A stretch of DNA of 64,000 bases. It comes from Verrucomicrobiota bacterium (GTDB lineage: Bacteria > Verrucomicrobiota > Kiritimatiellia > JAAZAB01). The notes beneath the pieces are model-generated. The model saw only the letters and a program-made list of their open reading frames with translations, searched no databases and was not told the origin of the DNA. The position numbers were made by a program, and so were the translations under genes. The DNA lies in NCBI GenBank assembly GCA_043814705.1, contig JBDRJR010000122.1, positions 9,295-73,294 of the forward strand, written 5' to 3'. Shown in pieces: positions 1 through 64,000 of this stretch. Positions within the stretch are counted from its first letter, which is position 1. Each line of letters starts with the position of its first letter.

Positions 1-2421
1 AAGCTCGTATATCTGAAGGACGTGGCCCGGGTAGAAGATGGATTTCAGGAAGTCACGACGATCGTGCGCGTCAACGGCAAGAGCGCCGTGCAAATGATGA
101 TCCAGAAGCAAATTGGCGCCAATACCGTTGAGGTTGCCCAACGGGTTAAGCAAAAACTCAAGGCATTGGAACCGACTCTGCCGTCGGACGTCAATTTTCT
201 TGTTGTTATGGACACGTCCAAGGACATTTTGGATGCACTTTCCTCGCTCAAATCCACGGTTTGGAACGGGGGGTTGCTGGTGATCCTGGTAACCTGGTTT
301 TTCCTGCGGCGTTTCCGATCCAGTATGATCATTGCGCTGACGATCCCATTTTCACTGCTGATCGCGTTTATTTATCTTTTTTTGGCCGGCAAAACGATCA
401 ACGTCATCAGTCTTTCGTCGCTGACAATTGCGATCGGCATGGTCGTGGATAATGCAATTGTCGTGGCGGATAACATCACGCGCCATTTGGACCGCGGGGA
501 ACGGCCGATGGAAGCCTCGATTTTCGGCGCCTCGGAAATGTTTCCGGCCATTGCCGCCTCGACGGCCACGACCATCGTGGTATTTATGCCCCTGCTGTTT
601 GTGTCCGGAGTGGTTGGGATCATGTTTGGCGAGTTGGCCGTCATTGTCTGTGTAACGTTGATTGCCTCTTTATTTACCGCCGCCACCTTTACGCCCATGC
701 TCTGTTCGCGGTGGTTGCGCCGGACGCCACGGGCCATTACGGGCGCAAGGGTGACGGCGATGCCGGCCATTTCCCGATTCCGGAAGATTTACGATCTTTC
801 CGAGCGCTGGTTCGCGGCGTGGGAGCAGGGTTACGGGTACTCATTGGCTTGGTGTTTGGACCACCGCAAGACGATAATTTTCGGGTTTACGGCCCTGTTT
901 CTGGGCAGTCTGCTGTTGATAAAGTTTGTGGGTAACGAATTTATTCCTGAGGAGGATTCCGGGGATTTGAACGTGACTGTGCATTTACCGATCGGCACGC
1001 GCGTTGAGGAAACCGACCGCGTGGCGCACACAATTGAGGTGATTTTTAACGAAATGATTCCCGAAAAAATTTCTATGCGTGTGCGTAGCGGTGCAACTGC
1101 GGGCATGGGCGCCATTTTCGGCGGGCAATCCGGCACACACGTCATTTCAGGCGGCGTCAAGCTGGCGCCAAAGGATCAGCGGCGCCGTTCGATTCAGGAG
1201 ATTGCCCAGGCGGTGCGCCAAAGGATCAAGGCTGTTCCCGGTGTGGTGAAAACCGATCTCAGCACGGCCAATCCCCTTGGCCGGGTCATCACCGGCACGG
1301 GCGGGAAGAGCGTGCAGGTTGAAATCATCGGTAATTCATTCGCCGATACGGATGCCGTCGCCGAAAAAATCAAGGCCGTCATGGAACGCACCCCCGGCGC
1401 CGTGGACGTCAGTATTTCACGGGAAATGAAACGGCCCGAACTGCGCCTTGCCGTGGACCGCGAAAAAGCCTCGGCTCTGGGGCTGGATATGTATACGTTG
1501 AGTCAAAGTGTGCGCGCTTTCATGGATGGTGCCACGGCCAGCAAATACCGCGAAAAAGGCGAGACTTACGATATTTATGTCCGGTTGGAAGAAACAGATC
1601 GTTCCCGGATTAAGGATATCGAATCCCTGATGCCGGTCTCGCCCTATACCGGCCAAGCGCTGTATCTGGGCAACCTGGCCCGCATCATCGAAACTGTCGG
1701 CCCGGTGGAAGTCGAGCGCCAGAACCGCGAGCGCGTGGTGCGCGTGGAATGCAATACACACGGACGTTCCATGGGCAAAGTGATTGAAGATATCCGCGGC
1801 AAAATGGCCGGCATTATCTTGCCTGCCGATGTCGCCATCGTGATCGGCGGGGAAGCCGAGGAACAGGGCAAAGCCTTCAAGGATTTGACGCTTTTACTTT
1901 TGCTGGGGATTGCCCTGGTTTATATGGTTATGGCCGCCCAGTTCGAGTCTTTACTGGATCCTTTTATTGTCATGTTTGCCGTGCCGTTTACTTTCACGGG
2001 CGTCATCCTGGCATTTCTGCTCACGGGCACCACCCTGAGCGTGATCACTTTCCTCGGCATTGTCATGCTTATGGGGATTGTCGTCAATAACGCCATCGTT
2101 CTGATCAGTTACATCAATATTCTGCGCGCACGCGGCCTGACAATGCTGGAAGCCGTGACGATAGGCGGACGCGACCGGTTGCGGCCCGTGCTGATGACCA
2201 CACTTACCACGCTCATGGGACTCCTGCCGCTGGCGCTTTCGCGCGGCGAAGGCTCAGAAACATGGCAACCGCTGGGCATTACCATGATCGGCGGCTTAAC
2301 CGTCTCGACGTTCATTACGCTGCTTTTCGTGCCGACGCTCTATGCCGTGTTTGAATCAAACTTGAAGCGGTTTAGAAAAATCAACCCCGCGACCGGACCT
2401 GAAACCATTAACGCGCATTAG
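1..2421 (+). CDS. RND-family efflux transporter permease (AcrB/CzcA-like), C-terminal ~800 aa; 5' end cut by the window edge
   Basis: The ORF is open from base 22 with no start codon. It has 12-TM RND architecture with two large periplasmic loops and conserved C-terminal TM helices (motifs such as VNNAIVLISYIN and LSRGEGSE). Confidence 0.85.
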   Translation, partial: KLVYLKDVARVEDGFQEVTTIVRVNGKSAVQMMIQKQIGANTVEVAQRVKQKLKALEPTLPSDVNFLVVMDTSKDILDALSSLKSTVWNGGLLVILVTWFFLRRFRSSMIIALTIPFSLLIAFIYLFLAGKTINVISLSSLTIAIGMVVDNAIVVADNITRHLDRGERPMEASIFGASEMFPAIAASTATTIVVFMPLLFVSGVVGIMFGELAVIVCVTLIASLFTAATFTPMLCSRWLRRTPRAITGARVTAMPAISRFRKIYDLSERWFAAWEQGYGYSLAWCLDHRKTIIFGFTALFLGSLLLIKFVGNEFIPEEDSGDLNVTVHLPIGTRVEETDRVAHTIEVIFNEMIPEKISMRVRSGATAGMGAIFGGQSGTHVISGGVKLAPKDQRRRSIQEIAQAVRQRIKAVPGVVKTDLSTANPLGRVITGTGGKSVQVEIIGNSFADTDAVAEKIKAVMERTPGAVDVSISREMKRPELRLAVDREKASALGLDMYTLSQSVRAFMDGATASKYREKGETYDIYVRLEETDRSRIKDIESLMPVSPYTGQALYLGNLARIIETVGPVEVERQNRERVVRVECNTHGRSMGKVIEDIRGKMAGIILPADVAIVIGGEAEEQGKAFKDLTLLLLLGIALVYMVMAAQFESLLDPFIVMFAVPFTFTGVILAFLLTGTTLSVITFLGIVMLMGIVVNNAIVLISYINILRARGLTMLEAVTIGGRDRLRPVLMTTLTTLMGLLPLALSRGEGSETWQPLGITMIGGLTVSTFITLLFVPTLYAVFESNLKRFRKINPATGPETINAH

Positions 2422-2441
2422 GCAACGGGAGGAGTGTATTT

Positions 2442-2732
2442 GTGAAAATGATCATGCTGGTTTTTAATGAAGCCATGAATGAGGAAGTCATGGAAGTCCT
2501 GCGCCATTGCCGGCTTGGCAGTTATACCCGCCTGAACGGAATTTTCGGCAAGGGTTCGGCGTCCGGAACCCACCTGGGCACCGATATCTGGCCGGGACGC
2601 AATAACAGCCTGCTTATGGCGGTGGACGATGAAGCCACCGCGCCGCTACTCAAATGCATCCGGGAATTGCGGAAAACAATGGGGTCCGAAGGCATCAAGG
2701 CTTTTACCTGGAACCTGGAATCCGTGACCTGA
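2442..2732 (+). CDS. Small P-II-like (DUF3240-type) protein downstream of the RND pump
   Basis: 96 aa with a beta-alpha-beta pattern and a GKG loop (GIFGKGSASG) resembling the P-II T-loop. It starts 21 nt after the RND gene. This family often follows heavy-metal RND pumps. Confidence 0.4.
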   Translation: MKMIMLVFNEAMNEEVMEVLRHCRLGSYTRLNGIFGKGSASGTHLGTDIWPGRNNSLLMAVDDEATAPLLKCIRELRKTMGSEGIKAFTWNLESVT

Positions 2733-2905
2733 TCGGCAAATATCATAACACGGACCGTAGCAGTTCTTAAGCCGGACACCGGCCCGGAACGTCTAATCCT
2801 GACATCAGCCGTTGCGATTTCCCGATTGGAAAATCGCTGAATCACCGAATCTCAATCCGCCTGCAGGGCCATGCGCAACATTGCGGGCAAGTCACTCAAT
2901 TTCTG

Positions 2906-3916
2906 CTACGGCAGGCTGATACGCAGTAGTCGGCTGGCGCCGGTGGTATCCAGATTGGCCATCTCATATTTCTTGAGACAGTCCGGCACAAGGGTTGTGG
3001 TTCCCGGGGTTACATCCACGAGCATACTGCCCGACTTGATCCGCACCAGTCCCTTTTCCAGGAACAGGGCGTGGAAACTATGGGTATCCAGCGGGCAATC
3101 CAGCATACCTGGCACGGTCAGTTCCTCAAATTTAAAATAGGGCGTGCGCAAGCGTTCTACAATAAGGTTTCCTTTTTGGGGCACTTCGGCGTGTACTGCG
3201 GGCATGAGCGCGCGGGCGGCGGGAATGTCTTGCCAATGGATGACTTTCATCGCCTGTTCGATATGCAGTTCTCGCGGCTTACCATCTGCGCCAACCCGGT
3301 CCCAGTCAAATACGCGATAAGTTGTATCGGAATTCTGCTGAACTTCCAATATGAGGCCGCCCGCGCCTATGGTATGGACACAACCGCCAGGAATATAGAT
3401 TACGTCACCTTGATGCACGCTAACGTGTTTGAGCAGATCGCCCACCCGGCCGGCCGCAAGGGCTTCCCGGAACCGGCTTTCATTTACACCGGGTTGAAAA
3501 CCGATAAACACTTCGGCGCCCGGATCCGCATCCAGCATATACCACATTTCGGCTTTCGCTTCGCCACCCACCGTTTTGGCGGAAGCTTCGTTCGGATGCA
3601 CCTGCACACTCAGGCGTTCCTTGGCATCAATCAGTTTGACCAGTAGCGGGAAGCGTTCTAAGGGGCGTCCCAGCAGTTCGGTTCCATAGGTTTGGGTCAA
3701 TTCATGAATATCCTTGCCGGCCAGGGTGCCGTTGACCACCACGTTGATACCCTCGGCGCGGTCGGTGATTTCCCAGGATTCGGCGTAAACACCGGGCGGC
3801 AAGGAACGGCCGTAGCGGCGGGCAATGCGGTCCCCGCCCCAGATATAATTCTTATAAACCGGCTTGAACATTAACGGGTAAAGGGGCGGTTTTGTATTCA
3901 TCACAAAATCAAGCAT
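2906..3916 (-). CDS. manA: Mannose-6-phosphate isomerase, class I
   Basis: N-terminal YIWGG motif, the LSVQVHPNE metal-binding motif, and a C-terminal HAL(F)..G pattern typical of type I phosphomannose isomerase. Confidence 0.75.
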   Translation of the reverse strand: MLDFVMNTKPPLYPLMFKPVYKNYIWGGDRIARRYGRSLPPGVYAESWEITDRAEGINVVVNGTLAGKDIHELTQTYGTELLGRPLERFPLLVKLIDAKERLSVQVHPNEASAKTVGGEAKAEMWYMLDADPGAEVFIGFQPGVNESRFREALAAGRVGDLLKHVSVHQGDVIYIPGGCVHTIGAGGLILEVQQNSDTTYRVFDWDRVGADGKPRELHIEQAMKVIHWQDIPAARALMPAVHAEVPQKGNLIVERLRTPYFKFEELTVPGMLDCPLDTHSFHALFLEKGLVRIKSGSMLVDVTPGTTTLVPDCLKKYEMANLDTTGASRLLRISLP

Positions 3917-4007
3917 ATCCTAACCCGTCAATTAAAACCAGAACGAAAATAATATTTTTTACTTGCACCCAACGATACATCCTTCTATTGTTGCACGGAT
4001 CGGAGAT

Positions 4008-4062
4008 CAGACGACAGACGACTGTCTACAGACGACAGACGACTGTCTACAGACGACAGATG
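4008..4062. repeat. Tandem 21-mer (three GACGACN-type heptamers) x2.5 in the manA/gltA divergent spacer
   Basis: agacgacagacgactgtctac is repeated in tandem. The same GACGACAGACGAC motif recurs at 7230, 9815, 29137, 29280 and 30541. Confidence 0.8.
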
Positions 4063-4100
4063 GAATCCATAAATCGGAAATCAAAAACTGGAGATTGGTT

Positions 4101-5402
4101 ATGCCAAATTCAGCTAAACTTATTATTGACGGGCAAGAGCACTTGTTCCCGATTGTTACGGGCACCCAGAGTGAGCGGGCCATTGATATTACGAGCCTGC
4201 GGGAGCAGGCCGGTCTGATTACGCTTGATACCAGCCTGGGAAATACGGGTAGTTGCCAGAGCCGTATTACCTATATTGATGGCGAAAAGGGCATTCTGCG
4301 CTACCGGGGCTATCCCATTGAGGAGTTGGCCGAAAAATCAACATTCGTGGAAACCGCCTATCTTCTTATTCACGGCGAACTGCCGTCGAAAGACGAGTTG
4401 GCGGTTTTTTCCAATCGGCTGAATGAATCGTCGCTGATCCACGAAGACATGCGCCACTTCTTTGTGGCATTCCCGAAATACGCGCATCCGATGGGCATTC
4501 TGGCCACCATGGTGGCATCGCTTTCCACGTTTTACCCCGTGCCGGATATCATGGACCCGGATGCCGAAGAACAGTTCATGGCTAACCTGATTTCCCAGGT
4601 GCGCACCGTGGCGGCCTTTTCATACAAAAAATCTATCGGCGAGCCGACGGTGTATCCGTCCTTCAAACTGCGTTATGTGGAAAATTTCCTGAACATGATG
4701 TTTTCGTCGCCGGTCAAGGATTATCGGCAGGATCCGGACATCGTACGGGCGGTGGAACTGTTCCTGATCCTGCACGCCGACCACGAGCAAAACTGCAGTG
4801 CGTCCACGGTGCGCCTGGTCGGATCCAGTCTGTCCAACATTTATTCCGTGATTTCGGCGGGAATTTCCGCATTGTGGGGGCCGCGTCATGGCGGCGCCAA
4901 TCAGGAAGTCATCCATATGCTGGAGCGCATTCTGGCTACCGGTGAAGACCCAAAAGTTTTCATTGGACGGGCCAAGAGCAAAACCGGCAAGGAACGGCTC
5001 ATGGGGTTTGGTCACCGGGTCTATAAGAACTTTGATCCGCGAGCCAAGATTCTCAAGCAGGCTTGCCATGAATTGCTTAATAAGCCGGGCGTTGCCAACC
5101 CGCTGTTTGATATTGCCCTGAAAATTGAGGAACTGGCGCTGAAGGACGAATATTTTATCGAGCGCAATCTCTATCCTAATGTGGATTTTTATTCCGGCCT
5201 GATCCTGAAAGCGGTTGGCATTCCCTACGATATGTTCACGGTGCTGTTTGCCATCGGACGCATGCCGGGCTGGCTGGCCCAGTGGCGCGAAATGGTGCAT
5301 ACCGAGGGTTGCAAATTCTTAAGACCGCGCCAGGTCTATATCGGTTCCCCGCAACGGCATTACGAGACGATTGACAAGCGCCTTTCCAGTAAACAGGGCT
5401 GA
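4101..5402 (+). CDS. gltA: Citrate synthase (type II)
   Basis: Motifs GYRGYPIEEL, HGGANQEV and GFGHRVYKNFDPRA. The start is taken at ATG 4101 (MPNSAKLIIDG). The longer ORF from 3963 would read through the tandem repeat. Confidence 0.9.
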   Translation: MPNSAKLIIDGQEHLFPIVTGTQSERAIDITSLREQAGLITLDTSLGNTGSCQSRITYIDGEKGILRYRGYPIEELAEKSTFVETAYLLIHGELPSKDELAVFSNRLNESSLIHEDMRHFFVAFPKYAHPMGILATMVASLSTFYPVPDIMDPDAEEQFMANLISQVRTVAAFSYKKSIGEPTVYPSFKLRYVENFLNMMFSSPVKDYRQDPDIVRAVELFLILHADHEQNCSASTVRLVGSSLSNIYSVISAGISALWGPRHGGANQEVIHMLERILATGEDPKVFIGRAKSKTGKERLMGFGHRVYKNFDPRAKILKQACHELLNKPGVANPLFDIALKIEELALKDEYFIERNLYPNVDFYSGLILKAVGIPYDMFTVLFAIGRMPGWLAQWREMVHTEGCKFLRPRQVYIGSPQRHYETIDKRLSSKQG

Positions 5403-5648
5403 GGGCAAAGAAAGATGCACGCGCTGTGCTTGACGCTCTGCGACGAGTATTTTTGGATCAAGCCCGCCAGCACCGGTGTCAGCACGTCGGCTATGCGCAA
5501 GAATCCCAGATCCGCGGCATGAATGCCGTCCGCGGTTCCCTCGCCATCACGGCCCAACAAATCATTCGCTTCGACAACATGCATGCATCCAAACGCAACG
5601 AGGAATCCCGCCGGCGGCTATTCGGCCGAACTGCCAACAGACAGGACT

Positions 5649-6152
5649 TCAACGCGATAAATAGATGCCGGAACCCAGCCAGAATGAATCGTCAACCTTG
5701 ACAACATAACCGAGTTTGCGGCCTTCCTTGCCGGTAGCCGGGTCTATCCAGCCAAACTCAACAAATCCATTGCCGTCCCTGGCGGCGGCGCGCAGTTGCT
5801 GAATGACCAGCGATCCACGATTATCCTGCTTTCCGGTCAGGTCCTGGCCGACAAGATTTGGCGTAAAACCATGCGCCAGGCACACGCAATTGAAGTCGTA
5901 GGCGTAAATGTAAAGCTCGCCCTTTTCGCGCACAAATTTGCCCTCAGGATTGGAAAACTCCTTCAGGGCCGTTTCCCGCCCGACTTCCTTGACATAGGCG
6001 GCGGCTTCTTCGACGAACTTGACCATCTGCTTCCTGGTGATGGACGCCATTGCCGTTGTTTCCTTCGGCGCTTGTGGTTGGCCCAGTTCACCGGCCAATG
6101 CCAATGTCATCGAAGTCAAAATTGCCGCCACTGTCATAAATACACCATGCAT
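5649..6152 (-). CDS. Secreted single-Cache-domain protein (stand-alone periplasmic sensor/ligand-binding domain)
   Basis: N-terminal signal peptide (MTVAAILTSMTLALA). Cache-like core YIYAYDFNCVCLAHG...LVGQDLTGKQDNRG. No transmembrane or output domain. Confidence 0.5.
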   Translation of the reverse strand: MHGVFMTVAAILTSMTLALAGELGQPQAPKETTAMASITRKQMVKFVEEAAAYVKEVGRETALKEFSNPEGKFVREKGELYIYAYDFNCVCLAHGFTPNLVGQDLTGKQDNRGSLVIQQLRAAARDGNGFVEFGWIDPATGKEGRKLGYVVKVDDSFWLGSGIYLSR

Positions 6153-6473
6153 GACAACCTCCTGATTGATTGTAAAAAATTAGAGCGATGCAATTTATTA
6201 TCGCCAATATCATGTTGGCGGTGGATTGTCAATCGCAGGATGCGTTGCGGAGCAATGCGTCAGAAGTTGTATATTTGGCAATGCCAAACAGAATCCGGTC
6301 CTATCCATTTCGTGTGTTCCGTGTTTCGCGGTTAATTTTCTTGTTTTTTATAGCGCTTTCGAGTGATTGCGGCGCTAATTTTTCACACGTTCCGAGGTGA
6401 CACAACCGCAAAGGTTTCGATGGCCAGATTAATTCCGACGTGCTATATTATCAAATAAGTTCGTCAGCAACAT

Positions 6474-7316
6474 GTGTTTAACGAATCAGAAATGCATGGT
6501 ATTGGAATGGATTACACCGAAATTCCATTAGGCGCAAATAATGACAAACGGTCAAATGCCGGCGCAATAACACGGGCACAGATTCTATGCCTGGCCAAGG
6601 GATTTGCGCATATTTTCTGGGGTATGTTTCTTATGCTCGGCCTGTTCCTTAGTCAGGCGGGACTGGAATTTTTTCATGGCATTCGCATCCCCGCCTATGT
6701 GTTGGGCGCCGGACTCATCGGCTGGGGATTGTGGTTATTGCGGTCGGCCGTCCCTGCAAAACGGAACTGGCAGAGACACACCCGGACGGCATTGGGACTG
6801 GCATTGCTGATCATATATTTCGCCCCGTTTATCGCCTGGTGGCAAGCCATGCCTTACGAGAATTTATTTCTGGTCAATGTTCTTGGTCTGCTCCTGACCG
6901 GCATGGGAATCCTTATGCTGGTTAATCTGCTGGCCGCCGAAACATTCAGCCTGTTTGAGGAATCGGGCGGCCGGATTGAATCCCAGGTTTTTGCGTTTGG
7001 CGTCGTTATCCTGATGATTGCGCCTTTCCTGATTGGTCTTTTGTTTGCGCTGGTGGCATCCATGCGTTATAATACAATTTTTGCCGAGGAAATCTGGATG
7101 ACGATTTACCGCATCCCCGTCTGGCTTTACGTGGCAACCACCTTGCCGTGTTCCCTGACCATGGTGGCCGCGTGGAAAGCCAAGGCTATCTGTTATCAAC
7201 GTCTGTGGAACAGCGGGGCAAAGCCCGACAACAGACGACAGACGACGGACGACAGACCAGAAAAGAATGAGGAAGAAGTAAACGTCGAACGCTCAACGTC
7301 CAACTCCCAACTTTAA
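6474..7316 (+). CDS. Hypothetical polytopic membrane protein with a repeat-derived hydrophilic C-terminal tail
   Basis: About 6 predicted TM helices. The last ~28 codons (PDNRRQTTDDRPEKNEEEVNVERSTSNSQL) are encoded by the GACGAC/AACGYYS heptamer repeat block. Confidence 0.45.
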   Translation: MFNESEMHGIGMDYTEIPLGANNDKRSNAGAITRAQILCLAKGFAHIFWGMFLMLGLFLSQAGLEFFHGIRIPAYVLGAGLIGWGLWLLRSAVPAKRNWQRHTRTALGLALLIIYFAPFIAWWQAMPYENLFLVNVLGLLLTGMGILMLVNLLAAETFSLFEESGGRIESQVFAFGVVILMIAPFLIGLLFALVASMRYNTIFAEEIWMTIYRIPVWLYVATTLPCSLTMVAAWKAKAICYQRLWNSGAKPDNRRQTTDDRPEKNEEEVNVERSTSNSQL

Positions 7317-7538
7317 AATGGAAGGGGAGACAACGCAACAGAACCAGACATGATTTTAACCTTAACCGCCAAAAACTGTTAAGAAAAACAAGAAGACATA
7401 GGGTTTTGCCCGCGAAACACGGACGCGAAAAAATCTTGGCTTGAACAATCAATGTATGCGATCAGGAATGGGTGGCATGTTGGCGTTGCTTTTACGATCA
7501 CTGACAACAACTCACATGGGTTACGGGCATAGCCCGCA

Positions 7539-8510
7539 TTGGATATGAGAAGCATTATTCTCCAGGCATGGACCCTTGCGACGAATACGGTGCTGGACAT
7601 TATCCGTCAACCGGTGATCCTGCTGTTGACCACTACCTGTGTTGTCCTGATCATGCTATTGCCCTCAACTGCAGTATTTGCCTTTGGGGAAGAGGCGCGC
7701 CTGGTTCATGATGGTGCTCTGGCACTGCACCTGGTATTTGGCCTGCTGGTGGCCGGCGCGGCGTCTGCGGCCACGATTTACACCGAAATCAAGAGGGGAA
7801 CCGCCGCCACAGTTCTGTGCAAACCAGTTTCCCGCAGTCTGTATTTTCTATCCACGTATGCCGGCATACTGATGGTCCTCATGTTGTTCGGCGCCATCGC
7901 CCTACTGGCCGGATTGCTGAGTGTGCGAATGGTCTTGCCGGGCATGCAAACAGACGGGCGGATTGGAGTGTTCTTCCTGACGGCCATGCTGATCGCGTTT
8001 GGCTATGCGGCAATTTCAAATTTTATGTTCCGGCGCCAGTTCGTTTCGCAAGCGTTTACCGGGCTGTTACCGTGCCTGGCGGCGGCGTTCGTTGCGACAG
8101 CCTGGCTTGCCCCCAACGGGCACGTGGTTCAATTCGGCAGTCTGATGGCATGGCGGATGGTTCCGGCCGGTATCCTGGTCAGCCTGGCCGTCATGGTTTT
8201 GGCCGCGTTGGCCGTTACACTCTCAACACGACTGCCGCCGGTCCTCAGCACATCGGCTTGCGCGGCCTTATTTTTTCTGGGCTTGGTGTCGGATTATTTG
8301 TTCCGCACTGCCGCCGCAACTTCATGGTGGGCCAATTTGAGCTATCGGCTATTGCCGCACTGGCAGAATTTTTGGATCGTGGATGCGCTTTCCGGCGGCG
8401 GCAATATCCCTTGGCGCTATGTGATTACAACCGCCGGCTATGCAGGATTATATACTATCGCTGTGCTCGCCCTGGGCTTGCTGTCGTTCCGCCGCGTGGA
8501 AATATTGTGA
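7539..8510 (+). CDS. ABC-2 family permease-like membrane protein (orphan; no ATPase adjacent)
   Basis: 6-TM protein with an EIKRGT motif matching the ExxxGT signature of ABC-2/NosY-type permeases. Confidence 0.45.
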   Translation: MDMRSIILQAWTLATNTVLDIIRQPVILLLTTTCVVLIMLLPSTAVFAFGEEARLVHDGALALHLVFGLLVAGAASAATIYTEIKRGTAATVLCKPVSRSLYFLSTYAGILMVLMLFGAIALLAGLLSVRMVLPGMQTDGRIGVFFLTAMLIAFGYAAISNFMFRRQFVSQAFTGLLPCLAAAFVATAWLAPNGHVVQFGSLMAWRMVPAGILVSLAVMVLAALAVTLSTRLPPVLSTSACAALFFLGLVSDYLFRTAAATSWWANLSYRLLPHWQNFWIVDALSGGGNIPWRYVITTAGYAGLYTIAVLALGLLSFRRVEIL

Positions 8511-8539
8511 AAACAAGATTAGGGAGCCGTGCGCAGCTT

Positions 8540-8643
8540 GAAATTTGAAATTCGAAATTAGGGCAAGAAATGAGTGCGTCAACCGGTTCATTAACAGCAC
8601 AAAAGCATGCAGGCCGAATATCTAATTTCCAGTTTCCAATTTC
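8540..8643. repeat. MITE-like element: 22-nt terminal inverted repeats made of GAAATTN heptamers flanking a ~60-nt core (copy 1)
   Basis: Left arm gaaatttgaaattcgaaattag and right arm ctaatttccagtttccaatttc are inverted. Homologous copies lie at 16288-16417 and 58605-58698. Confidence 0.65.
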
Positions 8644-9775
8644 ATCATGTCCCGGCGTCTCACGGCGTGAGTTTCTGGGTTGCATAGGAACGGGTGTGGC
8701 CGGTTGTGTTTTGGCTGACACACTGATTGGTGCAACACCGCTTGGTGCGGCGCAGGACGGCGCCGAACTGCACGAAGCCTCGTTTTATGAACAGTTGGCC
8801 GGCGGCAAGATCCGTTGCAAGCTGTGCCCGCGCGGGTGCGTGGTCGGTGACAAGCAACGCGGCTATTGCCGCGTCCGCGAAAACCGCGGTGGACGCTACT
8901 ATTCGCTGGTCTATGGCCGACCCTGCGCCCTGCACACCGACCCGATTGAAAAAAAACCGTTTTTTCATGTGTATCCGGGCAGTAAGGCTTTTTCCATTGC
9001 CACGGTGGGATGCAACATCGCCTGCAAGTTCTGTCAAAACTGGGACATTTCGCAAGCCAGTCCCGACGATATCCAGCCGCCATATCAATCCCCTGCGACA
9101 ATCGCACAACGGGCGGTGGAGTCCGGCGCGCGCACGCTTGCCTATACTTACACTGAACCCACCATCTTTTTTGAATACATGGCCGATTGCGCCAGGGCCG
9201 GCAAGGCGCGCGGCATCGAGAGCGTCGTGGTCAGTAACGGCTTTATTTCCGCGGAGGCCCAGCAGGCGCTGTTCCCACTGGTCAAGGCCATCAAAATTGA
9301 TTTCAAGGCATTCACATCGTCTTTCTACCGGGACATCTGCGACGGATTCATTGAGCCGGTGCAAGCCTCCCTCCGGCGCATGGCAAAGTCCGGCGTATGG
9401 TTCGAAATCGTTGTCCTCATCATTCCAACCCTGAATGACAGCTCCGACGAAATCAAGCGCATGGCGGCCTGGATCGTAAAGGACCTGAGTCCGGACGTGC
9501 CGCTCCATTTTTCCAGATATCATCCGATGTTCAAAATGAAAAATATCCCCCCCACCCCGCCCGACACCCTGCGGCGCGCGCGCCAGATTGCGCTGGCTGA
9601 AGGATGTCGCTTTGTCTATATCGGCAACGTGCCCGGCGAGGAAGCCCAGAATACCGTCTGCCCACACTGCCAGGCCATGTTGATTCGCCGTTATAATTAT
9701 CGTATCCTGGAAAATAATATCGTCAAAAGCGCCTGCAAGGCCTGCGGCAAGACGATTCCGGGCGTGTGGGAATGA
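8570..9775 (+). CDS. Radical SAM enzyme of the PflA-like / AmmeMemoRadiSam-type family with a twin-arginine (Tat) signal peptide
   Basis: Tat motif SRREFLGCIGTGVAG. N-terminal Cys cluster CKLCPRGCVV..GYC, the DPIEKKPFFH motif, and the radical-SAM CNIACKFCQN motif. The start is uncertain because the 5' end overlaps the MITE-like repeat. Confidence 0.8.
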   Translation: MSASTGSLTAQKHAGRISNFQFPISSCPGVSRREFLGCIGTGVAGCVLADTLIGATPLGAAQDGAELHEASFYEQLAGGKIRCKLCPRGCVVGDKQRGYCRVRENRGGRYYSLVYGRPCALHTDPIEKKPFFHVYPGSKAFSIATVGCNIACKFCQNWDISQASPDDIQPPYQSPATIAQRAVESGARTLAYTYTEPTIFFEYMADCARAGKARGIESVVVSNGFISAEAQQALFPLVKAIKIDFKAFTSSFYRDICDGFIEPVQASLRRMAKSGVWFEIVVLIIPTLNDSSDEIKRMAAWIVKDLSPDVPLHFSRYHPMFKMKNIPPTPPDTLRRARQIALAEGCRFVYIGNVPGEEAQNTVCPHCQAMLIRRYNYRILENNIVKSACKACGKTIPGVWE

Positions 9776-10344
9776 CGGACTGAAGAATGACCGTAGGCCG
9801 TGGAACGTAGCCAGACGTCAGACGATGGACAACCACGCGGGACGCGTGGCAAGCGACACCGTCTGAAATAACGCTCAACGCTTTGTGACAAGCTCTAAAT
9901 AGAGCCTATCATCTGTGTTGACGGCCGCACAAACAGATGTAATATGAAAGCGGGGGTGCTGGATACGATATAATCGAGAAACCGATACAAGAGGCGCCTC
10001 ATGGAGATGTTCAAGACCGGGATGCCATGCCATCCGGGGTGGATATTGCGCCGGGTCTGCGGGCACGATGACGTTCGCGACACGCATTTCGGTTCCCGCC
10101 CCGGGATTCGAAAAGGATCGGCAAGTTTGCTGTAGATACCGGCGCGTAGCGCGAAGCACTGGATATGTATCCGCGCGAGCGCCGGACCTGTCCTCCGAAG
10201 CTCCGGCAGGAGCGAAGGAGAAAGCCGACAGATGCGGCAAAATCACCGGCCCGTTTCGAAAGAAATGCGCGGCGCAACTGCCCCGCGAATATAACCTTGC
10301 CCCAGTCATTACCAATAAATCTATCTTACACCCCGGCAAACTGA

Positions 10345-11646
10345 TCAAGATTTCCGGCGGGACTTGAGGAAGTCGGTTTCGTCGCGGCGCTTCCAGGCTT
10401 TGACGCGCAACAAATCCATTGCTGGAACCTGCGGATAGAGCACGATCTTGCCTTCCACGGACTGGGACTTGATCAGCTCCAAAGCCTTTGAAAACTGGTC
10501 CAGACTGCCAACCATGTCTAAGTGCGCCCCGGGATTGAACTCGCCGTCAGCCACCATGCGCAAAGCTTCCACAACATCCGCCGGACTGCCGCCGCTCGAT
10601 CCGCAGAGACGGATTTCATCGTAGTGCACGCGAAGGGTATCGAGTTCGATCATATGTTCGCCACGCTTGAGTCCGCCAAAGAGATTCAACACGCCGCCCT
10701 TGGCCAGCCATTGCTGGCATTCTTGCTGGACATTGCGGATCCCAACGGCGGCGATAATGTCATCGGCGCCCTTGCCGTTACTGACCTGCTTGATAAGCGC
10801 CGGACCTTCGGCGGAGAGCACGGCATGCAATTCTGTACCGGTGGCCTGAGCTTTTTCCGTCAAACTCGCGCGAACACACGCCAAACGTTCTTCGATGATA
10901 TCCATGACGACCAGGTGGCGCGGCGCAAACCGCAAGGCGGCTTCGGCATGCATCTGGCCCATGGGTCCCGCGCCAATGACCACGGCAACGCCGCCGCGCA
11001 ACAGACCCAACTGTGGGGAACGCGGCGCGGTCGGCGATTTCTGGTAAATGTGGATGTGCCGGTCCTGGGCTGAAATCACACAGGAAAGCGGCTCGCACAG
11101 GGCCCCGGCAAAAAAGGGAATGTCGTCGGAAGGCAGGGGCAGGAGGCAGTCGGCGGCAATTGTCTCCTCGGTAATCAACATGTATTCGGCCAAGTGCCCG
11201 GGCAGGGAATAACCGACCGCCACTTTTTCCATGCCCTCCCCGCCGTTCCGGTACCGCTCACGGTGATTGACCGGGGGATGATCCACCGCCGGCTGGGTGG
11301 CATAACGCCGGCCTATGGGATACTTGCCCGTCACGTTTTTCCCGGCCTGGACGATAGTCACACAGCCTTCATCGCCGAGAATGATGGGATACAGGCCCAA
11401 GTCCCAGCCATTGATGAAGGTATGTTCGCTCCCCTGGGCCACCAGCTTGAGAATGGAAGAACAGACCCCTGCCGCATCCACTCGCACCAGCGCCTGGTTA
11501 TCGTTGGGCCGCGGGACCGGCACGGTATCCACATGGATGTTTTCAAATCCGGCGCCGTGCAGACGCACGGCCCGCATGGTAGCGGGAATGGCAGATGGTA
11601 AATGGTTCATGGGAAATGGGATGCGAATTAGTTCCTTGTTCGTCAT
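10345..11646 (-). CDS. Zinc-dependent alcohol/polyol dehydrogenase (MDR superfamily)
   Basis: GDEGCV catalytic-zinc region, CEPLSC structural motif, and Rossmann GAGPMG motif. Confidence 0.75.
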   Translation of the reverse strand: MTNKELIRIPFPMNHLPSAIPATMRAVRLHGAGFENIHVDTVPVPRPNDNQALVRVDAAGVCSSILKLVAQGSEHTFINGWDLGLYPIILGDEGCVTIVQAGKNVTGKYPIGRRYATQPAVDHPPVNHRERYRNGGEGMEKVAVGYSLPGHLAEYMLITEETIAADCLLPLPSDDIPFFAGALCEPLSCVISAQDRHIHIYQKSPTAPRSPQLGLLRGGVAVVIGAGPMGQMHAEAALRFAPRHLVVMDIIEERLACVRASLTEKAQATGTELHAVLSAEGPALIKQVSNGKGADDIIAAVGIRNVQQECQQWLAKGGVLNLFGGLKRGEHMIELDTLRVHYDEIRLCGSSGGSPADVVEALRMVADGEFNPGAHLDMVGSLDQFSKALELIKSQSVEGKIVLYPQVPAMDLLRVKAWKRRDETDFLKSRRKS

Positions 11647-11712
11647 TCTTGGTTCTTCGTTTTACGCTAACGCTTTACGGTCTCTGTTTCAGGAGGTTTT
11701 TTTGGAGCGGAA

Positions 11713-13383
11713 TCATCCGGAAAGATTTGTCCAGCCGGATGATTTGTACAAATACAGGCCATCTGTTCCCCGGCATACGTCGCCGATTGACGGTTTCAGT
11801 ATTTCAAGATTCTTCAGGGGCATGTCCATGGAACTGAAACGTAACTGAGAACCATTGGAAACCGCGCACTCAAAGCCGGAGCCGCGGTATGAGTTGCCAG
11901 CCGCATTGCAATGAACCTTACCCCCGTTATGGACAACCATAAATTTCCCGGCATCCTCAATATCCCGTCGAAGTATTGGACAATCCTGATAATTCGGTAA
12001 CGCGGCCTTGCTACCGCCGGGAACAGCCGCGGCCGGGCTACCGGTTTCCAGGAACATACAGCTGTTGATGGAAGCGCATAATTCTTTATTGACTGAATCC
12101 TGATCGACGTTGATTACCGTGCACCGGGGATTGTTGAAAAAACAGCCGTTTATTGTGACATCCTTCATGTTGCCCATGAGGTTTACCAGCACCTGGGGGT
12201 TCGCCCCGGTTATCCTGCAGTTGTTGACGGAGATTCCCCAGGAGCCGGAGTTTCTCTCCGTACCGGGATAGAACGGTCGGTGAGGGCCGCCGCCATATTT
12301 TGCCCACATCCAGCCGGGGACTATCCAGTTGGCGACAATGTTCCCCGATTTTTCGAAGATGCAGTTGTCAAATGTCACGTTATACACATTAGTCTGGTAG
12401 AAATCGCAGGGCTGGACAAAACGCCAGGATATGTTATCGGCGCCCGTGACGATGCCGCTTTCATGAACTGGTGCCACGGATGAAACAGCGGAAAAACAGG
12501 GATCGTTGACAACCTGGTACAGGTTCCCCCTGTTGAGACAGAAATCGCCGCTGTCGTACCCGTTTCCCTTCCTGTAATCGGCCCAGGAACCGGTGTAGAT
12601 AAGACAGGTGCGGCCGAAGATATCCTTATACTGGTGGTCGGTGACGTTGGAATCACAGACGTTATATACATCGCCGACTTCCAGAAGTGTCGATGGATAA
12701 TCCGTGCCGCACAGAGACAACCCGTCATCATAGGTGGTCAAATCCAGATTCCGAATTATGGCGTCATGACCGTTGTTTAGTTTTATGCCGTCCTTGTCTC
12801 CGGCCAGGCGGACATTTTCAATGAGCAGGTTTGACCATGTAACGATGTAGATGAGATACTGGTATTTTTTGCCGTCGGTGCAGGTGAAATTTCTGATTGT
12901 CAGGTTTTTTACATAGAAAAAACCAAGCTGGGCGCGCAGTCCATAAACCAGAGTCGGCATCGCTTCCTGGCCGTTTACCGATATTTCCAGGCCGTCGATG
13001 GTGATGTTTTCGTTATATTCTTTCGTCAGAGCGCCCCGGTTAATCAAGACATTGCAGTATGGGGAGTTTTTTCTGAATATAACACCGGGCGCACAGATGA
13101 GCCTCGTGTTTGAATCAAGGAAAACGGTATTATTAAGGTCGTAGACCCCGGGTGTATCTATGGTTACAAGCCCGCCGCCGCTGAGGGCCGCCTGCAGGGC
13201 GGCGACATTTGCATCCGCACTTGCCTGCGGCGAGAAACCGTAACGCCTGGCATTTTTCCCGGCCTGCATGGTAGAAAAAATTTTCGGGCTGTCGTTGCTC
13301 CGCGAAGACGATGATGTTTTCATTGTAATCTCATCTTGGTTAGCACCTTGTCCGCGCGAAACCATTAAAAAACAAGTAATCAT
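11713..13383 (-). CDS. Right-handed parallel beta-helix (pectin-lyase-fold) protein, possible glycoside hydrolase or lyase
   Basis: Periodic N/I/V-rich beta-helix repeats (NLTIRNF, IIRNLDL, NCRITG). The longer ORF to 13530 would overlap lpd, so an internal start near 13383 or 13323 is more likely. Confidence 0.55.
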   Translation of the reverse strand: MITCFLMVSRGQGANQDEITMKTSSSSRSNDSPKIFSTMQAGKNARRYGFSPQASADANVAALQAALSGGGLVTIDTPGVYDLNNTVFLDSNTRLICAPGVIFRKNSPYCNVLINRGALTKEYNENITIDGLEISVNGQEAMPTLVYGLRAQLGFFYVKNLTIRNFTCTDGKKYQYLIYIVTWSNLLIENVRLAGDKDGIKLNNGHDAIIRNLDLTTYDDGLSLCGTDYPSTLLEVGDVYNVCDSNVTDHQYKDIFGRTCLIYTGSWADYRKGNGYDSGDFCLNRGNLYQVVNDPCFSAVSSVAPVHESGIVTGADNISWRFVQPCDFYQTNVYNVTFDNCIFEKSGNIVANWIVPGWMWAKYGGGPHRPFYPGTERNSGSWGISVNNCRITGANPQVLVNLMGNMKDVTINGCFFNNPRCTVINVDQDSVNKELCASINSCMFLETGSPAAAVPGGSKAALPNYQDCPILRRDIEDAGKFMVVHNGGKVHCNAAGNSYRGSGFECAVSNGSQLRFSSMDMPLKNLEILKPSIGDVCRGTDGLYLYKSSGWTNLSG

Positions 13384-13480
13384 ACAGAAAGACGGCCGAC
13401 AGAGACCAGCCGTCGTCAAAGCCTTGGCAGGTTGTCCTTCTACCAGGTTCTGCCGGAGCGATTCGCTTAGGCGCGTCGTT

Positions 13481-14878
13481 TTATTTGCGCCGTCGCGGCG
13501 GTGCATGGATGCACTGAGCGTGCACGGCATGCGCCGCTTCCATCCAGGCTTCCGACAACGTCGGATGCGCCTGGATAGTTCGCGCGAATTCCGTGGCGGT
13601 CAGTTCCGCCTGAACGGCGGTTACGGCCGTGGCGATCAATTCCGTGGCATGCGCGCCGATAGCCGCGGCGCCCAGAAGCTGGTCGGTATCCGCGTCCGCA
13701 ATCCATTTAACGAAGCCGGTTGTCTCGCCCGAAGCCACTGCCTTGCCCAACGCCGCAAAATGGAACTTGCCGGTTTTAACAATGCGGTTCTGCTGTTTGG
13801 CTTCCTGTTCGGAAAGCCCCACCGTGGCGATTTCCGGCGCCGTGAAAATGCAGGATGGCACAACCTGCGCGCGCAAAGTCAACCGTGGTCCCACGGCATG
13901 CTCCGCGACCTTTAACCCTTGGGCCGTGGCCGCATGCGCCAGTTGCGGCCCGCCGTTGACGTCGCCAATCGCATAAATTCCCGCCGCCTTCGTCTGGCAG
14001 GCGGCATTTACCTCGATATAACCTTTGGCATTGGGCGTAAGCCCGGCCTTGTCCAGGTCCAGTTTTTCGGTAACCGGCCGGCGGCCAACGGCCGCCAGGA
14101 GTAGTTCCGCTTCTATTGTCTCACCGGCCACCTGGCCCTTAACGCCCTGTGCCCCGGCCTTGATCTGCTCCAGCGGCTTGCCCGTAAGGATACTAATTTT
14201 TAATTGGTTTTCCATGTAGCGGCGCGCATCCGCGCGCAAGTCAGCATCCAACATGATCAGAATGTCATCGAGGATTTCAACGATGGTCACCTGGGCGCCA
14301 AGCTGGGCGGCCAGGCAGGCCAGCTCACAACCGATCACGCCGCCGCCAAGCACGATCAACCGCGCAGGCAGGTCGGTTCGGTCAAGGAATGCGCGGCTTT
14401 CCACGACGGTTGTGGACTTCGGTAAAAAGGCCGGGAGCGCCGCGCTGGATCCAGTGGCAATAATGATACGCGCGGCCTCCAAAACCACGGATTCCTTCCC
14501 GTTCCGCTGGATGGTCAGGCGATTGCGGGTCATAAATGCGGCCTGGCCTTCGAACACCGTGACGCCGTTGGCCTTAAGCAGTTGCGCAATACCGCCGCGC
14601 AGTTTTTCAACCACCTGGTTCTTGTGCTGGATCATGGCGGCATAATCGAATGAGGCCTTTTCGACACTGACCCCCAAGGCTTGGGTCGGCCGCATGTGCC
14701 AGTATAGCGAAGCGGACGCAATTAAAGTTTTTGTCGGGATACAGCCCCAGTTCAGACAGGTCCCGCCAAGTGATTCCTTTTCCACAATGGCCACGGAAGC
14801 GCCCAATTGGGCCGCGCGGATCGCCGCCGGGTAGCCGCCCGGACCGGCACCAATGACGATCAGATCATACTTTTCCAT
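13481..14878 (-). CDS. lpd: Dihydrolipoyl dehydrogenase (E3)
   Basis: GGTCLNWGCIPTK redox disulfide, FAD and NAD Rossmann motifs, and a C-terminal HPTLSE motif. Confidence 0.92.
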   Translation of the reverse strand: MEKYDLIVIGAGPGGYPAAIRAAQLGASVAIVEKESLGGTCLNWGCIPTKTLIASASLYWHMRPTQALGVSVEKASFDYAAMIQHKNQVVEKLRGGIAQLLKANGVTVFEGQAAFMTRNRLTIQRNGKESVVLEAARIIIATGSSAALPAFLPKSTTVVESRAFLDRTDLPARLIVLGGGVIGCELACLAAQLGAQVTIVEILDDILIMLDADLRADARRYMENQLKISILTGKPLEQIKAGAQGVKGQVAGETIEAELLLAAVGRRPVTEKLDLDKAGLTPNAKGYIEVNAACQTKAAGIYAIGDVNGGPQLAHAATAQGLKVAEHAVGPRLTLRAQVVPSCIFTAPEIATVGLSEQEAKQQNRIVKTGKFHFAALGKAVASGETTGFVKWIADADTDQLLGAAAIGAHATELIATAVTAVQAELTATEFARTIQAHPTLSEAWMEAAHAVHAQCIHAPPRRRK

Positions 14879-16278
14879 AATTCCAGATCCTCAAGCATGT
14901 TTTTGACACGATTGACAAAGCGCGCGGCACAAGCGCCATCCACCAGGCGGTGGTCGGACGAGAGCGTAATATTCATCATTGCGCGGATTTCGATTTTGCC
15001 GCCCCTGACCACGGGCATCGAACGAATGCTGGCCACCGCCAGGATCGCGCTTTCACCGGGGTTGATGATGGCCGTAAAATGATCCACGTTGAGCATGCCC
15101 ATGTTCGACACGGTAAAGGTGCTACCGGTCATTTCATCCGGGGTCAGCTTGCCATCGCGCGCCTTAAGGGCCAGACTGGCGGCACGTTCATGCAGTTCGG
15201 CAATCGAAAGATCGTGGGCATTACGAATTACCGGAACCACCAAGCCCTCGGCAATTGAAACCGCCAGGCCGAGATGCACACCACTATGCCAGCGGGTGGT
15301 GCGCCCATCAGTCGAACTATTAAGCGCCGGGAACTCCACAAGCGCCAAGGCAACAGCCTTGAGAATAAAATCGTTAACTGAAAACGGTTTTCCGGCCTTT
15401 TTCAGAATTTTACGCCATTCCAGCAGATCGGTCATATCCACCGCAACGGTCACATAGAAATGCGGTGTCGTCGTGAAGCTCATGGTTAACCGCTGGGCGA
15501 TGACCTGCCGTATCTTGCTCATTATCACGGGCTTTTCGGCAATCGCCCGCTGAATCATCGCCACCGTAATGCGTTCCCTGTTTTCGTCCGCAGGCATGGT
15601 TAAAATATCTATGCCATTCTCGCGCGCCAGGTTCTTGGCGGTCGGCGTGATTTTAAGATCGGCATAGTGTTTCGCTTCAAGGTAGGTCCGGACGTCCTTT
15701 TCCACCACGCGTCCACCGGGACCGGTGCCGGGAATAGGATCGGCGCTGATGGCGCATTCGCGGACCATCCGCCGGGCACGCGGAGATATGGATGCACGTG
15801 GCCTGCCCTCCGTAGCCACGATCAAAGCGGGAGCGTAGGAGGGAGCGTTAAGCGTGGAGCGTGGAGCGGGCCCTGGCACACCCGCCGCAGGCTGAACGGA
15901 AGCGGCAGGCGCTGGTCGCAGAGCGGCGGCGGTCAGAGCGATCGCGGGTTCCGCGGCGGGCGCGGACCGGACTATCGGCTTCACTTCGGGAATCGGTTCG
16001 CCCGGTTGGCCGATAAAGGCCACGGGCACCGCGACCGGCACGGTCTGGCCTTCGGCCACGACAATTTTCAAGAGTGTGCCTTCAAAAAAACTTTCGATTT
16101 CGAGAACGGCCTTGTCCGTTTCGATTTCAAACAAAATTTCGCCCTTTTTTACCAGATCGCCTTCGCGTTTGTGCCACTTGACAATCGTGGATTCCTCCAC
16201 AGTCTGTCCGAGTTTCGGCATGATGACTGTTTGAGCCATGGACAAGGTGCTTCCGTTAGAATAAAATTTTATAGCCAT
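14860..16278 (-). CDS. Dihydrolipoamide acyltransferase (E2) with a single lipoyl domain
   Basis: Lipoyl-lysine motif ETDKA, an Ala/Pro-rich linker, the subunit-binding domain, and the catalytic DHRLVDG motif. The true start is probably MAQTVIMPKLG (~16239). Confidence 0.85.
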   Translation of the reverse strand: MAIKFYSNGSTLSMAQTVIMPKLGQTVEESTIVKWHKREGDLVKKGEILFEIETDKAVLEIESFFEGTLLKIVVAEGQTVPVAVPVAFIGQPGEPIPEVKPIVRSAPAAEPAIALTAAALRPAPAASVQPAAGVPGPAPRSTLNAPSYAPALIVATEGRPRASISPRARRMVRECAISADPIPGTGPGGRVVEKDVRTYLEAKHYADLKITPTAKNLARENGIDILTMPADENRERITVAMIQRAIAEKPVIMSKIRQVIAQRLTMSFTTTPHFYVTVAVDMTDLLEWRKILKKAGKPFSVNDFILKAVALALVEFPALNSSTDGRTTRWHSGVHLGLAVSIAEGLVVPVIRNAHDLSIAELHERAASLALKARDGKLTPDEMTGSTFTVSNMGMLNVDHFTAIINPGESAILAVASIRSMPVVRGGKIEIRAMMNITLSSDHRLVDGACAARFVNRVKNMLEDLELWKSMI

Positions 16279-16287
16279 TCACGGCTT

Positions 16288-16417
16288 GAAATTGGAAATC
16301 AGAAATTGGTGCAACAACGGAATCTCGCCTCTGTAAAATGCGTTTCGTTATTTTAATTCGGTTTGTTTGCATCAACAGCATAAGAACATGAAGTCCGAAT
16401 TTCCAATTTCTAATATC
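16288..16417. repeat. MITE-like element, copy 2 (GAAATTGGAAAT inverted arms) in the spacer between the E2 and E1 genes
   Basis: Left arm gaaattggaaatcagaaattgg, right arm gaatttccaatttctaatatc. A 7-bp hairpin agcgttc/gaacgct follows. Confidence 0.6.
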
Positions 16418-16433
16418 AGCGTTCCTTGAACGC

Positions 16434-18749
16434 TCACAAAATCTTTTTCGCCGCCGCCACGATGTCATGGGCATTGGGCAGGAAGGCCGCTTCCAGGATA
16501 TGCGATTGCGGCGCGATGCCGTCCCGGGCGCCGACCCGCAGGACCGGAGCATCCAGGTCATCAAACGCCTGCGCCATGATGTTGGACGCGATTTCACCGG
16601 TAAAACTGCCAATGCTTACCGCCTGGCTGGCGACCACGCATCGTCCGGTCTTGCGGACCGACTGCAATACGGTCTCCATGTCCAACGGAACCAGACTGCG
16701 CAGATCAATTACTTCGGCGCTGACTTTTTCTTCATCATAAAGAATTTTAGCCGCCTTGAGGGCGTCATGCACGGCCGGGCCCCAGGCCACGAGGGTGATG
16801 TCCGATCCCTCGCGTTTGATATCGGCCACACCCAGCGGCACGAGGCATTCGGTTTCAGGCACGGGACCCTTCAAGCCGTAGAGCAGTTGGGATTCGATAA
16901 ACATGATCGGATTGTTGTCGCGGATAGCCGTTTTCAGCATGCCCTTGGCGTCAAACGGCGTGGCCGGATAGACAACATACAGGCCTGGAATATGGACAAA
17001 CATGGACTCCAGCGTCTGCGAGTGCTGGCCGCCGTAGCCCTTGCCACCGCCAACCGAGGCACGAATAACCAGCGCGATTTCCACGTTGGCACCGGACATG
17101 TAATGCCACTTGGCGGCTTGATTGCTGATCTGGTCGGAGGCCATCAGGGCAAAGTCCATGTACATCAGTTCCACGACCGGCCGCAAGCCCGCCATGGAAG
17201 CGCCCACCGCCGTGCCGCAAATGGCGGCTTCCGAGATCGGCGTGTTAAATATGCGCTCACGGCCAAACGCCTCCAGCAGGCCCTTGGTCACCTTGAAGGC
17301 GCCGCCGTAATCAGCCACATCTTCCCCGTAATGGATGACGCGATTGTCACGAAGCATTTCCTCAATCAGCGCCTCCTTGATGGCATCCTTGTAGGTAATT
17401 TCGCCGTTAACCCGCTTGATAACCGGTAATTCCTTGATGATTTTCGTTTGGCGGGCCGACGTCGGCACCACCGCGCAGGTAGTGTCCGTGTACATATATT
17501 TGATGACATCTTCCGGCAAGGGATCGGGCGCGGCCGCCGCGCGCTGGGCGGCGCGCGCATTGCGCTCGCGCACTTTCTGCTCCAAGGCGGCCAAGGTATC
17601 CTTGTTCAAAACTCCGGCCTCCACCAGTTGGCGCGAGAAGACAGCGATGGGATCCAGCGCCTTCCAGGCCGTTTCCTCATCCTTGGCACGGTATTCCGTG
17701 CGCGGATCAGTCAGCGAATGGCCGTAATAGCGGTAGGTATTGAGTTCAACAAGATAGGGTCCCTGGCCTTGGCGACAACCGGCGGCGGCGCGCCCAATGG
17801 CATCGCGCACGGCCAGCACATCCATGCCGTTGACGACCTCCGCATGCATGTTGTTGTCGGCAAAGCCCGCGGCGCGGCGCGCCAGGAGGGCAACACCGGT
17901 GACTTCCTTGAGCGCGCGGCCGGTCATGCCATAGTGGTTGTTCTGGATAACGAAAATGATCGGCAGGCCAAAGGAGTGCTTGGTGATGTCATTGGTATAC
18001 TGGCCCATGGCCGCCCAGTTCAGGGATTCCAGCACAACACCGTTGGCGTAAGCGCCGTCACCCGCAAAACAGCAGACCACGCGTTGGTTCTGCAGATAAC
18101 GACAGGCCATGGCCGCGCCAGTGGCGATCGGCACACCGCCTCCCACAATCGCGTTGGCGCCCAGGTGATTCAAAGTGAAGTCGGCAATGTGCATACCGCC
18201 GCCGCGCCCTTTACAATAGCCGCTTTCCTTGCCGAAAAGCTCGGCAATAGTCCTGAAAACATGGTCTTCAATGACCGCCTCCATGAGATCATCACGCTGG
18301 ACGGCAGAAGAACAGTCCGCCTTGCCCGAGCCGGCCAGGGGCACGCGCCGGCGAAGCGCTGTATCGTCCATGGCACGCAGGGCAACACAGCCCTTGGCAA
18401 TACTGTCGCCGTGGCCGCGATGCGTACTGGTGATATAATCCGCGCCTTGCAGACCAGAGCACGCGCCGGCGGAAGAAGCTTCCTGACCGATGGAAACGTG
18501 GGTCGGCCCACGGTAATTAAAATTCGGCAGTGGCTCGTACGCGCCGGAACGGAGCTTGACGATCATTTCCTCAAACTCGCGGATCGTCAACATGTCCTCC
18601 AGAAGCTGAAGCGCCTGGGTACGATCCAAATGCCCGGCGGCCAATTCCGCGGACAGGTCGCCCTTGAACTGATAACACGCAATGGCGCCGCATTGAACAA
18701 GCGCGGCGGTAAAGTCCGGCTTGAGATTACTTAAATAAGTAGTAGGCAT
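16434..18749 (-). CDS. 2-oxo-acid (pyruvate/branched-chain) dehydrogenase E1 component with alpha and beta subunits fused in one 771-aa polypeptide
   Basis: The N-terminal half has the TPP-binding alpha signature (GDGAYANGVV, HRGHG). The C-terminal half is a beta subunit (transketolase-like Pyr and C-terminal domains). Confidence 0.85.
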   Translation of the reverse strand: MPTTYLSNLKPDFTAALVQCGAIACYQFKGDLSAELAAGHLDRTQALQLLEDMLTIREFEEMIVKLRSGAYEPLPNFNYRGPTHVSIGQEASSAGACSGLQGADYITSTHRGHGDSIAKGCVALRAMDDTALRRRVPLAGSGKADCSSAVQRDDLMEAVIEDHVFRTIAELFGKESGYCKGRGGGMHIADFTLNHLGANAIVGGGVPIATGAAMACRYLQNQRVVCCFAGDGAYANGVVLESLNWAAMGQYTNDITKHSFGLPIIFVIQNNHYGMTGRALKEVTGVALLARRAAGFADNNMHAEVVNGMDVLAVRDAIGRAAAGCRQGQGPYLVELNTYRYYGHSLTDPRTEYRAKDEETAWKALDPIAVFSRQLVEAGVLNKDTLAALEQKVRERNARAAQRAAAAPDPLPEDVIKYMYTDTTCAVVPTSARQTKIIKELPVIKRVNGEITYKDAIKEALIEEMLRDNRVIHYGEDVADYGGAFKVTKGLLEAFGRERIFNTPISEAAICGTAVGASMAGLRPVVELMYMDFALMASDQISNQAAKWHYMSGANVEIALVIRASVGGGKGYGGQHSQTLESMFVHIPGLYVVYPATPFDAKGMLKTAIRDNNPIMFIESQLLYGLKGPVPETECLVPLGVADIKREGSDITLVAWGPAVHDALKAAKILYDEEKVSAEVIDLRSLVPLDMETVLQSVRKTGRCVVASQAVSIGSFTGEIASNIMAQAFDDLDAPVLRVGARDGIAPQSHILEAAFLPNAHDIVAAAKKIL

Positions 18750-18978
18750 AGGCAGTTATCTCGATGTATATGAATTTTATGAGGCGGCTAAGGGCCGCAA
18801 CTGTTATTTCCTCTCCTTGGTGAGAGGATTAAGGTGATGGGCTTCTGTCGTGTCCCCCCCCCTCACCCCTGCCCTCTCCCAAGGGAGAGGGAGCAAGATT
18901 AAAATTCCTGCATTAAAATCAGGGCAGATCTAACCTGACGTTAGTGCGCAAGTCAGGCGCAGACGAAGCGGGATAAAC

Positions 18979-19206
18979 TCAGACCTTGGGCAAGTTCTTG
19001 GCCTGTGAAAAATCAATCTCGGCCACCAGCTTCCCGTCGGCTATTTCCCGCAGTACAATATCTTCGATATCCTCATCGGGATGGAGCGGCTTGACTAAGG
19101 GACGATCCCCAAAAATCAGCTGTTTGACCCGCTTGGACACCATGTTGATCAGCACCGATGCATTAGGAACTCGCCGCTTAGCCGCATTCAAAGATTCCAG
19201 ATTCAT
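18979..19206 (-). CDS. rpoZ: DNA-directed RNA polymerase subunit omega
   Basis: NASVLINMVSKRVKQL...GDRPLV...VLREIADGKL matches the RpoZ core (RFELVLLAAKRARQL...KPLV...ALREIAEGKI). The start is taken at MNLESL. Confidence 0.55.
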   Translation of the reverse strand: MNLESLNAAKRRVPNASVLINMVSKRVKQLIFGDRPLVKPLHPDEDIEDIVLREIADGKLVAEIDFSQAKNLPKV

Positions 19207-19437
19207 GCCATATCCTCCCAAAAAAACGTTTGTAGTATAGGAGGCGCCCCTCCGATAAGCAAGCGTTTTATCAAATAAAAAAGTTCGGCGGCCCAGCCCG
19301 GGGATAACCCCCGCACCGGCCGCCGAACCAACGATTCAATCTGGAAGTGTGATCGGTTTTCGCCTTAAGGCTACGCCCGGGCAATTCGGGAAACGCGCGC
19401 GCCGACACGAACCGCACCCGTTCACACCGCCAAATGA

Positions 19438-21102
19438 TTAATACATGCCGTCCATACCGCCCATGCCGCCGCCCATGCCACCGCCCATGCCGCCACCACC
19501 GGCCGGCATCGGTTTTTCCTTTTCCGGAATCTCGGTCACCATGCACTCGGTGGTCAGCAGTAACCCGGCGATACTTGCCGCATTCTGGATCGCAAACCGC
19601 GTCACTTTGGTCGGATCAATGACGCCGTCCTTAATCAGGTCGGTGTATTCCGCCGTCGCCACGTTGTAGCCGGCACTGCCCTTGTTTTTCTTGACTTCGG
19701 CCACAACAATCGAGGCATCAATGCCCGCGTTGGCCACAAGCTGACGAATCGGGGCTTCCAGCGCGCGATTGATGATCTGCACGCCAATGGACTCGTCGCC
19801 CTTGGCATCAAACTTGTCGAGCACTGACTGACAACGCAACAGCGCCACGCCGCCGCCCGCCACAACACCTTCTTCCACCGCCGCGCGGGTCGCATGCAGG
19901 GCATCCTCAACGCGCGCTTTCTTTTCCTTCATTTCCGTTTCCGTGGCCGCCCCGACGTTGATCACGGCAACACCGCCGGCCAATTTCGCCAGGCGTTCCT
20001 GCAGTTTTTCGCGGTCATAGTCCGAGGTGGTTTCCTCGATCTCATTGCGAATCTGCGCGACGCGTCCCTGGATGGCCGCGGTCTTGCCGCCGCCTTCGAT
20101 GATCGTGGTATTTTCCTTGTCCACGGTCACGCGTTTCGCGCGGCCCAGATCCTCGATCTTCACGTTTTCGAGCTTGACGCCCAGGTCTTCCGTGATGCAC
20201 TTGCCACCCGTCAGAATGGCAATGTCTTCCAGCATGGCCTTGCGACGGTCACCGAAGCCGGGCGCTTTCACCGCGCAAGCCTGCAAAGTGCCACGCAGGC
20301 GGTTGACCACAAGGGTCGCCAATGCTTCGCCTTCGACTTCTTCCGCGATGATCAGCAGGGGCTTGCTGGCCTTGGCCACGTTCTGCAGTAACGGCAGGAG
20401 GTCCTGTAAACTGGAAATTTTCTTTTCATAAATCAGGATGTAAGCATCCTCCAGCAGGACTTCCATAGTCTCCGCGTTGGTGACGAAGTAAGGCGAGAGA
20501 TAGCCCTTGTCAAACTGCATGCCTTCGACGACGTCAAGCGTCGTTTCGATGGTCTTGGCTTCCTCAACCGTTACCGTGCCGTCCTTGCCGACTTTGTCCA
20601 TGGCGTCGGCAATGATTTCGCCGATCTGCTTGTCGCCGTTAGCCGAAATGGTCGCCACCTGGCAGATTTCGGTGTGCTCTTTGACCTTCTTGCTCTGCTT
20701 GGCCAAGGCATCGGTAACAGCCGCGACAGCCTTGTCAATGCCACGCTTCAAGGCCATGGGATCCGAACCGGCGGTCACGTTTTTCAGACCTTCGCGATAA
20801 ATGGCTTCACTCAAGAGCGTCGCCGTGGTCGTGCCGTCGCCCGCCACGTCGCTGGTCTTGCTGGCCACTTCGCGCACCATCTGGGCGCCCATGTTTTCAA
20901 ACGGATCCGCAAGTTCGATTTCCTTGGCCACCGTGACACCGTCCTTGGTGATCGTGGGAGAGCCGAACTTTTTGTCCAGAATGACGTTGCGACCGCAGGG
21001 TCCCAGCGTGACTTTTACGGCGCGGCTGAGCTTTTCTACGCCTCGTAAAATTGCCTGGCGTGCTTCCGCGTCGTATTTTAATTGCTTGCCTCTATCTGCC
21101 AT
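19438..21102 (-). CDS. groL: Chaperonin GroEL (60 kDa) with a GGM-repeat C-terminus
   Basis: Full-length match to the Cpn60 consensus ([19 protein letters not shown]-terminal [11 protein letters not shown]). Confidence 0.97.
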
Positions 21103-21158
21103 AACACCTATCTCCTTATATTATTTGGTTTCCCTAAAAAGGGGTATTTATACTTACA

Positions 21159-21449
21159 TTACGATTCGATAATGCCCAGGATATCGTCCTCACGGACAAT
21201 CTGATATTCCTTGTCATTAATCTTGACTTCGGTGCCGCCGTATTTCGGCAACAACACCAAGTCGCCCTTCTTAACGTTCATGGGAATCAACTTCCCATCG
21301 TCATCCCGTTTCCCGGCGCCGACCGCGATGATCTTGCCCTGCATGGGCTTTTCCTTGGCGCTATCGGGAATGATAATTCCACCCTTCTTGACTTCCGAAT
21401 CCTTTTCCGGCTCAATCAGGACCCGATCCCCTAACGGCTGAATTTTCAT
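21159..21449 (-). CDS. groS: Co-chaperonin GroES
   Basis: [15 protein letters not shown]...GGIIIP matches the Cpn10 consensus. A strong RBS (AGGAGGG) precedes it. Confidence 0.95.
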
Positions 21450-21616
21450 ATATCCACTACCCTCCTTTATTTGGTTTGTTACCCTGTTCCCCGCAACACA
21501 ACGTGTCCGGGCTTGTTTTAATGCATAGGCATTTCAACCTTGCGGTTCCCCGAACTGCGACTCCACCAGCTTGGTGCAGGTGCCGTTCGTAAGAACGGCA
21601 AAGCCGAAAGCCTAAT

Positions 21617-23566
21617 TTACTTCTTCTTATCCTTGTCATCCACCATCTCAAAATCGGCGTCAATGACGTCATCACCGCCCTTGGCGGGACCCCCGTCTGG
21701 AGCCGCCTGCTGTTGGCCAGGTTCGCCTGCCGCCCCGCCTTCGGGCGGAGTTTGCTGTTTAGCGCCTTTGGCACGCGCATACAGGTCGGCGGATACCGCC
21801 TGCATTTCGGTGTTAAGCGCTTCCATGGCACTGCGCAGGGCATCGCTCGCGCCATCCTTAATGGCCGCCTTGAGTTTTTCGACCGCCGCTTCCACGCCGG
21901 CCTTTTTGGCCGCATCAATCTTATCGCCCTGCTCTTTAAGCAATTTTTCCGTTTCATAAACAGTGGCATCGGCCTTGTTTTTAAGTTCCACGCCTTCGCG
22001 GCGTTGTTGGTCATCGGCGGCATGTTGTTCAGCGTCCTTGACCATTTTTTCGATCTCGCTCTTGTCGAGACCGCTCGTGGCGGTGATCGTGATTTTTTGT
22101 TCCTTGCCCGTGCCCAGGTCCTTGGCGCCCACGTGCAGAATACCGTTGGCATCAATATCGAAAGCAACTTCAATCTGCGGCATGCCCCGGGGCGACGGCG
22201 GAATGCCGTCCAGGTGAAAACGGCCAATGGACTTGTTATCTCCGGCCATTTTACGCTCGCCCTGGAGCACGTGGATTTCCACCGAGGACTGATTGTCCGC
22301 GGCGGTACTGAAGATTTCGCTCTTGCGGGTGGGAATGGTCGTGTTGCGCTCGATCAGCATGGTGAAGACACCGCCCAGCGTTTCGATGCCCAAACTCAAG
22401 GGCGTCACATCCAGCAACAGGACGTCATGCACTTCACCCTTCAAAACACCGGCCTGGATAGCCGCGCCGACCGCAACCACCTCGTCGGGATTGACGCCTT
22501 TATGCGGATCTTTGCCGAAAATTTCCTTGACCTGATCCTGGACCTTGGGCATGCGGGTCATGCCGCCGACAAGCACAACCTCGTCAATTTTCGAAAATTC
22601 AATGCCGGAATCCTTCATGCAGGCGCGCACCGGACCGACCGAACGCTCAATGAACGCATCCACGAGTTGTTCCAGCTTGGCGCGTGTCAGGGTGACGTTA
22701 AGATGCTTGGGCCCCGTGGCGTCGGCCGTTATGAAAGGCAAATTAATATCCGTCTGTTGGGCCGTGGAGAGTTCGCACTTGGCTTTCTCGGCGGCTTCCT
22801 TGAGGCGCTGGATGGCCATGGCATCTTTCGAGAGGTCAATGCCATTGTCCTTTTTGAATTCGGTAACCAGCCAGGTAATGATGGCCTGGTCAAAATCGTC
22901 GCCACCCAAGTGGGTATCACCGTTGGTGGCTTTGACCTCGAATACGCCGTCGCCGATCTCGAGGACGGAGATATCGAAAGTTCCGCCGCCCAGGTCATAA
23001 ACCGCAATTTTTTCGTCCTTTTTTTTATCCAGCCCGTAGGCCAGCGAAGCCGCCGTCGGCTCGTTGATAATGCGCAGAACCTCGAGCCCGGCGATCTTGC
23101 CGGCATCCTTGGTGGCCTGACGCTGGCTGTCATTGAAATAAGCCGGCGTGGTAATGACCGCCTGGGTAATCTTCTCGCCCACATAGGCTTCGGCATCGGC
23201 TTTCATCTTCTGCAGGATCATGGACGAAATTTCGGGCGGCGAATAGATTTTATCGCCGATCTTGACATTGGCATCACCGTTCTTGGCCCGGACCACCTCG
23301 TAGGGTACCAGCGTAATCTCGCGCGCCACTTCCTCGAATTTGCGTCCCATAAAGCGCTTAATGGAATAGACCGTGTTTTTTGGATTCGTCACCGACTGGC
23401 GCTTGGCCGCCTGACCAACCAGCCGCTCGCCGCTCTTGGTGAAAGCCACAACGGAAGGAGTGGTGCGCATCCCATCCGCATTGGGAATAACCACCGGCTG
23501 GCCACCTTCCATGATGGCCATGCATGAGTTAGTCGTGCCTAAATCAATGCCTAATACTTTTGACAT
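21617..23566 (-). CDS. dnaK: Chaperone DnaK (Hsp70)
   Basis: [16 protein letters not shown] and the rest of the ATPase and substrate-binding domains. It lies directly upstream of groES-groEL on the same strand. Confidence 0.97.
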
Positions 23567-24013
23567 TGGCTTGTTCTCCTAAAAGCAATCAATTTTTATC
23601 ATCAAAATATAAATTTACAATGATATAGTTAGCAAGGAATATGCCAAGATACTGTTTATTGCCAGCATCATAATAATATCATGTTGAATATAAGCTAAAT
23701 ACAACTAATTTATTTTTTTATCATTTTATGACTTCTCGCCGTATTGCGCCGTTTTGTCTCTTTTAATTAGAAAAGTGAGACATTTTTGTGTTGTATTATG
23801 GCGCATATATTGACTGCACACAAAACCGGACTGGAAATCATTGATGTCGAAATCGTGCTTGCATTATCATCATTAATTTCATTAAGTCCTCCGCTTACAG
23901 ACCAAACGACAGAGTGGATATCACCAGCATGGCCGTTGTCTAACATCCCGCCTTCGTCCCGACTCTCCAAGAGGTCGAAACTACGGCGGGCAAACCAGCG
24001 TCAGGGACCGGAT

Positions 24014-24772
24014 ATGGATGCCGCGCTATTTAATCTTTCACTCAGTCACTGGTGTCTGGCAATATTATGCGGCCTATTGGTGGGGTTCAATAAGACCGGC
24101 ATGCCCGGGGCAGGAATTTTTGCCGTGCCCCTGATGGCCATGATTTTCCCAGCGGGCAAATCCACCGGCATTTACTTGCCCATGCTGATCATGGGTGACG
24201 TGTTCACTCTGCTCTATTATCGGCGCCATGCCCAGTGGCGCTATGTTCTGCGGCTGTTGTCCTGGGGTGCGGCCGGCATCCTCATGGGCTTCTGGGTAAT
24301 CCGGCATTATCAGATGACCGACCTGCACCTCCAACGGCTGATTGGCGTCATTGTCCTCGTAATTCTCGGGATGGGACTCTGGATGAGCCGGCGCCCGAAT
24401 GCGCTGGCCGTGCCGCACGCCTGGTGGTTTGCCGCCTGCATGGGCCTGATCGGCGGATTCACCACCATGACCGCCAACGCCGCCGGTCCAATCTGGATCG
24501 TTTACCTCCTGGCCATGAACTTGAATAAGCGCGAATTCCTCGGTACCAGCGGCTGGATCTATCTCATCTTGAACCTGTTCAAGGTGCCTTTTAGCTGTGC
24601 CCTCGGCTTTATCAGCGCCGACAGTCTGATCTTCGATTTAAAACTGGCGCCGGCCGTGGCATTGGGCGCCGTAATCGGCATCCTTACCCTTAACCGCATT
24701 CCCCAGAAAGTCTTCGATATCATCATCCGCATCCTAACCGCCCTGGCCGCGCTGAAATTGTTGCTTGGGTAG
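24014..24772 (+). CDS. TauE/SafE (DUF81) family sulfite/anion exporter-like membrane protein
   Basis: Two repeated 4-TM halves with an internal GxxxG-rich pattern. The start is taken at MDAALFNL, because the longer ORF begins inside the AT-rich island. Confidence 0.65.
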   Translation: MDAALFNLSLSHWCLAILCGLLVGFNKTGMPGAGIFAVPLMAMIFPAGKSTGIYLPMLIMGDVFTLLYYRRHAQWRYVLRLLSWGAAGILMGFWVIRHYQMTDLHLQRLIGVIVLVILGMGLWMSRRPNALAVPHAWWFAACMGLIGGFTTMTANAAGPIWIVYLLAMNLNKREFLGTSGWIYLILNLFKVPFSCALGFISADSLIFDLKLAPAVALGAVIGILTLNRIPQKVFDIIIRILTALAALKLLLG

Positions 24773-24974
24773 AACCGCGCTGAACAATGGCCCCGCCAAA
24801 ACACCCCGCCAAAACAACCTTGACACCGGGAAAACAGCATTGACAATACCGTCAATAAACGAACATTTTTTCTTTAAAAATTTTTCGCAAGGAAAGTTCG
24901 AATGTACAGGCAACCGGGTTTTACACGCGGAGCGCAATGGCATGTTGGGCAAGCGTAACGGAAAGGAAAGCTTT

Positions 24975-25778
24975 ATGGTAAATAGCGAAGCAACTATGTT
25001 GCCGTGTGTTGATTTTTGCGGACTCAAGATAACACGGCTCGTTCTGGGCGCCAATCCGTTTGGCGGCTACAGTCATCAAAATGAACGGCGTGACAACGAG
25101 ATGCGGGCGTACTACACGATCGAACGCATCAAGGAAACTTGGGCGCGCGCGGAAGCCGCCGGCATTAACACGATGATTACAAACAACGAGACCAGCCATG
25201 TCATTCAAGCGGTGCGCGAGTACATCGGTAACGGCGGGAAACTCCAGTGGATTGCGCAGATCAATGGACGAAGCAAGCCCGAGATGATCAAAGCCATTGA
25301 CGAAGCAGTGGACATCGGATGCAAAGCGCTTTATTTCCATGGCGCCCAAACAGATGATGTTTACAGCAGGAAAGACGATGAAACATTGCGGATCTGGTGC
25401 GATCATGCCCGATCACGTGGTGTACCCGTGGGGGTAGCCGGCCACGCTCCGGAAGCGCATTTATGGATAAACGGCTTGGATATTGTCGATTTCCACGTCG
25501 TGTGCTTTTTTAACTGCGGCAGTCTGCACGATGGAAAGGGAAATAAATTCAAACTGAAAGACATAGGTCCTGCGGTCGAATGCGTGCGTCGGATCAAGAA
25601 ACCGTGTATTGGCTACAAGATCATGGGTGCCGGCCGGATCGACCCGCGCATGGCGTTCGAATATGCTTTTGATCAAATCAAGGCCACGGACGTGGTAAAT
25701 GTCGGTATGTACCGCGGCGACAAAGACGACATGCTTGAAGAAAATGCGGCCATGGTGCGTGAAATTCTTGGCGGCTAA
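24975..25778 (+). CDS. Hypothetical protein (possible TIM-barrel enzyme)
   Basis: 268-aa ORF with an RBS-like aggaaag upstream of ATG 24975. It shows alternating beta/alpha periodicity and has no recognisable family signature. Confidence 0.4.
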   Translation: MVNSEATMLPCVDFCGLKITRLVLGANPFGGYSHQNERRDNEMRAYYTIERIKETWARAEAAGINTMITNNETSHVIQAVREYIGNGGKLQWIAQINGRSKPEMIKAIDEAVDIGCKALYFHGAQTDDVYSRKDDETLRIWCDHARSRGVPVGVAGHAPEAHLWINGLDIVDFHVVCFFNCGSLHDGKGNKFKLKDIGPAVECVRRIKKPCIGYKIMGAGRIDPRMAFEYAFDQIKATDVVNVGMYRGDKDDMLEENAAMVREILGG

Positions 25779-26040
25779 GGCGCTACGGTAAAAGCAACCT
25801 GATTGATGGGGTTGTCATTAGCAACACTGGCCCACGGATGCGATAGGCGCGCGCCGGTGATGCGTGACGTTCTAACTCGCGGCAGGGTGGCACACCTTCT
25901 GTTTGCCGCCGACATATTGGATTTATTGATAGCAAAGCGACCGGCACTTGTTTTCGCTCCCATCCACCGACACTCGCCCGTTGCACCATAATAAAATGTT
26001 GCCGATGCAACATGGACGAGATGCAGGCCGTTGCCGGCAT

Positions 26041-26078
26041 GTAACAGTTAGCTTCACGATCGTGAAGCTAACTGTTAC
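26041..26078. promoter_or_regulatory. 38-nt perfect palindrome (17-bp arms, 4-nt centre atcg) between the upstream gene and trpS
   Basis: gtaacagttagcttcacg atcg cgtgaagctaactgttac is an exact inverted repeat. It is followed at 26088-26112 by a short GC hairpin plus a T7 run, which looks like an intrinsic terminator. Confidence 0.6.
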
Positions 26079-26208
26079 ATAACCACCGCCCGTTGAGCGG
26101 CTGTTTTTTTCTTTGAATCCAGCCTCAGATTTCACTATGCTTCCCTTTTGTGCAAGCGATCAAGGAAGCGGCCACGCGGAGCGCTCAGGCGCAGAGGACA
26201 AAAACACA

Positions 26209-27171
26209 ATGAGAGCATTATCCGGCATTCAACCTTCCGGGAAACTGCATATCGGCAATTATTTCGGCATGATGAAGCCCGCTTTGGAACTTCAGGAAAA
26301 AGGCGAGGCCTTTTTGTTCATCGCCAATTATCACGCCCTGACTTCAATCGCCGAAGCCGAAGCCCTGCGCACGCTCACGCGGGACGTAGCCCTCGACTTC
26401 CTGGCCTGCGGCCTCGATCCCGAGCGCACGGTGTTTTACCGTCAGAGCGATGTCCCCGAAGTCCATGAGCTTGCCTGGCTGTTGTCCATTGTCACACCCC
26501 TGGGACTTCTGGAACGCTGTCATTCCTACAAGGACAAGGTGGCCAAGGGCGTCCCGGCCAACCACGGGCTTTTTGCTTACCCGGTCCTGATGGCCGCGGA
26601 CATCCTGGCCGTCCAGGCTGACGTCGTCCCCGTCGGCCAGGATCAGAAACAGCACGTCGAGGTCACGCGCGACATTGCCATCAAGTTCAACCAGAAATTC
26701 GGCGAAACATTCAAGATCCCATCCCCGATGATTCGCGCAGGCGTGGCCGTGGTCCCCGGCCTGGACGGCCAGAAAATGTCGAAATCCTACAACAACACGA
26801 TTGAACTGTTCGCGTCCCAGGCGGAGACGCGCAAGGCCATTATGCGCATCGTGACCGACAGCAAAACCGTCACAGACCCGAAGGACCCCGCGACCTGCAA
26901 CGTATTTGCGCTCTACAAGCTGTTTGCGACCGAGCCAGAGCGCGCGGCCATGGCAACGCGCTACCGCGCCGGCGGCCTGGGTTACGGGGAAGTCAAAAAA
27001 GCGCTGTTTGAAAAATTCTGGGCCGTGTTCGAGCCATTCCGGCGCCGGCGAGAAGAACTGCAGAAGGACCCGGATCAGGTCGAGCGGATTCTCCAGCACG
27101 GTGCGGCGCGGGCCCGGGAAGAACTTAGCAAGACCTTAAAGGCCGCCCGCCGGGCCGCGGGGCTGGAGTAA
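26209..27171 (+). CDS. trpS: Tryptophan--tRNA ligase
   Basis: Class I HIGN and KMSKS motifs. The protein is TrpRS-sized (~320 aa) and has the GIQPSGKLHIGNY N-terminus. Confidence 0.9.
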   Translation: MRALSGIQPSGKLHIGNYFGMMKPALELQEKGEAFLFIANYHALTSIAEAEALRTLTRDVALDFLACGLDPERTVFYRQSDVPEVHELAWLLSIVTPLGLLERCHSYKDKVAKGVPANHGLFAYPVLMAADILAVQADVVPVGQDQKQHVEVTRDIAIKFNQKFGETFKIPSPMIRAGVAVVPGLDGQKMSKSYNNTIELFASQAETRKAIMRIVTDSKTVTDPKDPATCNVFALYKLFATEPERAAMATRYRAGGLGYGEVKKALFEKFWAVFEPFRRRREELQKDPDQVERILQHGAARAREELSKTLKAARRAAGLE

Positions 27172-27600
27172 ATGAAGAATGCAGAATGAAGAATGTAGAA
27201 TTAAGAATCCTGTGCCTTATCCACCAAAACCCGCTATAAAAAAATAAGAAAAGAAACCGGAACATTGCCCGCTAAACACTAGCCAAACGTATTTGAAATT
27301 TTCAGACCAAGGGAGGGCGGGCATGTTGCCCGCCGAGCCGGACGGCGACACGCCATCCCTCCTTTTATATTTAGCGTTAGAGTTCTGCAAAATAGCAAGA
27401 AAGCCGGTCATAGACCGGTGCTACACATTCGAATGTTATGCGCAAGTGCAATGTATTGAAATGCTTACGGTGTAGCAACGCTCTGCGAGCGGTGTCTTCA
27501 ATGCCTGTTTTGCATAACTCTAATTTAGCGTAATTTCGCGTGTTTAGCGGGTAAATTCTTTGGGTCGCGCGGGCTCGGCCCGCATTGGGATAAACGCAAC

Positions 27601-28341
27601 ATGCCGATTCAGGAAGAATACAAGGTCAAGCTGGAAGTGTTCGAGGGTCCGCTGGACCTCCTGCTCTACCTCATCAAAAAGGACGAGGTGGACATCTATG
27701 ACATTCCCATCGAGCTGATCGCGCGCCAGTACATGGAATACCTTGGCCTGATGCGGATGCTGGATCTCGACATTGCCGGCGAGTTCCTCGTGATGGCCGC
27801 CACGCTCATGATGATCAAGAGCCGCATGCTCCTGCCGCCGGAAGAGCGGCCCGCGCTGGAGGCCGAGGAGGAAGACCCGCGCTGGGAACTCATCCGCCAG
27901 TTGATCGAGTATAAGAAATTCAAAGATGCCGCGGCCAACCTGCAGGAAATGGAATCTTTGGCGGGCAACATGTTCCTGCGCAGTGCGGAGGATCCGGTGG
28001 TTGTGGTGGAACAGCCGGGCGTCGGGCTGGAGGACGTCACCATTTTCGACCTGATTGCGTCCTTTAACGAGGCGCTCAAGCGGATCCAGGTGAATGAAAT
28101 CGGCGAAATCATGGCCGAGCGCTTCACGGTGGCCGACGGCATCGAGTCCATCTTGGGGCGCATTAAGCGCGAAACACAAGTAATTTTTGCCACCCTGTTC
28201 CAGCCGCTCAGCACGCGCCATGAAATTATCATAACCTTCCTGGCACTGCTGGAGTTAATTCGCCTGCGCCAGGTGGTGGCCCGGCAAGAGGCGGTGTTCG
28301 GCGATATTGTAATCATGCGGCCGGAGGTTGAGGGAGGATAA
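27601..28341 (+). CDS. scpA: Segregation and condensation protein A (kleisin)
   Basis: N-terminal FEGPLDLLLYLIKKDEVDIYDIPI signature. Confidence 0.85.
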   Translation: MPIQEEYKVKLEVFEGPLDLLLYLIKKDEVDIYDIPIELIARQYMEYLGLMRMLDLDIAGEFLVMAATLMMIKSRMLLPPEERPALEAEEEDPRWELIRQLIEYKKFKDAAANLQEMESLAGNMFLRSAEDPVVVVEQPGVGLEDVTIFDLIASFNEALKRIQVNEIGEIMAERFTVADGIESILGRIKRETQVIFATLFQPLSTRHEIIITFLALLELIRLRQVVARQEAVFGDIVIMRPEVEGG

Positions 28342-28487
28342 GGGGCAAAGGCACAAAGGAGCAGAGGGACAAAGGGGCAGAGAAATCGAGCGAATGCTCA
28401 GCAGTTTGATACGCAAATTAAACAGCAAGAGGCCGGACTGAGCTTTGTGCCTCTCGATCGCTCTGTGCCTTTGCCCCTTTGTGCCTG
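28340..28487. repeat. Imperfect inverted repeat (~19-bp arms, about 100 bp apart) made of RRCAAAGG octamer tandem units, in the scpA-scpB spacer
   Basis: aggggcaaaggcacaaagg ... ctctgtgcctttgcccctt. The arms are reverse complements. Confidence 0.6.
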
Positions 28488-28504
28488 ATTTAAAAAGGAT
28501 TTTT

Positions 28505-29446
28505 ATGACATCAGAAACCAATCAACCGACCAAAGCGAATGCTCTTCCGGAACTCAAACAGGTCCTGGGCGCCCTGTTGTTTGCCGCCCGGAAACCGATT
28601 GCGGCGAGTGAGTTGTGCGGGATATTGGCACAAGTGGCCCAAAACGGCGAAGACACCACCCGTGCATTCGGCAAAATCAAGGAGAGCGATATTCGGGCGG
28701 CCCTCGAACAATTGAAGACCGCGCTGGCCGAACGCAAGCTGGGCCTTATCCTCGTAGAAGTGGCGGGCGGGTTCCGGTTCCAGACGGATCCCTCCGGCGG
28801 TCACTGGGTGCGGCATTTGTTGAATCTGGACAAGCCGTCGCGCCTTTCCAAGCCGGCCCTGGAAACGCTGGCCATTATCGCGTATCGTCAGCCGACGACC
28901 CGCGCCGAAATTGAGGCTTTACGCGGCGTCAACGTGGACGCCATGATGCGCCACTTGCTGGAACTGCAGTTGATCCGCATCGTTGGCCGCAGTGACCTGC
29001 CGGGTAGACCGCTGATGTACGGAACGACCCAATTGTTCCTGGAACATTTCGGCCTGAGCAGTGTCAAGAACCTGCCGGGCGTCGAACAGTTGTCGCGGCG
29101 GGATGCGGAACGCGTCAAGAAGGAAACCGACGCCGGAGCGGCGAAGACGGACGACGGACCTGAAAATACAGACGCCGGACGCCAGGCGCCGGACGCCAGC
29201 TTGGAGAAGACGGACCCTCCTTCGCCAGAGCGCTTGCCCCTACGCGAAGCCGCTTCGGCAGGACAAGTCGGAGGACAAGCGACGGACGACGGACCAGAGA
29301 CGACAGACGACCAACAGCAAACAGCGGAGGAAGAGAAGGAAGAAACCGAAAAAGATGAGGATGAAGACAAAGAGTACGACGAAGACGAGGAAGATGAAGA
29401 AGACGAAGATGATGATAAAGACGAGGACGCTGAAGGAAGGGAATGA
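28505..29446 (+). CDS. scpB: Segregation and condensation protein B with a ~110-aa acidic low-complexity C-terminal extension
   Basis: ScpB winged-helix core (LETLAIIAYRQPTTRAEIEALRGV). The tail TDDGPENTD...TDDGPETTDD...EEDEEDEDDDKDED is encoded by GNCGGAC/GACGAC heptamer repeats. Confidence 0.8.
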   Translation: MTSETNQPTKANALPELKQVLGALLFAARKPIAASELCGILAQVAQNGEDTTRAFGKIKESDIRAALEQLKTALAERKLGLILVEVAGGFRFQTDPSGGHWVRHLLNLDKPSRLSKPALETLAIIAYRQPTTRAEIEALRGVNVDAMMRHLLELQLIRIVGRSDLPGRPLMYGTTQLFLEHFGLSSVKNLPGVEQLSRRDAERVKKETDAGAAKTDDGPENTDAGRQAPDASLEKTDPPSPERLPLREAASAGQVGGQATDDGPETTDDQQQTAEEEKEETEKDEDEDKEYDEDEEDEEDEDDDKDEDAEGRE

Positions 29447-29449
29447 ACC

Positions 29450-30547
29450 ATGCATGTTGCCGAGTTGAGAAAAAAAATCGATGCGCTGGATCGGCGCTTA
29501 GTCAGCCTGCTGAATGCGCGCGCCCGGGTGGCCGTGCGGATCGGACAGTTAAAGCAGGTATCGGCTGTTGACGTGTATGTACCCGCACGCGAAAAAACCG
29601 TGCTCGCGCACGTTCAACGTGAAAATCACGGGCCATTAGGCAAGGAAGCGATGGACTCCATTTACCGGGAGATCATGTCCTCCACGCGTTCCTTGGAACG
29701 GCAGGTGCGCGTGGCCCATTTTGGCCAGGCCACCACATTCACGCACCAGGCCGCACGCCTGCGTTTCGGCGCCAGCGTGACTTACATTCCCTGTGAAACC
29801 ATTTCCGACGTTTTTGAAAAAGTCCGCAATGGCCAGGCGGACCATGGCGTCGTCCCAATTGAAAATTCGACCGAGGGCGCGGTAACTTACACCCTGGATG
29901 AATTCGCCCAGACACCATTGAAGATTTGCGCGGAAATTTACCTGCCGATTTCACACCACTTGATGGCTCGCCACGCGCCACGAGTGGCCGCCAATCCGTG
30001 CCGGGGCATCCGGCAGGTGGTCAGTCATCCGCAAGTGCTTGCGCAGTGCCGCAACTGGTTGCACACCGAAATGCCCGGGGTAGAAATCGTGCCGGCAACC
30101 AGCACCGCCCGCGCGGCGGAAATGGCTGTTCAGGATCGCCGTGTGGCGGCCATTGGCAGTATTCTGGCGGCAGAACATTATCATTTACAGGTGCTGGCGG
30201 CGGAGATTCAGGATCTAAGCGGTAATATGACCCGCTTTCTGGTGATCGGCAAGTCGTTTGGGTCTCCCACCGGCGACGATAAGACCTCGATTTTCTTTGC
30301 GGTAAAGCATAAGGCCGGCACCCTGCACAACGCCTTGGGAGCGCTCAAGAAATACCGACTCAATATGACTAAAATTGAGTCCCGCCCCAACAAATTGAAA
30401 GCCTGGGAATATCTTTTTTTTGTGGATATTGAAGGCCATGTCATGGAACCGCGGGTGCACAAGGCGTTGCGCGAGCTGGAGCGCCATTGCACGCTGATGA
30501 CGGTCCTGGGGGCTTATCCCCAGGCACCGGAGGCCGCAGAAGACTGA
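29450..30547 (+). CDS. pheA: Bifunctional chorismate mutase / prephenate dehydratase (P-protein)
   Basis: N-terminal CM domain (LRKKIDALDRRLVSLLNARA), PDT domain, and C-terminal ACT domain (ESRP, LFFVDIEGH). Confidence 0.85.
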   Translation: MHVAELRKKIDALDRRLVSLLNARARVAVRIGQLKQVSAVDVYVPAREKTVLAHVQRENHGPLGKEAMDSIYREIMSSTRSLERQVRVAHFGQATTFTHQAARLRFGASVTYIPCETISDVFEKVRNGQADHGVVPIENSTEGAVTYTLDEFAQTPLKICAEIYLPISHHLMARHAPRVAANPCRGIRQVVSHPQVLAQCRNWLHTEMPGVEIVPATSTARAAEMAVQDRRVAAIGSILAAEHYHLQVLAAEIQDLSGNMTRFLVIGKSFGSPTGDDKTSIFFAVKHKAGTLHNALGALKKYRLNMTKIESRPNKLKAWEYLFFVDIEGHVMEPRVHKALRELERHCTLMTVLGAYPQAPEAAED

Positions 30548-30668
30548 CGACGGACGGCAGATGACGGACGGTAGCCCGGAAAACGGAAAAAGCAAACGTC
30601 GAACGCTCAACGCTGAACGCCCAACGTCCAATGGAAAACGAAGAACGAAGAACCAAGAACAAGGAACG
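30541..30668. repeat. Composite heptamer-repeat block (GACGRCG x4, AACGYYS x5, GAACNAA x5) beginning at the pheA stop codon
   Basis: gactgacgacggacggcagatgacggacgg ... aaacgtcgaacgctcaacgctgaacgcccaacgtcc ... gaacgaagaacgaagaaccaagaacaaggaacg. This is near-identical to the block at 7230-7310. Confidence 0.8.
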
Positions 30669-30713
30669 ATTTCTTATTCTCATTGACCATTTCCGCCGAA
30701 GGCGGATCCGCCT

Positions 30714-31856
30714 ATGGCGGAAACCATTCTCCATGAGCCGCTCATGAAAAACATCGCCCATTCGTGGATCCTGGATTTGAAGATGTATGAGCCGGGCAAG
30801 CCAATTGAGGAAGTGGCGCGGGAACTTGGGTTTGCGTCCGTGGATGACATCATCAAGCTGGCGTCCAACGAAAACGCCCTGGGACCCTCACCCCTCGCCT
30901 TGCGGGCAATGCAACGCGCGGCCGCCCAAATGCATCGCTATCCCGACAGCAGTGCGCATTTATTACGGCGCGCCCTGTCGAAAAAACTGGGCGTCAAGCC
31001 GGATCAGCTCCTGATCGCCAACGGCGGCAATGAGATCATCGAGTTCATCGGCCACGTGTTCCTGGGTCCGGACGTGGACATGGTTGTCGCCGACCGCGCC
31101 TTTGCCATTTACCGGCTGATCGGCGACATGTTTCGCGCGCGGACCATCAGCGTGCCCATGAAAAATTTTACGCACGATCTGGACGCCATGCTGGCGGCAA
31201 TTACACCCCGCACACGCGTGGTCTTTATTGCCAACCCCAATAATCCCACCGGAACCATGGTCAACGGTAAAGCACTGGACCTGTTTATGCGGCATGTTCC
31301 GGAACACGTTGTCGTGGCACTGGACGAGGCTTACGTCGAATTACTGCCCGAGGATCTTCAGCCCGACACGCTTCAACACGTCCGCGAAGGGCGAAAAATC
31401 ATTATTATACGGACATTTTCCAAAACTTACGGATTGGCCGGCCTGCGCATCGCCTATGCCGTGGCGCCGGAAGAGGGCATTCAACTGATGCATCGCATCC
31501 GCCAGGCATTTAATTTCAACGCCATGGCCCTGGCCGCCGCCGAGGCCGCGCTGGCCGACGACGCCTTCGTCTGCAAAACACGCCGCATGATCCAAGCCGG
31601 CCTGAAGCTGTTTGCGGAACACCTGCCGCGCATGGGAATTGCCTATGTGCCCTCCGTGACTAATTTCATGCTGGTCGAGACAGGTCAGGCGCGCGCAAAG
31701 TTTCACGCCCTGCAGAAGGAAAAAATCATTGTGCGGCCCATGGACGGCTACGGCCTGCCCGACCATGTGCGTATCACCGTCGGCACCCGCGCGGAAAATG
31801 AACAGTGCCTCAAGGCGCTTGCCCGCGTCCTGCACAAGCCGGAACCGCAGTTTTGA
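30714..31856 (+). CDS. hisC: Histidinol-phosphate aminotransferase
   Basis: Class II aminotransferase with a PLP-lysine context (RTFSKTYGLAGLRIAY), N-terminal LASNENALGPSP. Confidence 0.85.
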   Translation: MAETILHEPLMKNIAHSWILDLKMYEPGKPIEEVARELGFASVDDIIKLASNENALGPSPLALRAMQRAAAQMHRYPDSSAHLLRRALSKKLGVKPDQLLIANGGNEIIEFIGHVFLGPDVDMVVADRAFAIYRLIGDMFRARTISVPMKNFTHDLDAMLAAITPRTRVVFIANPNNPTGTMVNGKALDLFMRHVPEHVVVALDEAYVELLPEDLQPDTLQHVREGRKIIIIRTFSKTYGLAGLRIAYAVAPEEGIQLMHRIRQAFNFNAMALAAAEAALADDAFVCKTRRMIQAGLKLFAEHLPRMGIAYVPSVTNFMLVETGQARAKFHALQKEKIIVRPMDGYGLPDHVRITVGTRAENEQCLKALARVLHKPEPQF

Positions 31857-31899
31857 AAATAGCCGGAAAGGGGGCAAAATGATGGGTTCTTCATAAAAA

Positions 31900-33090
31900 T
31901 TAAATTTTTCCACGCCTAATGGCATTACTGCCGAAGGAATGACGCAATGCATCCACCGCCTGATCAATTTTCTTGTTCCGGCTGTCCGGCCCCCTGCCGG
32001 ACAATGCCGCAAACAATTCCGGCTGTGCCGGCGCGGCCTGATCCAGGCGCGCAAGATTACTCACGCCGAACCCCACCAACCGAATTTTCCGTTTTACGCG
32101 CGCACACTCAAACAAGGCCAGCGCGCAGGCAATCAATTCTCGATCGCTATTGAGCGCCGTGGAAAATGACGTTTGCCGGGTAATGGTTGCAAAATCACCA
32201 AACCGCAATTTGATCCGGGCGGTTTTGGCCAGTTTTCCGGATTTACGCAATCGTCCGCCAACTTCCTCCGCCAACTCCAACAGGCGTTGACGGACCCGCT
32301 CCATATCAGGTTCATCATACGGAAACGTATATTCATTGGAAATGCTTTTCTCTTCCCAATGTGTAATGACCGGACGGTTGTCACGGCCCCGGGCCAGATC
32401 AGCCATATCCGCCGCACCCTTTTTCCCAAACAAGCGCTCCAATATTCCTGGATTCAGCGCCTGCAATTGACCAATTGTCCGGATGCCTTCCTTGGCCATT
32501 CGGGCACCGGTGACTTTGCCGATCCCCCACATTTTGGTTACCGGAAGCGGCGCCAGAAAAGCCATGATCTCAGGCGCCGTTACCGGGACCACCGTCAAAC
32601 CATCCGGTTTGTGCATGTCGCTGGCCATCTTGGCCAGGAACTTATTGGGAGCAACCCCCACCGAAGCCGTCAATCCCGTCCGTGTCTTGATGCGTTCCTT
32701 TAATTTTGCGGCGATTGTCACCGCATCACCCCATATCCGCAAGGTCCCGCTGACATCAAGGAAGGCCTCATCCAGCGAGAGTGGTTCGACCAGCGGCGTA
32801 AACTCCTCTAAAATGTCCATAATCCGCGCGGAAATTTCCGCATAACGTTCCATGCGCGGCGGCACAAATACAGCCTGCGGACATAATTTGCCGGCGGTCC
32901 GCGACGGCATGGCGGAATGGATACCATAACGGCGAGCCTCATAGGAACAGGTGGCAACCACGCCGCGCTGATCCGGTGGAGAACCGACGACCAGCGGGAG
33001 CCCGCGCCACTCCGGATGATCCAGGGCCTCAATGGCCGCATAGAATGCATCCATATCCACATGTAGGATTGTTAAAAAAGAGGCGGGCAT
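31900..33090 (-). CDS. dinB: DNA polymerase IV (Y-family)
   Basis: ILHVDMDAFYAAIE, SYEARRYGI and the little-finger domain. The start is taken at MPASFL. Confidence 0.85.
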   Translation of the reverse strand: MPASFLTILHVDMDAFYAAIEALDHPEWRGLPLVVGSPPDQRGVVATCSYEARRYGIHSAMPSRTAGKLCPQAVFVPPRMERYAEISARIMDILEEFTPLVEPLSLDEAFLDVSGTLRIWGDAVTIAAKLKERIKTRTGLTASVGVAPNKFLAKMASDMHKPDGLTVVPVTAPEIMAFLAPLPVTKMWGIGKVTGARMAKEGIRTIGQLQALNPGILERLFGKKGAADMADLARGRDNRPVITHWEEKSISNEYTFPYDEPDMERVRQRLLELAEEVGGRLRKSGKLAKTARIKLRFGDFATITRQTSFSTALNSDRELIACALALFECARVKRKIRLVGFGVSNLARLDQAAPAQPELFAALSGRGPDSRNKKIDQAVDALRHSFGSNAIRRGKI

Positions 33091-33243
33091 TAACTCTGCC
33101 TGATCGCGCAAGGTTTTGCATTTCGTTTTGAGCATCGAAAGTCAATGGCGTATCACGCGCGGCGCCGATCACGCCGGCAATTCCGCGATGTGCAGATCGG
33201 CCAAGCATGCCACGGCTCTTTTTTCCTGAGAAGCGGAAAAAAC

Positions 33244-34074
33244 CTACGGCCTGGCCCACTCGTGCACAAGGCAATCAAATCCGGGAACCGAGACTTTTTC
33301 CGCGCTATTTGTCAAGTCCGTCCTCTTCAAGGAAAACTCGCGCGGTGCCGCACCGGAATTGAAGACGAAGGTGACTATCCTGTCGCGCAACTGCCAAGTC
33401 GCACCGGATGCGTTTTCACCCGACAATTTGACAAGATCGTCCGCCCGCTTGCCATCAACGATGAAATCCTCGTATTTTGCAAGCAGGCTGTTCGCCTGGC
33501 GGATCGGCGCGATCAACTGGTCGTCCATGCCCCACACCCCGGTAAATGACCAGCCGGCGGTACTGCCGTAGCGAGTGACCAGCTTGATGATGTCGATTTT
33601 CAAACTTTGGAACATTGAGCAACGCTGACCCCAACTGCCGCCCGCACTCGGCCCGTATAGGCTGATTATGATCTTTGGCAGAGGCTGGCCTTCTTTCAAT
33701 CCCTTTGCCAGCGCCGACCGCAAAGCCTCAACACGATTTTCACCGCCAGGGGGAAACGGACCGCCGGTACGCGCCATCGCAATGTCCAACACCGGCGCAA
33801 GCATCGCCCAGTCCACGCCATACGCCTGGCGGCAATAATCACCCAGCTTAAGGCCTTTTTCAATCCTGTCCGTCGGCCAGCCGCTGTAAATGCCAACCGT
33901 GACACGCGGATTGACACGCCGAGCCGAATCGTGGAGTAATTCAATAAAGCGGCGATGCTGCCAGCATTTGAAATCCGTCACCTTCTCGTAAAGCTCCCCG
34001 CAGATCTCATCGGTTGTCGGGAGATGATCCAGCTTGGCATAGTCATGAAAGGCCTGGAGGCACCGCTTGCACAG
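33244..34074 (-). CDS. C-terminal continuation (277 codons) of the same reading frame after the in-frame TGA at 34075-34077; candidate pseudogene or recoded gene
   Basis: The 93 nt between the two predicted ORFs are open in the same frame (…PLDI-TGA-LCKRCLQAFHDYAKLDHLPTTDEICGELYEKVTDFKCWQ…). Confidence 0.5.
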   Translation of the reverse strand: MCKRCLQAFHDYAKLDHLPTTDEICGELYEKVTDFKCWQHRRFIELLHDSARRVNPRVTVGIYSGWPTDRIEKGLKLGDYCRQAYGVDWAMLAPVLDIAMARTGGPFPPGGENRVEALRSALAKGLKEGQPLPKIIISLYGPSAGGSWGQRCSMFQSLKIDIIKLVTRYGSTAGWSFTGVWGMDDQLIAPIRQANSLLAKYEDFIVDGKRADDLVKLSGENASGATWQLRDRIVTFVFNSGAAPREFSLKRTDLTNSAEKVSVPGFDCLVHEWARP

Positions 34075-35637
34075 TCAAATATCCAATGGCTTACGCTTCT
34101 CCGGTGGAATATCTTTACGGTAAGGGGCCCCGGAGATTTCATGATCAATCCAGATGCCGTCCATGGCGTTGACCTCAATGCGTTTGTTCAAGACTTCGCA
34201 GTATCGCGCCAGCCATGGATTGTTCAGTCCCGCTCCGGCGTCGGATGGCGGAGTGTCATATTTCCCTCCGTCCAGAACGTGCGTCAGGCAAACGTTGTAG
34301 TTGGCACTCTTTCCCCCTTTGTAATTCTCGGCCCGATATTCGGGGTGCGCCTCGCAATACGGCTTGGCGGCGGATGTATAGCGGACATGCAAATACGCCC
34401 GCGCCTGCATATCCCGGCGCTTGGCCTCCTGGATGACGGGAAAGCTGAACTCGATCGTATCATTGGAAGCTCCATACACCGGCTCATCAAATTGAGGCAT
34501 GATTGTGTTCAGCCCCCAGGTTGCAAACTTCTCCACAAAGATCTTTTGCACAGGGATTGGCTCGCGCTGGAGCATTGTTTCGGCAATCCAGACCGATGTC
34601 TCGAGTTTCTTAGGTGTCAGCGTTTTGCCGGCGGGTATGAGCGCAACGGCTCCCTCGCGGCACACGCGCTGTTTGCCGTCGGTAATGCACCAGACCAGCT
34701 TGGCCGGCAATACGGCGTCGGCGGCCACATCGAAAATAAAAGTCCGGGTAAAAAACACCGTGCCGCCTTTTGCAAGCGCATCCTGCGCAGACATGGATTT
34801 GCTTTTAATGTCGTCACCCTTCGCCTCGCACGTGACGGCATATCGCGTGCCGGGAGTAAGCTGGACCCTGTTTGTGACAAACCAATGCGCGATTTTCACA
34901 CCCTGCTCAGCGGTGACGGTTATTTCCTTCCCGGCGGGAAGCGCATAGACCAATTTGCCGGAATCGGCCTCGTGAATATTCAGGTTCCGGAAGTGGAGGG
35001 TTCCGGAATAGGTGGAATTGTCGGGCCACTTCAAGAGCAGTGGCATGACGCCGGCGGCGTTGTCAGGCGTTATGACTTCTTTCGAGAATTTGCGCCAATC
35101 GAAGGAACCGATGAATTTTATAATGGGGGTGTAACTGATAGTGCCGCCGACTGCTCTGATGTAGCAAAAGTTCAGCTCTATCCCCTCGCAAAGATTTTGC
35201 ATGTCCGGGCGATAGCATATTTCCGTCCTTTTTTCCCCCTCGGCAATGACCGCGCGCGCCTGTTCGTCCACTGAAGCAACCTTATGGTTATAACCGCTCT
35301 CATCCGTTCCTATAACCTGCAGTTTGCTCAAGGAATATGCGCCCGGCAGGCTGAGGACAAGGGTATATTCATCATCGGCCAGCCCTTCCACCGGCATAAT
35401 CCTGGCATGCAGCATCAATTTCCCGCCCGGTGTCACTTCGACCGCATGTGTGAGAAAGGGTGTCTGGCTGACGGGTAGCGCTTCCAGTTTTACCGCTGAT
35501 ACTTGCCCTATGACCGCGGGCGGAGCTGTTTTGGCGGTATCCGTATCCTTAACTTTACAGCCGCAACAAAATGAAAGAAGCAACGCGCTCGACACACTGA
35601 CCAGCATCCTGCGATTTTTCATCAGCTTTCTCATCAC
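34075..35637 (-). CDS. Lipoprotein, N-terminal 520-aa portion of a putative ~797-aa glycoside-hydrolase-like protein; ends at an in-frame TGA
   Basis: Lipoprotein signal MMRKLMKNRRMLVSVSSALLLSFCC-GC. The downstream ORF 33244-33981 continues in the same frame with no other stop. Confidence 0.6.
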   Translation of the reverse strand: MMRKLMKNRRMLVSVSSALLLSFCCGCKVKDTDTAKTAPPAVIGQVSAVKLEALPVSQTPFLTHAVEVTPGGKLMLHARIMPVEGLADDEYTLVLSLPGAYSLSKLQVIGTDESGYNHKVASVDEQARAVIAEGEKRTEICYRPDMQNLCEGIELNFCYIRAVGGTISYTPIIKFIGSFDWRKFSKEVITPDNAAGVMPLLLKWPDNSTYSGTLHFRNLNIHEADSGKLVYALPAGKEITVTAEQGVKIAHWFVTNRVQLTPGTRYAVTCEAKGDDIKSKSMSAQDALAKGGTVFFTRTFIFDVAADAVLPAKLVWCITDGKQRVCREGAVALIPAGKTLTPKKLETSVWIAETMLQREPIPVQKIFVEKFATWGLNTIMPQFDEPVYGASNDTIEFSFPVIQEAKRRDMQARAYLHVRYTSAAKPYCEAHPEYRAENYKGGKSANYNVCLTHVLDGGKYDTPPSDAGAGLNNPWLARYCEVLNKRIEVNAMDGIWIDHEISGAPYRKDIPPEKRKPLDI

Positions 35638-35911
35638 CGCACCTCCTTATTGATGTTATCGTTCTGGATCCGCGTCGGAATTTCCCGCGGCGCTTTGCAT
35701 CCGCTTTCGTCAAAATTACCTGGCCACCGCGAAAAAAATGGCACAGTCGATCAAGATAATCGATGATCGTACTCCTGGAATTTAGCATGTCAATCCTGAT
35801 TTTTTGTCATTTTTCTGATCGTCAACATATAATATTTTGTTTGCCGGCGTGGTCCCAATATGGTAACAATAAACTGCTTATGTTTTATCTCCGTCAACCC
35901 GAGGTCCCGCG

Positions 35912-37429
35912 ATGCTGAACAGGAACGCTTTCGACAACGACCGCTACCTGCGCGAGCAGACCCAGGCCATTCTGGAGCGTGTGCACCGGTTCGGCAACAA
36001 GCTTTATCTGGAATTCGGCGGCAAACTGCTTTTCGACTATCACGCGGCACGGGTCCTGCCGGGTTATGATCCGAACGTCAAGATGCGGCTTTTAAAGCAA
36101 CTCAAGGACCAGGCCGACATTGTCCTCTGTATTTTTGCCGGCGACATCGAACGCCGCAAAATGCGGGCCGATTTCGGCATTTCTTACGATTCCGACGCAT
36201 TGAAACTGATTGATGATATCCGCGAATGGGGTATTGACGTTTTGGCTGTAGTGATTACCCGTTTTGATAACCAACCCGCGGCCAAGTCATTCCGTGACAA
36301 ACTGGAGCGGCGCGGCGTCAAGGTCTATTGTCACCGGGCCACCAGCGGTTATCCGACCAACGTGGACATGATTGTCAGCCCGGAAGGCTACGGCGCCAAT
36401 GCTTATATTAAAACCCACAAGCCGTTAGTAGTCGTTACAGGTCCTGGACCAGGCAGTGGCAAGCTGGCCACCTGCCTGAGCCAGCTTTATCATGATCATA
36501 TCCAGGGACGCCAAGCCGGTTACGCCAAATTTGAGACCTTTCCAATCTGGAACCTGCCGCTCAAGCATCCGGTCAACGTGGCTTATGAGGCGGCCACGGC
36601 CGATTTGCGGGACATTAATCTGATTGATCCCTTCCACATGGAGGCCTACCAGGCCGCATCCGTAAATTATAACCGGGACGTCGAGGCTTTTCCGCTTTTG
36701 CGGGCCATCTGGGAAAGGATCCTCACTCATGACGCAATTTACAAGTCACCCACGGACATGGGTGTTAACCGGGCGGGGTTCGGCATCGTGGATGACCAGG
36801 CCGCGCAGAAGGCCGCATGCCAGGAAATTATCCGCCGCTATTTCCGTTACGCCTGCGAATACGCCATGGGTCTGACCGACCGCGAAACCGTGACCCGGAC
36901 CGAACTGCTGATGCAAGAGGTCGGCGTGCGCCCCGAGGACCGGCGCGTGGTGGAACCGGCGCGCCGGGCGGCCGACGAAGCCCGGCAGACCGGCAAAGGC
37001 AACGCCGGTATTTATTGCGGCGCCGCCCTTGAACTGCCTGATGGAACAATTATAACGGGCAAAAATTCGCTCCTCATGCACGCCGCCTCGAGTGTGATCC
37101 TGAACGCCATCAAACAGCAGGCGGAAATCCCGGATAAGATTCATTTACTCTCAACCCTCATCATGCAGGCCATTGGCGCCTTTAAACGCGACATCCTGCA
37201 ACGCAAGGCCGAAAGCCTGAACCTGGAGGAAACGCTCATCGCGCTCAGCATCAGCTCAACAACCAACCCGGCGGCGCAGATAGCCATGGAAAAACTGAAG
37301 GACCTGCGCGGGGCCGAAATTCACCTGACCCACATACCGGCACCAGGCGATGAGGCCGGCCTGCGGCGGCTGGGCGTCAACCTGACCAGCGACCCGTCCT
37401 TTGCCACGCGCAATTTGTTTTTGGCGTAA
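35912..37429 (+). CDS. DUF1846 / UPF0371 family protein
   Basis: ~500 aa with the KLYLEFGGKLLFDYHAARVLPGYDPN N-terminal signature of UPF0371. Confidence 0.75.
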   Translation: MLNRNAFDNDRYLREQTQAILERVHRFGNKLYLEFGGKLLFDYHAARVLPGYDPNVKMRLLKQLKDQADIVLCIFAGDIERRKMRADFGISYDSDALKLIDDIREWGIDVLAVVITRFDNQPAAKSFRDKLERRGVKVYCHRATSGYPTNVDMIVSPEGYGANAYIKTHKPLVVVTGPGPGSGKLATCLSQLYHDHIQGRQAGYAKFETFPIWNLPLKHPVNVAYEAATADLRDINLIDPFHMEAYQAASVNYNRDVEAFPLLRAIWERILTHDAIYKSPTDMGVNRAGFGIVDDQAAQKAACQEIIRRYFRYACEYAMGLTDRETVTRTELLMQEVGVRPEDRRVVEPARRAADEARQTGKGNAGIYCGAALELPDGTIITGKNSLLMHAASSVILNAIKQQAEIPDKIHLLSTLIMQAIGAFKRDILQRKAESLNLEETLIALSISSTTNPAAQIAMEKLKDLRGAEIHLTHIPAPGDEAGLRRLGVNLTSDPSFATRNLFLA

Positions 37430-37648
37430 AGCGGAATCAAACAGCACACATGCACGGACGGCCCCTTTACCCGCTCCAGATGACCCCGCCCAAGTTATTT
37501 GTCATGAGCACCAACGAGGACTTGACGGCACAGATTCCAAGATTGAACGAAAGAAAGAACTTTTCCAATATAAGAGCCTACTCGTTTTGTCAGGCTTCTC
37601 CTTTGACAACTTTTTGAACTGCTTCATTGGCGTCCCATAGGGCCGCCG

Positions 37649-37800
37649 AGGGCTGTAGACTTTGGGCTGTAGGCCGTAGGTTCAAACAAGCAAAATGTAT
37701 GTGCAAAAAACCGGAACTGTGGTTTTAACAATGGGTGTAAATACCCTTTGTTTTCCTACAGTCTACGGTCCACAGCCTACGGTCTGAACGTCCTGTGGGA
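37649..37800. repeat. Inverted arrays of GGGCTGTAG/CCGTAGG heptamer units flanking a ~70-nt AT-richer core (MITE-like)
   Basis: gggctgtagactttgggctgtaggccgtagg ... cctacagtctacggtccacagcctacgg. A related GGGCTGT x3 tandem lies inside comEC at 40395-40440. Confidence 0.6.
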
Positions 37801-38014
37801 TGCTATTGGAACTGCTTGGAAAATGGAAACGTTCTTGTGGACTTTGACGCAAGGACAGGACACAATCACGGCACCAAGTTTAGAATTCGGCAAGGCCAAT
37901 GGGCCAATCTGTATTCTGAGACAAAACAAATTTTCTAAGAATCAGCCAACAACACGTTGTCGGCACCACGCATGCTCGGGGCCAGTCCGTGCATATGTGC
38001 AACTACGGTTGGAT

Positions 38015-40747
38015 TCAACGATTTTCTAACGGTTCCACACGGTAATCCGATTCATTCAGATCAACCCGCAGGCCTTGTCCTGGGGTCAAACCAATCCACG
38101 CGACGCCATCCGTATCATTGTTCCCCGGCATTACCGCGCCTGGTTCCACACACCGGATGCGCCAGATGGCGGGCATGCCCGCCGGGTTACGGCACGCAAA
38201 CGTAACCATGTCGGCGTCATCCTGCCCAAGCATGGCCTTGTCCCAGCGCGTAGAGTGTGAAGTGTGAAGCGTGGAGCGTGTTTCCGACACATCCTGTCTG
38301 TTCCACTCTATTTTCAGAACGGTTTCACCGCGCCGGACAATAAACTTGTTGGAGGCGGCTTGATATTGCCAAGCCATATTGCCGCGCCATGCGCCCTGCC
38401 CTTCACTGGCAAGGAGCTGGATCGGAATGCCGCGCTCGCGCGCCACAGTAAGCACCTGCCGGAAAACAGGCGAACGCGCATTGGTCGTTACGCACCAAAG
38501 TTCTTTGACGCGAAAAGCGGCCAATATATCCAGCGCACCACCGGCATGACGCTCGTCCGCCGCCGGCAAAACCAACACGGACAGCTGGTTAACGCCCTGC
38601 CGTTGCAGTTTTTGCACCACACGCCGTCCGGAAAACCGCGATCCGGCATGAACCAGCATATGGGCCGTGCCCGGTGCCTTGATCCGGCAAATGGGTATAC
38701 CACTGATATTGGTTATATCGGCGGATACCCGGTTCCAGTCCGGAATCATACTACCGAGCAAGGCGGCAACCAATAGAGCGGGCCCCGCCAGGCGGATGCT
38801 CCACCGCCGCCATCCATGCTTGATGTCACAGTCCGGATACTGGGCACGGCCCGGCAACCAGGCCAGGAGCGTTCCAAACCAGACAAGCACTGCCCAGATC
38901 GAAGGCGAGGCGACAAAGAAATGACCCCCTGGAATCCGGGCCATGCCATCGGTGATGCAGATCAAAAATGAAACCAGCACTACGTTGGTAAAGTTAAACA
39001 CTTCGCCCAGCCACGGCAAACAGGTTCCAAACAGGATTGAGAAAAAACCGGCTAACAAAACAAAAGCACTGACGGGAATGATTATTAAATTGGCCAGCAA
39101 GGCTATCGGCGAAAATAAGTTGAACCAGCGGGCAATAAGCGGCGTCGAAACGGCCCAAGCCGCCAGGGATGAGACCATCAACAGCGTAACAAAGCGTTGT
39201 GCACTGCGCCGGAATTGGACAACGGGGCGTTCCGGCTCCAATCGCCAGGGGTCCGGCGCCAGCCATGGTTCCAGCAATTTCAGCATGGGCGGGCAGAAAA
39301 CAATCAGGCCGGCCACCACCCCGAACGAAAGCAGAAATCCGTAATCAAACAATTGAAAAGGGTCCACGGCCAGAATCAGGATGGCCGCCAGCGCCATGGC
39401 CGAGGGCAAATCGGGTTTACGGCAAAGCAGGGGCCCGAGGAAAACCAGGAGCGCCATCAAACAGCCGCGCACGGCGCTGGAACTTAACCCCGTGGAAAGC
39501 GTAAAGGCGATTAACACCGGCGCCACATATAGAAACCATTTCACCCGGCACACCCGCTGGGACTGGAGCACCACGATGATGAACAAGGCCAGGATGGCGA
39601 CGTGCTGGCCGGAAATGGCGAAAATGTGATAGGTTCCCGTGGCAATAAAATCGCGGCGGATTTTGTCCGGCAATTCCTGACGATAGCCCAACAACAACGC
39701 CTGCAAGAGGCCCACGACTTCGGGACGATGTTCAATCCCACGTGCCAGATAATTTCCGGCCTTCCGCCGCCCCTGGAAACACCAGGCCATGAGCCGTGCG
39801 CCCTGCCCCTCGGCCAGACAAACACCGGTTGACGGATCCGCGGCAAAGGAATACCTGTTTTTAATCCATTCCCCGACGGGACGTGAAGCTCCCCGCGGTC
39901 CGGCCGTTGCCGGACGGGGCAGCCTACTCCACCGTAGTCCGGCACTGCCGGACGAAGGCTGGATCTTTGCGGAACCCTCCGAAGCTCGTTCCGAAGCATC
40001 AGCGCGAGCAAAGGAGGGCTCATTCGGGAAACGAGCGTTATCCACAAGGACACCGGCAAAGCGCCAGCGTTCGCCATAATGCGGAAACTTTTTCCCCGGG
40101 ATATCGCGCAAACTGATCTGAACCGTGCCACGCGCCTTCTGCCAGGACGGCAGGCGCCGGATCGCTTCCACGCGCAAAGGGAAACTCCACGTGCGCCTGG
40201 TTCCATCCCACGTCACCCTCATAAACGGATCATCCGTGATAACCCCGGATAGCTCCACCCCTTCGCGCGGCTGATCCATTAACGCCGCCAACTCGCGGCC
40301 GGATGGATTATGCAGATATAACGCCACATTCAGCCAAGCGGTCAACAAAACCGCCAGGTATAAGCAAAACAGGCTGAGGGCAGGCAGAAGACGGACTGAG
40401 GATAGGTTGTAGACCGTGGGCTGTGGGCTGTGGGCTGGCGGAACCGAAAGCGGCAAATGCCGCACCGCCCAATACGCCGCCCAACTACCCGCCACCGATA
40501 TAACCAGCGCTGACACCGCCGTCAGAAAAAGAATGCGCGGCGCAAGCGCGGGGACAAAAATACCACCAACAATGCCAAGGATACAGCATGCGGTCAGGCC
40601 CAACAGCGGGCGGCGCAGAATGGGCTGATTGGGGCATTGCACGGGCATACCGACATGATAACGCACACAACATGGAAAACCAAGACCAGAGCCAATATGG
40701 TCGGACACGCAGACAAAACACGTAGCCGATATCAGCGGTGCCCACAA
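38015..40747 (-). CDS. comEC: DNA internalization competence protein ComEC/Rec2 (competence domain plus C-terminal metallo-beta-lactamase domain)
   Basis: Polytopic membrane core with a DUF4131-like N-terminus, a competence domain, and a C-terminal MBL fold (HAGSRFSGRRVV...ADERHAGG). The N-terminal extent is uncertain (910 aa as called). Confidence 0.8.
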   Translation of the reverse strand: MWAPLISATCFVCVSDHIGSGLGFPCCVRYHVGMPVQCPNQPILRRPLLGLTACCILGIVGGIFVPALAPRILFLTAVSALVISVAGSWAAYWAVRHLPLSVPPAHSPQPTVYNLSSVRLLPALSLFCLYLAVLLTAWLNVALYLHNPSGRELAALMDQPREGVELSGVITDDPFMRVTWDGTRRTWSFPLRVEAIRRLPSWQKARGTVQISLRDIPGKKFPHYGERWRFAGVLVDNARFPNEPSFARADASERASEGSAKIQPSSGSAGLRWSRLPRPATAGPRGASRPVGEWIKNRYSFAADPSTGVCLAEGQGARLMAWCFQGRRKAGNYLARGIEHRPEVVGLLQALLLGYRQELPDKIRRDFIATGTYHIFAISGQHVAILALFIIVVLQSQRVCRVKWFLYVAPVLIAFTLSTGLSSSAVRGCLMALLVFLGPLLCRKPDLPSAMALAAILILAVDPFQLFDYGFLLSFGVVAGLIVFCPPMLKLLEPWLAPDPWRLEPERPVVQFRRSAQRFVTLLMVSSLAAWAVSTPLIARWFNLFSPIALLANLIIIPVSAFVLLAGFFSILFGTCLPWLGEVFNFTNVVLVSFLICITDGMARIPGGHFFVASPSIWAVLVWFGTLLAWLPGRAQYPDCDIKHGWRRWSIRLAGPALLVAALLGSMIPDWNRVSADITNISGIPICRIKAPGTAHMLVHAGSRFSGRRVVQKLQRQGVNQLSVLVLPAADERHAGGALDILAAFRVKELWCVTTNARSPVFRQVLTVARERGIPIQLLASEGQGAWRGNMAWQYQAASNKFIVRRGETVLKIEWNRQDVSETRSTLHTSHSTRWDKAMLGQDDADMVTFACRNPAGMPAIWRIRCVEPGAVMPGNNDTDGVAWIGLTPGQGLRVDLNESDYRVEPLENR

Positions 40748-40823
40748 TAATATATACCCTCTCCCAAAGGAGAGGATGAGGTTTCATTAAGCGAAAACGT
40801 TTAGATGACACCGTGGCCGGTCT

Positions 40824-42128
40824 TTAAGGACGCTTCAGGAACAGCTCGATCACCGGCACGGTTACGGGCGGCTTTTGAACCGGCAAGGTCAACGTTAGCG
40901 TATTCCGGTTGGAAGGCGACTGAGTTTGCCCGTGCAAAGCGAAATCTGACTGGTTGGCAAATTTGATTTCGGATGCGTCATTCAGGACCTGGGCGTATGC
41001 CACTTTGCCGGCAAATCCGTCCAGGTGCAGATGCACGAACGGCCAGGCAAACACGTGCACATAAAGCCGGTTGGTCTGCGGGTTATAGGTCAGGCGGCAA
41101 TCCTGCGGCGTCTGGAACCCGTTCGGAGCCTGGGTACAGCCGTAAATGGAACGGCTGTGGCGTTTCATCCATGCGCCTATGGCGGCCAGCCGGTCAAGTG
41201 CGCGCTGATCGAATTCACCGCGGCCGGTCGGCCCAACGTTCAGCAGAAGATTGCCGCCCTTGCTGACGGAGTCAATCAGCATCTGCACCAATTGGTCCAC
41301 ACTCTTCCAACTGGTTTCATCGCGATGGTAACCCCACGAGCCCGAAAATGTCTGGCAGGCCTCCCAGACCACCCGCCGGCCATTGACCCGCACCCATTCC
41401 CGCGGCTGGAACTGCTCGGGCGTCTTGATATCCCACTCTTCCGGCAGATCAAGCCGGTCGTTCAGGATAATATGCGGCGCCAGCTTGCGGACCAGGGCAT
41501 ACAGTTTTGCGCTTTGCCAGTCCTTCTGACCTTTGCCACTGCCATCCGGTTTGGGATAGCTGAAATCGAACCAAAGCACATCCACTTTACCGAACTTGGT
41601 CAGGAGTTCGCGCACCTGGCCGTGCAGGTAACGGGCATACTTGGCCTGGTCGCGCCCCCTGTTCATTTGCGCGCGGTCCGGCCGGTTACGATAGGGCCCG
41701 ATATGCGGATCAATGACATTCTGGGGATGATGCCAGTCAATCAACGAATGGTAAAACCCGACGCGCAGGTCCTGTTCGCGGAAGGCCTTGACCATGGGGC
41801 GCAGGAGATCACGGCCGGCCGGCGTATTGGGCGCCTTATAATCGGTGAGCTTGGTATCCCACAGGCAGAAGCCCTCATGGTGCTTGGTGGTGATGACAAA
41901 ATATTTCATGCCGGCGTCGGCGGCGGCCTTGGCCCAGAGTTTGGGCTTGTAGAGATCGGGATCGAAATGCCGGAAATACATATCGTAACGCTCATCCGGG
42001 ATTTCCTCGTTATGCTTGACCCACTCATGGCGCGCCGGCTGGGCATAAAGCCCCCAGTGGATGAACATCCCGAAGCGGTCACGCACAAACCACGATGTAT
42101 CACCGGTCGTTTTTCGAACTTTATCCAT
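40824..42128 (-). CDS. Alpha-L-fucosidase (GH29), cytoplasmic (no signal peptide)
   Basis: FGMFIHWGLYA, HHEGFCLWDT, and the catalytic nucleophile region of GH29. Confidence 0.85.
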   Translation of the reverse strand: MDKVRKTTGDTSWFVRDRFGMFIHWGLYAQPARHEWVKHNEEIPDERYDMYFRHFDPDLYKPKLWAKAAADAGMKYFVITTKHHEGFCLWDTKLTDYKAPNTPAGRDLLRPMVKAFREQDLRVGFYHSLIDWHHPQNVIDPHIGPYRNRPDRAQMNRGRDQAKYARYLHGQVRELLTKFGKVDVLWFDFSYPKPDGSGKGQKDWQSAKLYALVRKLAPHIILNDRLDLPEEWDIKTPEQFQPREWVRVNGRRVVWEACQTFSGSWGYHRDETSWKSVDQLVQMLIDSVSKGGNLLLNVGPTGRGEFDQRALDRLAAIGAWMKRHSRSIYGCTQAPNGFQTPQDCRLTYNPQTNRLYVHVFAWPFVHLHLDGFAGKVAYAQVLNDASEIKFANQSDFALHGQTQSPSNRNTLTLTLPVQKPPVTVPVIELFLKRP

Positions 42129-42209
42129 TGTTTATTCCCTTTCAAAGGCAATACTTCAAAGACACAATCATATGCGTTCCAAATCAAATTGTAATCGTTT
42201 GTTTATTCG

Positions 42210-42971
42210 TTATTTCATGCTGGTCGTAATTTTGTTCATGCCAGCGGGGCTCCCGCGGGCGGCGCGCATGCAGATCGCGGCCACATCAGCCGGCCGTTCC
42301 TGGGGTAAGTAATGACCGGCATCGGCAATCCAGCATATTTTGATATTAGATCGGTCGGGAATCGCAAGGATGCCGCGCGTAGCTTCCGTCTTACCCATGC
42401 TACCGTATACTTCAAAGACCGGCATGGCCATCCGTGCCAGGATTGGCGCCGCATCAAAGGCCTGGACTGATGCCCAGAAGTTATTCCAGACCGCCGTGGC
42501 AAAACGAGCTCTTGTTGCCGTCGCTTTCTTCTGAATCTGCTCAACGGCCTGCGACGGCAATTGGCCATAAAACCTTTCACCGGCAAAGGCATTTGCCGCC
42601 CGCAGACTGGTCCAGCCTTCGAGTAACACCAACGCCTTGATCCAAGGCGAACGGGAAGCAATTTCCAGAGCCACCATACCGCCGAGACTGTGACCGACCA
42701 GAACTACGTCCTGCAACCCAAGTCCATTCACCAGCAGGATAACATCGTCGGCCAGATCGCTCAACACAAAGGAATCCCTGGCAACGTCGCTTGCCCCATG
42801 CCCGCGAAAATCCACCCGCACCAGAGGACCGCCGGCGCACAAAGCGGCCGTAACGTCGTTCCAGTCAGACATATTGCAGCCCGTTCCGTGGAGGAACACA
42901 AACGGCGCTCGGTCCGACTTGCCTGCGCAAGTATAGCCCATCCGACCCCATGGCATGTCAAGATATTGCAT
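42210..42971 (-). CDS. Alpha/beta-fold hydrolase
   Basis: HGTGCN oxyanion region, GHSLGG nucleophile elbow, and a C-terminal His. Confidence 0.75.
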   Translation of the reverse strand: MQYLDMPWGRMGYTCAGKSDRAPFVFLHGTGCNMSDWNDVTAALCAGGPLVRVDFRGHGASDVARDSFVLSDLADDVILLVNGLGLQDVVLVGHSLGGMVALEIASRSPWIKALVLLEGWTSLRAANAFAGERFYGQLPSQAVEQIQKKATATRARFATAVWNNFWASVQAFDAAPILARMAMPVFEVYGSMGKTEATRGILAIPDRSNIKICWIADAGHYLPQERPADVAAICMRAARGSPAGMNKITTSMK

Positions 42972-42985
42972 GATGATGGCAACGG

Positions 42986-44245
42986 TTATCTGGCGTCCGA
43001 TGTCCGGCGTCCGGCGTCTGATCGCCGCCGGATGGCCGCAATGCGCTGGAGAACCGGCGGGTGACTGTAGTCGAAAAACACCTTGAGCGGATGCGGCGTC
43101 AAGTTGGCAAGATTATCCACACTCAACTTTTTCAAGGCTGTGATCATAATTTCCGGCTGGTTGAAACTATCCGCGGCAAACGCGTCAGCCTGGTATTCAA
43201 ATTGGCGGGAGACCCAGTTGCTGAAAACGGAAAGCGCCATATCAATCGGCGTATAAAGCAGGCCAAAAAATACGATCCCCGCATACACGGAAGGTTTGGC
43301 CACACCACATGCCTGAAAAAGCGCGGGCATCCGGATCACCAGCGACAGAATAAAGAACATCAGGCCGGAGCTGGCCAGCGAAATCAGCAAAAACTTATAA
43401 ATATGACGGTATTGATAATGACCGATCTCGTGCGCCAGCACACTGACCAGTTCCGGCGTGGTATGCTTCTGGATCAGCGTGTCGTAAAGCACAATCCGCC
43501 GGAACCGGCCAAACCCCGTGAACATGGCATTGGCCTTCGCGGACCGCCTGGATCCATCCATGGCATACACGCCCTGCATCTTGAAATTCTGCGAACGGGC
43601 ATAATTTTCAATTGCCTGGCGCAGTTCACCCGGCGGCAGGGGAACAAACTTATTGAAAAGCGGCATAATGACAACCGGCGCAATAAATGCCAGGAACAAC
43701 TGAAAACCAAAAAGTCCAAGCCAGGCATAAACCCAGGCCCGCGAACCGGCTTTTTCAAAGAACCACAACACGAGCGCCAGCGCCAAGGCGCCCAAAATGC
43801 CGGCCAACGCCACACTTTTCAGCAGGTCCAGCACAAAGGTGCCGACCGTCATCCGGTTGAATCCGTAGCGCTCCTCAATCACAAATGTCTCATAGATTGC
43901 GAACGGGAGCTGAATGAAAAAAAACGGAATCATCAGGAGACCGGCAAAGATCAGGCCGGTAACAATCGCCCCCGCCTGAAAATGGCGCGCCGCCTGATCA
44001 ACAAGCGCAAAACCGCCCGCCAGGATAAAAACAACGATCAGGGCGGTAAAAAAGATGGTCTTGATGATAGCAAGCCAGGTATTGGCGCGCAGATAGGCTT
44101 GGGATGTTTGGTAGCGCGCGGCGTCATAATACCCCTCGAATTCCGACGGCAGTCGCGTGGTTAACTGCCGGACATTAAGCCAGTTGATCAGGACATCCAG
44201 CAGGCATGCGCCGACCAGCACGATCAAAATGAGGACAAGCATTTT
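42986..44245 (-). CDS. M48 family zinc metalloprotease (Ste24/HtpX-like, CAAX-protease type)
   Basis: HEIGHYQYRH zinc motif after multi-TM helices. The start is taken at MLVLILIV, because the longer ORF to 44389 runs through a heptamer repeat. Confidence 0.8.
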   Translation of the reverse strand, partial: KMLVLILIVLVGACLLDVLINWLNVRQLTTRLPSEFEGYYDAARYQTSQAYLRANTWLAIIKTIFFTALIVVFILAGGFALVDQAARHFQAGAIVTGLIFAGLLMIPFFFIQLPFAIYETFVIEERYGFNRMTVGTFVLDLLKSVALAGILGALALALVLWFFEKAGSRAWVYAWLGLFGFQLFLAFIAPVVIMPLFNKFVPLPPGELRQAIENYARSQNFKMQGVYAMDGSRRSAKANAMFTGFGRFRRIVLYDTLIQKHTTPELVSVLAHEIGHYQYRHIYKFLLISLASSGLMFFILSLVIRMPALFQACGVAKPSVYAGIVFFGLLYTPIDMALSVFSNWVSRQFEYQADAFAADSFNQPEIMITALKKLSVDNLANLTPHPLKVFFDYSHPPVLQRIAAIRRRSDAGRRTSDAR

Positions 44246-44385
44246 ATGAGCCACGGGTGTAAGGCCTCCTCCGGCGCCAACATGGTGATATTCGGCATTC
44301 CATGATTCATCATCGTTGCGCTTATTATTACAAGCGCATATCCAACAAACGAAGAACCAAAAACGAGGAACAAAGAACGTTTTCT

Positions 44386-44637
44386 TCAATATTGCTTTTC
44401 ATACTCGCCCTTGCCAAGGCGTTTCAACTTATGGAAACCGGCCTGGCTGGCGCGCCGATCAAGCGTGCTTTTTGATCCACCCACCACCGGCGCCGAGATC
44501 AGGCGCCCAACCGGCGCGCCGCAGGCAGGGCATTTATCCAAAGACGGCGACTGCAGACGCTCCAACCGTTCAAACGGGCGGCAACAGACGGCGCATCCCC
44601 GCGCCGGATCATTAGCTTGATATTCGCGGATAGGCAT
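44386..44637 (-). CDS. FmdB-family zinc-ribbon protein
   Basis: MPIREYQ...CAVCC...CPACG: two CxxC pairs with the FmdB N-terminal signature. Confidence 0.7.
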   Translation of the reverse strand: MPIREYQANDPARGCAVCCRPFERLERLQSPSLDKCPACGAPVGRLISAPVVGGSKSTLDRRASQAGFHKLKRLGKGEYEKQY

Positions 44638-44844
44638 ATATGATATTTTGGATTGTTGATTTTCGATTTATGATTGAAAACAATCTGAAACCGACCTGGT
44701 GCAGGCGGACCGCCTTCACTTTGCGCTTGACTCCGCCATTTTTTTTTGGAAACTACCCAAATTCCTGTTTGCCGGCAAACAACGCATCCTCGCTACCGAC
44801 CATGCCGGCAAACGCAAAGACACTATAACAAAGGACACTCCGGT

Positions 44845-45972
44845 ATGAAATCTAAATTTCGATGCAATCTGGCACACCAGGGCAACTTGTCCGCCATAGC
44901 CTTGGCAACGAAGGAAGCCCTCACTGCTTCGCCAAGGCGCTACGCAAGGGCAAGTCGACGAAGCTTGGCGGGCGGCATTGTGATCGCCCTGGTCTTGGCC
45001 TCCAGCATACCAGTCCTCGCGCGCATCAAGAAGGCGGTCACCATCGCACGCGACCCCTATGTGGGCGCCATGGTAATTGACGCCGCGAGCGGCCAGATTC
45101 TGGCCGCCGATAATCCCGACGTCAAGGCTTATCCTGCCAGTGTGCTGAAACTGATGAATCTCCTGATCATCCTCGATAAAATCCAGGCCGGCGTCTTGAC
45201 TCTGCAGGACAAGGTGCTGGTCACGGCGGAAGCCGCCCGCATCGGCGGCTCGCAGGTGTATCTCAAGGAAAACGAGACGTTCACTATTGACGAACTGCTG
45301 TATGCGCTCATGGTGCAATCGGCCAACGATGCCGCCACGGCCTTAGCCATCCACACGGCGGGCAGTAAGGACGGGTTTGTTGAGCTTATGAACCAATGCG
45401 CCCGTGCACTGGGCATGCAATCCACGGAATTTCATTCGATCCACGGTTTGCCGCCAGGACCCGGCCAGAAACCGGATGTCACCACCCCCCGCGATCTGGC
45501 GCGCCTGGCACGTGCGCTTTTAAACTATCCGGATGCCCTGCGCTACACCTCAACGCGCGAGCGCGCTTTCCGTAACAATACGTTTATCATGCGGACACAC
45601 AATCATTTACTGGGCCGGATCGCCGGTTGTGACGGCATGAAAACCGGTTATTTTACCGCCGCCGGCTATTCCATCGTTGCCACCGCCCGCCGGGACGACA
45701 ATCGCGTCATTGCCGTGGTCATGGGCAGTGTCAGCCGAAAAATCAGGGACACCAAGACAGCCGAGTTGCTCGCCAAGGGTTTCATGCTGATGCCTAAGAA
45801 ACCGGCGCTGGCGCCGGCAATCACCAATCTGCCGCCGCCGGCGCCGCCGCCGGCGGAAAGCTGTTCAGCCGGCCACACAACGGCAAAGATCGTCCTGCTG
45901 ATTGCAGTCCTGGCGCTGGCGGCGCTGGGAATCGTTTATTTTTTGAACCTGCGCCGGCGCCCTCCGGAATGA
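44845..45972 (+). CDS. D-alanyl-D-alanine carboxypeptidase (PBP5/6-type serine peptidase S11)
   Basis: SxxK (ASVLK), SxN (SAND) and KTG (KTGYF) motifs, a signal/anchor, and a C-terminal membrane anchor. Confidence 0.8.
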   Translation: MKSKFRCNLAHQGNLSAIALATKEALTASPRRYARASRRSLAGGIVIALVLASSIPVLARIKKAVTIARDPYVGAMVIDAASGQILAADNPDVKAYPASVLKLMNLLIILDKIQAGVLTLQDKVLVTAEAARIGGSQVYLKENETFTIDELLYALMVQSANDAATALAIHTAGSKDGFVELMNQCARALGMQSTEFHSIHGLPPGPGQKPDVTTPRDLARLARALLNYPDALRYTSTRERAFRNNTFIMRTHNHLLGRIAGCDGMKTGYFTAAGYSIVATARRDDNRVIAVVMGSVSRKIRDTKTAELLAKGFMLMPKKPALAPAITNLPPPAPPPAESCSAGHTTAKIVLLIAVLALAALGIVYFLNLRRRPPE

Positions 45973-46009
45973 TCCGGATGCGCGCGGGTAAAACAGGCCA
46001 TTACCGTAT

Positions 46010-47071
46010 ATGAACGCCGTCACATATCGAGAATTCTTTTTTTTAACATCATTCATTTTTTCGTTATTTTTTCTCACCGCTTGCAACGTGCGCCAACCGA
46101 TACCGAAACAATCATTCCTGGCAATGGGCACGCTGGGTTCCGTATCTTTATCGGCAAGCGAAGCGAATCGGATGGGAGAAGCAACCGCCATAGTAACAAA
46201 CGTCCTGAGCAATCTGGAAAAGCGTTGCAGTGTATATCGACTGGAAAGCGAACTCTCGCGTTTGAATGCCCAGGGCGCGAACCGGCCGCTTCCGGTTTCA
46301 CGGGAATTGCGCGAAATATTGGCTTTGGCCAAGGCCTACGGAGACCTAAGCGGCGGCGCGTTCGACGTCACCATCGGCCCGATTATGAAACTCTGGGGAT
46401 TCAACCAGAACCGGATACCGGCCAACCCGTTGACGCCCGATCAGATAAGGCCTTTTCTGGACAAGATCGGCTATCGGCACATCGTTCTTTCCAACGACAC
46501 CGTATGCCTGGATCAGGCCGACATCCAGGTGGATCTGGGCGGAATTGTCAAGGGCTATGCCGTTGACCGGTGTTGCGCGGAATTATTGAACCGCGGCCTT
46601 TCCAATGCCCTTGTGAATTTTGGCGGCAACATGCGCGCCCTGGGCGCGCCCGCCAAAGACCGGGCGTGGAAAATCGCGGTACGCAACCCATTCCGGCCCG
46701 ACCAATCACTCGGCACATTGTGCCTGTCGAACGGGCAGGCCGTGGCCACGTCCGGCAATTATGAGCGGTTCGTGACCTTGCACGGACGCCGCTATGGCCA
46801 TATTATGGATCCGCGCACCGGTTTTCCGGCAAGCGGCATGGCGGGCGTCACGGTCCTGGCGCAAACCGCCGCGGACGCCGACGCCCTTTCTACCATGCTT
46901 TTTGTGCAGGGCACACGGGAAGGGTTGGTTACGCTGAAAAAAAAACCGGGGTGCGCCGCGCTATTCGTGCCCGATCAACAACCTCTCGAAATCCTGATCA
47001 CACCAAGATTCGCCGGCTGGTTCAGTCCGAACCCGGACTTGGCGGACCGGGTAATACTGTTAAACGAATGA
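46010..47071 (+). CDS. apbE: FAD:protein FMN transferase ApbE (lipoprotein)
   Basis: Lipobox LTAC. LAMGT motif, GGIVKGYAVD, and a C-terminal Mg/FAD-binding region. It lies immediately upstream of rnf, whose D and G subunits it flavinylates. Confidence 0.85.
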   Translation: MNAVTYREFFFLTSFIFSLFFLTACNVRQPIPKQSFLAMGTLGSVSLSASEANRMGEATAIVTNVLSNLEKRCSVYRLESELSRLNAQGANRPLPVSRELREILALAKAYGDLSGGAFDVTIGPIMKLWGFNQNRIPANPLTPDQIRPFLDKIGYRHIVLSNDTVCLDQADIQVDLGGIVKGYAVDRCCAELLNRGLSNALVNFGGNMRALGAPAKDRAWKIAVRNPFRPDQSLGTLCLSNGQAVATSGNYERFVTLHGRRYGHIMDPRTGFPASGMAGVTVLAQTAADADALSTMLFVQGTREGLVTLKKKPGCAALFVPDQQPLEILITPRFAGWFSPNPDLADRVILLNE

Positions 47072-47149
47072 AAGTCGCGCTCCAATGCGCGTTTTTTTAT
47101 TTTGATTTCCGGCAAGTTTTGTAATACAAATGAATCACACGGAACTAAC

Positions 47150-47746
47150 ATGGAAAAATACATTCTGCTGATTCTCGGCGCGGTGCTGGTCAATAATTTT
47201 GTGCTGACCCGCTTCCTGGGAATCTGCCCGTTTTTGGGGGTTTCCAGAAATTTGCCGACGGCACTGGGCATGTGCGCCGCGCTTACTTTTGTGATGACCT
47301 GCGCCTCGGCGGTGGTTTGGTTGATATCGCGATGCTTGCTGGAACCATCCGGCGCGTTCCACGCTGACCTGACCTACCTGCAGACCATCGTGTTCATTCT
47401 GGTTATTGCGGCCTTTGTGCAGTTTGTGGAAATGATTATCCGGAAATTCAGCCCGATGCTTTACAAGGGCCTGGGGATTTATCTGCCGCTGATTACGACC
47501 AATTGCGCCGTGCTGGGCGTGGCCGTGCTGAATGTGCAAAAGGGCTTTAACCTGTTGGCCGCCACACTGTTCGGGTTTGGCGCCGCCGCCGGCTTTTCGC
47601 TGGCGCTTATTATTTTCACAGGCTTGCGCGAAAAAATCGATCGCGCCAACCCGCCGCAAGCGTTCCGCGGCACCGCCATCGCGCTCCTGACGGCCGGCCA
47701 GTTGAGCCTGGCCTTCATGGGTTTCGCGGCGTTGATCAAAATGTGA
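47150..47746 (+). CDS. rnfA: Rnf complex subunit A
   Basis: [30 protein letters not shown] is a classic RnfA/NqrE N-terminus. Confidence 0.9.
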
Positions 47747-48091
47747 TTAAAGACGTTCATGGTTTTCCGTTCGTTATTTTTCGCTTTGAACAAACCATTG
47801 GATTAGGCCCGGCGGTTGCCGGGCAACTTTGACAAAACGATCAGCCACAAAAACGCACAAGATTCACAAACATGATAAATCAATGCGCTTTTTCGTGCTT
47901 TTTGTGTCCGGCACCTGCCGGATGGCAACTTTAAAATTCCTTGGCATCGAAGTTAGGCGGCAAGGCCGCCGCTAATCGCACCCGGAAGTCGCGATCCACC
48001 TTAAGAAATCGTTGCCCGAGGTGGACGCCGCCGTCCCGGCGGCGTTTCCGTGCCATCGGCGACTAATTTGACAACCAGGAACATTGAGCGC

Positions 48092-48907
48092 ATGTCTGCG
48101 GATATTATAAATTCAACCATCATTACGGGCGGGATCGGGCTGTTTTGCAGTGTCCTGCTGGGCGTAGCCGCGCGTTTTTTCGCCGTGCACGAGGACCAGC
48201 GCATTGAGGCGCTTACCGCCCTCCTGCCCGGCGCCAACTGCGGCGCCTGTGGTTTTCCCGGGTGCGCCGAATATGCCCGCGCGCTCATCGGCGCGCACGC
48301 CAAAGTCAACCTTTGCAAACCAGGCGGAGCAACAACCATGCACGCGCTGGCATCCTGTCTGGGAATTGAGCCGGTGGTCACGGAACGGCAGGTGGCCATT
48401 GTGCTCTGCAACGGGGATGATCAAACAGCCGCACGCAAATTTCGCTATAATGGCATCGCCGATTGCGCCGCCGCGGCGCTCGTGGGCGGAGGCGACAAGG
48501 CCTGCAGTTACGGATGCCTGGGGCTGGGAAGCTGTGCGCGCGTTTGCCCGACCGACGCCATCGAAATTACGCCTGCACACCTGGCCGTTGTGCATCCGGA
48601 ACTGTGCATCGGCTGTGGACAGTGCCTGAAAGCCTGTCCTAAAAAGATCATCCGGCTCGTGCCCGAAAGCCGGACGATTCACATCCTGTGCCGGTCGAAG
48701 GACCGCGGGAACGTGGTAAAAAAGAACTGCTCCGTCGGTTGTATTGCCTGCACGCTCTGCACCAAGGTGGCGGGCAATGCCATCAGGATGGAAGGCGCCC
48801 TGGCCGTCGTGGATTACAGCCAGGAGTTGGAAAATGAAGCGGTCATCGCCAAGTGCCCGCAACACACAATCATCAAGCGTTCCGGCCGGAAGGCGGTCCC
48901 GGCATGA
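48092..48907 (+). CDS. rnfB: Rnf complex subunit B (polyferredoxin)
   Basis: N-terminal TM anchor, a GANCGACGFPGC cluster, and two further 4Fe-4S CxxCxxCxxxCP motifs. Confidence 0.85.
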   Translation: MSADIINSTIITGGIGLFCSVLLGVAARFFAVHEDQRIEALTALLPGANCGACGFPGCAEYARALIGAHAKVNLCKPGGATTMHALASCLGIEPVVTERQVAIVLCNGDDQTAARKFRYNGIADCAAAALVGGGDKACSYGCLGLGSCARVCPTDAIEITPAHLAVVHPELCIGCGQCLKACPKKIIRLVPESRTIHILCRSKDRGNVVKKNCSVGCIACTLCTKVAGNAIRMEGALAVVDYSQELENEAVIAKCPQHTIIKRSGRKAVPA

Positions 48908-50253
48908 AAATATTACGGGAACTGTTCCGTTCCAAAGGCGGCATCCATCCGGCGTCCCGCAAGCGGGCAACCGCCGCCATGCCTGTTGAAAACATGCCGT
49001 TATCGAAAGTTTTTTTCGTGTCCATGGTCCAGCACATGGGTGCACCGGCCCGGCCGATTGTAAAAAAAGGCGATGCCGTCATGCGCGGGCAGGTTCTGGG
49101 CGAAGCCGGGGGCTATGTTTCCGCGCCGGTCCACGCGCCAACCTCCGGCAAGGTCATCGCCCTCGGCGAACGCCCGACCCAGGCTGGCCTGCCGGCCGTA
49201 TGCGTGGAGATTGAGACTGACGGCGCAGACCGCTGGGACCCCGCAATCCAGCCTGGCCCCGACTGGAAAACCATGGAGCCCAAAGTCCTTGTGGAACGGA
49301 TCGTCACTGCGGGCATCGTCGGCATGGGCGGGGCCGGATTTCCCACCCACGTCAAACTTTTACCGCCGGCAGGTAAAACAATTGACACCTTGATCATTAA
49401 CGGCGCGGAATGCGAGCCTTACCTGACCGCCGACCTGCGGCTCATGGTGGAAATGCCGCAAAGCGTATGGACCGGAGCGCAGATCGTGCGACAGATTCTG
49501 GGCGCCCGCCGGATAGTGATGGCCATTGAGGACAATAAACCCGATGCCATTCAGGCCATGCGCGCCGTCATGCAAGCGACGGACGCCGAACTGGTCGTCC
49601 TGAAAACCAAATATCCGCAGGGAGCTGAAAAACAATTGATTTATGCCGTAACCGGCCGTGAGGTGCCATCCGGCGGCCTACCCATGGCCGTCGGTGCGCT
49701 CGTGGAAAACGTCGGCACCTGCGCCGCCATTTACGAGACAATCACGGCGGGACGCCCATTGACGGAACGTATTGTGACCGTCACAGGCGCCATGATCCGG
49801 ACACCTAAGAACTTGCGTGTGCGCATCGGCGCCCCACTGTCAGACCTGGCGGCTTTTTGCGGCGGGATGGCGGGCCAGCCGGGCAAAATTGTTTGTGGCG
49901 GTCCAATGATGGGCCTGGCCCAAGGTTCGCTGGAAACGGCGGTGACCAAAACAACCTCAGGCGTAGTGCTCTTGCCGCGCCAGGCGGTTCAGCAATTTTC
50001 ATCAATGCCATGCATAAGTTGCGGCCGTTGTGTTTCGGCCTGTCCAATGCGACTGATGCCGAACACGCTGGGCGAGATGATCGAGGCTGATGATATCGAG
50101 GGCGCCGAGGGCCTCGACGTAATGGATTGCATCGAATGCGGGGCCTGCGCCTACGAGTGCCCGGCGCACCGGCCGCTGGTTCAGCACATGCGCCGGGCCA
50201 AGGCGGAGATCGCAAAACAGCGCCGCGAAAAGGAAACGGCAAACAAGGGATAA
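48904..50253 (+). CDS. rnfC: Rnf complex subunit C (NADH-binding, 2x[4Fe-4S])
   Basis: GMGGAGFPT NADH/FMN region. CISCGRCVSACP and CIECGACAYECP motifs. Confidence 0.9.
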   Translation: MKILRELFRSKGGIHPASRKRATAAMPVENMPLSKVFFVSMVQHMGAPARPIVKKGDAVMRGQVLGEAGGYVSAPVHAPTSGKVIALGERPTQAGLPAVCVEIETDGADRWDPAIQPGPDWKTMEPKVLVERIVTAGIVGMGGAGFPTHVKLLPPAGKTIDTLIINGAECEPYLTADLRLMVEMPQSVWTGAQIVRQILGARRIVMAIEDNKPDAIQAMRAVMQATDAELVVLKTKYPQGAEKQLIYAVTGREVPSGGLPMAVGALVENVGTCAAIYETITAGRPLTERIVTVTGAMIRTPKNLRVRIGAPLSDLAAFCGGMAGQPGKIVCGGPMMGLAQGSLETAVTKTTSGVVLLPRQAVQQFSSMPCISCGRCVSACPMRLMPNTLGEMIEADDIEGAEGLDVMDCIECGACAYECPAHRPLVQHMRRAKAEIAKQRREKETANKG

Positions 50254-50360
50254 GATTGCCGTGAATTGCGAAAACACCGTTCTCTGCAAATGGCTAAAGA
50301 GTTGCCATCCCCGCGACAAGCGGGAATCCGGATTGAAAAAAACTTTGGTTTGGGAGTTTT

Positions 50361-51434
50361 GTGAAGTTATTTAAGGGACGCTACCGCAATATGAATGCAC
50401 CTGTTGAAAATACTCCGCCATTGGCGGCCGAAGAACCCGCCTGGCTGGTGAGTAGTTCGCCGCACGCGCATTCGGGCGATTCGGTACGCAAGATCATGCT
50501 TGCGGTGATTATCGCGCTCATGCCGGCCCTGGCGGCGGCCATCGGCTTGTTCGGCTGGGATACTCTCCGTCTGACGGGCATTTGCGTTGTCAGTTGTGTG
50601 GCGGCGGAATTTACGACGCGCAAGCTCATGCGCCGCAACAAGGGGATTGATGACTTAAGCGCCGTGGTCACCGGCCTTTTACTGGCATTCAACCTGCCGC
50701 CGGCGCTCCCGGGCTGGATGGCAATCGTCGGTTCCGTGGTGGCAATTGTCATTGCCAAGCAATTTTACGGCGGGCTGGGTTATAACCCCTTCAATCCGGC
50801 CCTGATCGGACGTGTATTCCTGTTAATTTCGTTCCCCGTGGCCATGACAACCTGGAGTCCGTGGCACATCATATCGCCGGCGGCCGGCGTGGATGCAATC
50901 ACCACGGCCACACCATTGGGATTGGTCAAGACGATGCTCGGCACAGGTCAACCCCTGCCTTTTGCATTCGACGGCGCCACGATCCTTCAATTTTTTATGG
51001 GGAATAAAAACGGGTGTATCGGCGAAGTATCCGGCCTGGCGCTCCTGGTAGGCGGGATGTATCTCCTGTGGCGGCGCTGTATTTCCTGGCAAGTCCCGGT
51101 GTTTTACATCGGCACAGTGGCGGTTTTTGCCGCGATCCTCTGGCTGGTGGATTCAGCTCATAATTATAATCCCCTTTTCCATATTCTGACCGGCGGACTG
51201 ATCCTGGGCGCATTTTTTATGGCCACGGATATGGTAACCACACCGGTTACGAAAGCCGGCCTGGCGTTTTTCGGCATCGGCTGCGGCATACTGACCATGG
51301 TCATCCGCAAGTGGGGCGGATACCCGGAAGGGGTCAGCTTTGCAATCCTGATCATGAACGCCTTCACCCCGCTGTTGAACCGCATGACCCGGCCACGGGT
51401 CTTCGGACACGGCAAAGCAAAGAAAACCCAATGA
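50361..51434 (+). CDS. rnfD: Rnf complex subunit D
   Basis: NqrB/RnfD family with the flavinylation site region (TGATP..). The true start is possibly ~50391. Confidence 0.9.
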   Translation: MKLFKGRYRNMNAPVENTPPLAAEEPAWLVSSSPHAHSGDSVRKIMLAVIIALMPALAAAIGLFGWDTLRLTGICVVSCVAAEFTTRKLMRRNKGIDDLSAVVTGLLLAFNLPPALPGWMAIVGSVVAIVIAKQFYGGLGYNPFNPALIGRVFLLISFPVAMTTWSPWHIISPAAGVDAITTATPLGLVKTMLGTGQPLPFAFDGATILQFFMGNKNGCIGEVSGLALLVGGMYLLWRRCISWQVPVFYIGTVAVFAAILWLVDSAHNYNPLFHILTGGLILGAFFMATDMVTTPVTKAGLAFFGIGCGILTMVIRKWGGYPEGVSFAILIMNAFTPLLNRMTRPRVFGHGKAKKTQ

Positions 51435-52012
51435 AAGACATAATTAAAATGGTAGTAGTGCTGACGGCCATCAGCGTGGTGGCCGGATATCTATTGGCAA
51501 CGACCAATAAAATCACCAAGGCGCCGATCGCGGCCGCGCGCCTGGCAGAAAAAATGGATGCCATGAAAAAAGTCCTGCCGGACTACGATAATAATCCGGC
51601 GGTAAACACCTGCGTCGTGCAGGAAGCCGGCAAACAATGGACGTTTTACGTGGCGCGCAGGCAGGGTGTCTTCGCCGGCGCCGCCTTCGAGGCCGCCTCA
51701 GATCAGGGCTACAGCGGCACGATCCGCATCCTGGCCGGGATCCTTCCGGATAATAGCATCAAGGGCTTGGAGATCATTGAACAGACCGAAACGCCGGGTT
51801 TGGGCGCAAAAATTTCGGAAAGCGCCTTCAAGGACCAGTTTCAAGGCAAAGCGATTTCCCACACACGCTGGATGGTGAAAAAAGACGGCGGTGATATTGA
51901 CGCCATCACCGGCGCCACGATTTCACCACGGGCCGTTATTTCCGCCCTGACAACAGGGCTGGCGGTATATACAAATCATTTTGACAGGATCGCGGCCACG
52001 GACGGCAGATAG
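51431..52012 (+). CDS. rnfG: Rnf complex subunit G (FMN-binding)
   Basis: N-terminal TM anchor and the FMN attachment motif (ITGATIS). The start overlaps the rnfD stop (ATGA). Confidence 0.85.
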   Translation: MKDIIKMVVVLTAISVVAGYLLATTNKITKAPIAAARLAEKMDAMKKVLPDYDNNPAVNTCVVQEAGKQWTFYVARRQGVFAGAAFEAASDQGYSGTIRILAGILPDNSIKGLEIIEQTETPGLGAKISESAFKDQFQGKAISHTRWMVKKDGGDIDAITGATISPRAVISALTTGLAVYTNHFDRIAATDGR

Positions 52013-52113
52013 AGGTCAGAGATCAGAAGTCAGAGGTCAGAGGGCGGAGGGCGGAGGACAGAATAAAAAATGTGCAGGAGCCGATCCCCAATCGGCGATA
52101 AGCGAGGCAACCC

Positions 52114-52782
52114 ATGCGGTGTTACAAGGAATTGATTAAGGGACTGTGGACGGAAAACCCCATTTTCAGGATTGTGCTGGGCATGTGCCCTACCCTGGCG
52201 ATTACGACCTCGGTCAATAATGCCGTCGGCATGGGATTGGCCGCCACGTTTGTGCTGGTCTGTTCCAATACCGCCGTTGCGGCCGTGCGCAATATCGTGC
52301 CGGGCAAAGTCCGGATTCCGTGTTACATCGTGATTATTGCCACCTTTGTCACGATTGTGGACCTGTTGATGAATGCGTTTGCGCACGAATTGCACAAAGC
52401 CTTGGGTATCTTTATTCCACTGATCGTGGTGAACTGCATCATCCTGGGCAGGGCTGAAGCGTTTGCCAGCAAGAACGGCGTCTGGCTGTCGCTTGCTGAC
52501 GGCATTGGCATGGGCATAGGCTTCACGCTGGCGCTGATTGTGGTTTCCGCCGTCCGGGAAATTCTGGGAAACGCCACCCTGCTGGGTTATGCCGTCGGCC
52601 ATTACCAGTCCGTCCTGCTGATGGTTCTGCCACCGGGTGGATTCCTGACGTTGGGCTGTCTGCTGGCGCTGATGAATCACATCCAAGCTTGCATGGCTTT
52701 GCATAGCGGACGCACATACGCCCCATCCCCTGCTCTCGACTGCCGCCACTGCATGATCTGCAAATGGGATGAGGAAAAATAA
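52114..52782 (+). CDS. rnfE: Rnf complex subunit E
   Basis: LWTENPIFRIVLGMCPTLAITTSV is the RnfE/NqrD signature. Confidence 0.9.
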   Translation: MRCYKELIKGLWTENPIFRIVLGMCPTLAITTSVNNAVGMGLAATFVLVCSNTAVAAVRNIVPGKVRIPCYIVIIATFVTIVDLLMNAFAHELHKALGIFIPLIVVNCIILGRAEAFASKNGVWLSLADGIGMGIGFTLALIVVSAVREILGNATLLGYAVGHYQSVLLMVLPPGGFLTLGCLLALMNHIQACMALHSGRTYAPSPALDCRHCMICKWDEEK

Positions 52783-52791
52783 AAATATTTC

Positions 52792-54234
52792 GTGAAATTC
52801 GAATTAATACTTGCATTCGCCGTTTTGACGCCACTGCTTGGCTCGTTTTCCCTGCCCCTGATTGGCCGCTGGTCGGAACAAACACGTAATGGATTAGCGC
52901 TGATTTTTGTGCTGGTGGCGCTCGGCATGGCGGTCATGCTGGTTCCGTTCGTTACCGCCGGACTGACTGTCTCCGTGCAATTGGCCGGATTTACGCTCTT
53001 TTACGCCGACAGCCTGGCCGTGTTCATGGCCATCGTTTCATCCCTGGTAGGCGCCGTCATTGTCCTGTATTCCTTCGGTTACATCCGCCACTATCCCTGG
53101 CGGAATGAATACTATTTCATGGTGGTCCTCTTCCTGGGCGCCATGATGGGGCTGATTTTCGCGCGAAACCTGCTCGTCCTTTACCTGTTCTGGGAAATTA
53201 CGTCCATTGCCTGTTGGCGGCTAATCGGCTTTTTCCGGGAAAAAAGCTATGTGCTCAAAGCCGACAAGGCCTTTCTCGTCACCGTATTCGGCGCCCTGGT
53301 AATGCTCATGGGGTTTATTATAATTTACAGTCAAACGGGCTCTTTCGATCTGGGCCGGATCCAAACGGCCCTTCAAGGCCGGCCGATCTCTAATATCGCG
53401 GTATTGCTGATCCTGTTCGGCATTTTGTCAAAGTCCGCCACGGTGCCTCTGCATACCTGGCTTCCGGATGCCGGTGTAGCGCCCGCGCCGGTCACGGCGC
53501 TCCTGCATGCCGCCGTGCTGGTAAAAATCGGCGTTTATGTATATGCCCGGTTGTTTCTCGCCGGCATGGCGATCGAACCAATCTGGCACACGGTGGTTCC
53601 GGCCATTGCGGCGGTCAGCGCGCTTGTTGCGGCCGGCGCGGCCCTGGTCGAAACCAACTTGAAACGTCTGATCGCCTATTCCACGATCAGCCAGATCGGA
53701 TTCATCTTCCTGGGACTTTCCATCGGCAACGAAATCGGCATTGCCGGCGGTTTGCTTTATATCCTCATGCACGGGATTGCCAAGGCCGGCCTGTTCCTGT
53801 GCGCCGGCATCGTCGAACAAAACGCTAAAACCAAGGACATTACCCAGATGGGCGGATTGATCACCACGATGCCCGTGACCGCCGTTGCTTTCCTGCTTTG
53901 CGCATTTTCGGTAATGGGCATTCCGCCGACGGGCGGTTTCTTCAGCAAGTATATGGTCATTACCGGCGCGGTAACCAGCGGGCAGATAGTCATTACCCTG
54001 ACATTCATTGTCGGCGCGTTCCTGACGATCATTTACCTGTTCCGCGCGTTCACGCTCGTGTTTCTGGGCGAATCAAAGCTTGCGGCGGGATTCCGGCCGG
54101 CGGAAGGTTCGCCGGTAATGGTCTTCAGCGTTGCCTTCCTGGGCGCACTGGCAATCCTCAGCGGATTATTCATTAATTTTCCGTCGCAATTTGTTCAAAC
54201 CGCCGTGCACCAGATGCTGGGGCTAATTCAATAA
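52792..54234 (+). CDS. Antiporter-like subunit 1 of the membrane-bound hydrogenase (NuoN/MrpD-type proton-conducting membrane transporter)
   Basis: ~14 TM helices and the conserved TWLPDA motif of the complex I/Mrp antiporter family. Confidence 0.8.
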   Translation: MKFELILAFAVLTPLLGSFSLPLIGRWSEQTRNGLALIFVLVALGMAVMLVPFVTAGLTVSVQLAGFTLFYADSLAVFMAIVSSLVGAVIVLYSFGYIRHYPWRNEYYFMVVLFLGAMMGLIFARNLLVLYLFWEITSIACWRLIGFFREKSYVLKADKAFLVTVFGALVMLMGFIIIYSQTGSFDLGRIQTALQGRPISNIAVLLILFGILSKSATVPLHTWLPDAGVAPAPVTALLHAAVLVKIGVYVYARLFLAGMAIEPIWHTVVPAIAAVSALVAAGAALVETNLKRLIAYSTISQIGFIFLGLSIGNEIGIAGGLLYILMHGIAKAGLFLCAGIVEQNAKTKDITQMGGLITTMPVTAVAFLLCAFSVMGIPPTGGFFSKYMVITGAVTSGQIVITLTFIVGAFLTIIYLFRAFTLVFLGESKLAAGFRPAEGSPVMVFSVAFLGALAILSGLFINFPSQFVQTAVHQMLGLIQ

Positions 54235-54377
54235 CGCGACCTGAATGACCGCAACTGTTTCATTTGGCCGTCCCGATGCGCTTGCACGATCAGAATGACA
54301 CCGTGGCCGCCGAAGGAATCCACGCCCTCACGGGCGCGGCTACCAAAATTTACATTCTGATATAAGTAGCCAATAGT

Positions 54378-56234
54378 ATGCGCAACTATTTTTTATTTGA
54401 ACCGATTGTGCTTCCTGTTGCGGCGGGAATACTGGCTTTGCTGTTCCGCCGCGAGCAGGGCAAGGCCTGCGCCTGGTTTTGCACGGCCGTTGCGGCGATC
54501 CATCTGGCCATGGCGGCATATCTGTTCGGGAAAGAATCAAGCCTGACTCTGCCCTGGGGCGCATTTGGTTTTGAATTCTCCTTGCGGCTTTATCATTTCA
54601 GCGGTTTCATCCTGCTGGCGGCGGCGGGATTCGGTTTCCTGATTGCGCTGTATTCCACGGCCTTTATGGACGGCGGGCGCTTCCTGAACCAATATTACGC
54701 GTATTTTCTGTTAACGCTGGGATTGGTCAACGGCGCCGTCCTGGCCGACAACCTGATTGTCATGCTCTTCTTCTGGGAAAGCTTGCTCCTTACGCTGTTC
54801 GGCATGATTATCATCGGCCAACCCGGGGCGTATAAAACCGCAGTCAAGGCGTTCATCATTTCAGGTGTCGCCGACCTCTGCATGATGGTCGGAATCGGGA
54901 TGACCATTTATATCGCGGGCACCATGACAATGTCGCAGATTCGTCTGCCGGTGGGCGCATGGAGCAGTGCGGCATTTATTTTTCTGATGATCGGCGCCAT
55001 CGCCAAGTCCGGGGCCATGCCTTTTCACAGCTGGATACCGGATGCCGCCGTGGATGCCCCCTTACCCTTCATGGCGCTGGCGCCCGCGGCCCTGGATAAA
55101 ATGCTTGGCATCTATTTCCTGGCCCGCATCGCGCTGGACCTCTTTGTGCTGACACCCCTCTCGTGGCTCTCGCCTCTGCTGATGGTTATCGGCTGTATCT
55201 CGATTCTCCTGGCCGTCATGATGGCCCTCATCCAGCGGGACTATAAGCGCCTGCTCGCGTTCCATGCCATCAGCCAGGTCGGCTATATGATCCTCGGTAT
55301 CGGGACGTGTGTGCCAGCGGGAATTGTGGGCGGCCTGTTTCACATGATCAACAATGCAATTTACAAGAGCGGGCTGTTCCTGACAAGCGGCGCCGTGGAA
55401 AAACAGGCCGGCACCACCAACCTGGCCAAACTTGGCGGTCTGGGCGCCCGGATGCCGCTAACTTTCATTTGCTACATCGTGCTGGCGGCATCCATTTCCG
55501 GTGTGCCGCCTTTCAACGGTTTTTTTTCCAAGGAACTGGTTTATGACAGCGCCCTGGAGGCCGGACGGATTTGGCACGTGGGTTGGATTTTCTATGCGGC
55601 CGCCCTGCTGGGCTCCTTTTTTACCGCCGCCTCGTTCCTTAAACTGGGCCATGCGGCCTATCTCGGCCAACCTGCCGCCGATCATTCCAAAGTCAGGGAA
55701 ACTTCATTCGTAATGCTGATCCCCATAATCGTCCTGGCCGCGCTTTGCGTTCTATTCGGGGTATGGAACGCCCTGCCGTTGAATCACCTGATCCAGCCAA
55801 TCCTCGGCATGCACCCGCCGGAAGGACAAACGTTCGCGGGTTGGCCCGCCAGCACGACCATCGTTCTGCTGACAGTCCTTGTTTTGATCGGCGCGATCTT
55901 GAATCACCTATGGGGCGCGAAACGCGCCGGCAATGGGTTGGGCGCCGATGATCACATCCATTACGCGCCGGTTCTGCATTCGCTTTATGACAAGGCTGAA
56001 CGCCGTTTGTTCGATCCTTATGAAATCGGGTTAAAGATTGCCCACGTCATCGCCCGCATCGCCTGGCGCATAGATCGGGGGATTGATTATGTATATGACA
56101 CCGTAGCCGTGAAGGTGACCTACGCATTGTCCGCCGGCATCGGCAAGGCTCATACGGGCAGTTTGTTTGTCTATTTAGCGTGGGCGCTGGCGGGGCTGAT
56201 TTTAATTATTGCGCTGATCATGGGAGGAATCTGA
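54378..56234 (+). CDS. Antiporter-like subunit 2 (NuoL/MrpA-type, 618 aa)
   Basis: HSWIPDA motif. It is longer than the M/N types, with a C-terminal extension. Confidence 0.8.
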   Translation: MRNYFLFEPIVLPVAAGILALLFRREQGKACAWFCTAVAAIHLAMAAYLFGKESSLTLPWGAFGFEFSLRLYHFSGFILLAAAGFGFLIALYSTAFMDGGRFLNQYYAYFLLTLGLVNGAVLADNLIVMLFFWESLLLTLFGMIIIGQPGAYKTAVKAFIISGVADLCMMVGIGMTIYIAGTMTMSQIRLPVGAWSSAAFIFLMIGAIAKSGAMPFHSWIPDAAVDAPLPFMALAPAALDKMLGIYFLARIALDLFVLTPLSWLSPLLMVIGCISILLAVMMALIQRDYKRLLAFHAISQVGYMILGIGTCVPAGIVGGLFHMINNAIYKSGLFLTSGAVEKQAGTTNLAKLGGLGARMPLTFICYIVLAASISGVPPFNGFFSKELVYDSALEAGRIWHVGWIFYAAALLGSFFTAASFLKLGHAAYLGQPAADHSKVRETSFVMLIPIIVLAALCVLFGVWNALPLNHLIQPILGMHPPEGQTFAGWPASTTIVLLTVLVLIGAILNHLWGAKRAGNGLGADDHIHYAPVLHSLYDKAERRLFDPYEIGLKIAHVIARIAWRIDRGIDYVYDTVAVKVTYALSAGIGKAHTGSLFVYLAWALAGLILIIALIMGGI

Positions 56235-56236
56235 AC

Positions 56237-57694
56237 ATGCCCATGTTGCTCATTATCGTCCCATTGCTGGCTGTCCTGGCGTTGAACCTGCCGTGGATGC
56301 GCCTGATGAACCGGCTGGCTATCTGGGTCGGCCTGGGATTGTGTCTGGCCCAGGCCGGCCTGGTAATTTTTAACCCGGCTTTTTTCCACAACATACCGTC
56401 GCTGTGGCTCGGCCGCCTGCTCCTGTTCGAGTCCACGGTGGATCATCTCGCGCTGGTCATGTTCCTGGCCATTGCCATCGTGGGCGCCGGGGCGTTGATG
56501 GTCTGCCGCCATGCGGTTTTCGCGACGGCTGAGTCTGCTTTATCAGGGGTGTGCGTCAACAACCGTTTTCTGGTCATTAATCTCGTGATCTTGGCACTGA
56601 CCGGCATGAACGGCGTGGTGCTCGCCAATGATCTGTTCTCGTTATACGTTTTTCTGGAAATCACGGCCGTAGCTTCCTATATCCTGATCGCAGTTGAAAA
56701 AGGGCGCGATGCCTTCGAGGGCGCATTCAAGTATCTGATCATGTCCGCCGTGGCCACCGCCCTGATCCTGGCGGCCATTGCCCTGTTGATGCTGACCGCC
56801 GGCAGTCTGTCTTTCGCACATATCAAACCGGCAATGGACGCCTCACCCCATGGCCGCGTTGTCTTGGCGGCTATAGCCCTGCTGGCGGCCGGACTGTTCA
56901 TCAAGGGCGGCCTGATTCCGTTTCACGGCTGGCTGCCGGACACCTACTCGGCGGCGCCCGCGCCGGTATCCATCCTGCTGGCGGGTATTGTTACCAAGAC
57001 CACGGGCGTGTACACGCTGATCCGGGTGGTAATATCTGTCATCGGGTTCAACGCCTCGCTCCAGACCCTGTTTTTGTTGATCGGTGTTGTTTCGATGCTG
57101 GTTGGAGTGCTGGCGGCCCTCGGTCAGAGTGATTTCAAACGCATGCTGGCTTACTCCAGCATCAGCCAGGTCGGTTATATCGTGCTGGGTTTGGGCGCCG
57201 GGACAAATCTCGGTATTGCCGGCGCCATATTGCACTTGTTCAACCATGCCATTTTCAAGTCGCTCCTGTTTATTAACGCGGCCGCGGTGGAACAGCAAAC
57301 CGGCACTCGCAACATGAACCGGCTGGGCGGCTTAGCCGAAAAAATGCCGGTAACCGGCTTTACCGCGATAATTGGATTCCTGTCCACGGCGGGTATTCCA
57401 CCCCTGGCGGGATTCTGGAGCAAGCTGATCATCATCGTGGCGCTTTGGCAGACCGGCCATATCGTTTATGCCGTTGCCGCCATCCTGGCCAGTCTGTTAA
57501 CCTTGGCATATTTGCTCTCCATGCAACGACGCGTATTTTTCGGGAAACTGGCCGCGGGTTATGAAAACCTCAGGGAAGCAAACGCCTGGATATTGATTCC
57601 GGCCTGCGTCCTGGCGCTGATTACAATCGGCGTAGGCATCGGCATCCCATGGCTGTTTGAAACGTTCCTGCTTCCCATCCGCAGTTTGTTATAA
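56237..57694 (+). CDS. Antiporter-like subunit 3 (NuoM/MrpD-type)
   Basis: HGWLPDTY motif. The start at MPMLLIIV lies 2 nt after the preceding stop. Confidence 0.8.
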   Translation: MPMLLIIVPLLAVLALNLPWMRLMNRLAIWVGLGLCLAQAGLVIFNPAFFHNIPSLWLGRLLLFESTVDHLALVMFLAIAIVGAGALMVCRHAVFATAESALSGVCVNNRFLVINLVILALTGMNGVVLANDLFSLYVFLEITAVASYILIAVEKGRDAFEGAFKYLIMSAVATALILAAIALLMLTAGSLSFAHIKPAMDASPHGRVVLAAIALLAAGLFIKGGLIPFHGWLPDTYSAAPAPVSILLAGIVTKTTGVYTLIRVVISVIGFNASLQTLFLLIGVVSMLVGVLAALGQSDFKRMLAYSSISQVGYIVLGLGAGTNLGIAGAILHLFNHAIFKSLLFINAAAVEQQTGTRNMNRLGGLAEKMPVTGFTAIIGFLSTAGIPPLAGFWSKLIIIVALWQTGHIVYAVAAILASLLTLAYLLSMQRRVFFGKLAAGYENLREANAWILIPACVLALITIGVGIGIPWLFETFLLPIRSLL

Positions 57695-57757
57695 TATTTC
57701 AAATTATTACGCCACAGGCGGAGCGGCCGGAGACATGAAGCTTTTTGGAAAAACCGT

Positions 57758-58282
57758 ATGATTAATCCCGTCTTTTTCATCGTGTTGCTGTTCCTCCTCC
57801 TGCTGATGGGGATCGCAACGGTTATGACGCTTGATCTGCTGAAGTCGGCCATAGGACTGGCCGTGACCAGCGCAATCCTGTCGTTTCTGTTGTTCCGCAT
57901 GGACGCGCCCCTGGCCGGCGTTTTCGAGCTTTCCGTCTGTGCCGGCCTGATTATTGTCGTATTCATTAATGTCATCAGTTTGACCAAGCCGCTGACGGAC
58001 GCCGCCGCGCGCGCGCGCGACCGTAGCCGGGTCAGGCGCTTCATTTGCCTGCCGATCCTGATCGTCATTCTGGGCGGGATCTTGTATATTCTGCGCCCGC
58101 AGATGGATCTGCCCTTGCCGCCGTCCAGCGTCGTAACGGATGCGCGCGAGATGCTTTGGAATGTCAGGCGGATGGATCTCGTCGGCCAGATTCTAATTAT
58201 CCTGGCCGGTGTGTTTGGCGTCGTGATCCTGTTCAAGGAACGGCCCGATATCAAGGGACCGCGGGGGGAGGGTAATTCATGA
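57758..58282 (+). CDS. MnhB/MrpB-like small membrane subunit
   Basis: 174 aa with 4-5 TM helices and MrpB-domain-like organisation. Its stop overlaps the next start (ATGA). Confidence 0.6.
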   Translation: MINPVFFIVLLFLLLLMGIATVMTLDLLKSAIGLAVTSAILSFLLFRMDAPLAGVFELSVCAGLIIVVFINVISLTKPLTDAAARARDRSRVRRFICLPILIVILGGILYILRPQMDLPLPPSSVVTDAREMLWNVRRMDLVGQILIILAGVFGVVILFKERPDIKGPRGEGNS

Positions 58283-58599
58283 TAGCCCATGCGCAAACGC
58301 TGTTCGCCGCAGGTGTAATTTTCATAATACTGCTGGCGGTCACGGCGCTTTATTGCATCCTTATCAGCCGCAACCTGATCCGCATGCTGATCGGCCTGGA
58401 ACTGCTGGTCAAGGCCGTCACACTGCTGATCGCTCTGGCCGGTTATCTCGGCGGCCACATGGCGCTGGCGCAGACCATGATCATTACGATGATCGTGATC
58501 GAGGTCGTGGTCATCGCCGTGGCGGCCGGCATTGTCATCGGCGCCCACCGCCACAACCATTCGCTGGATGTCAGGACACTGAGGAACCTGAGGGGATAG
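58279..58599 (+). CDS. NuoK/MrpC-like 3-TM subunit
   Basis: 106 aa, three TM helices, and a LIGLELL-type motif (MLIGLELLVKAVTLL). Confidence 0.7.
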   Translation: MIAHAQTLFAAGVIFIILLAVTALYCILISRNLIRMLIGLELLVKAVTLLIALAGYLGGHMALAQTMIITMIVIEVVVIAVAAGIVIGAHRHNHSLDVRTLRNLRG

Positions 58600-58604
58600 A
58601 GCAA

Positions 58605-58698
58605 GAAATTTGTAATTCGAAATTTGGAAGAGAGACAAAACATGGCTATGCATTCAAAACGCGCGAAGACGAATATCTAATTTCCAATTTCTAATTTC
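58605..58698. repeat. MITE-like element, copy 3 (GAAATTN inverted arms) inserted between two hydrogenase membrane-subunit genes
   Basis: Left arm gaaatttgtaattcgaaatttgg, right arm ctaatttccaatttctaatttc. It fills the whole 113-nt spacer between the 58599 stop and the 58713 start. Confidence 0.65.
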
Positions 58699-58712
58699 AA
58701 AGGATTCGATCT

Positions 58713-59048
58713 ATGGATAACTGGCTGTTATGGACGCCGTTCACATTTTTGCTGATTCTCTTCACGACGCTGATTTTGTTGAGGGGCTTGGCTTTGTTTT
58801 CATCAACTTCCAGGGGCGCCGTCCCGGGGGGCAAGCTCAAACCCTATGCCTGCGGCGAGGATATGCGGGAAAACCGGGGCCAGCCGGATTACAGCCAGTT
58901 TTTCCCGTTCGCGGTTTTTTTCACCATCATGCACGTGCTCGCGCTCGTGGTGACGACCGTTCCCGTGCACGATTGGCCGGCCGTTGAAATCGCCATGGGA
59001 TATTGGATTTGTTCCTCCATCGGATTGTTCATTCTGTTCCGGAGATAG
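58713..59048 (+). CDS. NuoA-like small membrane subunit
   Basis: KLKPYACGE matches the NuoA/ND3 KxxPYECG motif, followed by a hydrophobic FxxFxxVA-like helix. Confidence 0.55.
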   Translation: MDNWLLWTPFTFLLILFTTLILLRGLALFSSTSRGAVPGGKLKPYACGEDMRENRGQPDYSQFFPFAVFFTIMHVLALVVTTVPVHDWPAVEIAMGYWICSSIGLFILFRR

Positions 59049-59114
59049 GTTTTCTGGAAGAAATGGTTAATGGCTAATGGTTGATGGTCAATGTTATTCA
59101 GGAGACAGGCATCC

Positions 59115-59558
59115 ATGAAATGGTTGCGGAAATTGACTGCCTGGGCCCGGATCAAATCGCCGTGGATCATTCATTTCAACACGGGCGCCTGCAATGGCTG
59201 TGACATTGAAATTGTGGCGGCGCTGACGCCGCGCTATGATATCGAACACCTCGGCATTCTGTTAAAGGGCACACCCCGGCACGCGGATATCCTGCTGTGC
59301 TCCGGACCCGTGACGCGCCAGATCCAGGACCGGCTGGTGCGCATCTACGAACAAATGCCGGAGCCCAAGTTCGTCGTCGCCGTGGGAGCCTGCGCCTGCT
59401 CGGGCGGCGTATTCAAAGGCTGTTATAATGTGTGCGGCGGCATTGATGCCGTGATTCCGGTCGCGGTCTACATCCCCGGATGCCCGGTACAGCCCGAGGC
59501 GATTATTGACGGGATCGTCAAACTGCTGGCTGGCCTGAAGGACGGGAAATCATCATGA
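59115..59558 (+). CDS. [NiFe] hydrogenase small subunit, NuoB-like (single proximal 4Fe-4S)
   Basis: GACNGCDIE, GACACSGG and CPGCP cysteine motifs. Confidence 0.85.
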   Translation: MKWLRKLTAWARIKSPWIIHFNTGACNGCDIEIVAALTPRYDIEHLGILLKGTPRHADILLCSGPVTRQIQDRLVRIYEQMPEPKFVVAVGACACSGGVFKGCYNVCGGIDAVIPVAVYIPGCPVQPEAIIDGIVKLLAGLKDGKSS

Positions 59559-60016
59559 CGAACGAGGAAAAAATCCGGCAGGAACTGTCGGAACAGTTCG
59601 GCTTCGGCACGGAACAGATCCGCGTGACGCGCGAACGGCGCCTATTCCTGGAAACGCCCTATAACCGGTTCCGCGGCGTGCTTGAACACGCCGTGAACAA
59701 CATGGGCTTCAAGCAACTGTGCACGATTACCGGATTGGATGAAGGCGAATCACTGGCGGGCATCTATCACCTGGCGCGTGCGGATGGCATCGTGCTGAAC
59801 CTGAGGGTGCGCGTCCCGAAAGCCAATCCGGTTTTGCAAACGATCACCGACATATTTCCCGGCAGTATGAATTATGAGCGCGAGCTGGTGGATTTGCTGG
59901 GTTTCAGGGTGGAAGGGTTGCCGGAAGGCAACCGCTATCCCCTGCCCGACAACTGGCCGATCGGTCAATGCCCGTTGCGCAAGGACTGGAAAGCGAAAAT
60001 GCCGGACACAACCTGA
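59555..60016 (+). CDS. NuoC-like (30 kDa-type) hydrogenase subunit
   Basis: YERELVDLLGFRVEG matches the NuoC/HycE-N ERExxDxxG motif. Confidence 0.8.
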   Translation: MTNEEKIRQELSEQFGFGTEQIRVTRERRLFLETPYNRFRGVLEHAVNNMGFKQLCTITGLDEGESLAGIYHLARADGIVLNLRVRVPKANPVLQTITDIFPGSMNYERELVDLLGFRVEGLPEGNRYPLPDNWPIGQCPLRKDWKAKMPDTT

Positions 60017-60074
60017 ATTTGAAATCCGGTGTTTCGAATTTCGTGCTTCAATTTTAGATTAAAAAGGGACGGCC

Positions 60075-61298
60075 ATGGCTAATGTCAAGATTCCCGTCGG
60101 TCCACAGCACCCGGCCTTGAAAGAGCCGGAAAATTTTACCATTACGCTCAACGGTGAAAACATCATCAACATGGATATGCGCCTGGGCTACAATCACCGC
60201 GGCATCGAAAAAGCCTGCGAGGAACGCACTTACCTCCAGGCCATGTATATTGTCGAGCGCGTCTGCGGGATATGTTCCCACTCGCATTCAACCTGCTTCA
60301 TCCAGGCCGTGGAGGAAATCGCCGGGCTGAGCGTGCCGCCGCGCGCCCAATTCATACGCACGATCATCGCCGAGCTGGAACGCATGCACAGCCACTTGCT
60401 CTGGCTGGGCGTGGCCGCCCATGAAATCGGTTTTGATACCCTGCTGATGTATTCGTGGCGCGATCGTGAACTGGTTATGGATGCCCTGGCCACATTGACC
60501 GGCAACCGTGTCAACTACGGCATGAACACGATCGGCGGCGTGCGCCGGGACATCAGCCAAGAACATTTGACCGGCCTCCTGAAAACGATGGATGTGCTCG
60601 AAGAACGCACGAAATATTACATTGAAGTCGTATCGCAAGAGCTTACATTGATCAAAAGGCTCTCCGGCGTGGGTTATCTTTCACACGCGGATGCCGTAAA
60701 ACTTGGCACAATCGGCCCCACCGGACGCGCTTCCGGTGTTGACACCGACACCCGCCGGGATGATCCGTATCTCGCCTACCGGGAACTTGATTTCAAGGTA
60801 ATCACCGATAATCATAACGACGTTTACGGGCGCACACTGGTGCGTGTCGGCGAATTAATGCAATCCTATAGTATGATCCGCCAGCTGGCCGCCAAAATGC
60901 CGGCAGGCCCCATCGCAATCAAGGCGCCTCGTAAAATTCAGGCCGGTGAAGCCTTCAGCCGTTATGAGGCGCCGCGGGGCGAGGACGTTCATTACGTCAA
61001 GGCCAACGGCACCGACAAGCCCGAACGGGTGAAAATCCGGGCGCCCACGCTGGCCAACCTTGCCGCGGTATCCAAAATGATGGAAAACAACCGCTTGGCG
61101 GACGTGCCGATCATTATCGCGGCCATTGACCCGTGTTTTTCATGCACGGACCGGATGATCCGGGTCAACGACACTGGCGGCAACCAGCGCGAAATCATTT
61201 CCTGGCAGTCGTTGCATGCGCAAAGCGTGGAGTGGTATCGGAAACAGGGCATTGATTTTAAGGCGTTGAATGCGAAACTAAACCTGCCGCGACTGTAA
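60075..61298 (+). CDS. Group 4 [NiFe] hydrogenase large subunit (NuoD-like) with a ~40-aa C-terminal extension
   Basis: N-terminal RVCGICSHSH and C-terminal DPCFSCTDR Ni-Fe ligand motifs are both intact. Confidence 0.88.
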   Translation: MANVKIPVGPQHPALKEPENFTITLNGENIINMDMRLGYNHRGIEKACEERTYLQAMYIVERVCGICSHSHSTCFIQAVEEIAGLSVPPRAQFIRTIIAELERMHSHLLWLGVAAHEIGFDTLLMYSWRDRELVMDALATLTGNRVNYGMNTIGGVRRDISQEHLTGLLKTMDVLEERTKYYIEVVSQELTLIKRLSGVGYLSHADAVKLGTIGPTGRASGVDTDTRRDDPYLAYRELDFKVITDNHNDVYGRTLVRVGELMQSYSMIRQLAAKMPAGPIAIKAPRKIQAGEAFSRYEAPRGEDVHYVKANGTDKPERVKIRAPTLANLAAVSKMMENNRLADVPIIIAAIDPCFSCTDRMIRVNDTGGNQREIISWQSLHAQSVEWYRKQGIDFKALNAKLNLPRL

Positions 61299-61303
61299 TT
61301 ACC

Positions 61304-62245
61304 ATGATTTTAACATTGTTCCATTTGCTGATATTCCCGGGCTTTCTGTTCCTGTGCTTTTTCGGGTGGGCCATGGAATATGTGGACCGCAAGCTTTACG
61401 CCCGATTGCAGAACCGGATCGGCCCGCCCTGGTTTCAGCCGCTGGCCGACTTCATCAAGCTGGCCGCCAAGGAAGACATTATCCCCGAGGAAGCTGATCC
61501 GGTCATATTCAAATTAATGCCGGCCTTTGCCCTGACAGCAGTGGTTACGGCCTTTTTTTACATTCCCCTTTGGGGGACGCAGGCGCTGTTTGCATTCAGC
61601 AGTGACTTGGTCGTCGTAATTTACCTGCTTACAATCCCCACGATGACGTTTTTCCTGGCCGGGTGGCATTCCGAATCCCTGTTTCCGATGATCGGCGCGA
61701 CCCGCACCCTGACCCAGCTTTTTGCCTATGAAGTGCCTTTATTTATGGCCATCCTGGCACCGGCCCTGCTGGCCAACACATGGTCCCTCAACGAGATGAC
61801 GGTGTTTTATCATCGGCATCCGGCCTATACCGGATACAACCTTATCGGCTTTATCGTGGCGCTCATCGCGCTCCAGGGCAAGCTGGAACGGGTGCCGTTC
61901 GATATTCCCGAAGCCGAAACCGAGATTGTCGGGGGCACGTTCACGGAATACGGCGGGCGGTTTTTGGCTTTGTTCCGTCTGGCTATTGATATTGAAGCTG
62001 TCGTCGGGGCCTCCTTGATCGCCGCCGTTTTTCTGCCGTTCGGGCTGGGGCTGGGCGCGGGATGGGGATTTGTTTTTTACATTGTCAAGGTGCTCATTAT
62101 CATTTCCCTGCTGACGCTTGTGCGAACAGTCCTGGCGCGGCTGAGAATCGAGCAAATGGTGATCTTCTGCTGGAAAGTCGTGGCGCCGGCCGCTTTGCTC
62201 CAGCTTTTTATCAACCTGATCCTCAGTGGAGCTATCCGATTATGA
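61304..62245 (+). CDS. NuoH-like membrane subunit (HycD/EchB/MbhM-type)
   Basis: 8-TM NuoH-family topology with a conserved acidic loop. Confidence 0.8.
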   Translation: MILTLFHLLIFPGFLFLCFFGWAMEYVDRKLYARLQNRIGPPWFQPLADFIKLAAKEDIIPEEADPVIFKLMPAFALTAVVTAFFYIPLWGTQALFAFSSDLVVVIYLLTIPTMTFFLAGWHSESLFPMIGATRTLTQLFAYEVPLFMAILAPALLANTWSLNEMTVFYHRHPAYTGYNLIGFIVALIALQGKLERVPFDIPEAETEIVGGTFTEYGGRFLALFRLAIDIEAVVGASLIAAVFLPFGLGLGAGWGFVFYIVKVLIIISLLTLVRTVLARLRIEQMVIFCWKVVAPAALLQLFINLILSGAIRL

Positions 62246-62667
62246 TCAAACCGGGAAAAATGGCCCGCGAAGTTCTGCAATCCCTTTTCCGCCCGCCAGC
62301 CACCGTGCTTTACCCGTCCGTTAAGGTCCCAAGGCCCGACCGGTTCCGCGGCAAAATCAAGTTCACGTCCGCCCGATGCATCGGATGCAAATTATGCATG
62401 CAGGATTGTCCGACAAACGCGATAACAATTACCAGGGTTGGCGACAAGCAGTTCCAGGCCGAATTTGATCTCGATAAGTGCATTTATTGCGCCCAGTGCG
62501 TTGATTCCTGTCCCAAAAAAGCACTGGAGTCCACCACCGAATACGAACTGGCCCAGCTCCAACGCGACAAACTGAAAGTGATTTTCCATGCCGAGCCCAC
62601 GCCTCCATCCGCCCCGGCGGCGCCCGCTGAGCGCACTGCTGAAAGCCCGTCTGCAACCGGCGCATAG
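62242..62667 (+). CDS. NuoI-like 2x[4Fe-4S] ferredoxin subunit
   Basis: CIGCKLCMQDCP and CIYCAQCVDSCP. The start at MIKPGK overlaps the previous stop. A Pro/Ala-rich tail follows. Confidence 0.8.
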   Translation: MIKPGKMAREVLQSLFRPPATVLYPSVKVPRPDRFRGKIKFTSARCIGCKLCMQDCPTNAITITRVGDKQFQAEFDLDKCIYCAQCVDSCPKKALESTTEYELAQLQRDKLKVIFHAEPTPPSAPAAPAERTAESPSATGA

Positions 62668-63226
62668 TCTGGCCGTCGTCGGGATCGGGTCCGATCTGCG
62701 CGGCGACGATATTGCCGGCCTCCTGGTTCTGCGCAATTTGCGCGCGGCATTGGCCCGCCCGCAACGCTGGAGCCCTGCCCGCAATGCTACGCATAGCGTT
62801 GCAGGCGGGGTAGCGACTGCGGGCGCGGCGCGCTCCCGGCCAAAAACCATCCGCTCTGAGGCATCGGAACGAGTCCGGCTGTTTGATGGCGGCACAGCGC
62901 CCGAAAACCTGACGGGTGAAATCGTGCGGTTCCGGCCTTCGCATATTTTACTGGTGGACGCCGCCGACTTTGGACAAAAACCGGGCACGGTGAAATTAAT
63001 TGAGCCTGAGAATATAGACGGCATGTCGTTTTCCACGCACGCCCTGCCGCTGAATATCCTGGCCGACTATCTAAAGCGCACCCTGTCCTGCCACATCATG
63101 ATCCTGGGCATCCAGCCCGGGCGAACCGATTTCGGCGCGCCGCCTTCCCGCGAAATTCGACAAACCGCCCGCCGGCTCGCACGGATCATTTTAAATGCCG
63201 CGCTACGCCGTGAAAAAAGCGCTTGA
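62588..63226 (+). CDS. Hydrogenase maturation endopeptidase (HycI-type) carrying a ~50-aa low-complexity insert
   Basis: LAVVGIGSDLRGDDIAG metal-binding N-terminus and a downstream H ligand region. The start (ATG 62588 or later) is uncertain. Confidence 0.65.
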   Translation: MPSPRLHPPRRRPLSALLKARLQPAHSLAVVGIGSDLRGDDIAGLLVLRNLRAALARPQRWSPARNATHSVAGGVATAGAARSRPKTIRSEASERVRLFDGGTAPENLTGEIVRFRPSHILLVDAADFGQKPGTVKLIEPENIDGMSFSTHALPLNILADYLKRTLSCHIMILGIQPGRTDFGAPPSREIRQTARRLARIILNAALRREKSA

Positions 63227-63264
63227 TCAGGCGTCATGATTCCCGCGGCAAAACCGTCACTGCG

Positions 63265-63726
63265 CTAAAGGGCTCTTAATTCCCGCATGATTACATCGAG
63301 ATACTCCGGCAGGCGCGCTTGTAAAACCGGCGACAGTGTTTCGCCCGGCGCCAGCGTCTCGGGCTGGATGCCGAAGATAACGATCCGCTCCGGGTACTCG
63401 CCCACACGCCGCGCCAGGGCAATCAGGTCCAACACATTGCCTTCGTGAAGGGAAAAATACGGGGGCGCATCACCGGCGCGCACCGTGTCCGGGGTAAAAC
63501 GGCGCAAGGTGCCCGGCGCCGCGCCCATGCGGGCGCAATCCAGGATCACGGCCGTTTTCCGGCCGGCAAAAGCATGGAGCACGGCCATGCCGCCCGTGCC
63601 CAATTCCAGAAAATCCACGGTCGGAAATTCGGCTGATTTCCGCGTCAATGTATCCAGTAGGACCAAGCCGATATTCTCGTCCGAAAGAAGCCTGTTGCCC
63701 AACCCGATGACCACCGTGGGGTTCAT
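63265..63726 (-). CDS. Hydrogenase maturation endopeptidase (HyaD/HybD-type)
   Basis: MNPTVVIGLGNRLLSDENIG and downstream Asp/His ligands. It is on the opposite strand at the window edge. Confidence 0.75.
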   Translation of the reverse strand: MNPTVVIGLGNRLLSDENIGLVLLDTLTRKSAEFPTVDFLELGTGGMAVLHAFAGRKTAVILDCARMGAAPGTLRRFTPDTVRAGDAPPYFSLHEGNVLDLIALARRVGEYPERIVIFGIQPETLAPGETLSPVLQARLPEYLDVIMRELRAL

Positions 63727-64000
63727 AAAGTTTTCCGGTTATTTCCATTTCCTTTGCAAGGAAAAACCATATTTACTCTAATAAATACAACTTATTTTGA
63801 AAATATGGCATTCCATTGAGTTTTTGCCGATTCCGCCGTAATCGGCAGGCAATAGACATCCGGCGCAACTTTTTTCAAAGTGCAATGATGCGATGGAGGC
63901 GCCGTAATGAAGATATTGCCTTTCATTCCCCTGGGGCGCCGTAATACGCCGGAAAGTACGCCTTTTTTTTCATCCCATTTCACCCCGGCCAGATCGCATC

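Follow-up and report, generated by a model that had tools for sequence, protein, structure and literature searches.

In complex I the subunits follow the spatial order H-(A, J, K)-N-M-L, and the placement of the peripheral arm differs between the complex I side and the MBH side; MBH works with about 12 kJ/mol per 2 e- (PMC8165549). An archaeal 11-subunit Fpo-like [NiFe] hydrogenase, Hfo (HydDB 4g, subgroup 4g-6), was described from Bathyarchaeia by Loh et al. 2021, and published patterns for hydrogenase large subunits are C[GS][ILV]C[AGNS]xxH for the L1 motif and [DE][PL]Cx[AGST]Cx[DE][RL] for the L2 motif (PMC7886697). The motifs with their NiFe cysteines, and with them the cleavable C-terminal extension and its HycI protease, have been lost in NuoD, FpoD, and Ehr (PMC7886697, PMC6349859).

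In bacteria, surveys of metagenome-assembled genomes (MAGs) refer to clusters of the kind examined here as "Mbh-Mrp type" (10.1101/765248, PMC8542988), and the membrane-bound [NiFe] hydrogenases of Endomicrobium and Omnitrophota groups have been reported as HydDB 4g (PMC11257099, PMC8542988), a subgroup that is polyphyletic (PMC13582414). No member of the present operon family, or of HydDB 4g as a whole, has been purified or assayed (PMC7886697), and the H2-evolving function given to these clusters in published surveys is also an inferred one (PMC8542988, PMC6349859, 10.1101/765248, PMC11257099).

Results

An 11-gene operon followed by a maturation protease gene

We analyzed a 64,000-nucleotide stretch of DNA from a Kiritimatiellia bacterium (the window). 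ORF, Pfam, and NCBIfam analyses revealed 11 co-directional genes on the + strand, H1 to H11, and a gene for a HycI-type maturation protease, together occupying positions 52792-63226 (Table 1). The genes are arranged in the order L-like, L-like, N-like, J, K, A, B, C, D, H, and I, and the unit extends past H11 to the protease gene. The start of H11 and the stop of H10 share a 4-nt overlap. For H3, the ATG at 56237 is most likely the start rather than the GTG at 56180, as it matches the start in relatives. The larger ORFs of the window include no formate dehydrogenase (FDH), CO dehydrogenase, or hyp gene; like the window, annotated relatives of the operon contain no FDH, CO dehydrogenase, or extra oxidoreductase. 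It is highly probable that this locus encodes an 11-subunit, ferredoxin-dependent, ion-translocating group 4 [NiFe] hydrogenase whose subunits correspond one to one with NuoA, B, C, D, H, I, J, K, L, M, and N.

Table 1 Genes of the operon and their window coordinates
Gene	Position	Strand	Assignment
H1	52792..54234	+	Antiporter-like subunit, MrpA/NuoL class, 480 aa, without C-terminal extension
H2	54378..56234	+	NuoL-type antiporter-like subunit, 618 aa, lateral helix and TM16
H3	56237..57694	+	Antiporter-like subunit, MbhH/MrpD/NuoN class, 485 aa from ATG 56237
H4	57758..58282	+	NuoJ equivalent, fused MbhD+MbhE type, 174 aa, ~5 TM helices
H5	58279..58599	+	NuoK/MrpC-like subunit, 106 aa
H6	58713..59048	+	NuoA/ND3-like three-helix subunit, 111 aa
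H7	59091..59558	+	Hydrogenase small subunit, NuoB/MbhJ-like, proximal [4Fe-4S] cluster
H8	59555..60016	+	NuoC/MbhK-like, 153 aa; PF00329 E = 7e-21
H9	60075..61298	+	[NiFe] large subunit, 407 aa, C-terminal extension of 47 aa after R360
H10	61304..62245	+	NuoH/MbhM-like membrane anchor, 313 aa
H11	62242..62667	+	NuoI/MbhN-like 2x[4Fe-4S] subunit, 141 aa, presumed ferredoxin entry
HycI-family endopeptidase	62588..63226	+	Large-subunit maturation; PF01750 E = 4e-20

The catalytic module retains the NiFe site

H9 contains the NiFeSe_Hases (PF00374) and Complex1_49kDa (PF00346) domains. A sequence-only reading of this DNA had pointed to two intact CxxC Ni-ligand pairs and, on that basis, to a true hydrogenase rather than a quinone reductase. 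Both pairs are present: RVCGICSHSH supplies C64 and C67 (CGICSHSH being residues 64-71), DPCFSCTDR (residues 352-360) supplies C354 and C357, and the protein fits the published L1 and L2 patterns. Motif and cluster-ligand invariance was assessed across 52-73 orthologues. The closer alignment, which could have exposed a loss of ligands, revealed none, as all four cysteines and R360 are invariant in 73 orthologues.

The partner subunits are those of a group 4 enzyme. H7 (PF01058, E = 4e-32) carries C34, C37, C101, and C131, the four ligands of the proximal [4Fe-4S] cluster, all invariant in orthologues. The NuoH-like H10 (PF00146, E = 1e-73) scores 127 bits with MbhM and 122 bits with NuoH, and the NuoI-like H11 belongs to the Fer4 families and matches NdhI, MbhN, and NUIM over its full length, NdhI best and MbhN next. 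Closeness to known systems was ranked by bit score against solved chains, and by this measure the module is nearest to P. furiosus Mbh, which favors a hydrogenase: H9 gives 337 bits with MbhL, 274 with HycE, 215 with Nqo4, and 195 with MbsL, and the nearest solved relative of H7 is MbhJ (165 bits). The HycI-family protease gene comes after H11 in 54 of the 58 complete related loci. Because the four Ni-ligand cysteines are invariant, a 47-residue extension follows R360, and a HycI protease gene lies downstream, these data support a group 4 [NiFe] hydrogenase and not a derivative of Ehr, Mbx, or complex I. The hydrogenase reading of H9 was thus upheld.

The names in the source annotations (NuoJ, NuoL, and NuoD) instead suggest an Ehr-, Fpo-, or Nuo-like 11-subunit reductase of quinone or another acceptor. 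Indeed, H7 passes the NCBIfam NuoB cut-offs and H9 reaches 339.9 bits on the NuoD model; the latter score, however, falls below the cut-off of 360. Against a reductase stand the complete, invariant L1 and L2 motifs with their four NiFe cysteines, and the cleavable extension with its dedicated HycI protease, which make a non-hydrogenase extremely improbable.

That HycE-like extension and the HycI-type protease recall a different enzyme, the membrane complex of a Hyf/FHL-2-type formate hydrogenlyase with its FDH encoded elsewhere, as do the three antiporter-like subunits (compare HyfB, D, and F) and the 278 bits that H1 scores on the NCBIfam HyfD model. The HyfD score, however, is far under the cut-off of 430, and that on the HyfB model is likewise far below its own. 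Moreover, H9 lacks a NuoC fusion, the NuoC-like H8 being a separate gene, and it scores higher with MbhL than with HycE; NuoA- and NuoJ-like genes are present separately. Neither the window nor the annotated relatives contain an FDH or HyfA/HycB-type gene, which bears out the sequence-only argument that the lack of an FDH partner speaks against Hyf/FHL-2. We therefore consider this identity very improbable.

The membrane arm has a complex I-type composition

H1, H2, and H3 are all Proton_antipo_M proteins (PF00361, E = 1e-51 to 1e-77). H1 (PF00361 E = 6.5e-77, also PF00662) has as its solved relatives, best first, MrpA (200 bits), NdhF, and NuoL, and its residues E135, K214, H239, K245, and K331 are invariant in 60 orthologues. 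H3 (PF00361 E = 5e-71) is nearest to MbhH (208 bits), followed by MrpD, MbsH, and ND2, and across 67 orthologues its E141, K223, K254, and K341 vary little or not at all. In H2 the corresponding conserved residues are E134, K210, K241, and K330. A TM5 glutamate and lysines on TM7, TM8, and TM12 are invariant or nearly so in all three proteins.

The NCBIfam NuoL model covers H2 residues 10-615. An AF2 model of H2 (pLDDT 84.8) places TM15 at 493-517, helices at 521-591, and TM16 at 596-616, and a Foldseek search with this model returned full-length matches to NuoL, ND5, NdhF, and MrpA (TM 0.77-0.79). Thus, H2 is modeled as a full NuoL-type protein with a lateral helix of ~70 residues and TM16. 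H1-H2 fusion proteins occur in Margulisiibacteriota, suggesting that H1 and H2 are neighbors in the complex. The length of the H2 lateral helix and these fusions are the sole hints on spatial subunit order here.

H4 had been described in the sequence-only reading as an MnhB-like protein of 174 residues, with no NuoJ homolog in the operon. On Pfam NuoJ (PF00499), H4 scores 33.1 bits against a gathering score of 33.2, and a search with its family profile found MbsD (E = 5e-10), MbhD (E = 3.5e-9), and E. coli NuoJ (E = 6e-5); NCBI has already named it NuoJ. E57, in its FELSVC motif, is invariant in orthologues. These profile matches identify H4 as the NuoJ counterpart and not merely as MnhB-like, so a NuoJ homolog is present after all. 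H5 scores 59.8 bits on PF00420, and its membrane glutamates, E41 and E75, are both invariant in 68 orthologues. The assignment of H6 is weaker, as its PF00507 match (E = 6.5e-4) fails the cut-off; a PDB search with its family profile nevertheless matched ND3/NuoA chains alone, the best at E = 0.0028, in alignments that span the whole protein and take in the Y-x-C-G loop.

The inventory of a complex I-type arm is therefore present, with a NuoL-type subunit bearing a lateral helix and TM16, NuoJ, NuoK, and weak NuoA matches. The proposed resemblance to an 11-subunit complex I held up, the eleven subunits matching NuoA-D and H-N, as did the observation that three PF00361 proteins with NuoJ-, NuoK-, and NuoA-like subunits exceed the membrane arm of Ech or archaeal Mbh. 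The composition was recognized correctly in calling the arm "near-complete", but that qualifier was too cautious: because H4 is the NuoJ equivalent, the set is complete.

A different correction applies to gene order, which had been read as inverted relative to archaeal mbh. Among solved chains, H3 is closest to MbhH, H4 to MbhD, H7 to MbhJ, H9 to MbhL, H10 to MbhM, and H11 to NdhI and then MbhN. The mbh letters follow gene order, so in mbh, too, the membrane genes precede those of the hydrogenase module, and the last six genes of the operon, H6-H11, line up with mbhI-N. The order is thus not inverted.

The operon is conserved across bacterial phyla, its Rnf linkage is not

Of 80 related species genomes, drawn from more than 12 bacterial phyla, at least 58 have the same 11 genes in the same order, and the remaining 21 usable loci are collinear fragments of the operon. 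This conservation implies strong purifying selection on the whole assembly. One apparent archaeal member, the "Bathyarchaeia" homologue P0028, was rejected: its contig shows the bacterial gene order together with ExbB, ExbD, and TonB genes and is probably mis-binned. Endomicrobium and Omnitrophota MAGs contain clusters of matching 11-gene synteny at 66-71% identity, and by these sequence comparisons the operon family appears to belong to the clade that goes by "Mbh-Mrp type" or HydDB 4g in surveys. The rarity implied by the sequence-only reading does not hold, as the architecture is kept in hundreds of genomes and an archaeal analogue has been published. The operon is real, but it belongs to a catalogued, widespread bacterial family and is a good example of it, not a discovery.

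The "Mbh-Mrp type" label (10.1101/765248, PMC8542988) would suit a strict Mrp-Mbh sodium pump (HydDB 4d-like), in which, as in P. furiosus, an Mrp Na+ module would convert proton pumping to a Na+ gradient. The hydrogenase module is indeed nearest Mbh, and in close relatives an opposite-strand cluster with MrpE, MrpF, and MrpG adjoins the operon. This cluster, however, is separate and convergent, and a protease and a ferredoxin gene of its own belong to it. The 11 genes include no homologue of MrpE, F, or G (MbhA-C), PF01899, PF04066, and PF03334 being absent from them, and MrpE/F/G genes lie inside the operon at 0 of 58 complete loci. In addition, there are three PF00361 proteins rather than a single MrpD-like subunit, and only H3 is MbhH-like. 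A strict Mrp-Mbh pump is accordingly improbable. Each of the three identities considered, FHL-2, Ehr/complex I, and strict Mrp-Mbh, fails a defining feature of its class.

One feature alone sets this genome apart, an apbE-rnfABCDGE block that has been inserted 9 nt upstream of the operon. A promoter/terminator scan, although such scans are weak evidence, found no terminator between rnfE and H1, and the hydrogenase operon is probably co-transcribed with Rnf here. No Rnf or ApbE matches were found at the 80 genome loci, and no co-directional Rnf genes upstream of the 15 metagenome loci, which include relatives of 89-93% identity with 6-8 kb of upstream sequence; a divergent RnfC-like gene occurs at one metagenome locus. 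These counts rule out Rnf linkage as a family trait. The ferredoxin outlets of the organism would be Rnf, the 11-subunit hydrogenase, and, probably, a second, Mrp-linked hydrogenase.

Discussion

Proposed mechanism and direction

The most likely function of the complex, judged from its sequence, is ferredoxin-driven, ion-pumping, reversible H2 evolution. Reduced ferredoxin would deliver electrons to the two [4Fe-4S] clusters of H11, from which they would pass via the H7 cluster to the NiFe site of H9 and reduce protons. The energy may then be relayed through H10, H6, H4, and H5 to a row of antiporter-like subunits, probably ordered H3-H1-H2 and clamped by the H2 lateral helix, which would export H+ or Na+. 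The hydrogenase reaction should run in both directions. For a fermenting Kiritimatiellia/Verrucomicrobiota cell, the enzyme would be a means to discard ferredoxin electrons as H2 and to augment the ion gradient. The electron donor, direction, coupling ion, and stoichiometry are all aspects that we infer.

The energetics are awkward for H2 evolution and count against it. By our own estimate, electron transfer from ferredoxin to protons would yield at most about 40 kJ/mol even with low H2, little free energy for a complex that has, as in complex I, four putative translocation units. The same enzyme might instead work physiologically in H2 uptake, with the ion gradient driving ferredoxin reduction by H2. 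Methanogens are known to reduce ferredoxin in this gradient-driven way with Eha, Ehb, and Ech. With its many translocation units the enzyme would have a high ion/electron ratio, which would permit uptake at low H2, and four putative ion paths suit a mode of this kind, high in ratio and consuming the gradient, better than they suit the small free energy released by H2 evolution. Uptake is also the direction proposed by Loh et al. for the 11-subunit Hfo (PMC7886697), and the adjacent Rnf could hand electrons on to NAD+. Yet most descriptions of the host lineages (Kiritimatiellia, Omnitrophota, Endomicrobia, and Phycisphaerae) portray fermenters, which must get rid of reductant (PMC8542988, PMC11257099, PMC5148204). 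The window ORFs include neither a Wood-Ljungdahl pathway nor another large sink for ferredoxin electrons, and Mbh, the closest solved relative, evolves H2. We regard uptake as an unlikely alternative to H2 evolution.

A further proposal, which we put forward tentatively and consider rather doubtful, is that this bacterial clade, and not archaeal Mbh, is the living hydrogenase with a complex I-built membrane arm, comprising three antiporter-like subunits, a NuoL-length lateral-helix clamp, and a NuoA/J/K-like link to the NuoH-like anchor, with the operon here fused behind rnfABCDGE. If so, a proton-reducing enzyme would have four putative ion paths and a fraction of the free energy of complex I, and a lower or variable ion/electron ratio, or the use of some modules as exchangers, would be needed. 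In this genome two ferredoxin-oxidizing ion pumps would be made from one transcript, from which an ion-coupled NADH-to-H2 route could follow, with Rnf running backwards and the hydrogenase forwards.

Group 4g-type hydrogenases are common in uncultured anaerobes, including Omnitrophota, Kiritimatiellia, Phycisphaerae, Endomicrobia, and Margulisiibacteriota. The family would provide a hydrogenase from bacteria whose subunits are precisely the eleven of the complex I core, the NuoL-type lateral helix included, and its structure or ion/electron stoichiometry would bear on the origin of complex I from proton-reducing ancestors. It would also bear on how many ions a low-energy redox reaction moves through three antiporter-like modules, a question that applies equally to E. 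coli Hyf. For annotation, the gain is that genes named by NCBI as Nuo subunits would be recognized as encoding a hydrogenase, and the metabolic reading of the window gains as well.

Comparison with known systems

Among solved structures, P. furiosus Mbh (HydDB 4d; PDB 6CFW) provides the nearest relatives of the large subunit, the small subunit, the anchor, and one antiporter-like subunit. The two systems have the same gene order from the NuoA-like gene on (I-J-K-L-M-N) and presumably ferredoxin as a common donor. However, Mbh combines a single antiporter-like subunit with an MrpEFG/B sodium module (MbhA-C, F), whereas the present operon has three such subunits and no sodium module. The NuoJ equivalent, split into MbhD and MbhE in Mbh, is a fused protein here, and the operon additionally encodes a protein of the NuoA/ND3 type and a long lateral helix like that of NuoL.

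Hfo, which is uncharacterized, shares the concept: its 11 subunits are counterparts of Nuo/Fpo A-D and H-N, its L1 and L2 motifs are intact, and it has neither NuoEFG/FpoFO nor a sodium module. The operon matches this inventory, with 11 Nuo/Fpo equivalents and an intact NiFe site, but not the Fpo/Nuo gene order of the archaeal system; the family is bacterial with a different order.

E. coli Hyf/FHL-2 (HydDB 4a) and FHL-1 (PDB 7Z0S) have in common with the operon three antiporter-like subunits, NuoH-, NuoB-, NuoD-, and NuoI-like proteins, and a large-subunit C-terminal extension removed by a HycI-type protease. Unlike them, the operon lacks FDH-H, HyfA/HycB, and the NuoC fusion, has separate NuoA- and NuoJ-like subunits, and shows lower similarity to them than to Mbh.

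The Ehr complexes, which many of the same phyla possess, are likewise membrane complexes of a group-4-like kind that contain antiporter-like subunits (PMC6349859, 10.1101/765248), but they lack the Ni/Fe-ligand cysteines that are invariant in this operon family.

Finally, the 11-subunit complex I relatives (cyanobacterial NDH-1, Fpo-like, and Nuo11) have an identical subunit inventory, a NuoL-type lateral helix with TM16, and the Glu/Lys axis in the L/M/N-, K-, and J-like subunits; the donor of NDH-1 is ferredoxin (PMC8165549), as it would be here. In contrast to these relatives, the operon differs in gene order, two of its three antiporter-like subunits are of the MrpA/NuoL class where complex I has one, and it keeps a NiFe site in place of the quinone pocket.

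Operon inventory

Twelve closely spaced plus-strand genes were identified at 52792-63226 by ORF calling with Pfam and NCBIfam assignment. Eleven of these, H1-H11, encode a complex-I-like [NiFe] hydrogenase and the twelfth a HycI-family protease. The H3 start was set at the ATG at 56237, the start seen in relatives, and the sequence of H9, the large subunit, is exactly that of NCBI MFH1477621.1, encoded on a 93-kb contig of a Verrucomicrobiota MAG. All of the complex I core subunits common to NDH-1 and Fpo-like complexes (11/11) are represented in the operon. Public names for the genes at 52792-62667 mix “NADH-quinone oxidoreductase subunit J/L/D” with “nickel-dependent hydrogenase large subunit”, and automated metabolic reconstructions may therefore count genomes that harbor them as complex I carriers.

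Genes of the hydrogenase operon and its flanks (window positions)
Feature	Position	Strand	Length	Assignment or context
S11 peptidase gene	44746-45972			precedes apbE in the window
apbE	46010-47071	+		directly 5' of the rnf genes and hydrogenase operon
rnfA, B, C, D, G, E	47102-52782	+		complete cluster, directly 5' of H1
H1	52792-54234	+	480 aa	Proton_antipo_M
H2	54378-56234	+	618 aa	Proton_antipo_M
H3	56237-57694	+	485 aa	Proton_antipo_M
H4	57758-58282	+	174 aa	NuoJ family, 33.1 bits (gathering score 33.2); weak DUF4040/MnhB matches
H5	58279-58599	+	106 aa	NuoK family
H6	58713-59048	+	111 aa	weak NuoA match
H7	59091-59558	+	155 aa	NuoB-like small subunit
H8	59555-60016	+	153 aa	NuoC-like
H9	60075-61298	+	407 aa	large subunit; NiFeSe_Hases N-terminus and Complex1_49kDa
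H10	61304-62245	+	313 aa	NuoH-like
H11	62242-62667	+	141 aa	2x[4Fe-4S] protein
protease	62588-63226	+	212 aa	HycI family
second HycI-family gene	63265-63726	-		last gene of another hydrogenase cluster in close Kiritimatiellia relatives

Redox module and NiFe site

The two large-subunit motifs reported by the sequence-only reading, CGICSHSH and DPCFSCTDR, were found in H9 and fit the patterns quoted for L1 and L2, which hold the Ni-ligand cysteines (PMC7886697). In alignments of related orthologues the four proximal-cluster ligands of H7 are invariant, as are the Ni-ligand cysteines of H9, whose possible loss on alignment that reading had raised. The H9 C-terminus continues for 47 residues beyond R360; C-terminal extensions of this kind are removed from large subunits by HycI-type proteases (HycE/HycI).

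The nearest solved relatives of the redox module are subunits of the Pyrococcus furiosus membrane-bound hydrogenase (Mbh). H9 scores 337 bits against MbhL, 274 against HycE, 215 against Nqo4 and 195 against MbsL, while H7 scores 165 bits against MbhJ. H10 matches MbhM (127 bits) and NuoH (122 bits), and H11 resembles the solved chains NdhI, MbhN and NUIM. The larger ORFs of the 64-kb window have housekeeping roles (AcrB, citrate synthase, a 2-oxoacid dehydrogenase complex, GroEL, DnaK and others); neither a formate dehydrogenase nor a CO dehydrogenase nor any further oxidoreductase partner was found among them, and none adjoins the operon in annotated relatives.

The 2-oxoacid dehydrogenase complex, encoded at 13481-18749 (-) as a fused E1 (771 aa), E2 and E3, contrasts with a genome that otherwise looks like that of a ferredoxin-based anaerobe. 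Two further minus-strand ORFs, 11713-13530 (605 aa) and 34075-35637 (520 aa), matched no Pfam family at E <= 1e-5.

Membrane subunits

A profile of 25 H4 orthologues matched MbsD (E = 5e-10) and MbhD (E = 3.5e-9), both over helices 1-3, as well as E. coli NuoJ (E = 6e-5, residues 11-110), and its C-terminal part gave a marginal match to MbsE. The H4 protein itself is labelled NuoJ by NCBI, and its relatives bear PF00499, often with PF13244 (MbhD). These data argue that H4 is the NuoJ equivalent and a fused counterpart of MbhD plus MbhE of Mbh; the earlier statement that the operon has no NuoJ homologue was thus wrong. Modelled by itself with AF2, H4 gave a low-confidence structure, for which a fold search returned no significant match, with NuoJ and ND6 ranked at the top. 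The H6 orthologue profile matched only ND3/NuoA chains in the PDB (best E = 0.0028), over its full length and including the Y-x-C-G loop.

Among the antiporter-like subunits, the nearest solved relatives of H1 are MrpA, followed by NdhF/NuoL, and those of H3 are MbhH (208 bits), MrpD, MbsH and ND2. H2 is intermediate in sequence between the antiporter classes, and the NCBIfam NuoL model spans its whole length. Its AF2 model, made with 39 homologues (pLDDT 84.8, pTM 0.83), comprises the 14-helix core, then TM15, then helices over residues 521-591, one of them 45 residues long, and a final transmembrane helix at 596-616. By Foldseek the model aligned over 640-690 columns with NuoL, ND5, NdhF and MrpA chains (TM 0.77-0.79); MbhH covered only the core. 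H2 is therefore of NuoL type, and its modelled lateral helix has the length needed to reach across adjacent subunits. Fusions of H1 and H2 occur in Margulisiibacteriota (~1,006-1,010 residues) and, at ~1,000 residues, in some other genomes as well (locus L063:3493-6522; proteins P0134, P0136, P0158 and P0160), which suggests that the two subunits are neighbours in the complex.

Conservation of charged residues was scored across ~60 species. H1 residues E135, K214, H239, K245 and K331, H2 residues E134, K210, K241 and K330, and H3 residues E141, K223, K254 and K341 are invariant or nearly so, as are E41 and E75 of the NuoK-like H5 and E57 of the NuoJ-like H4. Retention of these canonical residues makes all modules look functional.

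Distribution and gene order among relatives

H9 has a very large number of homologues at 59-86% identity, and a one-genome-per-species scan yielded at least 597 relatives, the best 80 of which were used for locus comparison by tblastn with every window protein. The hosts of these 80 are Verrucomicrobiota (Kiritimatiellia), Phycisphaerae (Sedimentisphaerales), Omnitrophota, Elusimicrobiota (Endomicrobia), Margulisiibacteriota, Spirochaetota, Fibrobacterota, Myxococcota, Bacillota, Coriobacteriia, NC10 and others. H1-H11 occur in the exact order of the window in 58 of the best 80 loci, with the protease gene 3' of H11 in 54 of the 58; a further 21 are contig-end fragments that are collinear over the part preserved. 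An order shared across phyla indicates that the operon is conserved and widely transferred rather than specific to the window.

At one related locus (L030:9941-13920) a smaller set of NuoB-, NuoD-, NuoH- and NuoI-like genes (30-43% identity), which looks Ech-like, lies 3' of the operon. A contig labelled Candidatus Bathyarchaeia (L085, DATKLJ010000203.1), which carries a homologue at 77% identity, has its genes in the bacterial order, with ExbB, ExbD and two TonB genes after them, and is probably mis-binned bacterial sequence.

The gene order had been described as inverted relative to archaeal mbh, but H6-H11 are collinear with mbhI-N. The solved relatives of H4, H3, H7, H9 and H10 are MbhD, MbhH, MbhJ, MbhL and MbhM, respectively, and MbhN is among the best for H11. 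As mbh gene letters follow operon order, these matches show that archaeal mbh too proceeds from membrane genes to hydrogenase module. The sole difference is the position of the antiporter genes relative to the J-/K-like genes.

The second hydrogenase cluster of close Kiritimatiellia relatives (L081-L084, e.g. L081:14544-21227) runs convergently to the operon; it is Mrp-linked and carries a Fer4 gene alongside MrpG, F, E, D, C, B, MbhD/E and an MrpA-like gene. Its location beside the operon indicates that two different group-4 hydrogenases apparently lie side by side in these genomes; the window's own copy would fall beyond position 64000.

Rnf genes upstream of the operon

Only 9 nt separate the rnfE stop (52782) from the H1 start (52792), and a scan of the junction revealed no terminator-like structure. 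H1 of close relatives (83-93% identity) instead directly follows the S11 peptidase gene, with no Rnf gene near. An Rnf or ApbE match at the operon was found in none of the 80 genome loci (best 80 of at least 597), and co-directional Rnf genes 5' of H1 in none of ~95 related loci. The rnf block thus appears to be a lineage-specific insertion, one that probably joins two ferredoxin-oxidising ion pumps as one transcription unit. The only other Rnf-type neighbour seen is a divergent RnfC-like gene (45% identity) ~900 nt 5' of H1 in a metagenome locus whose H1 is 80% identical (L094:5-772, -).

Possible mechanism and energetics

Gene content, conserved residues and the H2 subunit fold are shown; beyond these, we infer the mechanism from its analogues, Mbh and complex I (PMC8165549). 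Electrons from reduced ferredoxin would enter at H11, travel by way of the H7 cluster to H9 and form hydrogen at its NiFe site. The energy would be relayed by the NuoH-, NuoA-, NuoJ- and NuoK-like subunits to the antiporter-like row and drive ion export. A layout of H10-(H6, H4, H5)-H3-H1-H2, in which the H2 helix runs back across H1 and H3, would be consistent with this. In MBH and MBS the peripheral arm is joined to the opposite side of the membrane module compared to complex I (PMC8165549).

MBH has two proton paths and conserves ~12 kJ/mol per 2 e- (PMC8165549). The H1-H11 enzyme has four putative paths for the same chemistry, creating an energetic mismatch. By our estimate, electron transfer from ferredoxin to protons would give at most ~40 kJ/mol even at low hydrogen, sufficient for one to three ions but not four. 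The options are a lower ion ratio, ion exchange by some of the modules, or an enzyme tuned to run in reverse; gradient-driven ferredoxin reduction by hydrogen has been proposed for Hfo, the 11-subunit hydrogenase of Bathyarchaeia (PMC7886697).

Comparison with known systems

Hfo has an Fpo/Nuo gene organisation; its authors described it as an evolutionary link and as the first hydrogenase to share all eleven of its subunits with complex I (Loh et al., PMC7886697). The idea of an 11-subunit complex-I-like hydrogenase is therefore already published, with an archaeal precedent. Hfo was filed in HydDB subgroup 4g, a loosely clustered, uncharacterised class (PMC5037454) that is polyphyletic (PMC13582414). 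Similar bacterial clusters appear in MAG studies of Elusimicrobia, Saganbacteria, Omnitrophota, Cloacimonadota, Auribacterota and Endomicrobium as “Mbh-Mrp type” or “Group 4g, Mrp-linked” (10.1101/765248, PMC6349859, PMC8542988, PMC9324843, PMC11257099). Among the papers we searched, none describes, for the bacterial clade, a one-to-one match to the complex I inventory or a NuoL-type helix.

The feature singled out by the sequence-only reading is real and was well described, apart from the NuoJ and gene-order errors. Compared to strict Mbh, the operon lacks the MrpEFG/B sodium module and encodes three antiporter-like subunits rather than one. Unlike Hyf/FHL-2 (E. coli formate hydrogenlyase-2), it has no formate dehydrogenase, its large subunit is unfused and its NuoA- and NuoJ-like genes are separate, and unlike Ehr and complex I it retains the NiFe site. 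Hfo, for its part, is archaeal and has a different gene order. The operon is not a new type of system: it belongs to a widespread family of bacterial group-4 hydrogenases, catalogued without biochemical characterisation, and would be useful to study for its structure and bioenergetics.

Follow-up and report, generated by a model that had tools for sequence, protein, structure and literature searches.

We asked what the three short inverted-repeat elements are that lie between genes of a 64,000-nucleotide stretch of a Verrucomicrobiota genome (the window), and how they came to sit in its operon spacers. The initial annotation had placed them at 8540-8643, 16288-16417 and 58605-58698 (copies 1, 2 and 3) and had offered two readings: MITE-like insertions that leave the operons intact, or hairpins acting in RNA processing or stability. 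All three elements are present at these positions, and each has the arms of about 22 nt that had been described, made of three GAAATTN heptamers in inverted orientation. The left arms, (GAAATTN)x3, are found at 8540-8560, 16288-16308 and 58605-58625, and the right arms, (NAATTTC)x3, at 8623-8643, 16397-16417 and 58678-58698; a repeat search returned the arms of copy 1 as 23 nt with 87% complementarity. All features of the copies and their flanks are given on the plus strand.

The arm motif GAAATTNGAAATT, taken at up to two mismatches, has 22 matches in the window as compared with 9.4 +/- 3.6 in shuffled sequences, and none of 100 shuffles reached 22. Fourteen of the 15 matches with no or one mismatch fall into the three loci. 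The elements extend further than the arms: copies 1 and 2 continue outward of the arms with about 17-20 nt of additional terminal inverted repeat, and the full extents are approximately 8523-8663, 16271-16437 and 58600-58709. With sizes of about 110-167 nt, the copies contain no complete coding sequence, and of a gene they retain only a start region and the final 7-8 codons. A fourth place, the NuoC-like/NuoD-like spacer at 60017-60060 (no strand assigned), had been listed as a degenerate relic. We do not count it as a member of the family, since it has a single arm match with two mismatches, a weak fold (-7.9 kcal/mol, z = -0.87) and no nhmmer match at E <= 0.01. At least one further family of a similar kind, with different arms, is found at 28340-28487. 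Furthermore, the window contains 15 runs of period 7, mostly intergenic and often directly upstream of start codons, while shuffled sequences contain 0.1.

The origin of the elements is indicated by full-length parents of about 440-465 bp that were recovered from metagenomes (L205, 161-625; L211, approximately 1458-1897; L215, 956-1407). They share one layout. Behind an outer terminus, which is GTAGCCGTTCACGG or GTAAGCG..., come GAAATTN heptamers (three to four), a ribosome-binding site (GGGAGAG), the ATG of a gene of 117-118 aa, three to four NAATTTC heptamers and again an outer terminus. The sole gene of the cassette encodes a 117-aa four-helix-bundle protein (4HB; PF05635/TIGR02436; S23p, "23S rRNA intervening-sequence protein"); the cassette proteins match TIGR02436 with E = 3e-24, have the PF05635 domain and match PDB 2GSC, the Xanthomonas S23p. 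When L205 alone was used as an nhmmer query, it matched copies 1 and 2 in the same orientation, including the 3' end of the gene. The last 23 nt of the 4HB gene are found in the window only in copies 1 and 2, with 0.00 occurrences expected by chance. We therefore regard the window elements, with a probability of about 0.8, as non-autonomous, internally deleted MITE relics of this mobile 4HB cassette. The arms do enclose a core, as had been annotated; the core, which had been called variable, holds conserved remnants of the gene. Readings of the conserved core by eye as a sigma-54 promoter or an IHF site were dropped, as the core is a gene end.

Between the full-length parents and the window copies there is a series of deletions. 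The proteins come in lengths of 117, 84 (P0129) and 71 aa (P0213). At the DNA level we see frameshifted copies of about 280 nt, at least four of them in one Thermodesulfobacteriota MAG (L087, L108), a copy of about 250 nt in a Bacteroidota MAG (L031) and miniatures of 60-190 nt (L033, L043, L103). In total, the cassette family is spread over at least six bacterial phyla. Each full-length cassette was recovered in one genomic context, and occupancy of several sites in one genome was seen for truncated copies only. A scan of genome contigs with GAAATTNGAAATTNGAAATT gave about 10 true relatives among the 120 loci listed; most of the listed matches are heptamer arrays of AT-rich genomes and are unrelated. 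In the plasmid and viral collections, neither the cassette nor its terminus had a match. Heptamer arms are absent around one distant 4HB gene, on a plasmid of Pseudanabaena, which shows that some 4HB genes lie outside such cassettes.

Copy 1 (8523-8663) matches L205 with E = 1.3e-6 at its 3' end and E = 0.026 at its 5' end (nhmmer). It begins with the outer left terminus GGAGCCGTGCGCAGCTT, continues through the left arm to a ribosome-binding site and an ATG at 8570, and ends, after the right arm, with a degenerate terminus (..CTCAC). The remnant of the 3' end of the 4HB gene, ATTAACAGCACAAAAGCATGCAG at 8590-8612, differs from the L205 gene end at two positions (chance expectation 0.00) and encodes ..FINSTKA, the exact C-terminus of the 4HB subfamily, whose proteins end in ..NAFINSTKA; the stop codon TGA is mutated to TGC. 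In agreement with the annotation, in which copy 1 supplies the first 25 or so codons of a radical-SAM ORF, we find that the element lies upstream of this ORF (AmmeMemoRadiSam, 8570-9775) and runs into it, and that 26 codons, 8570-8647, are inside the element and form an N-terminal extension. Homologues of about 375 aa start some 10 residues before the SRR(E/K)FLG Tat motif, and the ORF in the window has about 20 N-terminal residues more; it has no alternative in-frame start. The enzyme does seem to start inside the element. In L224, which has a radical-SAM gene that is 85% identical, there is no element upstream.

Copy 2 (16271-16437) is the most complete miniature. As annotated, it sits in the spacer separating the E1 gene from the E2 gene, here of a 2-oxoacid dehydrogenase, and it is antisense to the E1-E2 operon. 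Its outer termini, ATAGCCATTCACGGCTT on the left and AGCGTTCCTTGAACGCTCAC on the right, are inverted like the arms, as are those of the full-length relatives. The similarity to L205 is supported both by nhmmer (E = 5.6e-9) and by blastn (85% identity over 62 nt), and the gene-end remnant ATCAACAGCATAAGAACATGAAG at 16371-16393 (..CINSIRT and a stop codon) has three mismatches, again with 0.00 expected by chance. The stop codon of E1 (16434-16436) is within the last bases of the element. The start of E2 is over-called into copy 2, and its annotation needs to be read again.

If the elements were inserted, duplications of the target may be visible, and a search for them had been proposed with the initial annotation. 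Perfect target-site duplications of 8 bp flank four independent relatives, GATAATCT (L205), AAAAAACT (L211), GAAAATCA (L215) and AAAAAATA (L031). Copy 2 is flanked by a putative 8-bp duplication, AAAATTTT at 16263-16270 and AAAATCTT at 16438-16445, with 7/8 positions identical. No duplication is recognisable in the flanks of copy 1, nor for L087 and L103, and none was found for copy 3, the flanks of which contain only the suggestive pair GGGGATAG / AAGGATTC.

Inverted repeats of the IS66 family (20-30 bp) start with GTAAGCG, and the family has direct repeats of 8 bp (PMC11946415), the length that we see in four perfect cases and one with 7/8. The termini of L103 and L043 start with GTAAGCGTTCACAG and GTAAGCGTCCACAG, that is, with GTAAGCG, and in its first 10 nt the L043 terminus equals the ISPsk01 inverted repeat, GTAAGCGTCCGGCG.. 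(PMC12888890). Termini close to GTAAGCG are found in L031 and L211; the forms seen outside L103 and L043 include GTAAGCT, GTAAGTG and GTAGCCG. L205, L215, MAG132 and the window copies, on the other hand, have GTAGCCG/ATAGCC and not GTAAGCG; the terminus of the window lineage is GTAGCC/ATAGCC. There is no transposase of any family in the 64-kb window or adjoining any recovered copy, so the IS66 assignment is made from the termini and the duplication length only. Judging by these two features, the mobilising enzyme would most likely be an IS66-family transposase acting in trans.

Copy 3 (58600-58709) is the most eroded and lacks both outer termini. As annotated, it fills the spacer between the NuoK-like (58279-58599) and NuoA-like (58713-59048) genes, here of a group-4 [NiFe]-hydrogenase/Mrp-type cluster. 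Its left arm reads GAAATTT GTAATTC GAAATTT and its right arm TAATTTC CAATTTC TAATTTC; the right arm with its flanking bases is identical at 23/23 positions to the right arm of L211 (blastn, E = 3.7e-7). Outside the arms, the match to the full-length element is not significant (nhmmer, E = 0.36). A stretch of 17 nt in the core, CGAATATCTAATTTCCA, is identical to copy 1, and membership in the family is based on this identity together with the arms. The core also contains a mini-ORF, MAMHSKRAKTNI with a stop codon (58642-58680), preceded by GGAAGAGAG; both are likely a residue of the ribosome-binding site, the start codon and the gene end of the cassette.

That copy 3 is an insertion follows from the related operons. 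The spacer between the K and A genes is at most 19 nt long in 44/56 of them, and it measures 3 nt in the close relative L129. The empty site in L129 is GGATAG|TCT|ATG, where the window has GGATAG, 110 nt and then TCT ATG. By NuoD-like identities, the window is an outgroup and the empty-site L129 falls among occupied genomes, a pattern that favours independent insertions or a loss. A different element is found in the K-A spacer of L121 and L124, and homology of the window element to it was not demonstrable. Relatives also carry further inverted-repeat elements of the heptamer type between NuoD and NuoH, a spacer of 5 nt in the window, and a TAATGGT array in the NuoA-NuoB spacer of the window is shared with L121.

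The suggested role in RNA processing or stability predicts that the elements are kept as functional hairpins, as an RNase III site or as a stabilising stem that lets the genes before and after it be expressed independently of each other. The arms do pair with each other in every fold, the elements are without a terminator, and elements of a similar style occupy several spacers of the hydrogenase operon in relatives. The Coxiella intervening sequence is alike as well: it has a repeat stem, heptamers upstream of the S23p ATG and an RNase III cut at the first heptamer (PMC4990558). The folds themselves, however, are not exceptional. Copy 3 (-13.7 kcal/mol, z = -0.05) is no more stable than its shuffles, and copies 1 and 2 reach z = -1.7 and -1.5. 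The stems are blocks of 6 bp interrupted by mismatches; the N positions pair at 0/3 in copy 3 and at 15/32 across the family, where 37.5% is expected by chance, and there is no compensatory pattern. Rfam, run on the whole window at the gathering score, gave 0 matches. Since the K-A spacer is short in most related operons, the close relative included, the operon does not need the element. We found the hairpin role unsupported for these reasons, and consider it unlikely that it explains the elements. The elements may nevertheless have a side effect at the RNA level, because the related intervening sequences of rRNA are cut out by RNase III.

The 6-nt cores of the heptamers pair at 185/192 positions as compared with 15/32 for the N positions, a pattern more in keeping with repeated protein-binding sites than with a helix under selection. 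Such sites could also be cis-regulatory, with proteins controlling translation or transcription and with the inversion reflecting symmetric binding; in a variant of this explanation, the binding protein is the 4HB protein, with the heptamers as its cognate sites. The much better conservation of the 6-nt cores is what one would expect here, and the excess of period-7 runs, often just before starts, and the conservation of the TAATGGT array with L121 point the same way. Heptamer arrays of varied sequence are found upstream of 4HB genes in unrelated loci and in Coxiella, and translational control has been argued for TAACTGA repeats before start codons in Beggiatoaceae (MacGregor 2015, PMC4679880). 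Regulation, however, does not account for the remnants of a gene inside the cores, for the outer termini, for flanking duplications of 8 bp or for empty orthologous sites. Moreover, copy 2 is antisense to its operon while copies 1 and 3 are sense, and no candidate regulator was identified. We judge a regulatory origin to be quite improbable.

Potentially, the elements could also have formed at their present sites through slippage during replication and fold-back of heptamer repeats (STRR/LSSR-type), their similarity being convergent. According to Mrazek 2007, cited in PMC4679880, heptamers are the most over-represented class of long simple sequences in many bacteria, and polymerase slippage is proposed; Xanthomonas is known to have heptamer arrays as inverted pairs (PMC4692102), and among the matches listed GAAATTN arrays come from many phyla. 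Slippage does not account for shared sequence that is not repetitive, that is, the 23-nt gene end, the outer termini and the ribosome-binding site with its ATG, nor for the fact that the shared segments match elements of other phyla that bear target-site duplications. The shared non-repeat sequence and the homology to L205 effectively refute such an origin.

Returning to MITE relics of a 4HB cassette, the copies are short and without a complete coding sequence, have terminal inverted repeats and are dispersed, with insertion polymorphism. Insertion into operon spacers without disruption, the first of the two suggested readings, is supported by the homology of the ends, the duplications in relatives, the empty sites, the relatives in other phyla and the lack of a terminator-like site in the elements. 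The copies in the window are fossils, with copy 2 almost intact at either end and copy 1 degraded at its right end.

How might they have moved? The terminal repeats of the cassette are long and composite, with an outer terminus of about 17-20 nt followed by three to four GAAATTN heptamers. Movement, present or past, would have been by DDE-type cut/copy-and-paste with duplication of 8 bp of an A-rich target. An enzyme acting in trans, most likely of the IS66 family, may have recognised these ends, and the heptamers could have been subterminal protein-binding sites. In a genome with 55% G+C, A-rich 8-mers are presumably found mostly at gene junctions, so insertions would fall into operon spacers. 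The duplication could regenerate a stop codon, a ribosome-binding site or a start codon at both junctions. Insertions would be tolerated because the element has no terminator, because the duplication can rebuild junction signals and because the element comes with a ribosome-binding site and an ATG of its own, signals that at copy 1 now probably serve the radical-SAM gene. We infer that the elements have no function for the host.

For the source genome, the result is mostly a matter of housekeeping: three odd inverted repeats can be explained as transposon relics; for its annotation, two ORF starts (E2 and radical-SAM) are to be read again. More generally, the elements suggest how a small cassette can land in tight operons without harm, as it has no terminator and an 8-bp duplication rebuilds the junction signals. 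The full-length parents connect S23p/4HB genes, the as yet unexplained intergenic excess of heptamers and IS66-type ends with 8-bp duplications, which are separate subjects in the papers that we searched. An incomplete literature search found no prior description of 4HB genes with heptamers, MITEs or IS66, and a connection of the genes of rRNA intervening sequences with heptamer repeats and with IS66-like ends seems not to have been described so far. S23p/four-helix-bundle genes have been the enigmatic ORFs of 23S rRNA intervening sequences for 30 years, and their mobility has only been guessed at. It is maybe the case, though we hold this as a tentative idea and think it rather doubtful, that S23p/4HB genes are the cargo of widespread IS66-mobilised cassettes with heptamers as recognition sites. 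The rRNA intervening sequences, the inverted heptamer pairs seen in Xanthomonas and in further bacteria and much of the intergenic heptamer excess would then belong to one transposition system, with the window elements as its eroded footprints. If the link is true, the nature and the movement of intervening sequences become directly testable.

Finally, we compared the elements with known systems. MICs consist of IS-type inverted repeats and a passenger gene without a transposase, for example MIC231 of Bacillus cereus. Like MITEs and MICs, the elements are small, have terminal inverted repeats and, in four relatives and putatively in copy 2, a target duplication, lack a transposase and form a series of internal deletions; they occur in many copies between genes, and a host gene seems to use a start signal supplied by the element. 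Unlike in MITEs and MICs, the repeats are long and composite (an outer terminus and 3-4 tandem heptamers), and the parent is not a deleted IS but has a 4HB gene; no cognate IS was found. With the IS66 family, including "tIS66" with passenger genes, they share the GTAAGCG termini (L103, L043) and, in relatives, the 8-bp duplication; in contrast to that family there is no tnpA, tnpB or tnpC, and the terminus of the window lineage has diverged. We know of no description of heptamer arrays inside IS66 ends.

The RAYT-mobilised REP, BIME and REPIN elements are likewise extragenic, often inside operons, abundant and made of inverted unit pairs around a short core. The outer terminus, GTAG followed by CCGTTCACGG, resembles a REP (5' GTAG and a small palindrome), which had prompted us to consider a REP/RAYT origin. 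A duplication of 8 bp is unexpected for Y1/RAYT chemistry, and such an origin is disfavoured by the 8-bp duplications; besides, the arms are tandem heptamers and not palindromic REPs, and the core is a gene remnant.

The 23S rRNA intervening sequences (Coxiella, Leptospira, Brucella and Xanthomonas-type S23p) have a protein of the same family, PF05635/TIGR02436. In these, too, the gene is bracketed by terminal inverted repeats, tandem heptamers separate the repeat from the ATG, and the ORF shows reductive evolution through internal deletions (PMC4990558). The elements described here, by contrast, are in mRNA spacers of protein-coding operons and not in helix 25 or 45 of 23S rRNA; all copies are between protein-coding genes, and Rfam found no rRNA in the window. 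The heptamer is GAAATTN here and GACAGAT there, and target duplications and IS66-like termini are, to our knowledge, not reported for the rRNA sequences. The last group are heptamer repeats such as the cyanobacterial STRR, TAACTGA of the Beggiatoaceae and the GGGAATC pairs of Xanthomonas, where about 70 convergent (inverted) pairs are reported (PMC4692102). They are alike in being tandem intergenic units of 7 nt, often beside starts. While those repeats have been reported as stand-alone arrays of unknown origin, the heptamers that we describe here belong to the terminal repeats of a defined transposable cassette.

The inverted-repeat elements that the initial annotation had reported at three sites of the window are all present (copies 1, 2 and 3, at approximately 8523-8663, 16271-16437 and 58600-58709). 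In each, two arms, of three GAAATTN heptamers on the left and three NAATTTC heptamers on the right, enclose 52-88 nt of core sequence; for copy 1, a repeat search gave arms of 23 nt that are 87% complementary. With at most two mismatches, the two-heptamer pattern occurs 22 times in the window, compared with 9.4 +/- 3.6 times in shuffled sequences, none of which reached 22, and 14 of the 15 matches with zero or one mismatch lie inside the three copy loci. We do not count the "relic" proposed at 60017-60060 as a family member, given its single two-mismatch match, weak fold and lack of a profile match. Pfam assignments agree with the contexts described for copy 3, in a membrane-bound group-4 [NiFe]-hydrogenase/Mrp-type cluster, where it separates a NuoK-like gene (58279-58599) from a NuoA-like one (58713-59048), and for copy 2, between the 2-oxoacid dehydrogenase E1 and E2 genes on the minus strand; copy 1 enters a radical-SAM ORF. 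The NuoD-like protein has a 100% identical NCBI entry from a Verrucomicrobiota MAG, and its nearest relatives come from Kiritimatiellia MAGs (82-86% identity). The window carries ordinary housekeeping genes, and as a genome feature the elements are ordinary too. We were not able to find a transposase in the 64 kb, or any Rfam match in the whole window.

We give a probability of about 80% to the explanation that the window elements are MITE relics of a cassette carrying a four-helix-bundle (4HB, or S23p) gene. They are fossils, to be classed as a MITE or mobile insertion cassette. The MITE reading was already part of the initial annotation and is now borne out by gene-end remnants, a parent cassette, target duplications of related elements and empty sites; what is new is that the parent cassette has been identified. 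When genome contigs were scanned for three perfect heptamers, the matches listed were mostly unrelated arrays, with a few loci that had common sequence beyond the arms. In a Thermodesulfobacteriota MAG with at least four element copies (L087, L108), the same arms come after a small hairpin (AGCCGTTCACGGCT) and surround some 190 nt of a frameshifted gene that has the motif SIAANIAEGYGRY. Used as a protein query, this fragment led to 117-aa "four helix bundle proteins" with PF05635, which match TIGR02436 and the solved Xanthomonas S23p structure 2GSC and have the C-terminus ..KLGPKLNAFINSTKA. The core of copy 1 reads TTC ATT AAC AGC ACA AAA GCA TGC (FINSTKA, then a mutated stop codon), and that of copy 2 translates to ..CINSIRT and a stop. 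Within the window, the final 23 nt of the gene in a full-length cassette (L205) are confined to copies 1 (2 mismatches) and 2 (3 mismatches), with 0.00 expected by chance, and nhmmer queried with the L205 element alone detected copy 2 (E = 5.6e-9) and copy 1 (E = 1.3e-6) in the same orientation. In the alignments the 5' ends run as terminus, arms, ribosome-binding site and ATG, and the 3' ends as gene end, arms and terminus. The cores, described earlier as variable, do vary in length, but they are not merely variable, since copies 1 and 2 keep the 4HB gene end. Copy 3 is the most eroded of the three: a gene end can no longer be recognised in it, and the outer termini are gone. Its right arm and flanking bases are identical to those of cassette L211 at 23/23 positions, and it has 17 nt beyond the arm in common with copy 1.

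The full-length cassettes (L205, 161-625; L211, about 1458-1897; L215, 956-1407) share one order: an outer terminus (GTAGCCGTTCACGGCT or GTAAGTGTTCAC..), three to four GAAATTN heptamers, GGGAGAG, an ATG with 117-118 codons, three to four NAATTTC heptamers and the inverted outer terminus (..CCGTGAACGGTTAC). The check for target-site duplications suggested at the outset gave perfect 8-bp direct repeats around all three, namely GATAATCT, AAAAAACT and GAAAATCA, respectively. In a Bacteroidota MAG (L031), AAAAAATA lies on both sides of a deletion derivative of about 250 nt, and copy 2 has AAAATTTT on one side and AAAATCTT on the other, identical at 7 of 8 positions. Other miniatures come from a Nitrospirae MAG and from MAGs whose only label is "bacterium" (L103, L043, L033), and there are in-frame shortened 4HB proteins of 84 aa and 71 aa. 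Together, these complete a series of deletions that leads from the gene-bearing cassette down to the gene-less miniature, the defining mark of MITEs.

As for the enzyme, the signature given for the IS66 family is an inverted repeat starting with GTAAGCG plus an 8-bp direct repeat (PMC11946415), and an active member has GTRACT termini and an 8-bp repeat (PMC12898284). Two of the three miniatures start with GTAAGCG, and the first ten bases of the L043 terminus are those of a quoted IS66 repeat, GTAAGCGTCCGGCG.. (PMC12888890); the terminus in the lineage of the window has drifted to GTAGCC/ATAGCC. From these termini and the 8-bp repeat we infer, tentatively and at less than even odds, that an IS66-family transposase may have mobilised the elements in trans; no gene for one was seen. 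The GTAG-plus-palindrome terminus had also suggested a REP/RAYT origin, against which the target duplications speak.

The elements are insertions and not ancestral structure. In 55 related operons and the window, the NuoK-like/NuoA-like spacer is at most 19 nt in 44 of 56 cases (gene starts are approximate in 8 of these 44). A relative whose NuoK-like protein is 81% identical (L129) has the element-free junction GGATAG TCT ATG, and in the window this junction is split between TAG and TCT by 110 nt. Likewise, no element lies upstream of an 85%-identical radical-SAM gene (L224). Two other closely related lineages (the L121 group and L124) have a different heptamer inverted-repeat element in the NuoK-like/NuoA-like spacer and another in the NuoD-NuoH spacer, which is only 5 nt in the window. 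By its NuoD-like identities the window falls outside the L121/L124/L129 group; independent insertions, or gain then loss, are needed. The elements of these relatives (L121, 3233-3416, 4311-4443, 7227-7357 and 12478-12657; L124, 4487-4599 and 7227-7348) have TCAGAAT-type and AAATTCC-type arms and occupy several spacers of the hydrogenase/Mrp cluster, some of them empty in the window.

The insertions have also touched gene ends. Radical-SAM homologues (AmmeMemoRadiSam type) are about 375 aa long and start about 10 residues ahead of an SRR(E/K)FLG motif. At that position the window ORF lacks an in-frame start, and it begins at copy 1's own ATG (8570); its first 26 codons (8570-8647) come from the element, close to the 25 or so proposed before, so that the ORF exceeds its homologues by about 20 residues. 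The mechanically called E2 ORF starts at 16278, inside the left terminus of copy 2. Its lipoyl domain starts at residue 17, and translation therefore probably begins at the ATG at 16239 (MAQTVIMPKLGQT...); the call extends 13 codons too far, into the element. The last bases of copy 2 contain the E1 stop codon, and no terminator-like site is present in copy 2 or copy 3. Insertion sparing tightly coupled genes is illustrated by L215 (940-960, 1395-1416), where the cassette sits on an ATGA stop/start overlap of CheR-like and metallo-beta-lactamase-fold genes: the 8-bp duplication preserves the upstream stop codon, and a C-to-T change of the element's last base rebuilds the downstream ATG.

It is possible that the elements have a side effect on RNA processing in these operon transcripts. 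There is a precedent in the Coxiella 23S intervening sequence, which has a 28-bp terminal stem, carries three heptamers in tandem ahead of the S23p ATG and is cut by RNase III at the first heptamer (PMC4990558). Folding, proposed earlier as a check, pairs the arms in every predicted structure, but does not indicate unusual stability: the energies are ordinary for copy 3 (-13.7 kcal/mol, z = -0.05) as well as for copies 1 and 2 (z = -1.7 and -1.5). Moreover, in 11 family members the 6-nt cores of the heptamers are complementary at 185/192 positions, whereas the N positions pair in 15/32 cases (37.5% by chance) and in copy 3 in 0/3. This pattern makes the hexamer the conserved unit, as would be expected of repeated protein-binding sites, and not a continuous helix.

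Other repeats were seen as well. An inverted-repeat mini-element in the scpA-scpB spacer (28340-28487; arms of 8-nt period, GGGGCAAA/GGCACAAA...) folds into a hairpin of very high stability (-65 kcal/mol, z = -5.1), and its core mini-ORF, MLSSLIRKLNSKRPD and a stop, resembles the helix at the C-terminus of a different four-helix-bundle subfamily; the element probably represents a second family of such relics. A non-inverted dispersed heptamer-array family is found at 7225-7330 and 30570-30662, with GACGACR-type heptamers followed by AAACGTCGAACGCTCAACG... and 19 nt identical. Period-7 tandem runs of many different heptamers number 15, versus 0.1 in shuffles, and are mostly intergenic (for example, 27171-27201, 38253-28280, 40412-40441, 52022-52062 and 59062-59088). 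The last, a TAATGGT array in the NuoA-like/NuoB-like spacer, is kept in L121, and most other relatives have no such arrays. At three further loci (L059, about 960-1570; L027; L061), 4HB genes of other subfamilies have their own heptamer-like arrays ahead of them, and in L059 the array appears to be translated within the protein (..RPYTSYKSYTTYTTY..). A non-coding stretch, aagaaaagaaaccggNacattNcccgc.aaaca, is common to unrelated intergenic contexts at 27240-27290 and in L124 (12040-12110), and may be another dispersed element, a small RNA or a promoter motif. Finally, a perfect 42-nt palindrome (ATGTAACAGTTAGCTTCACGATCGTGAAGCTAACTGTTACAT, 26039-26080) lies upstream of a Trp/Tyr-tRNA synthetase-like gene (26113-27171).

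In an incomplete coverage of the literature, we found no paper linking heptamer repeats, inverted GGGAATC pairs and S23p intervening sequences, and none describing 4HB cassettes that have both IS66-like ends and target duplications. An excess of heptamer repeats in bacterial genomes was documented by Mrazek 2007, as cited in PMC4679880, which deals with TAACTGA repeats adjoining start codons. About 70 inverted pairs of GGGAATC arrays are described in Xanthomonas, their origin not given (PMC4692102), and S23p intervening sequences have been termed selfish elements, with mobility hypothesised only (PMC4990558). The parent cassette offers a testable route to the origin of both the rRNA intervening sequences and the intergenic heptamer repeats.
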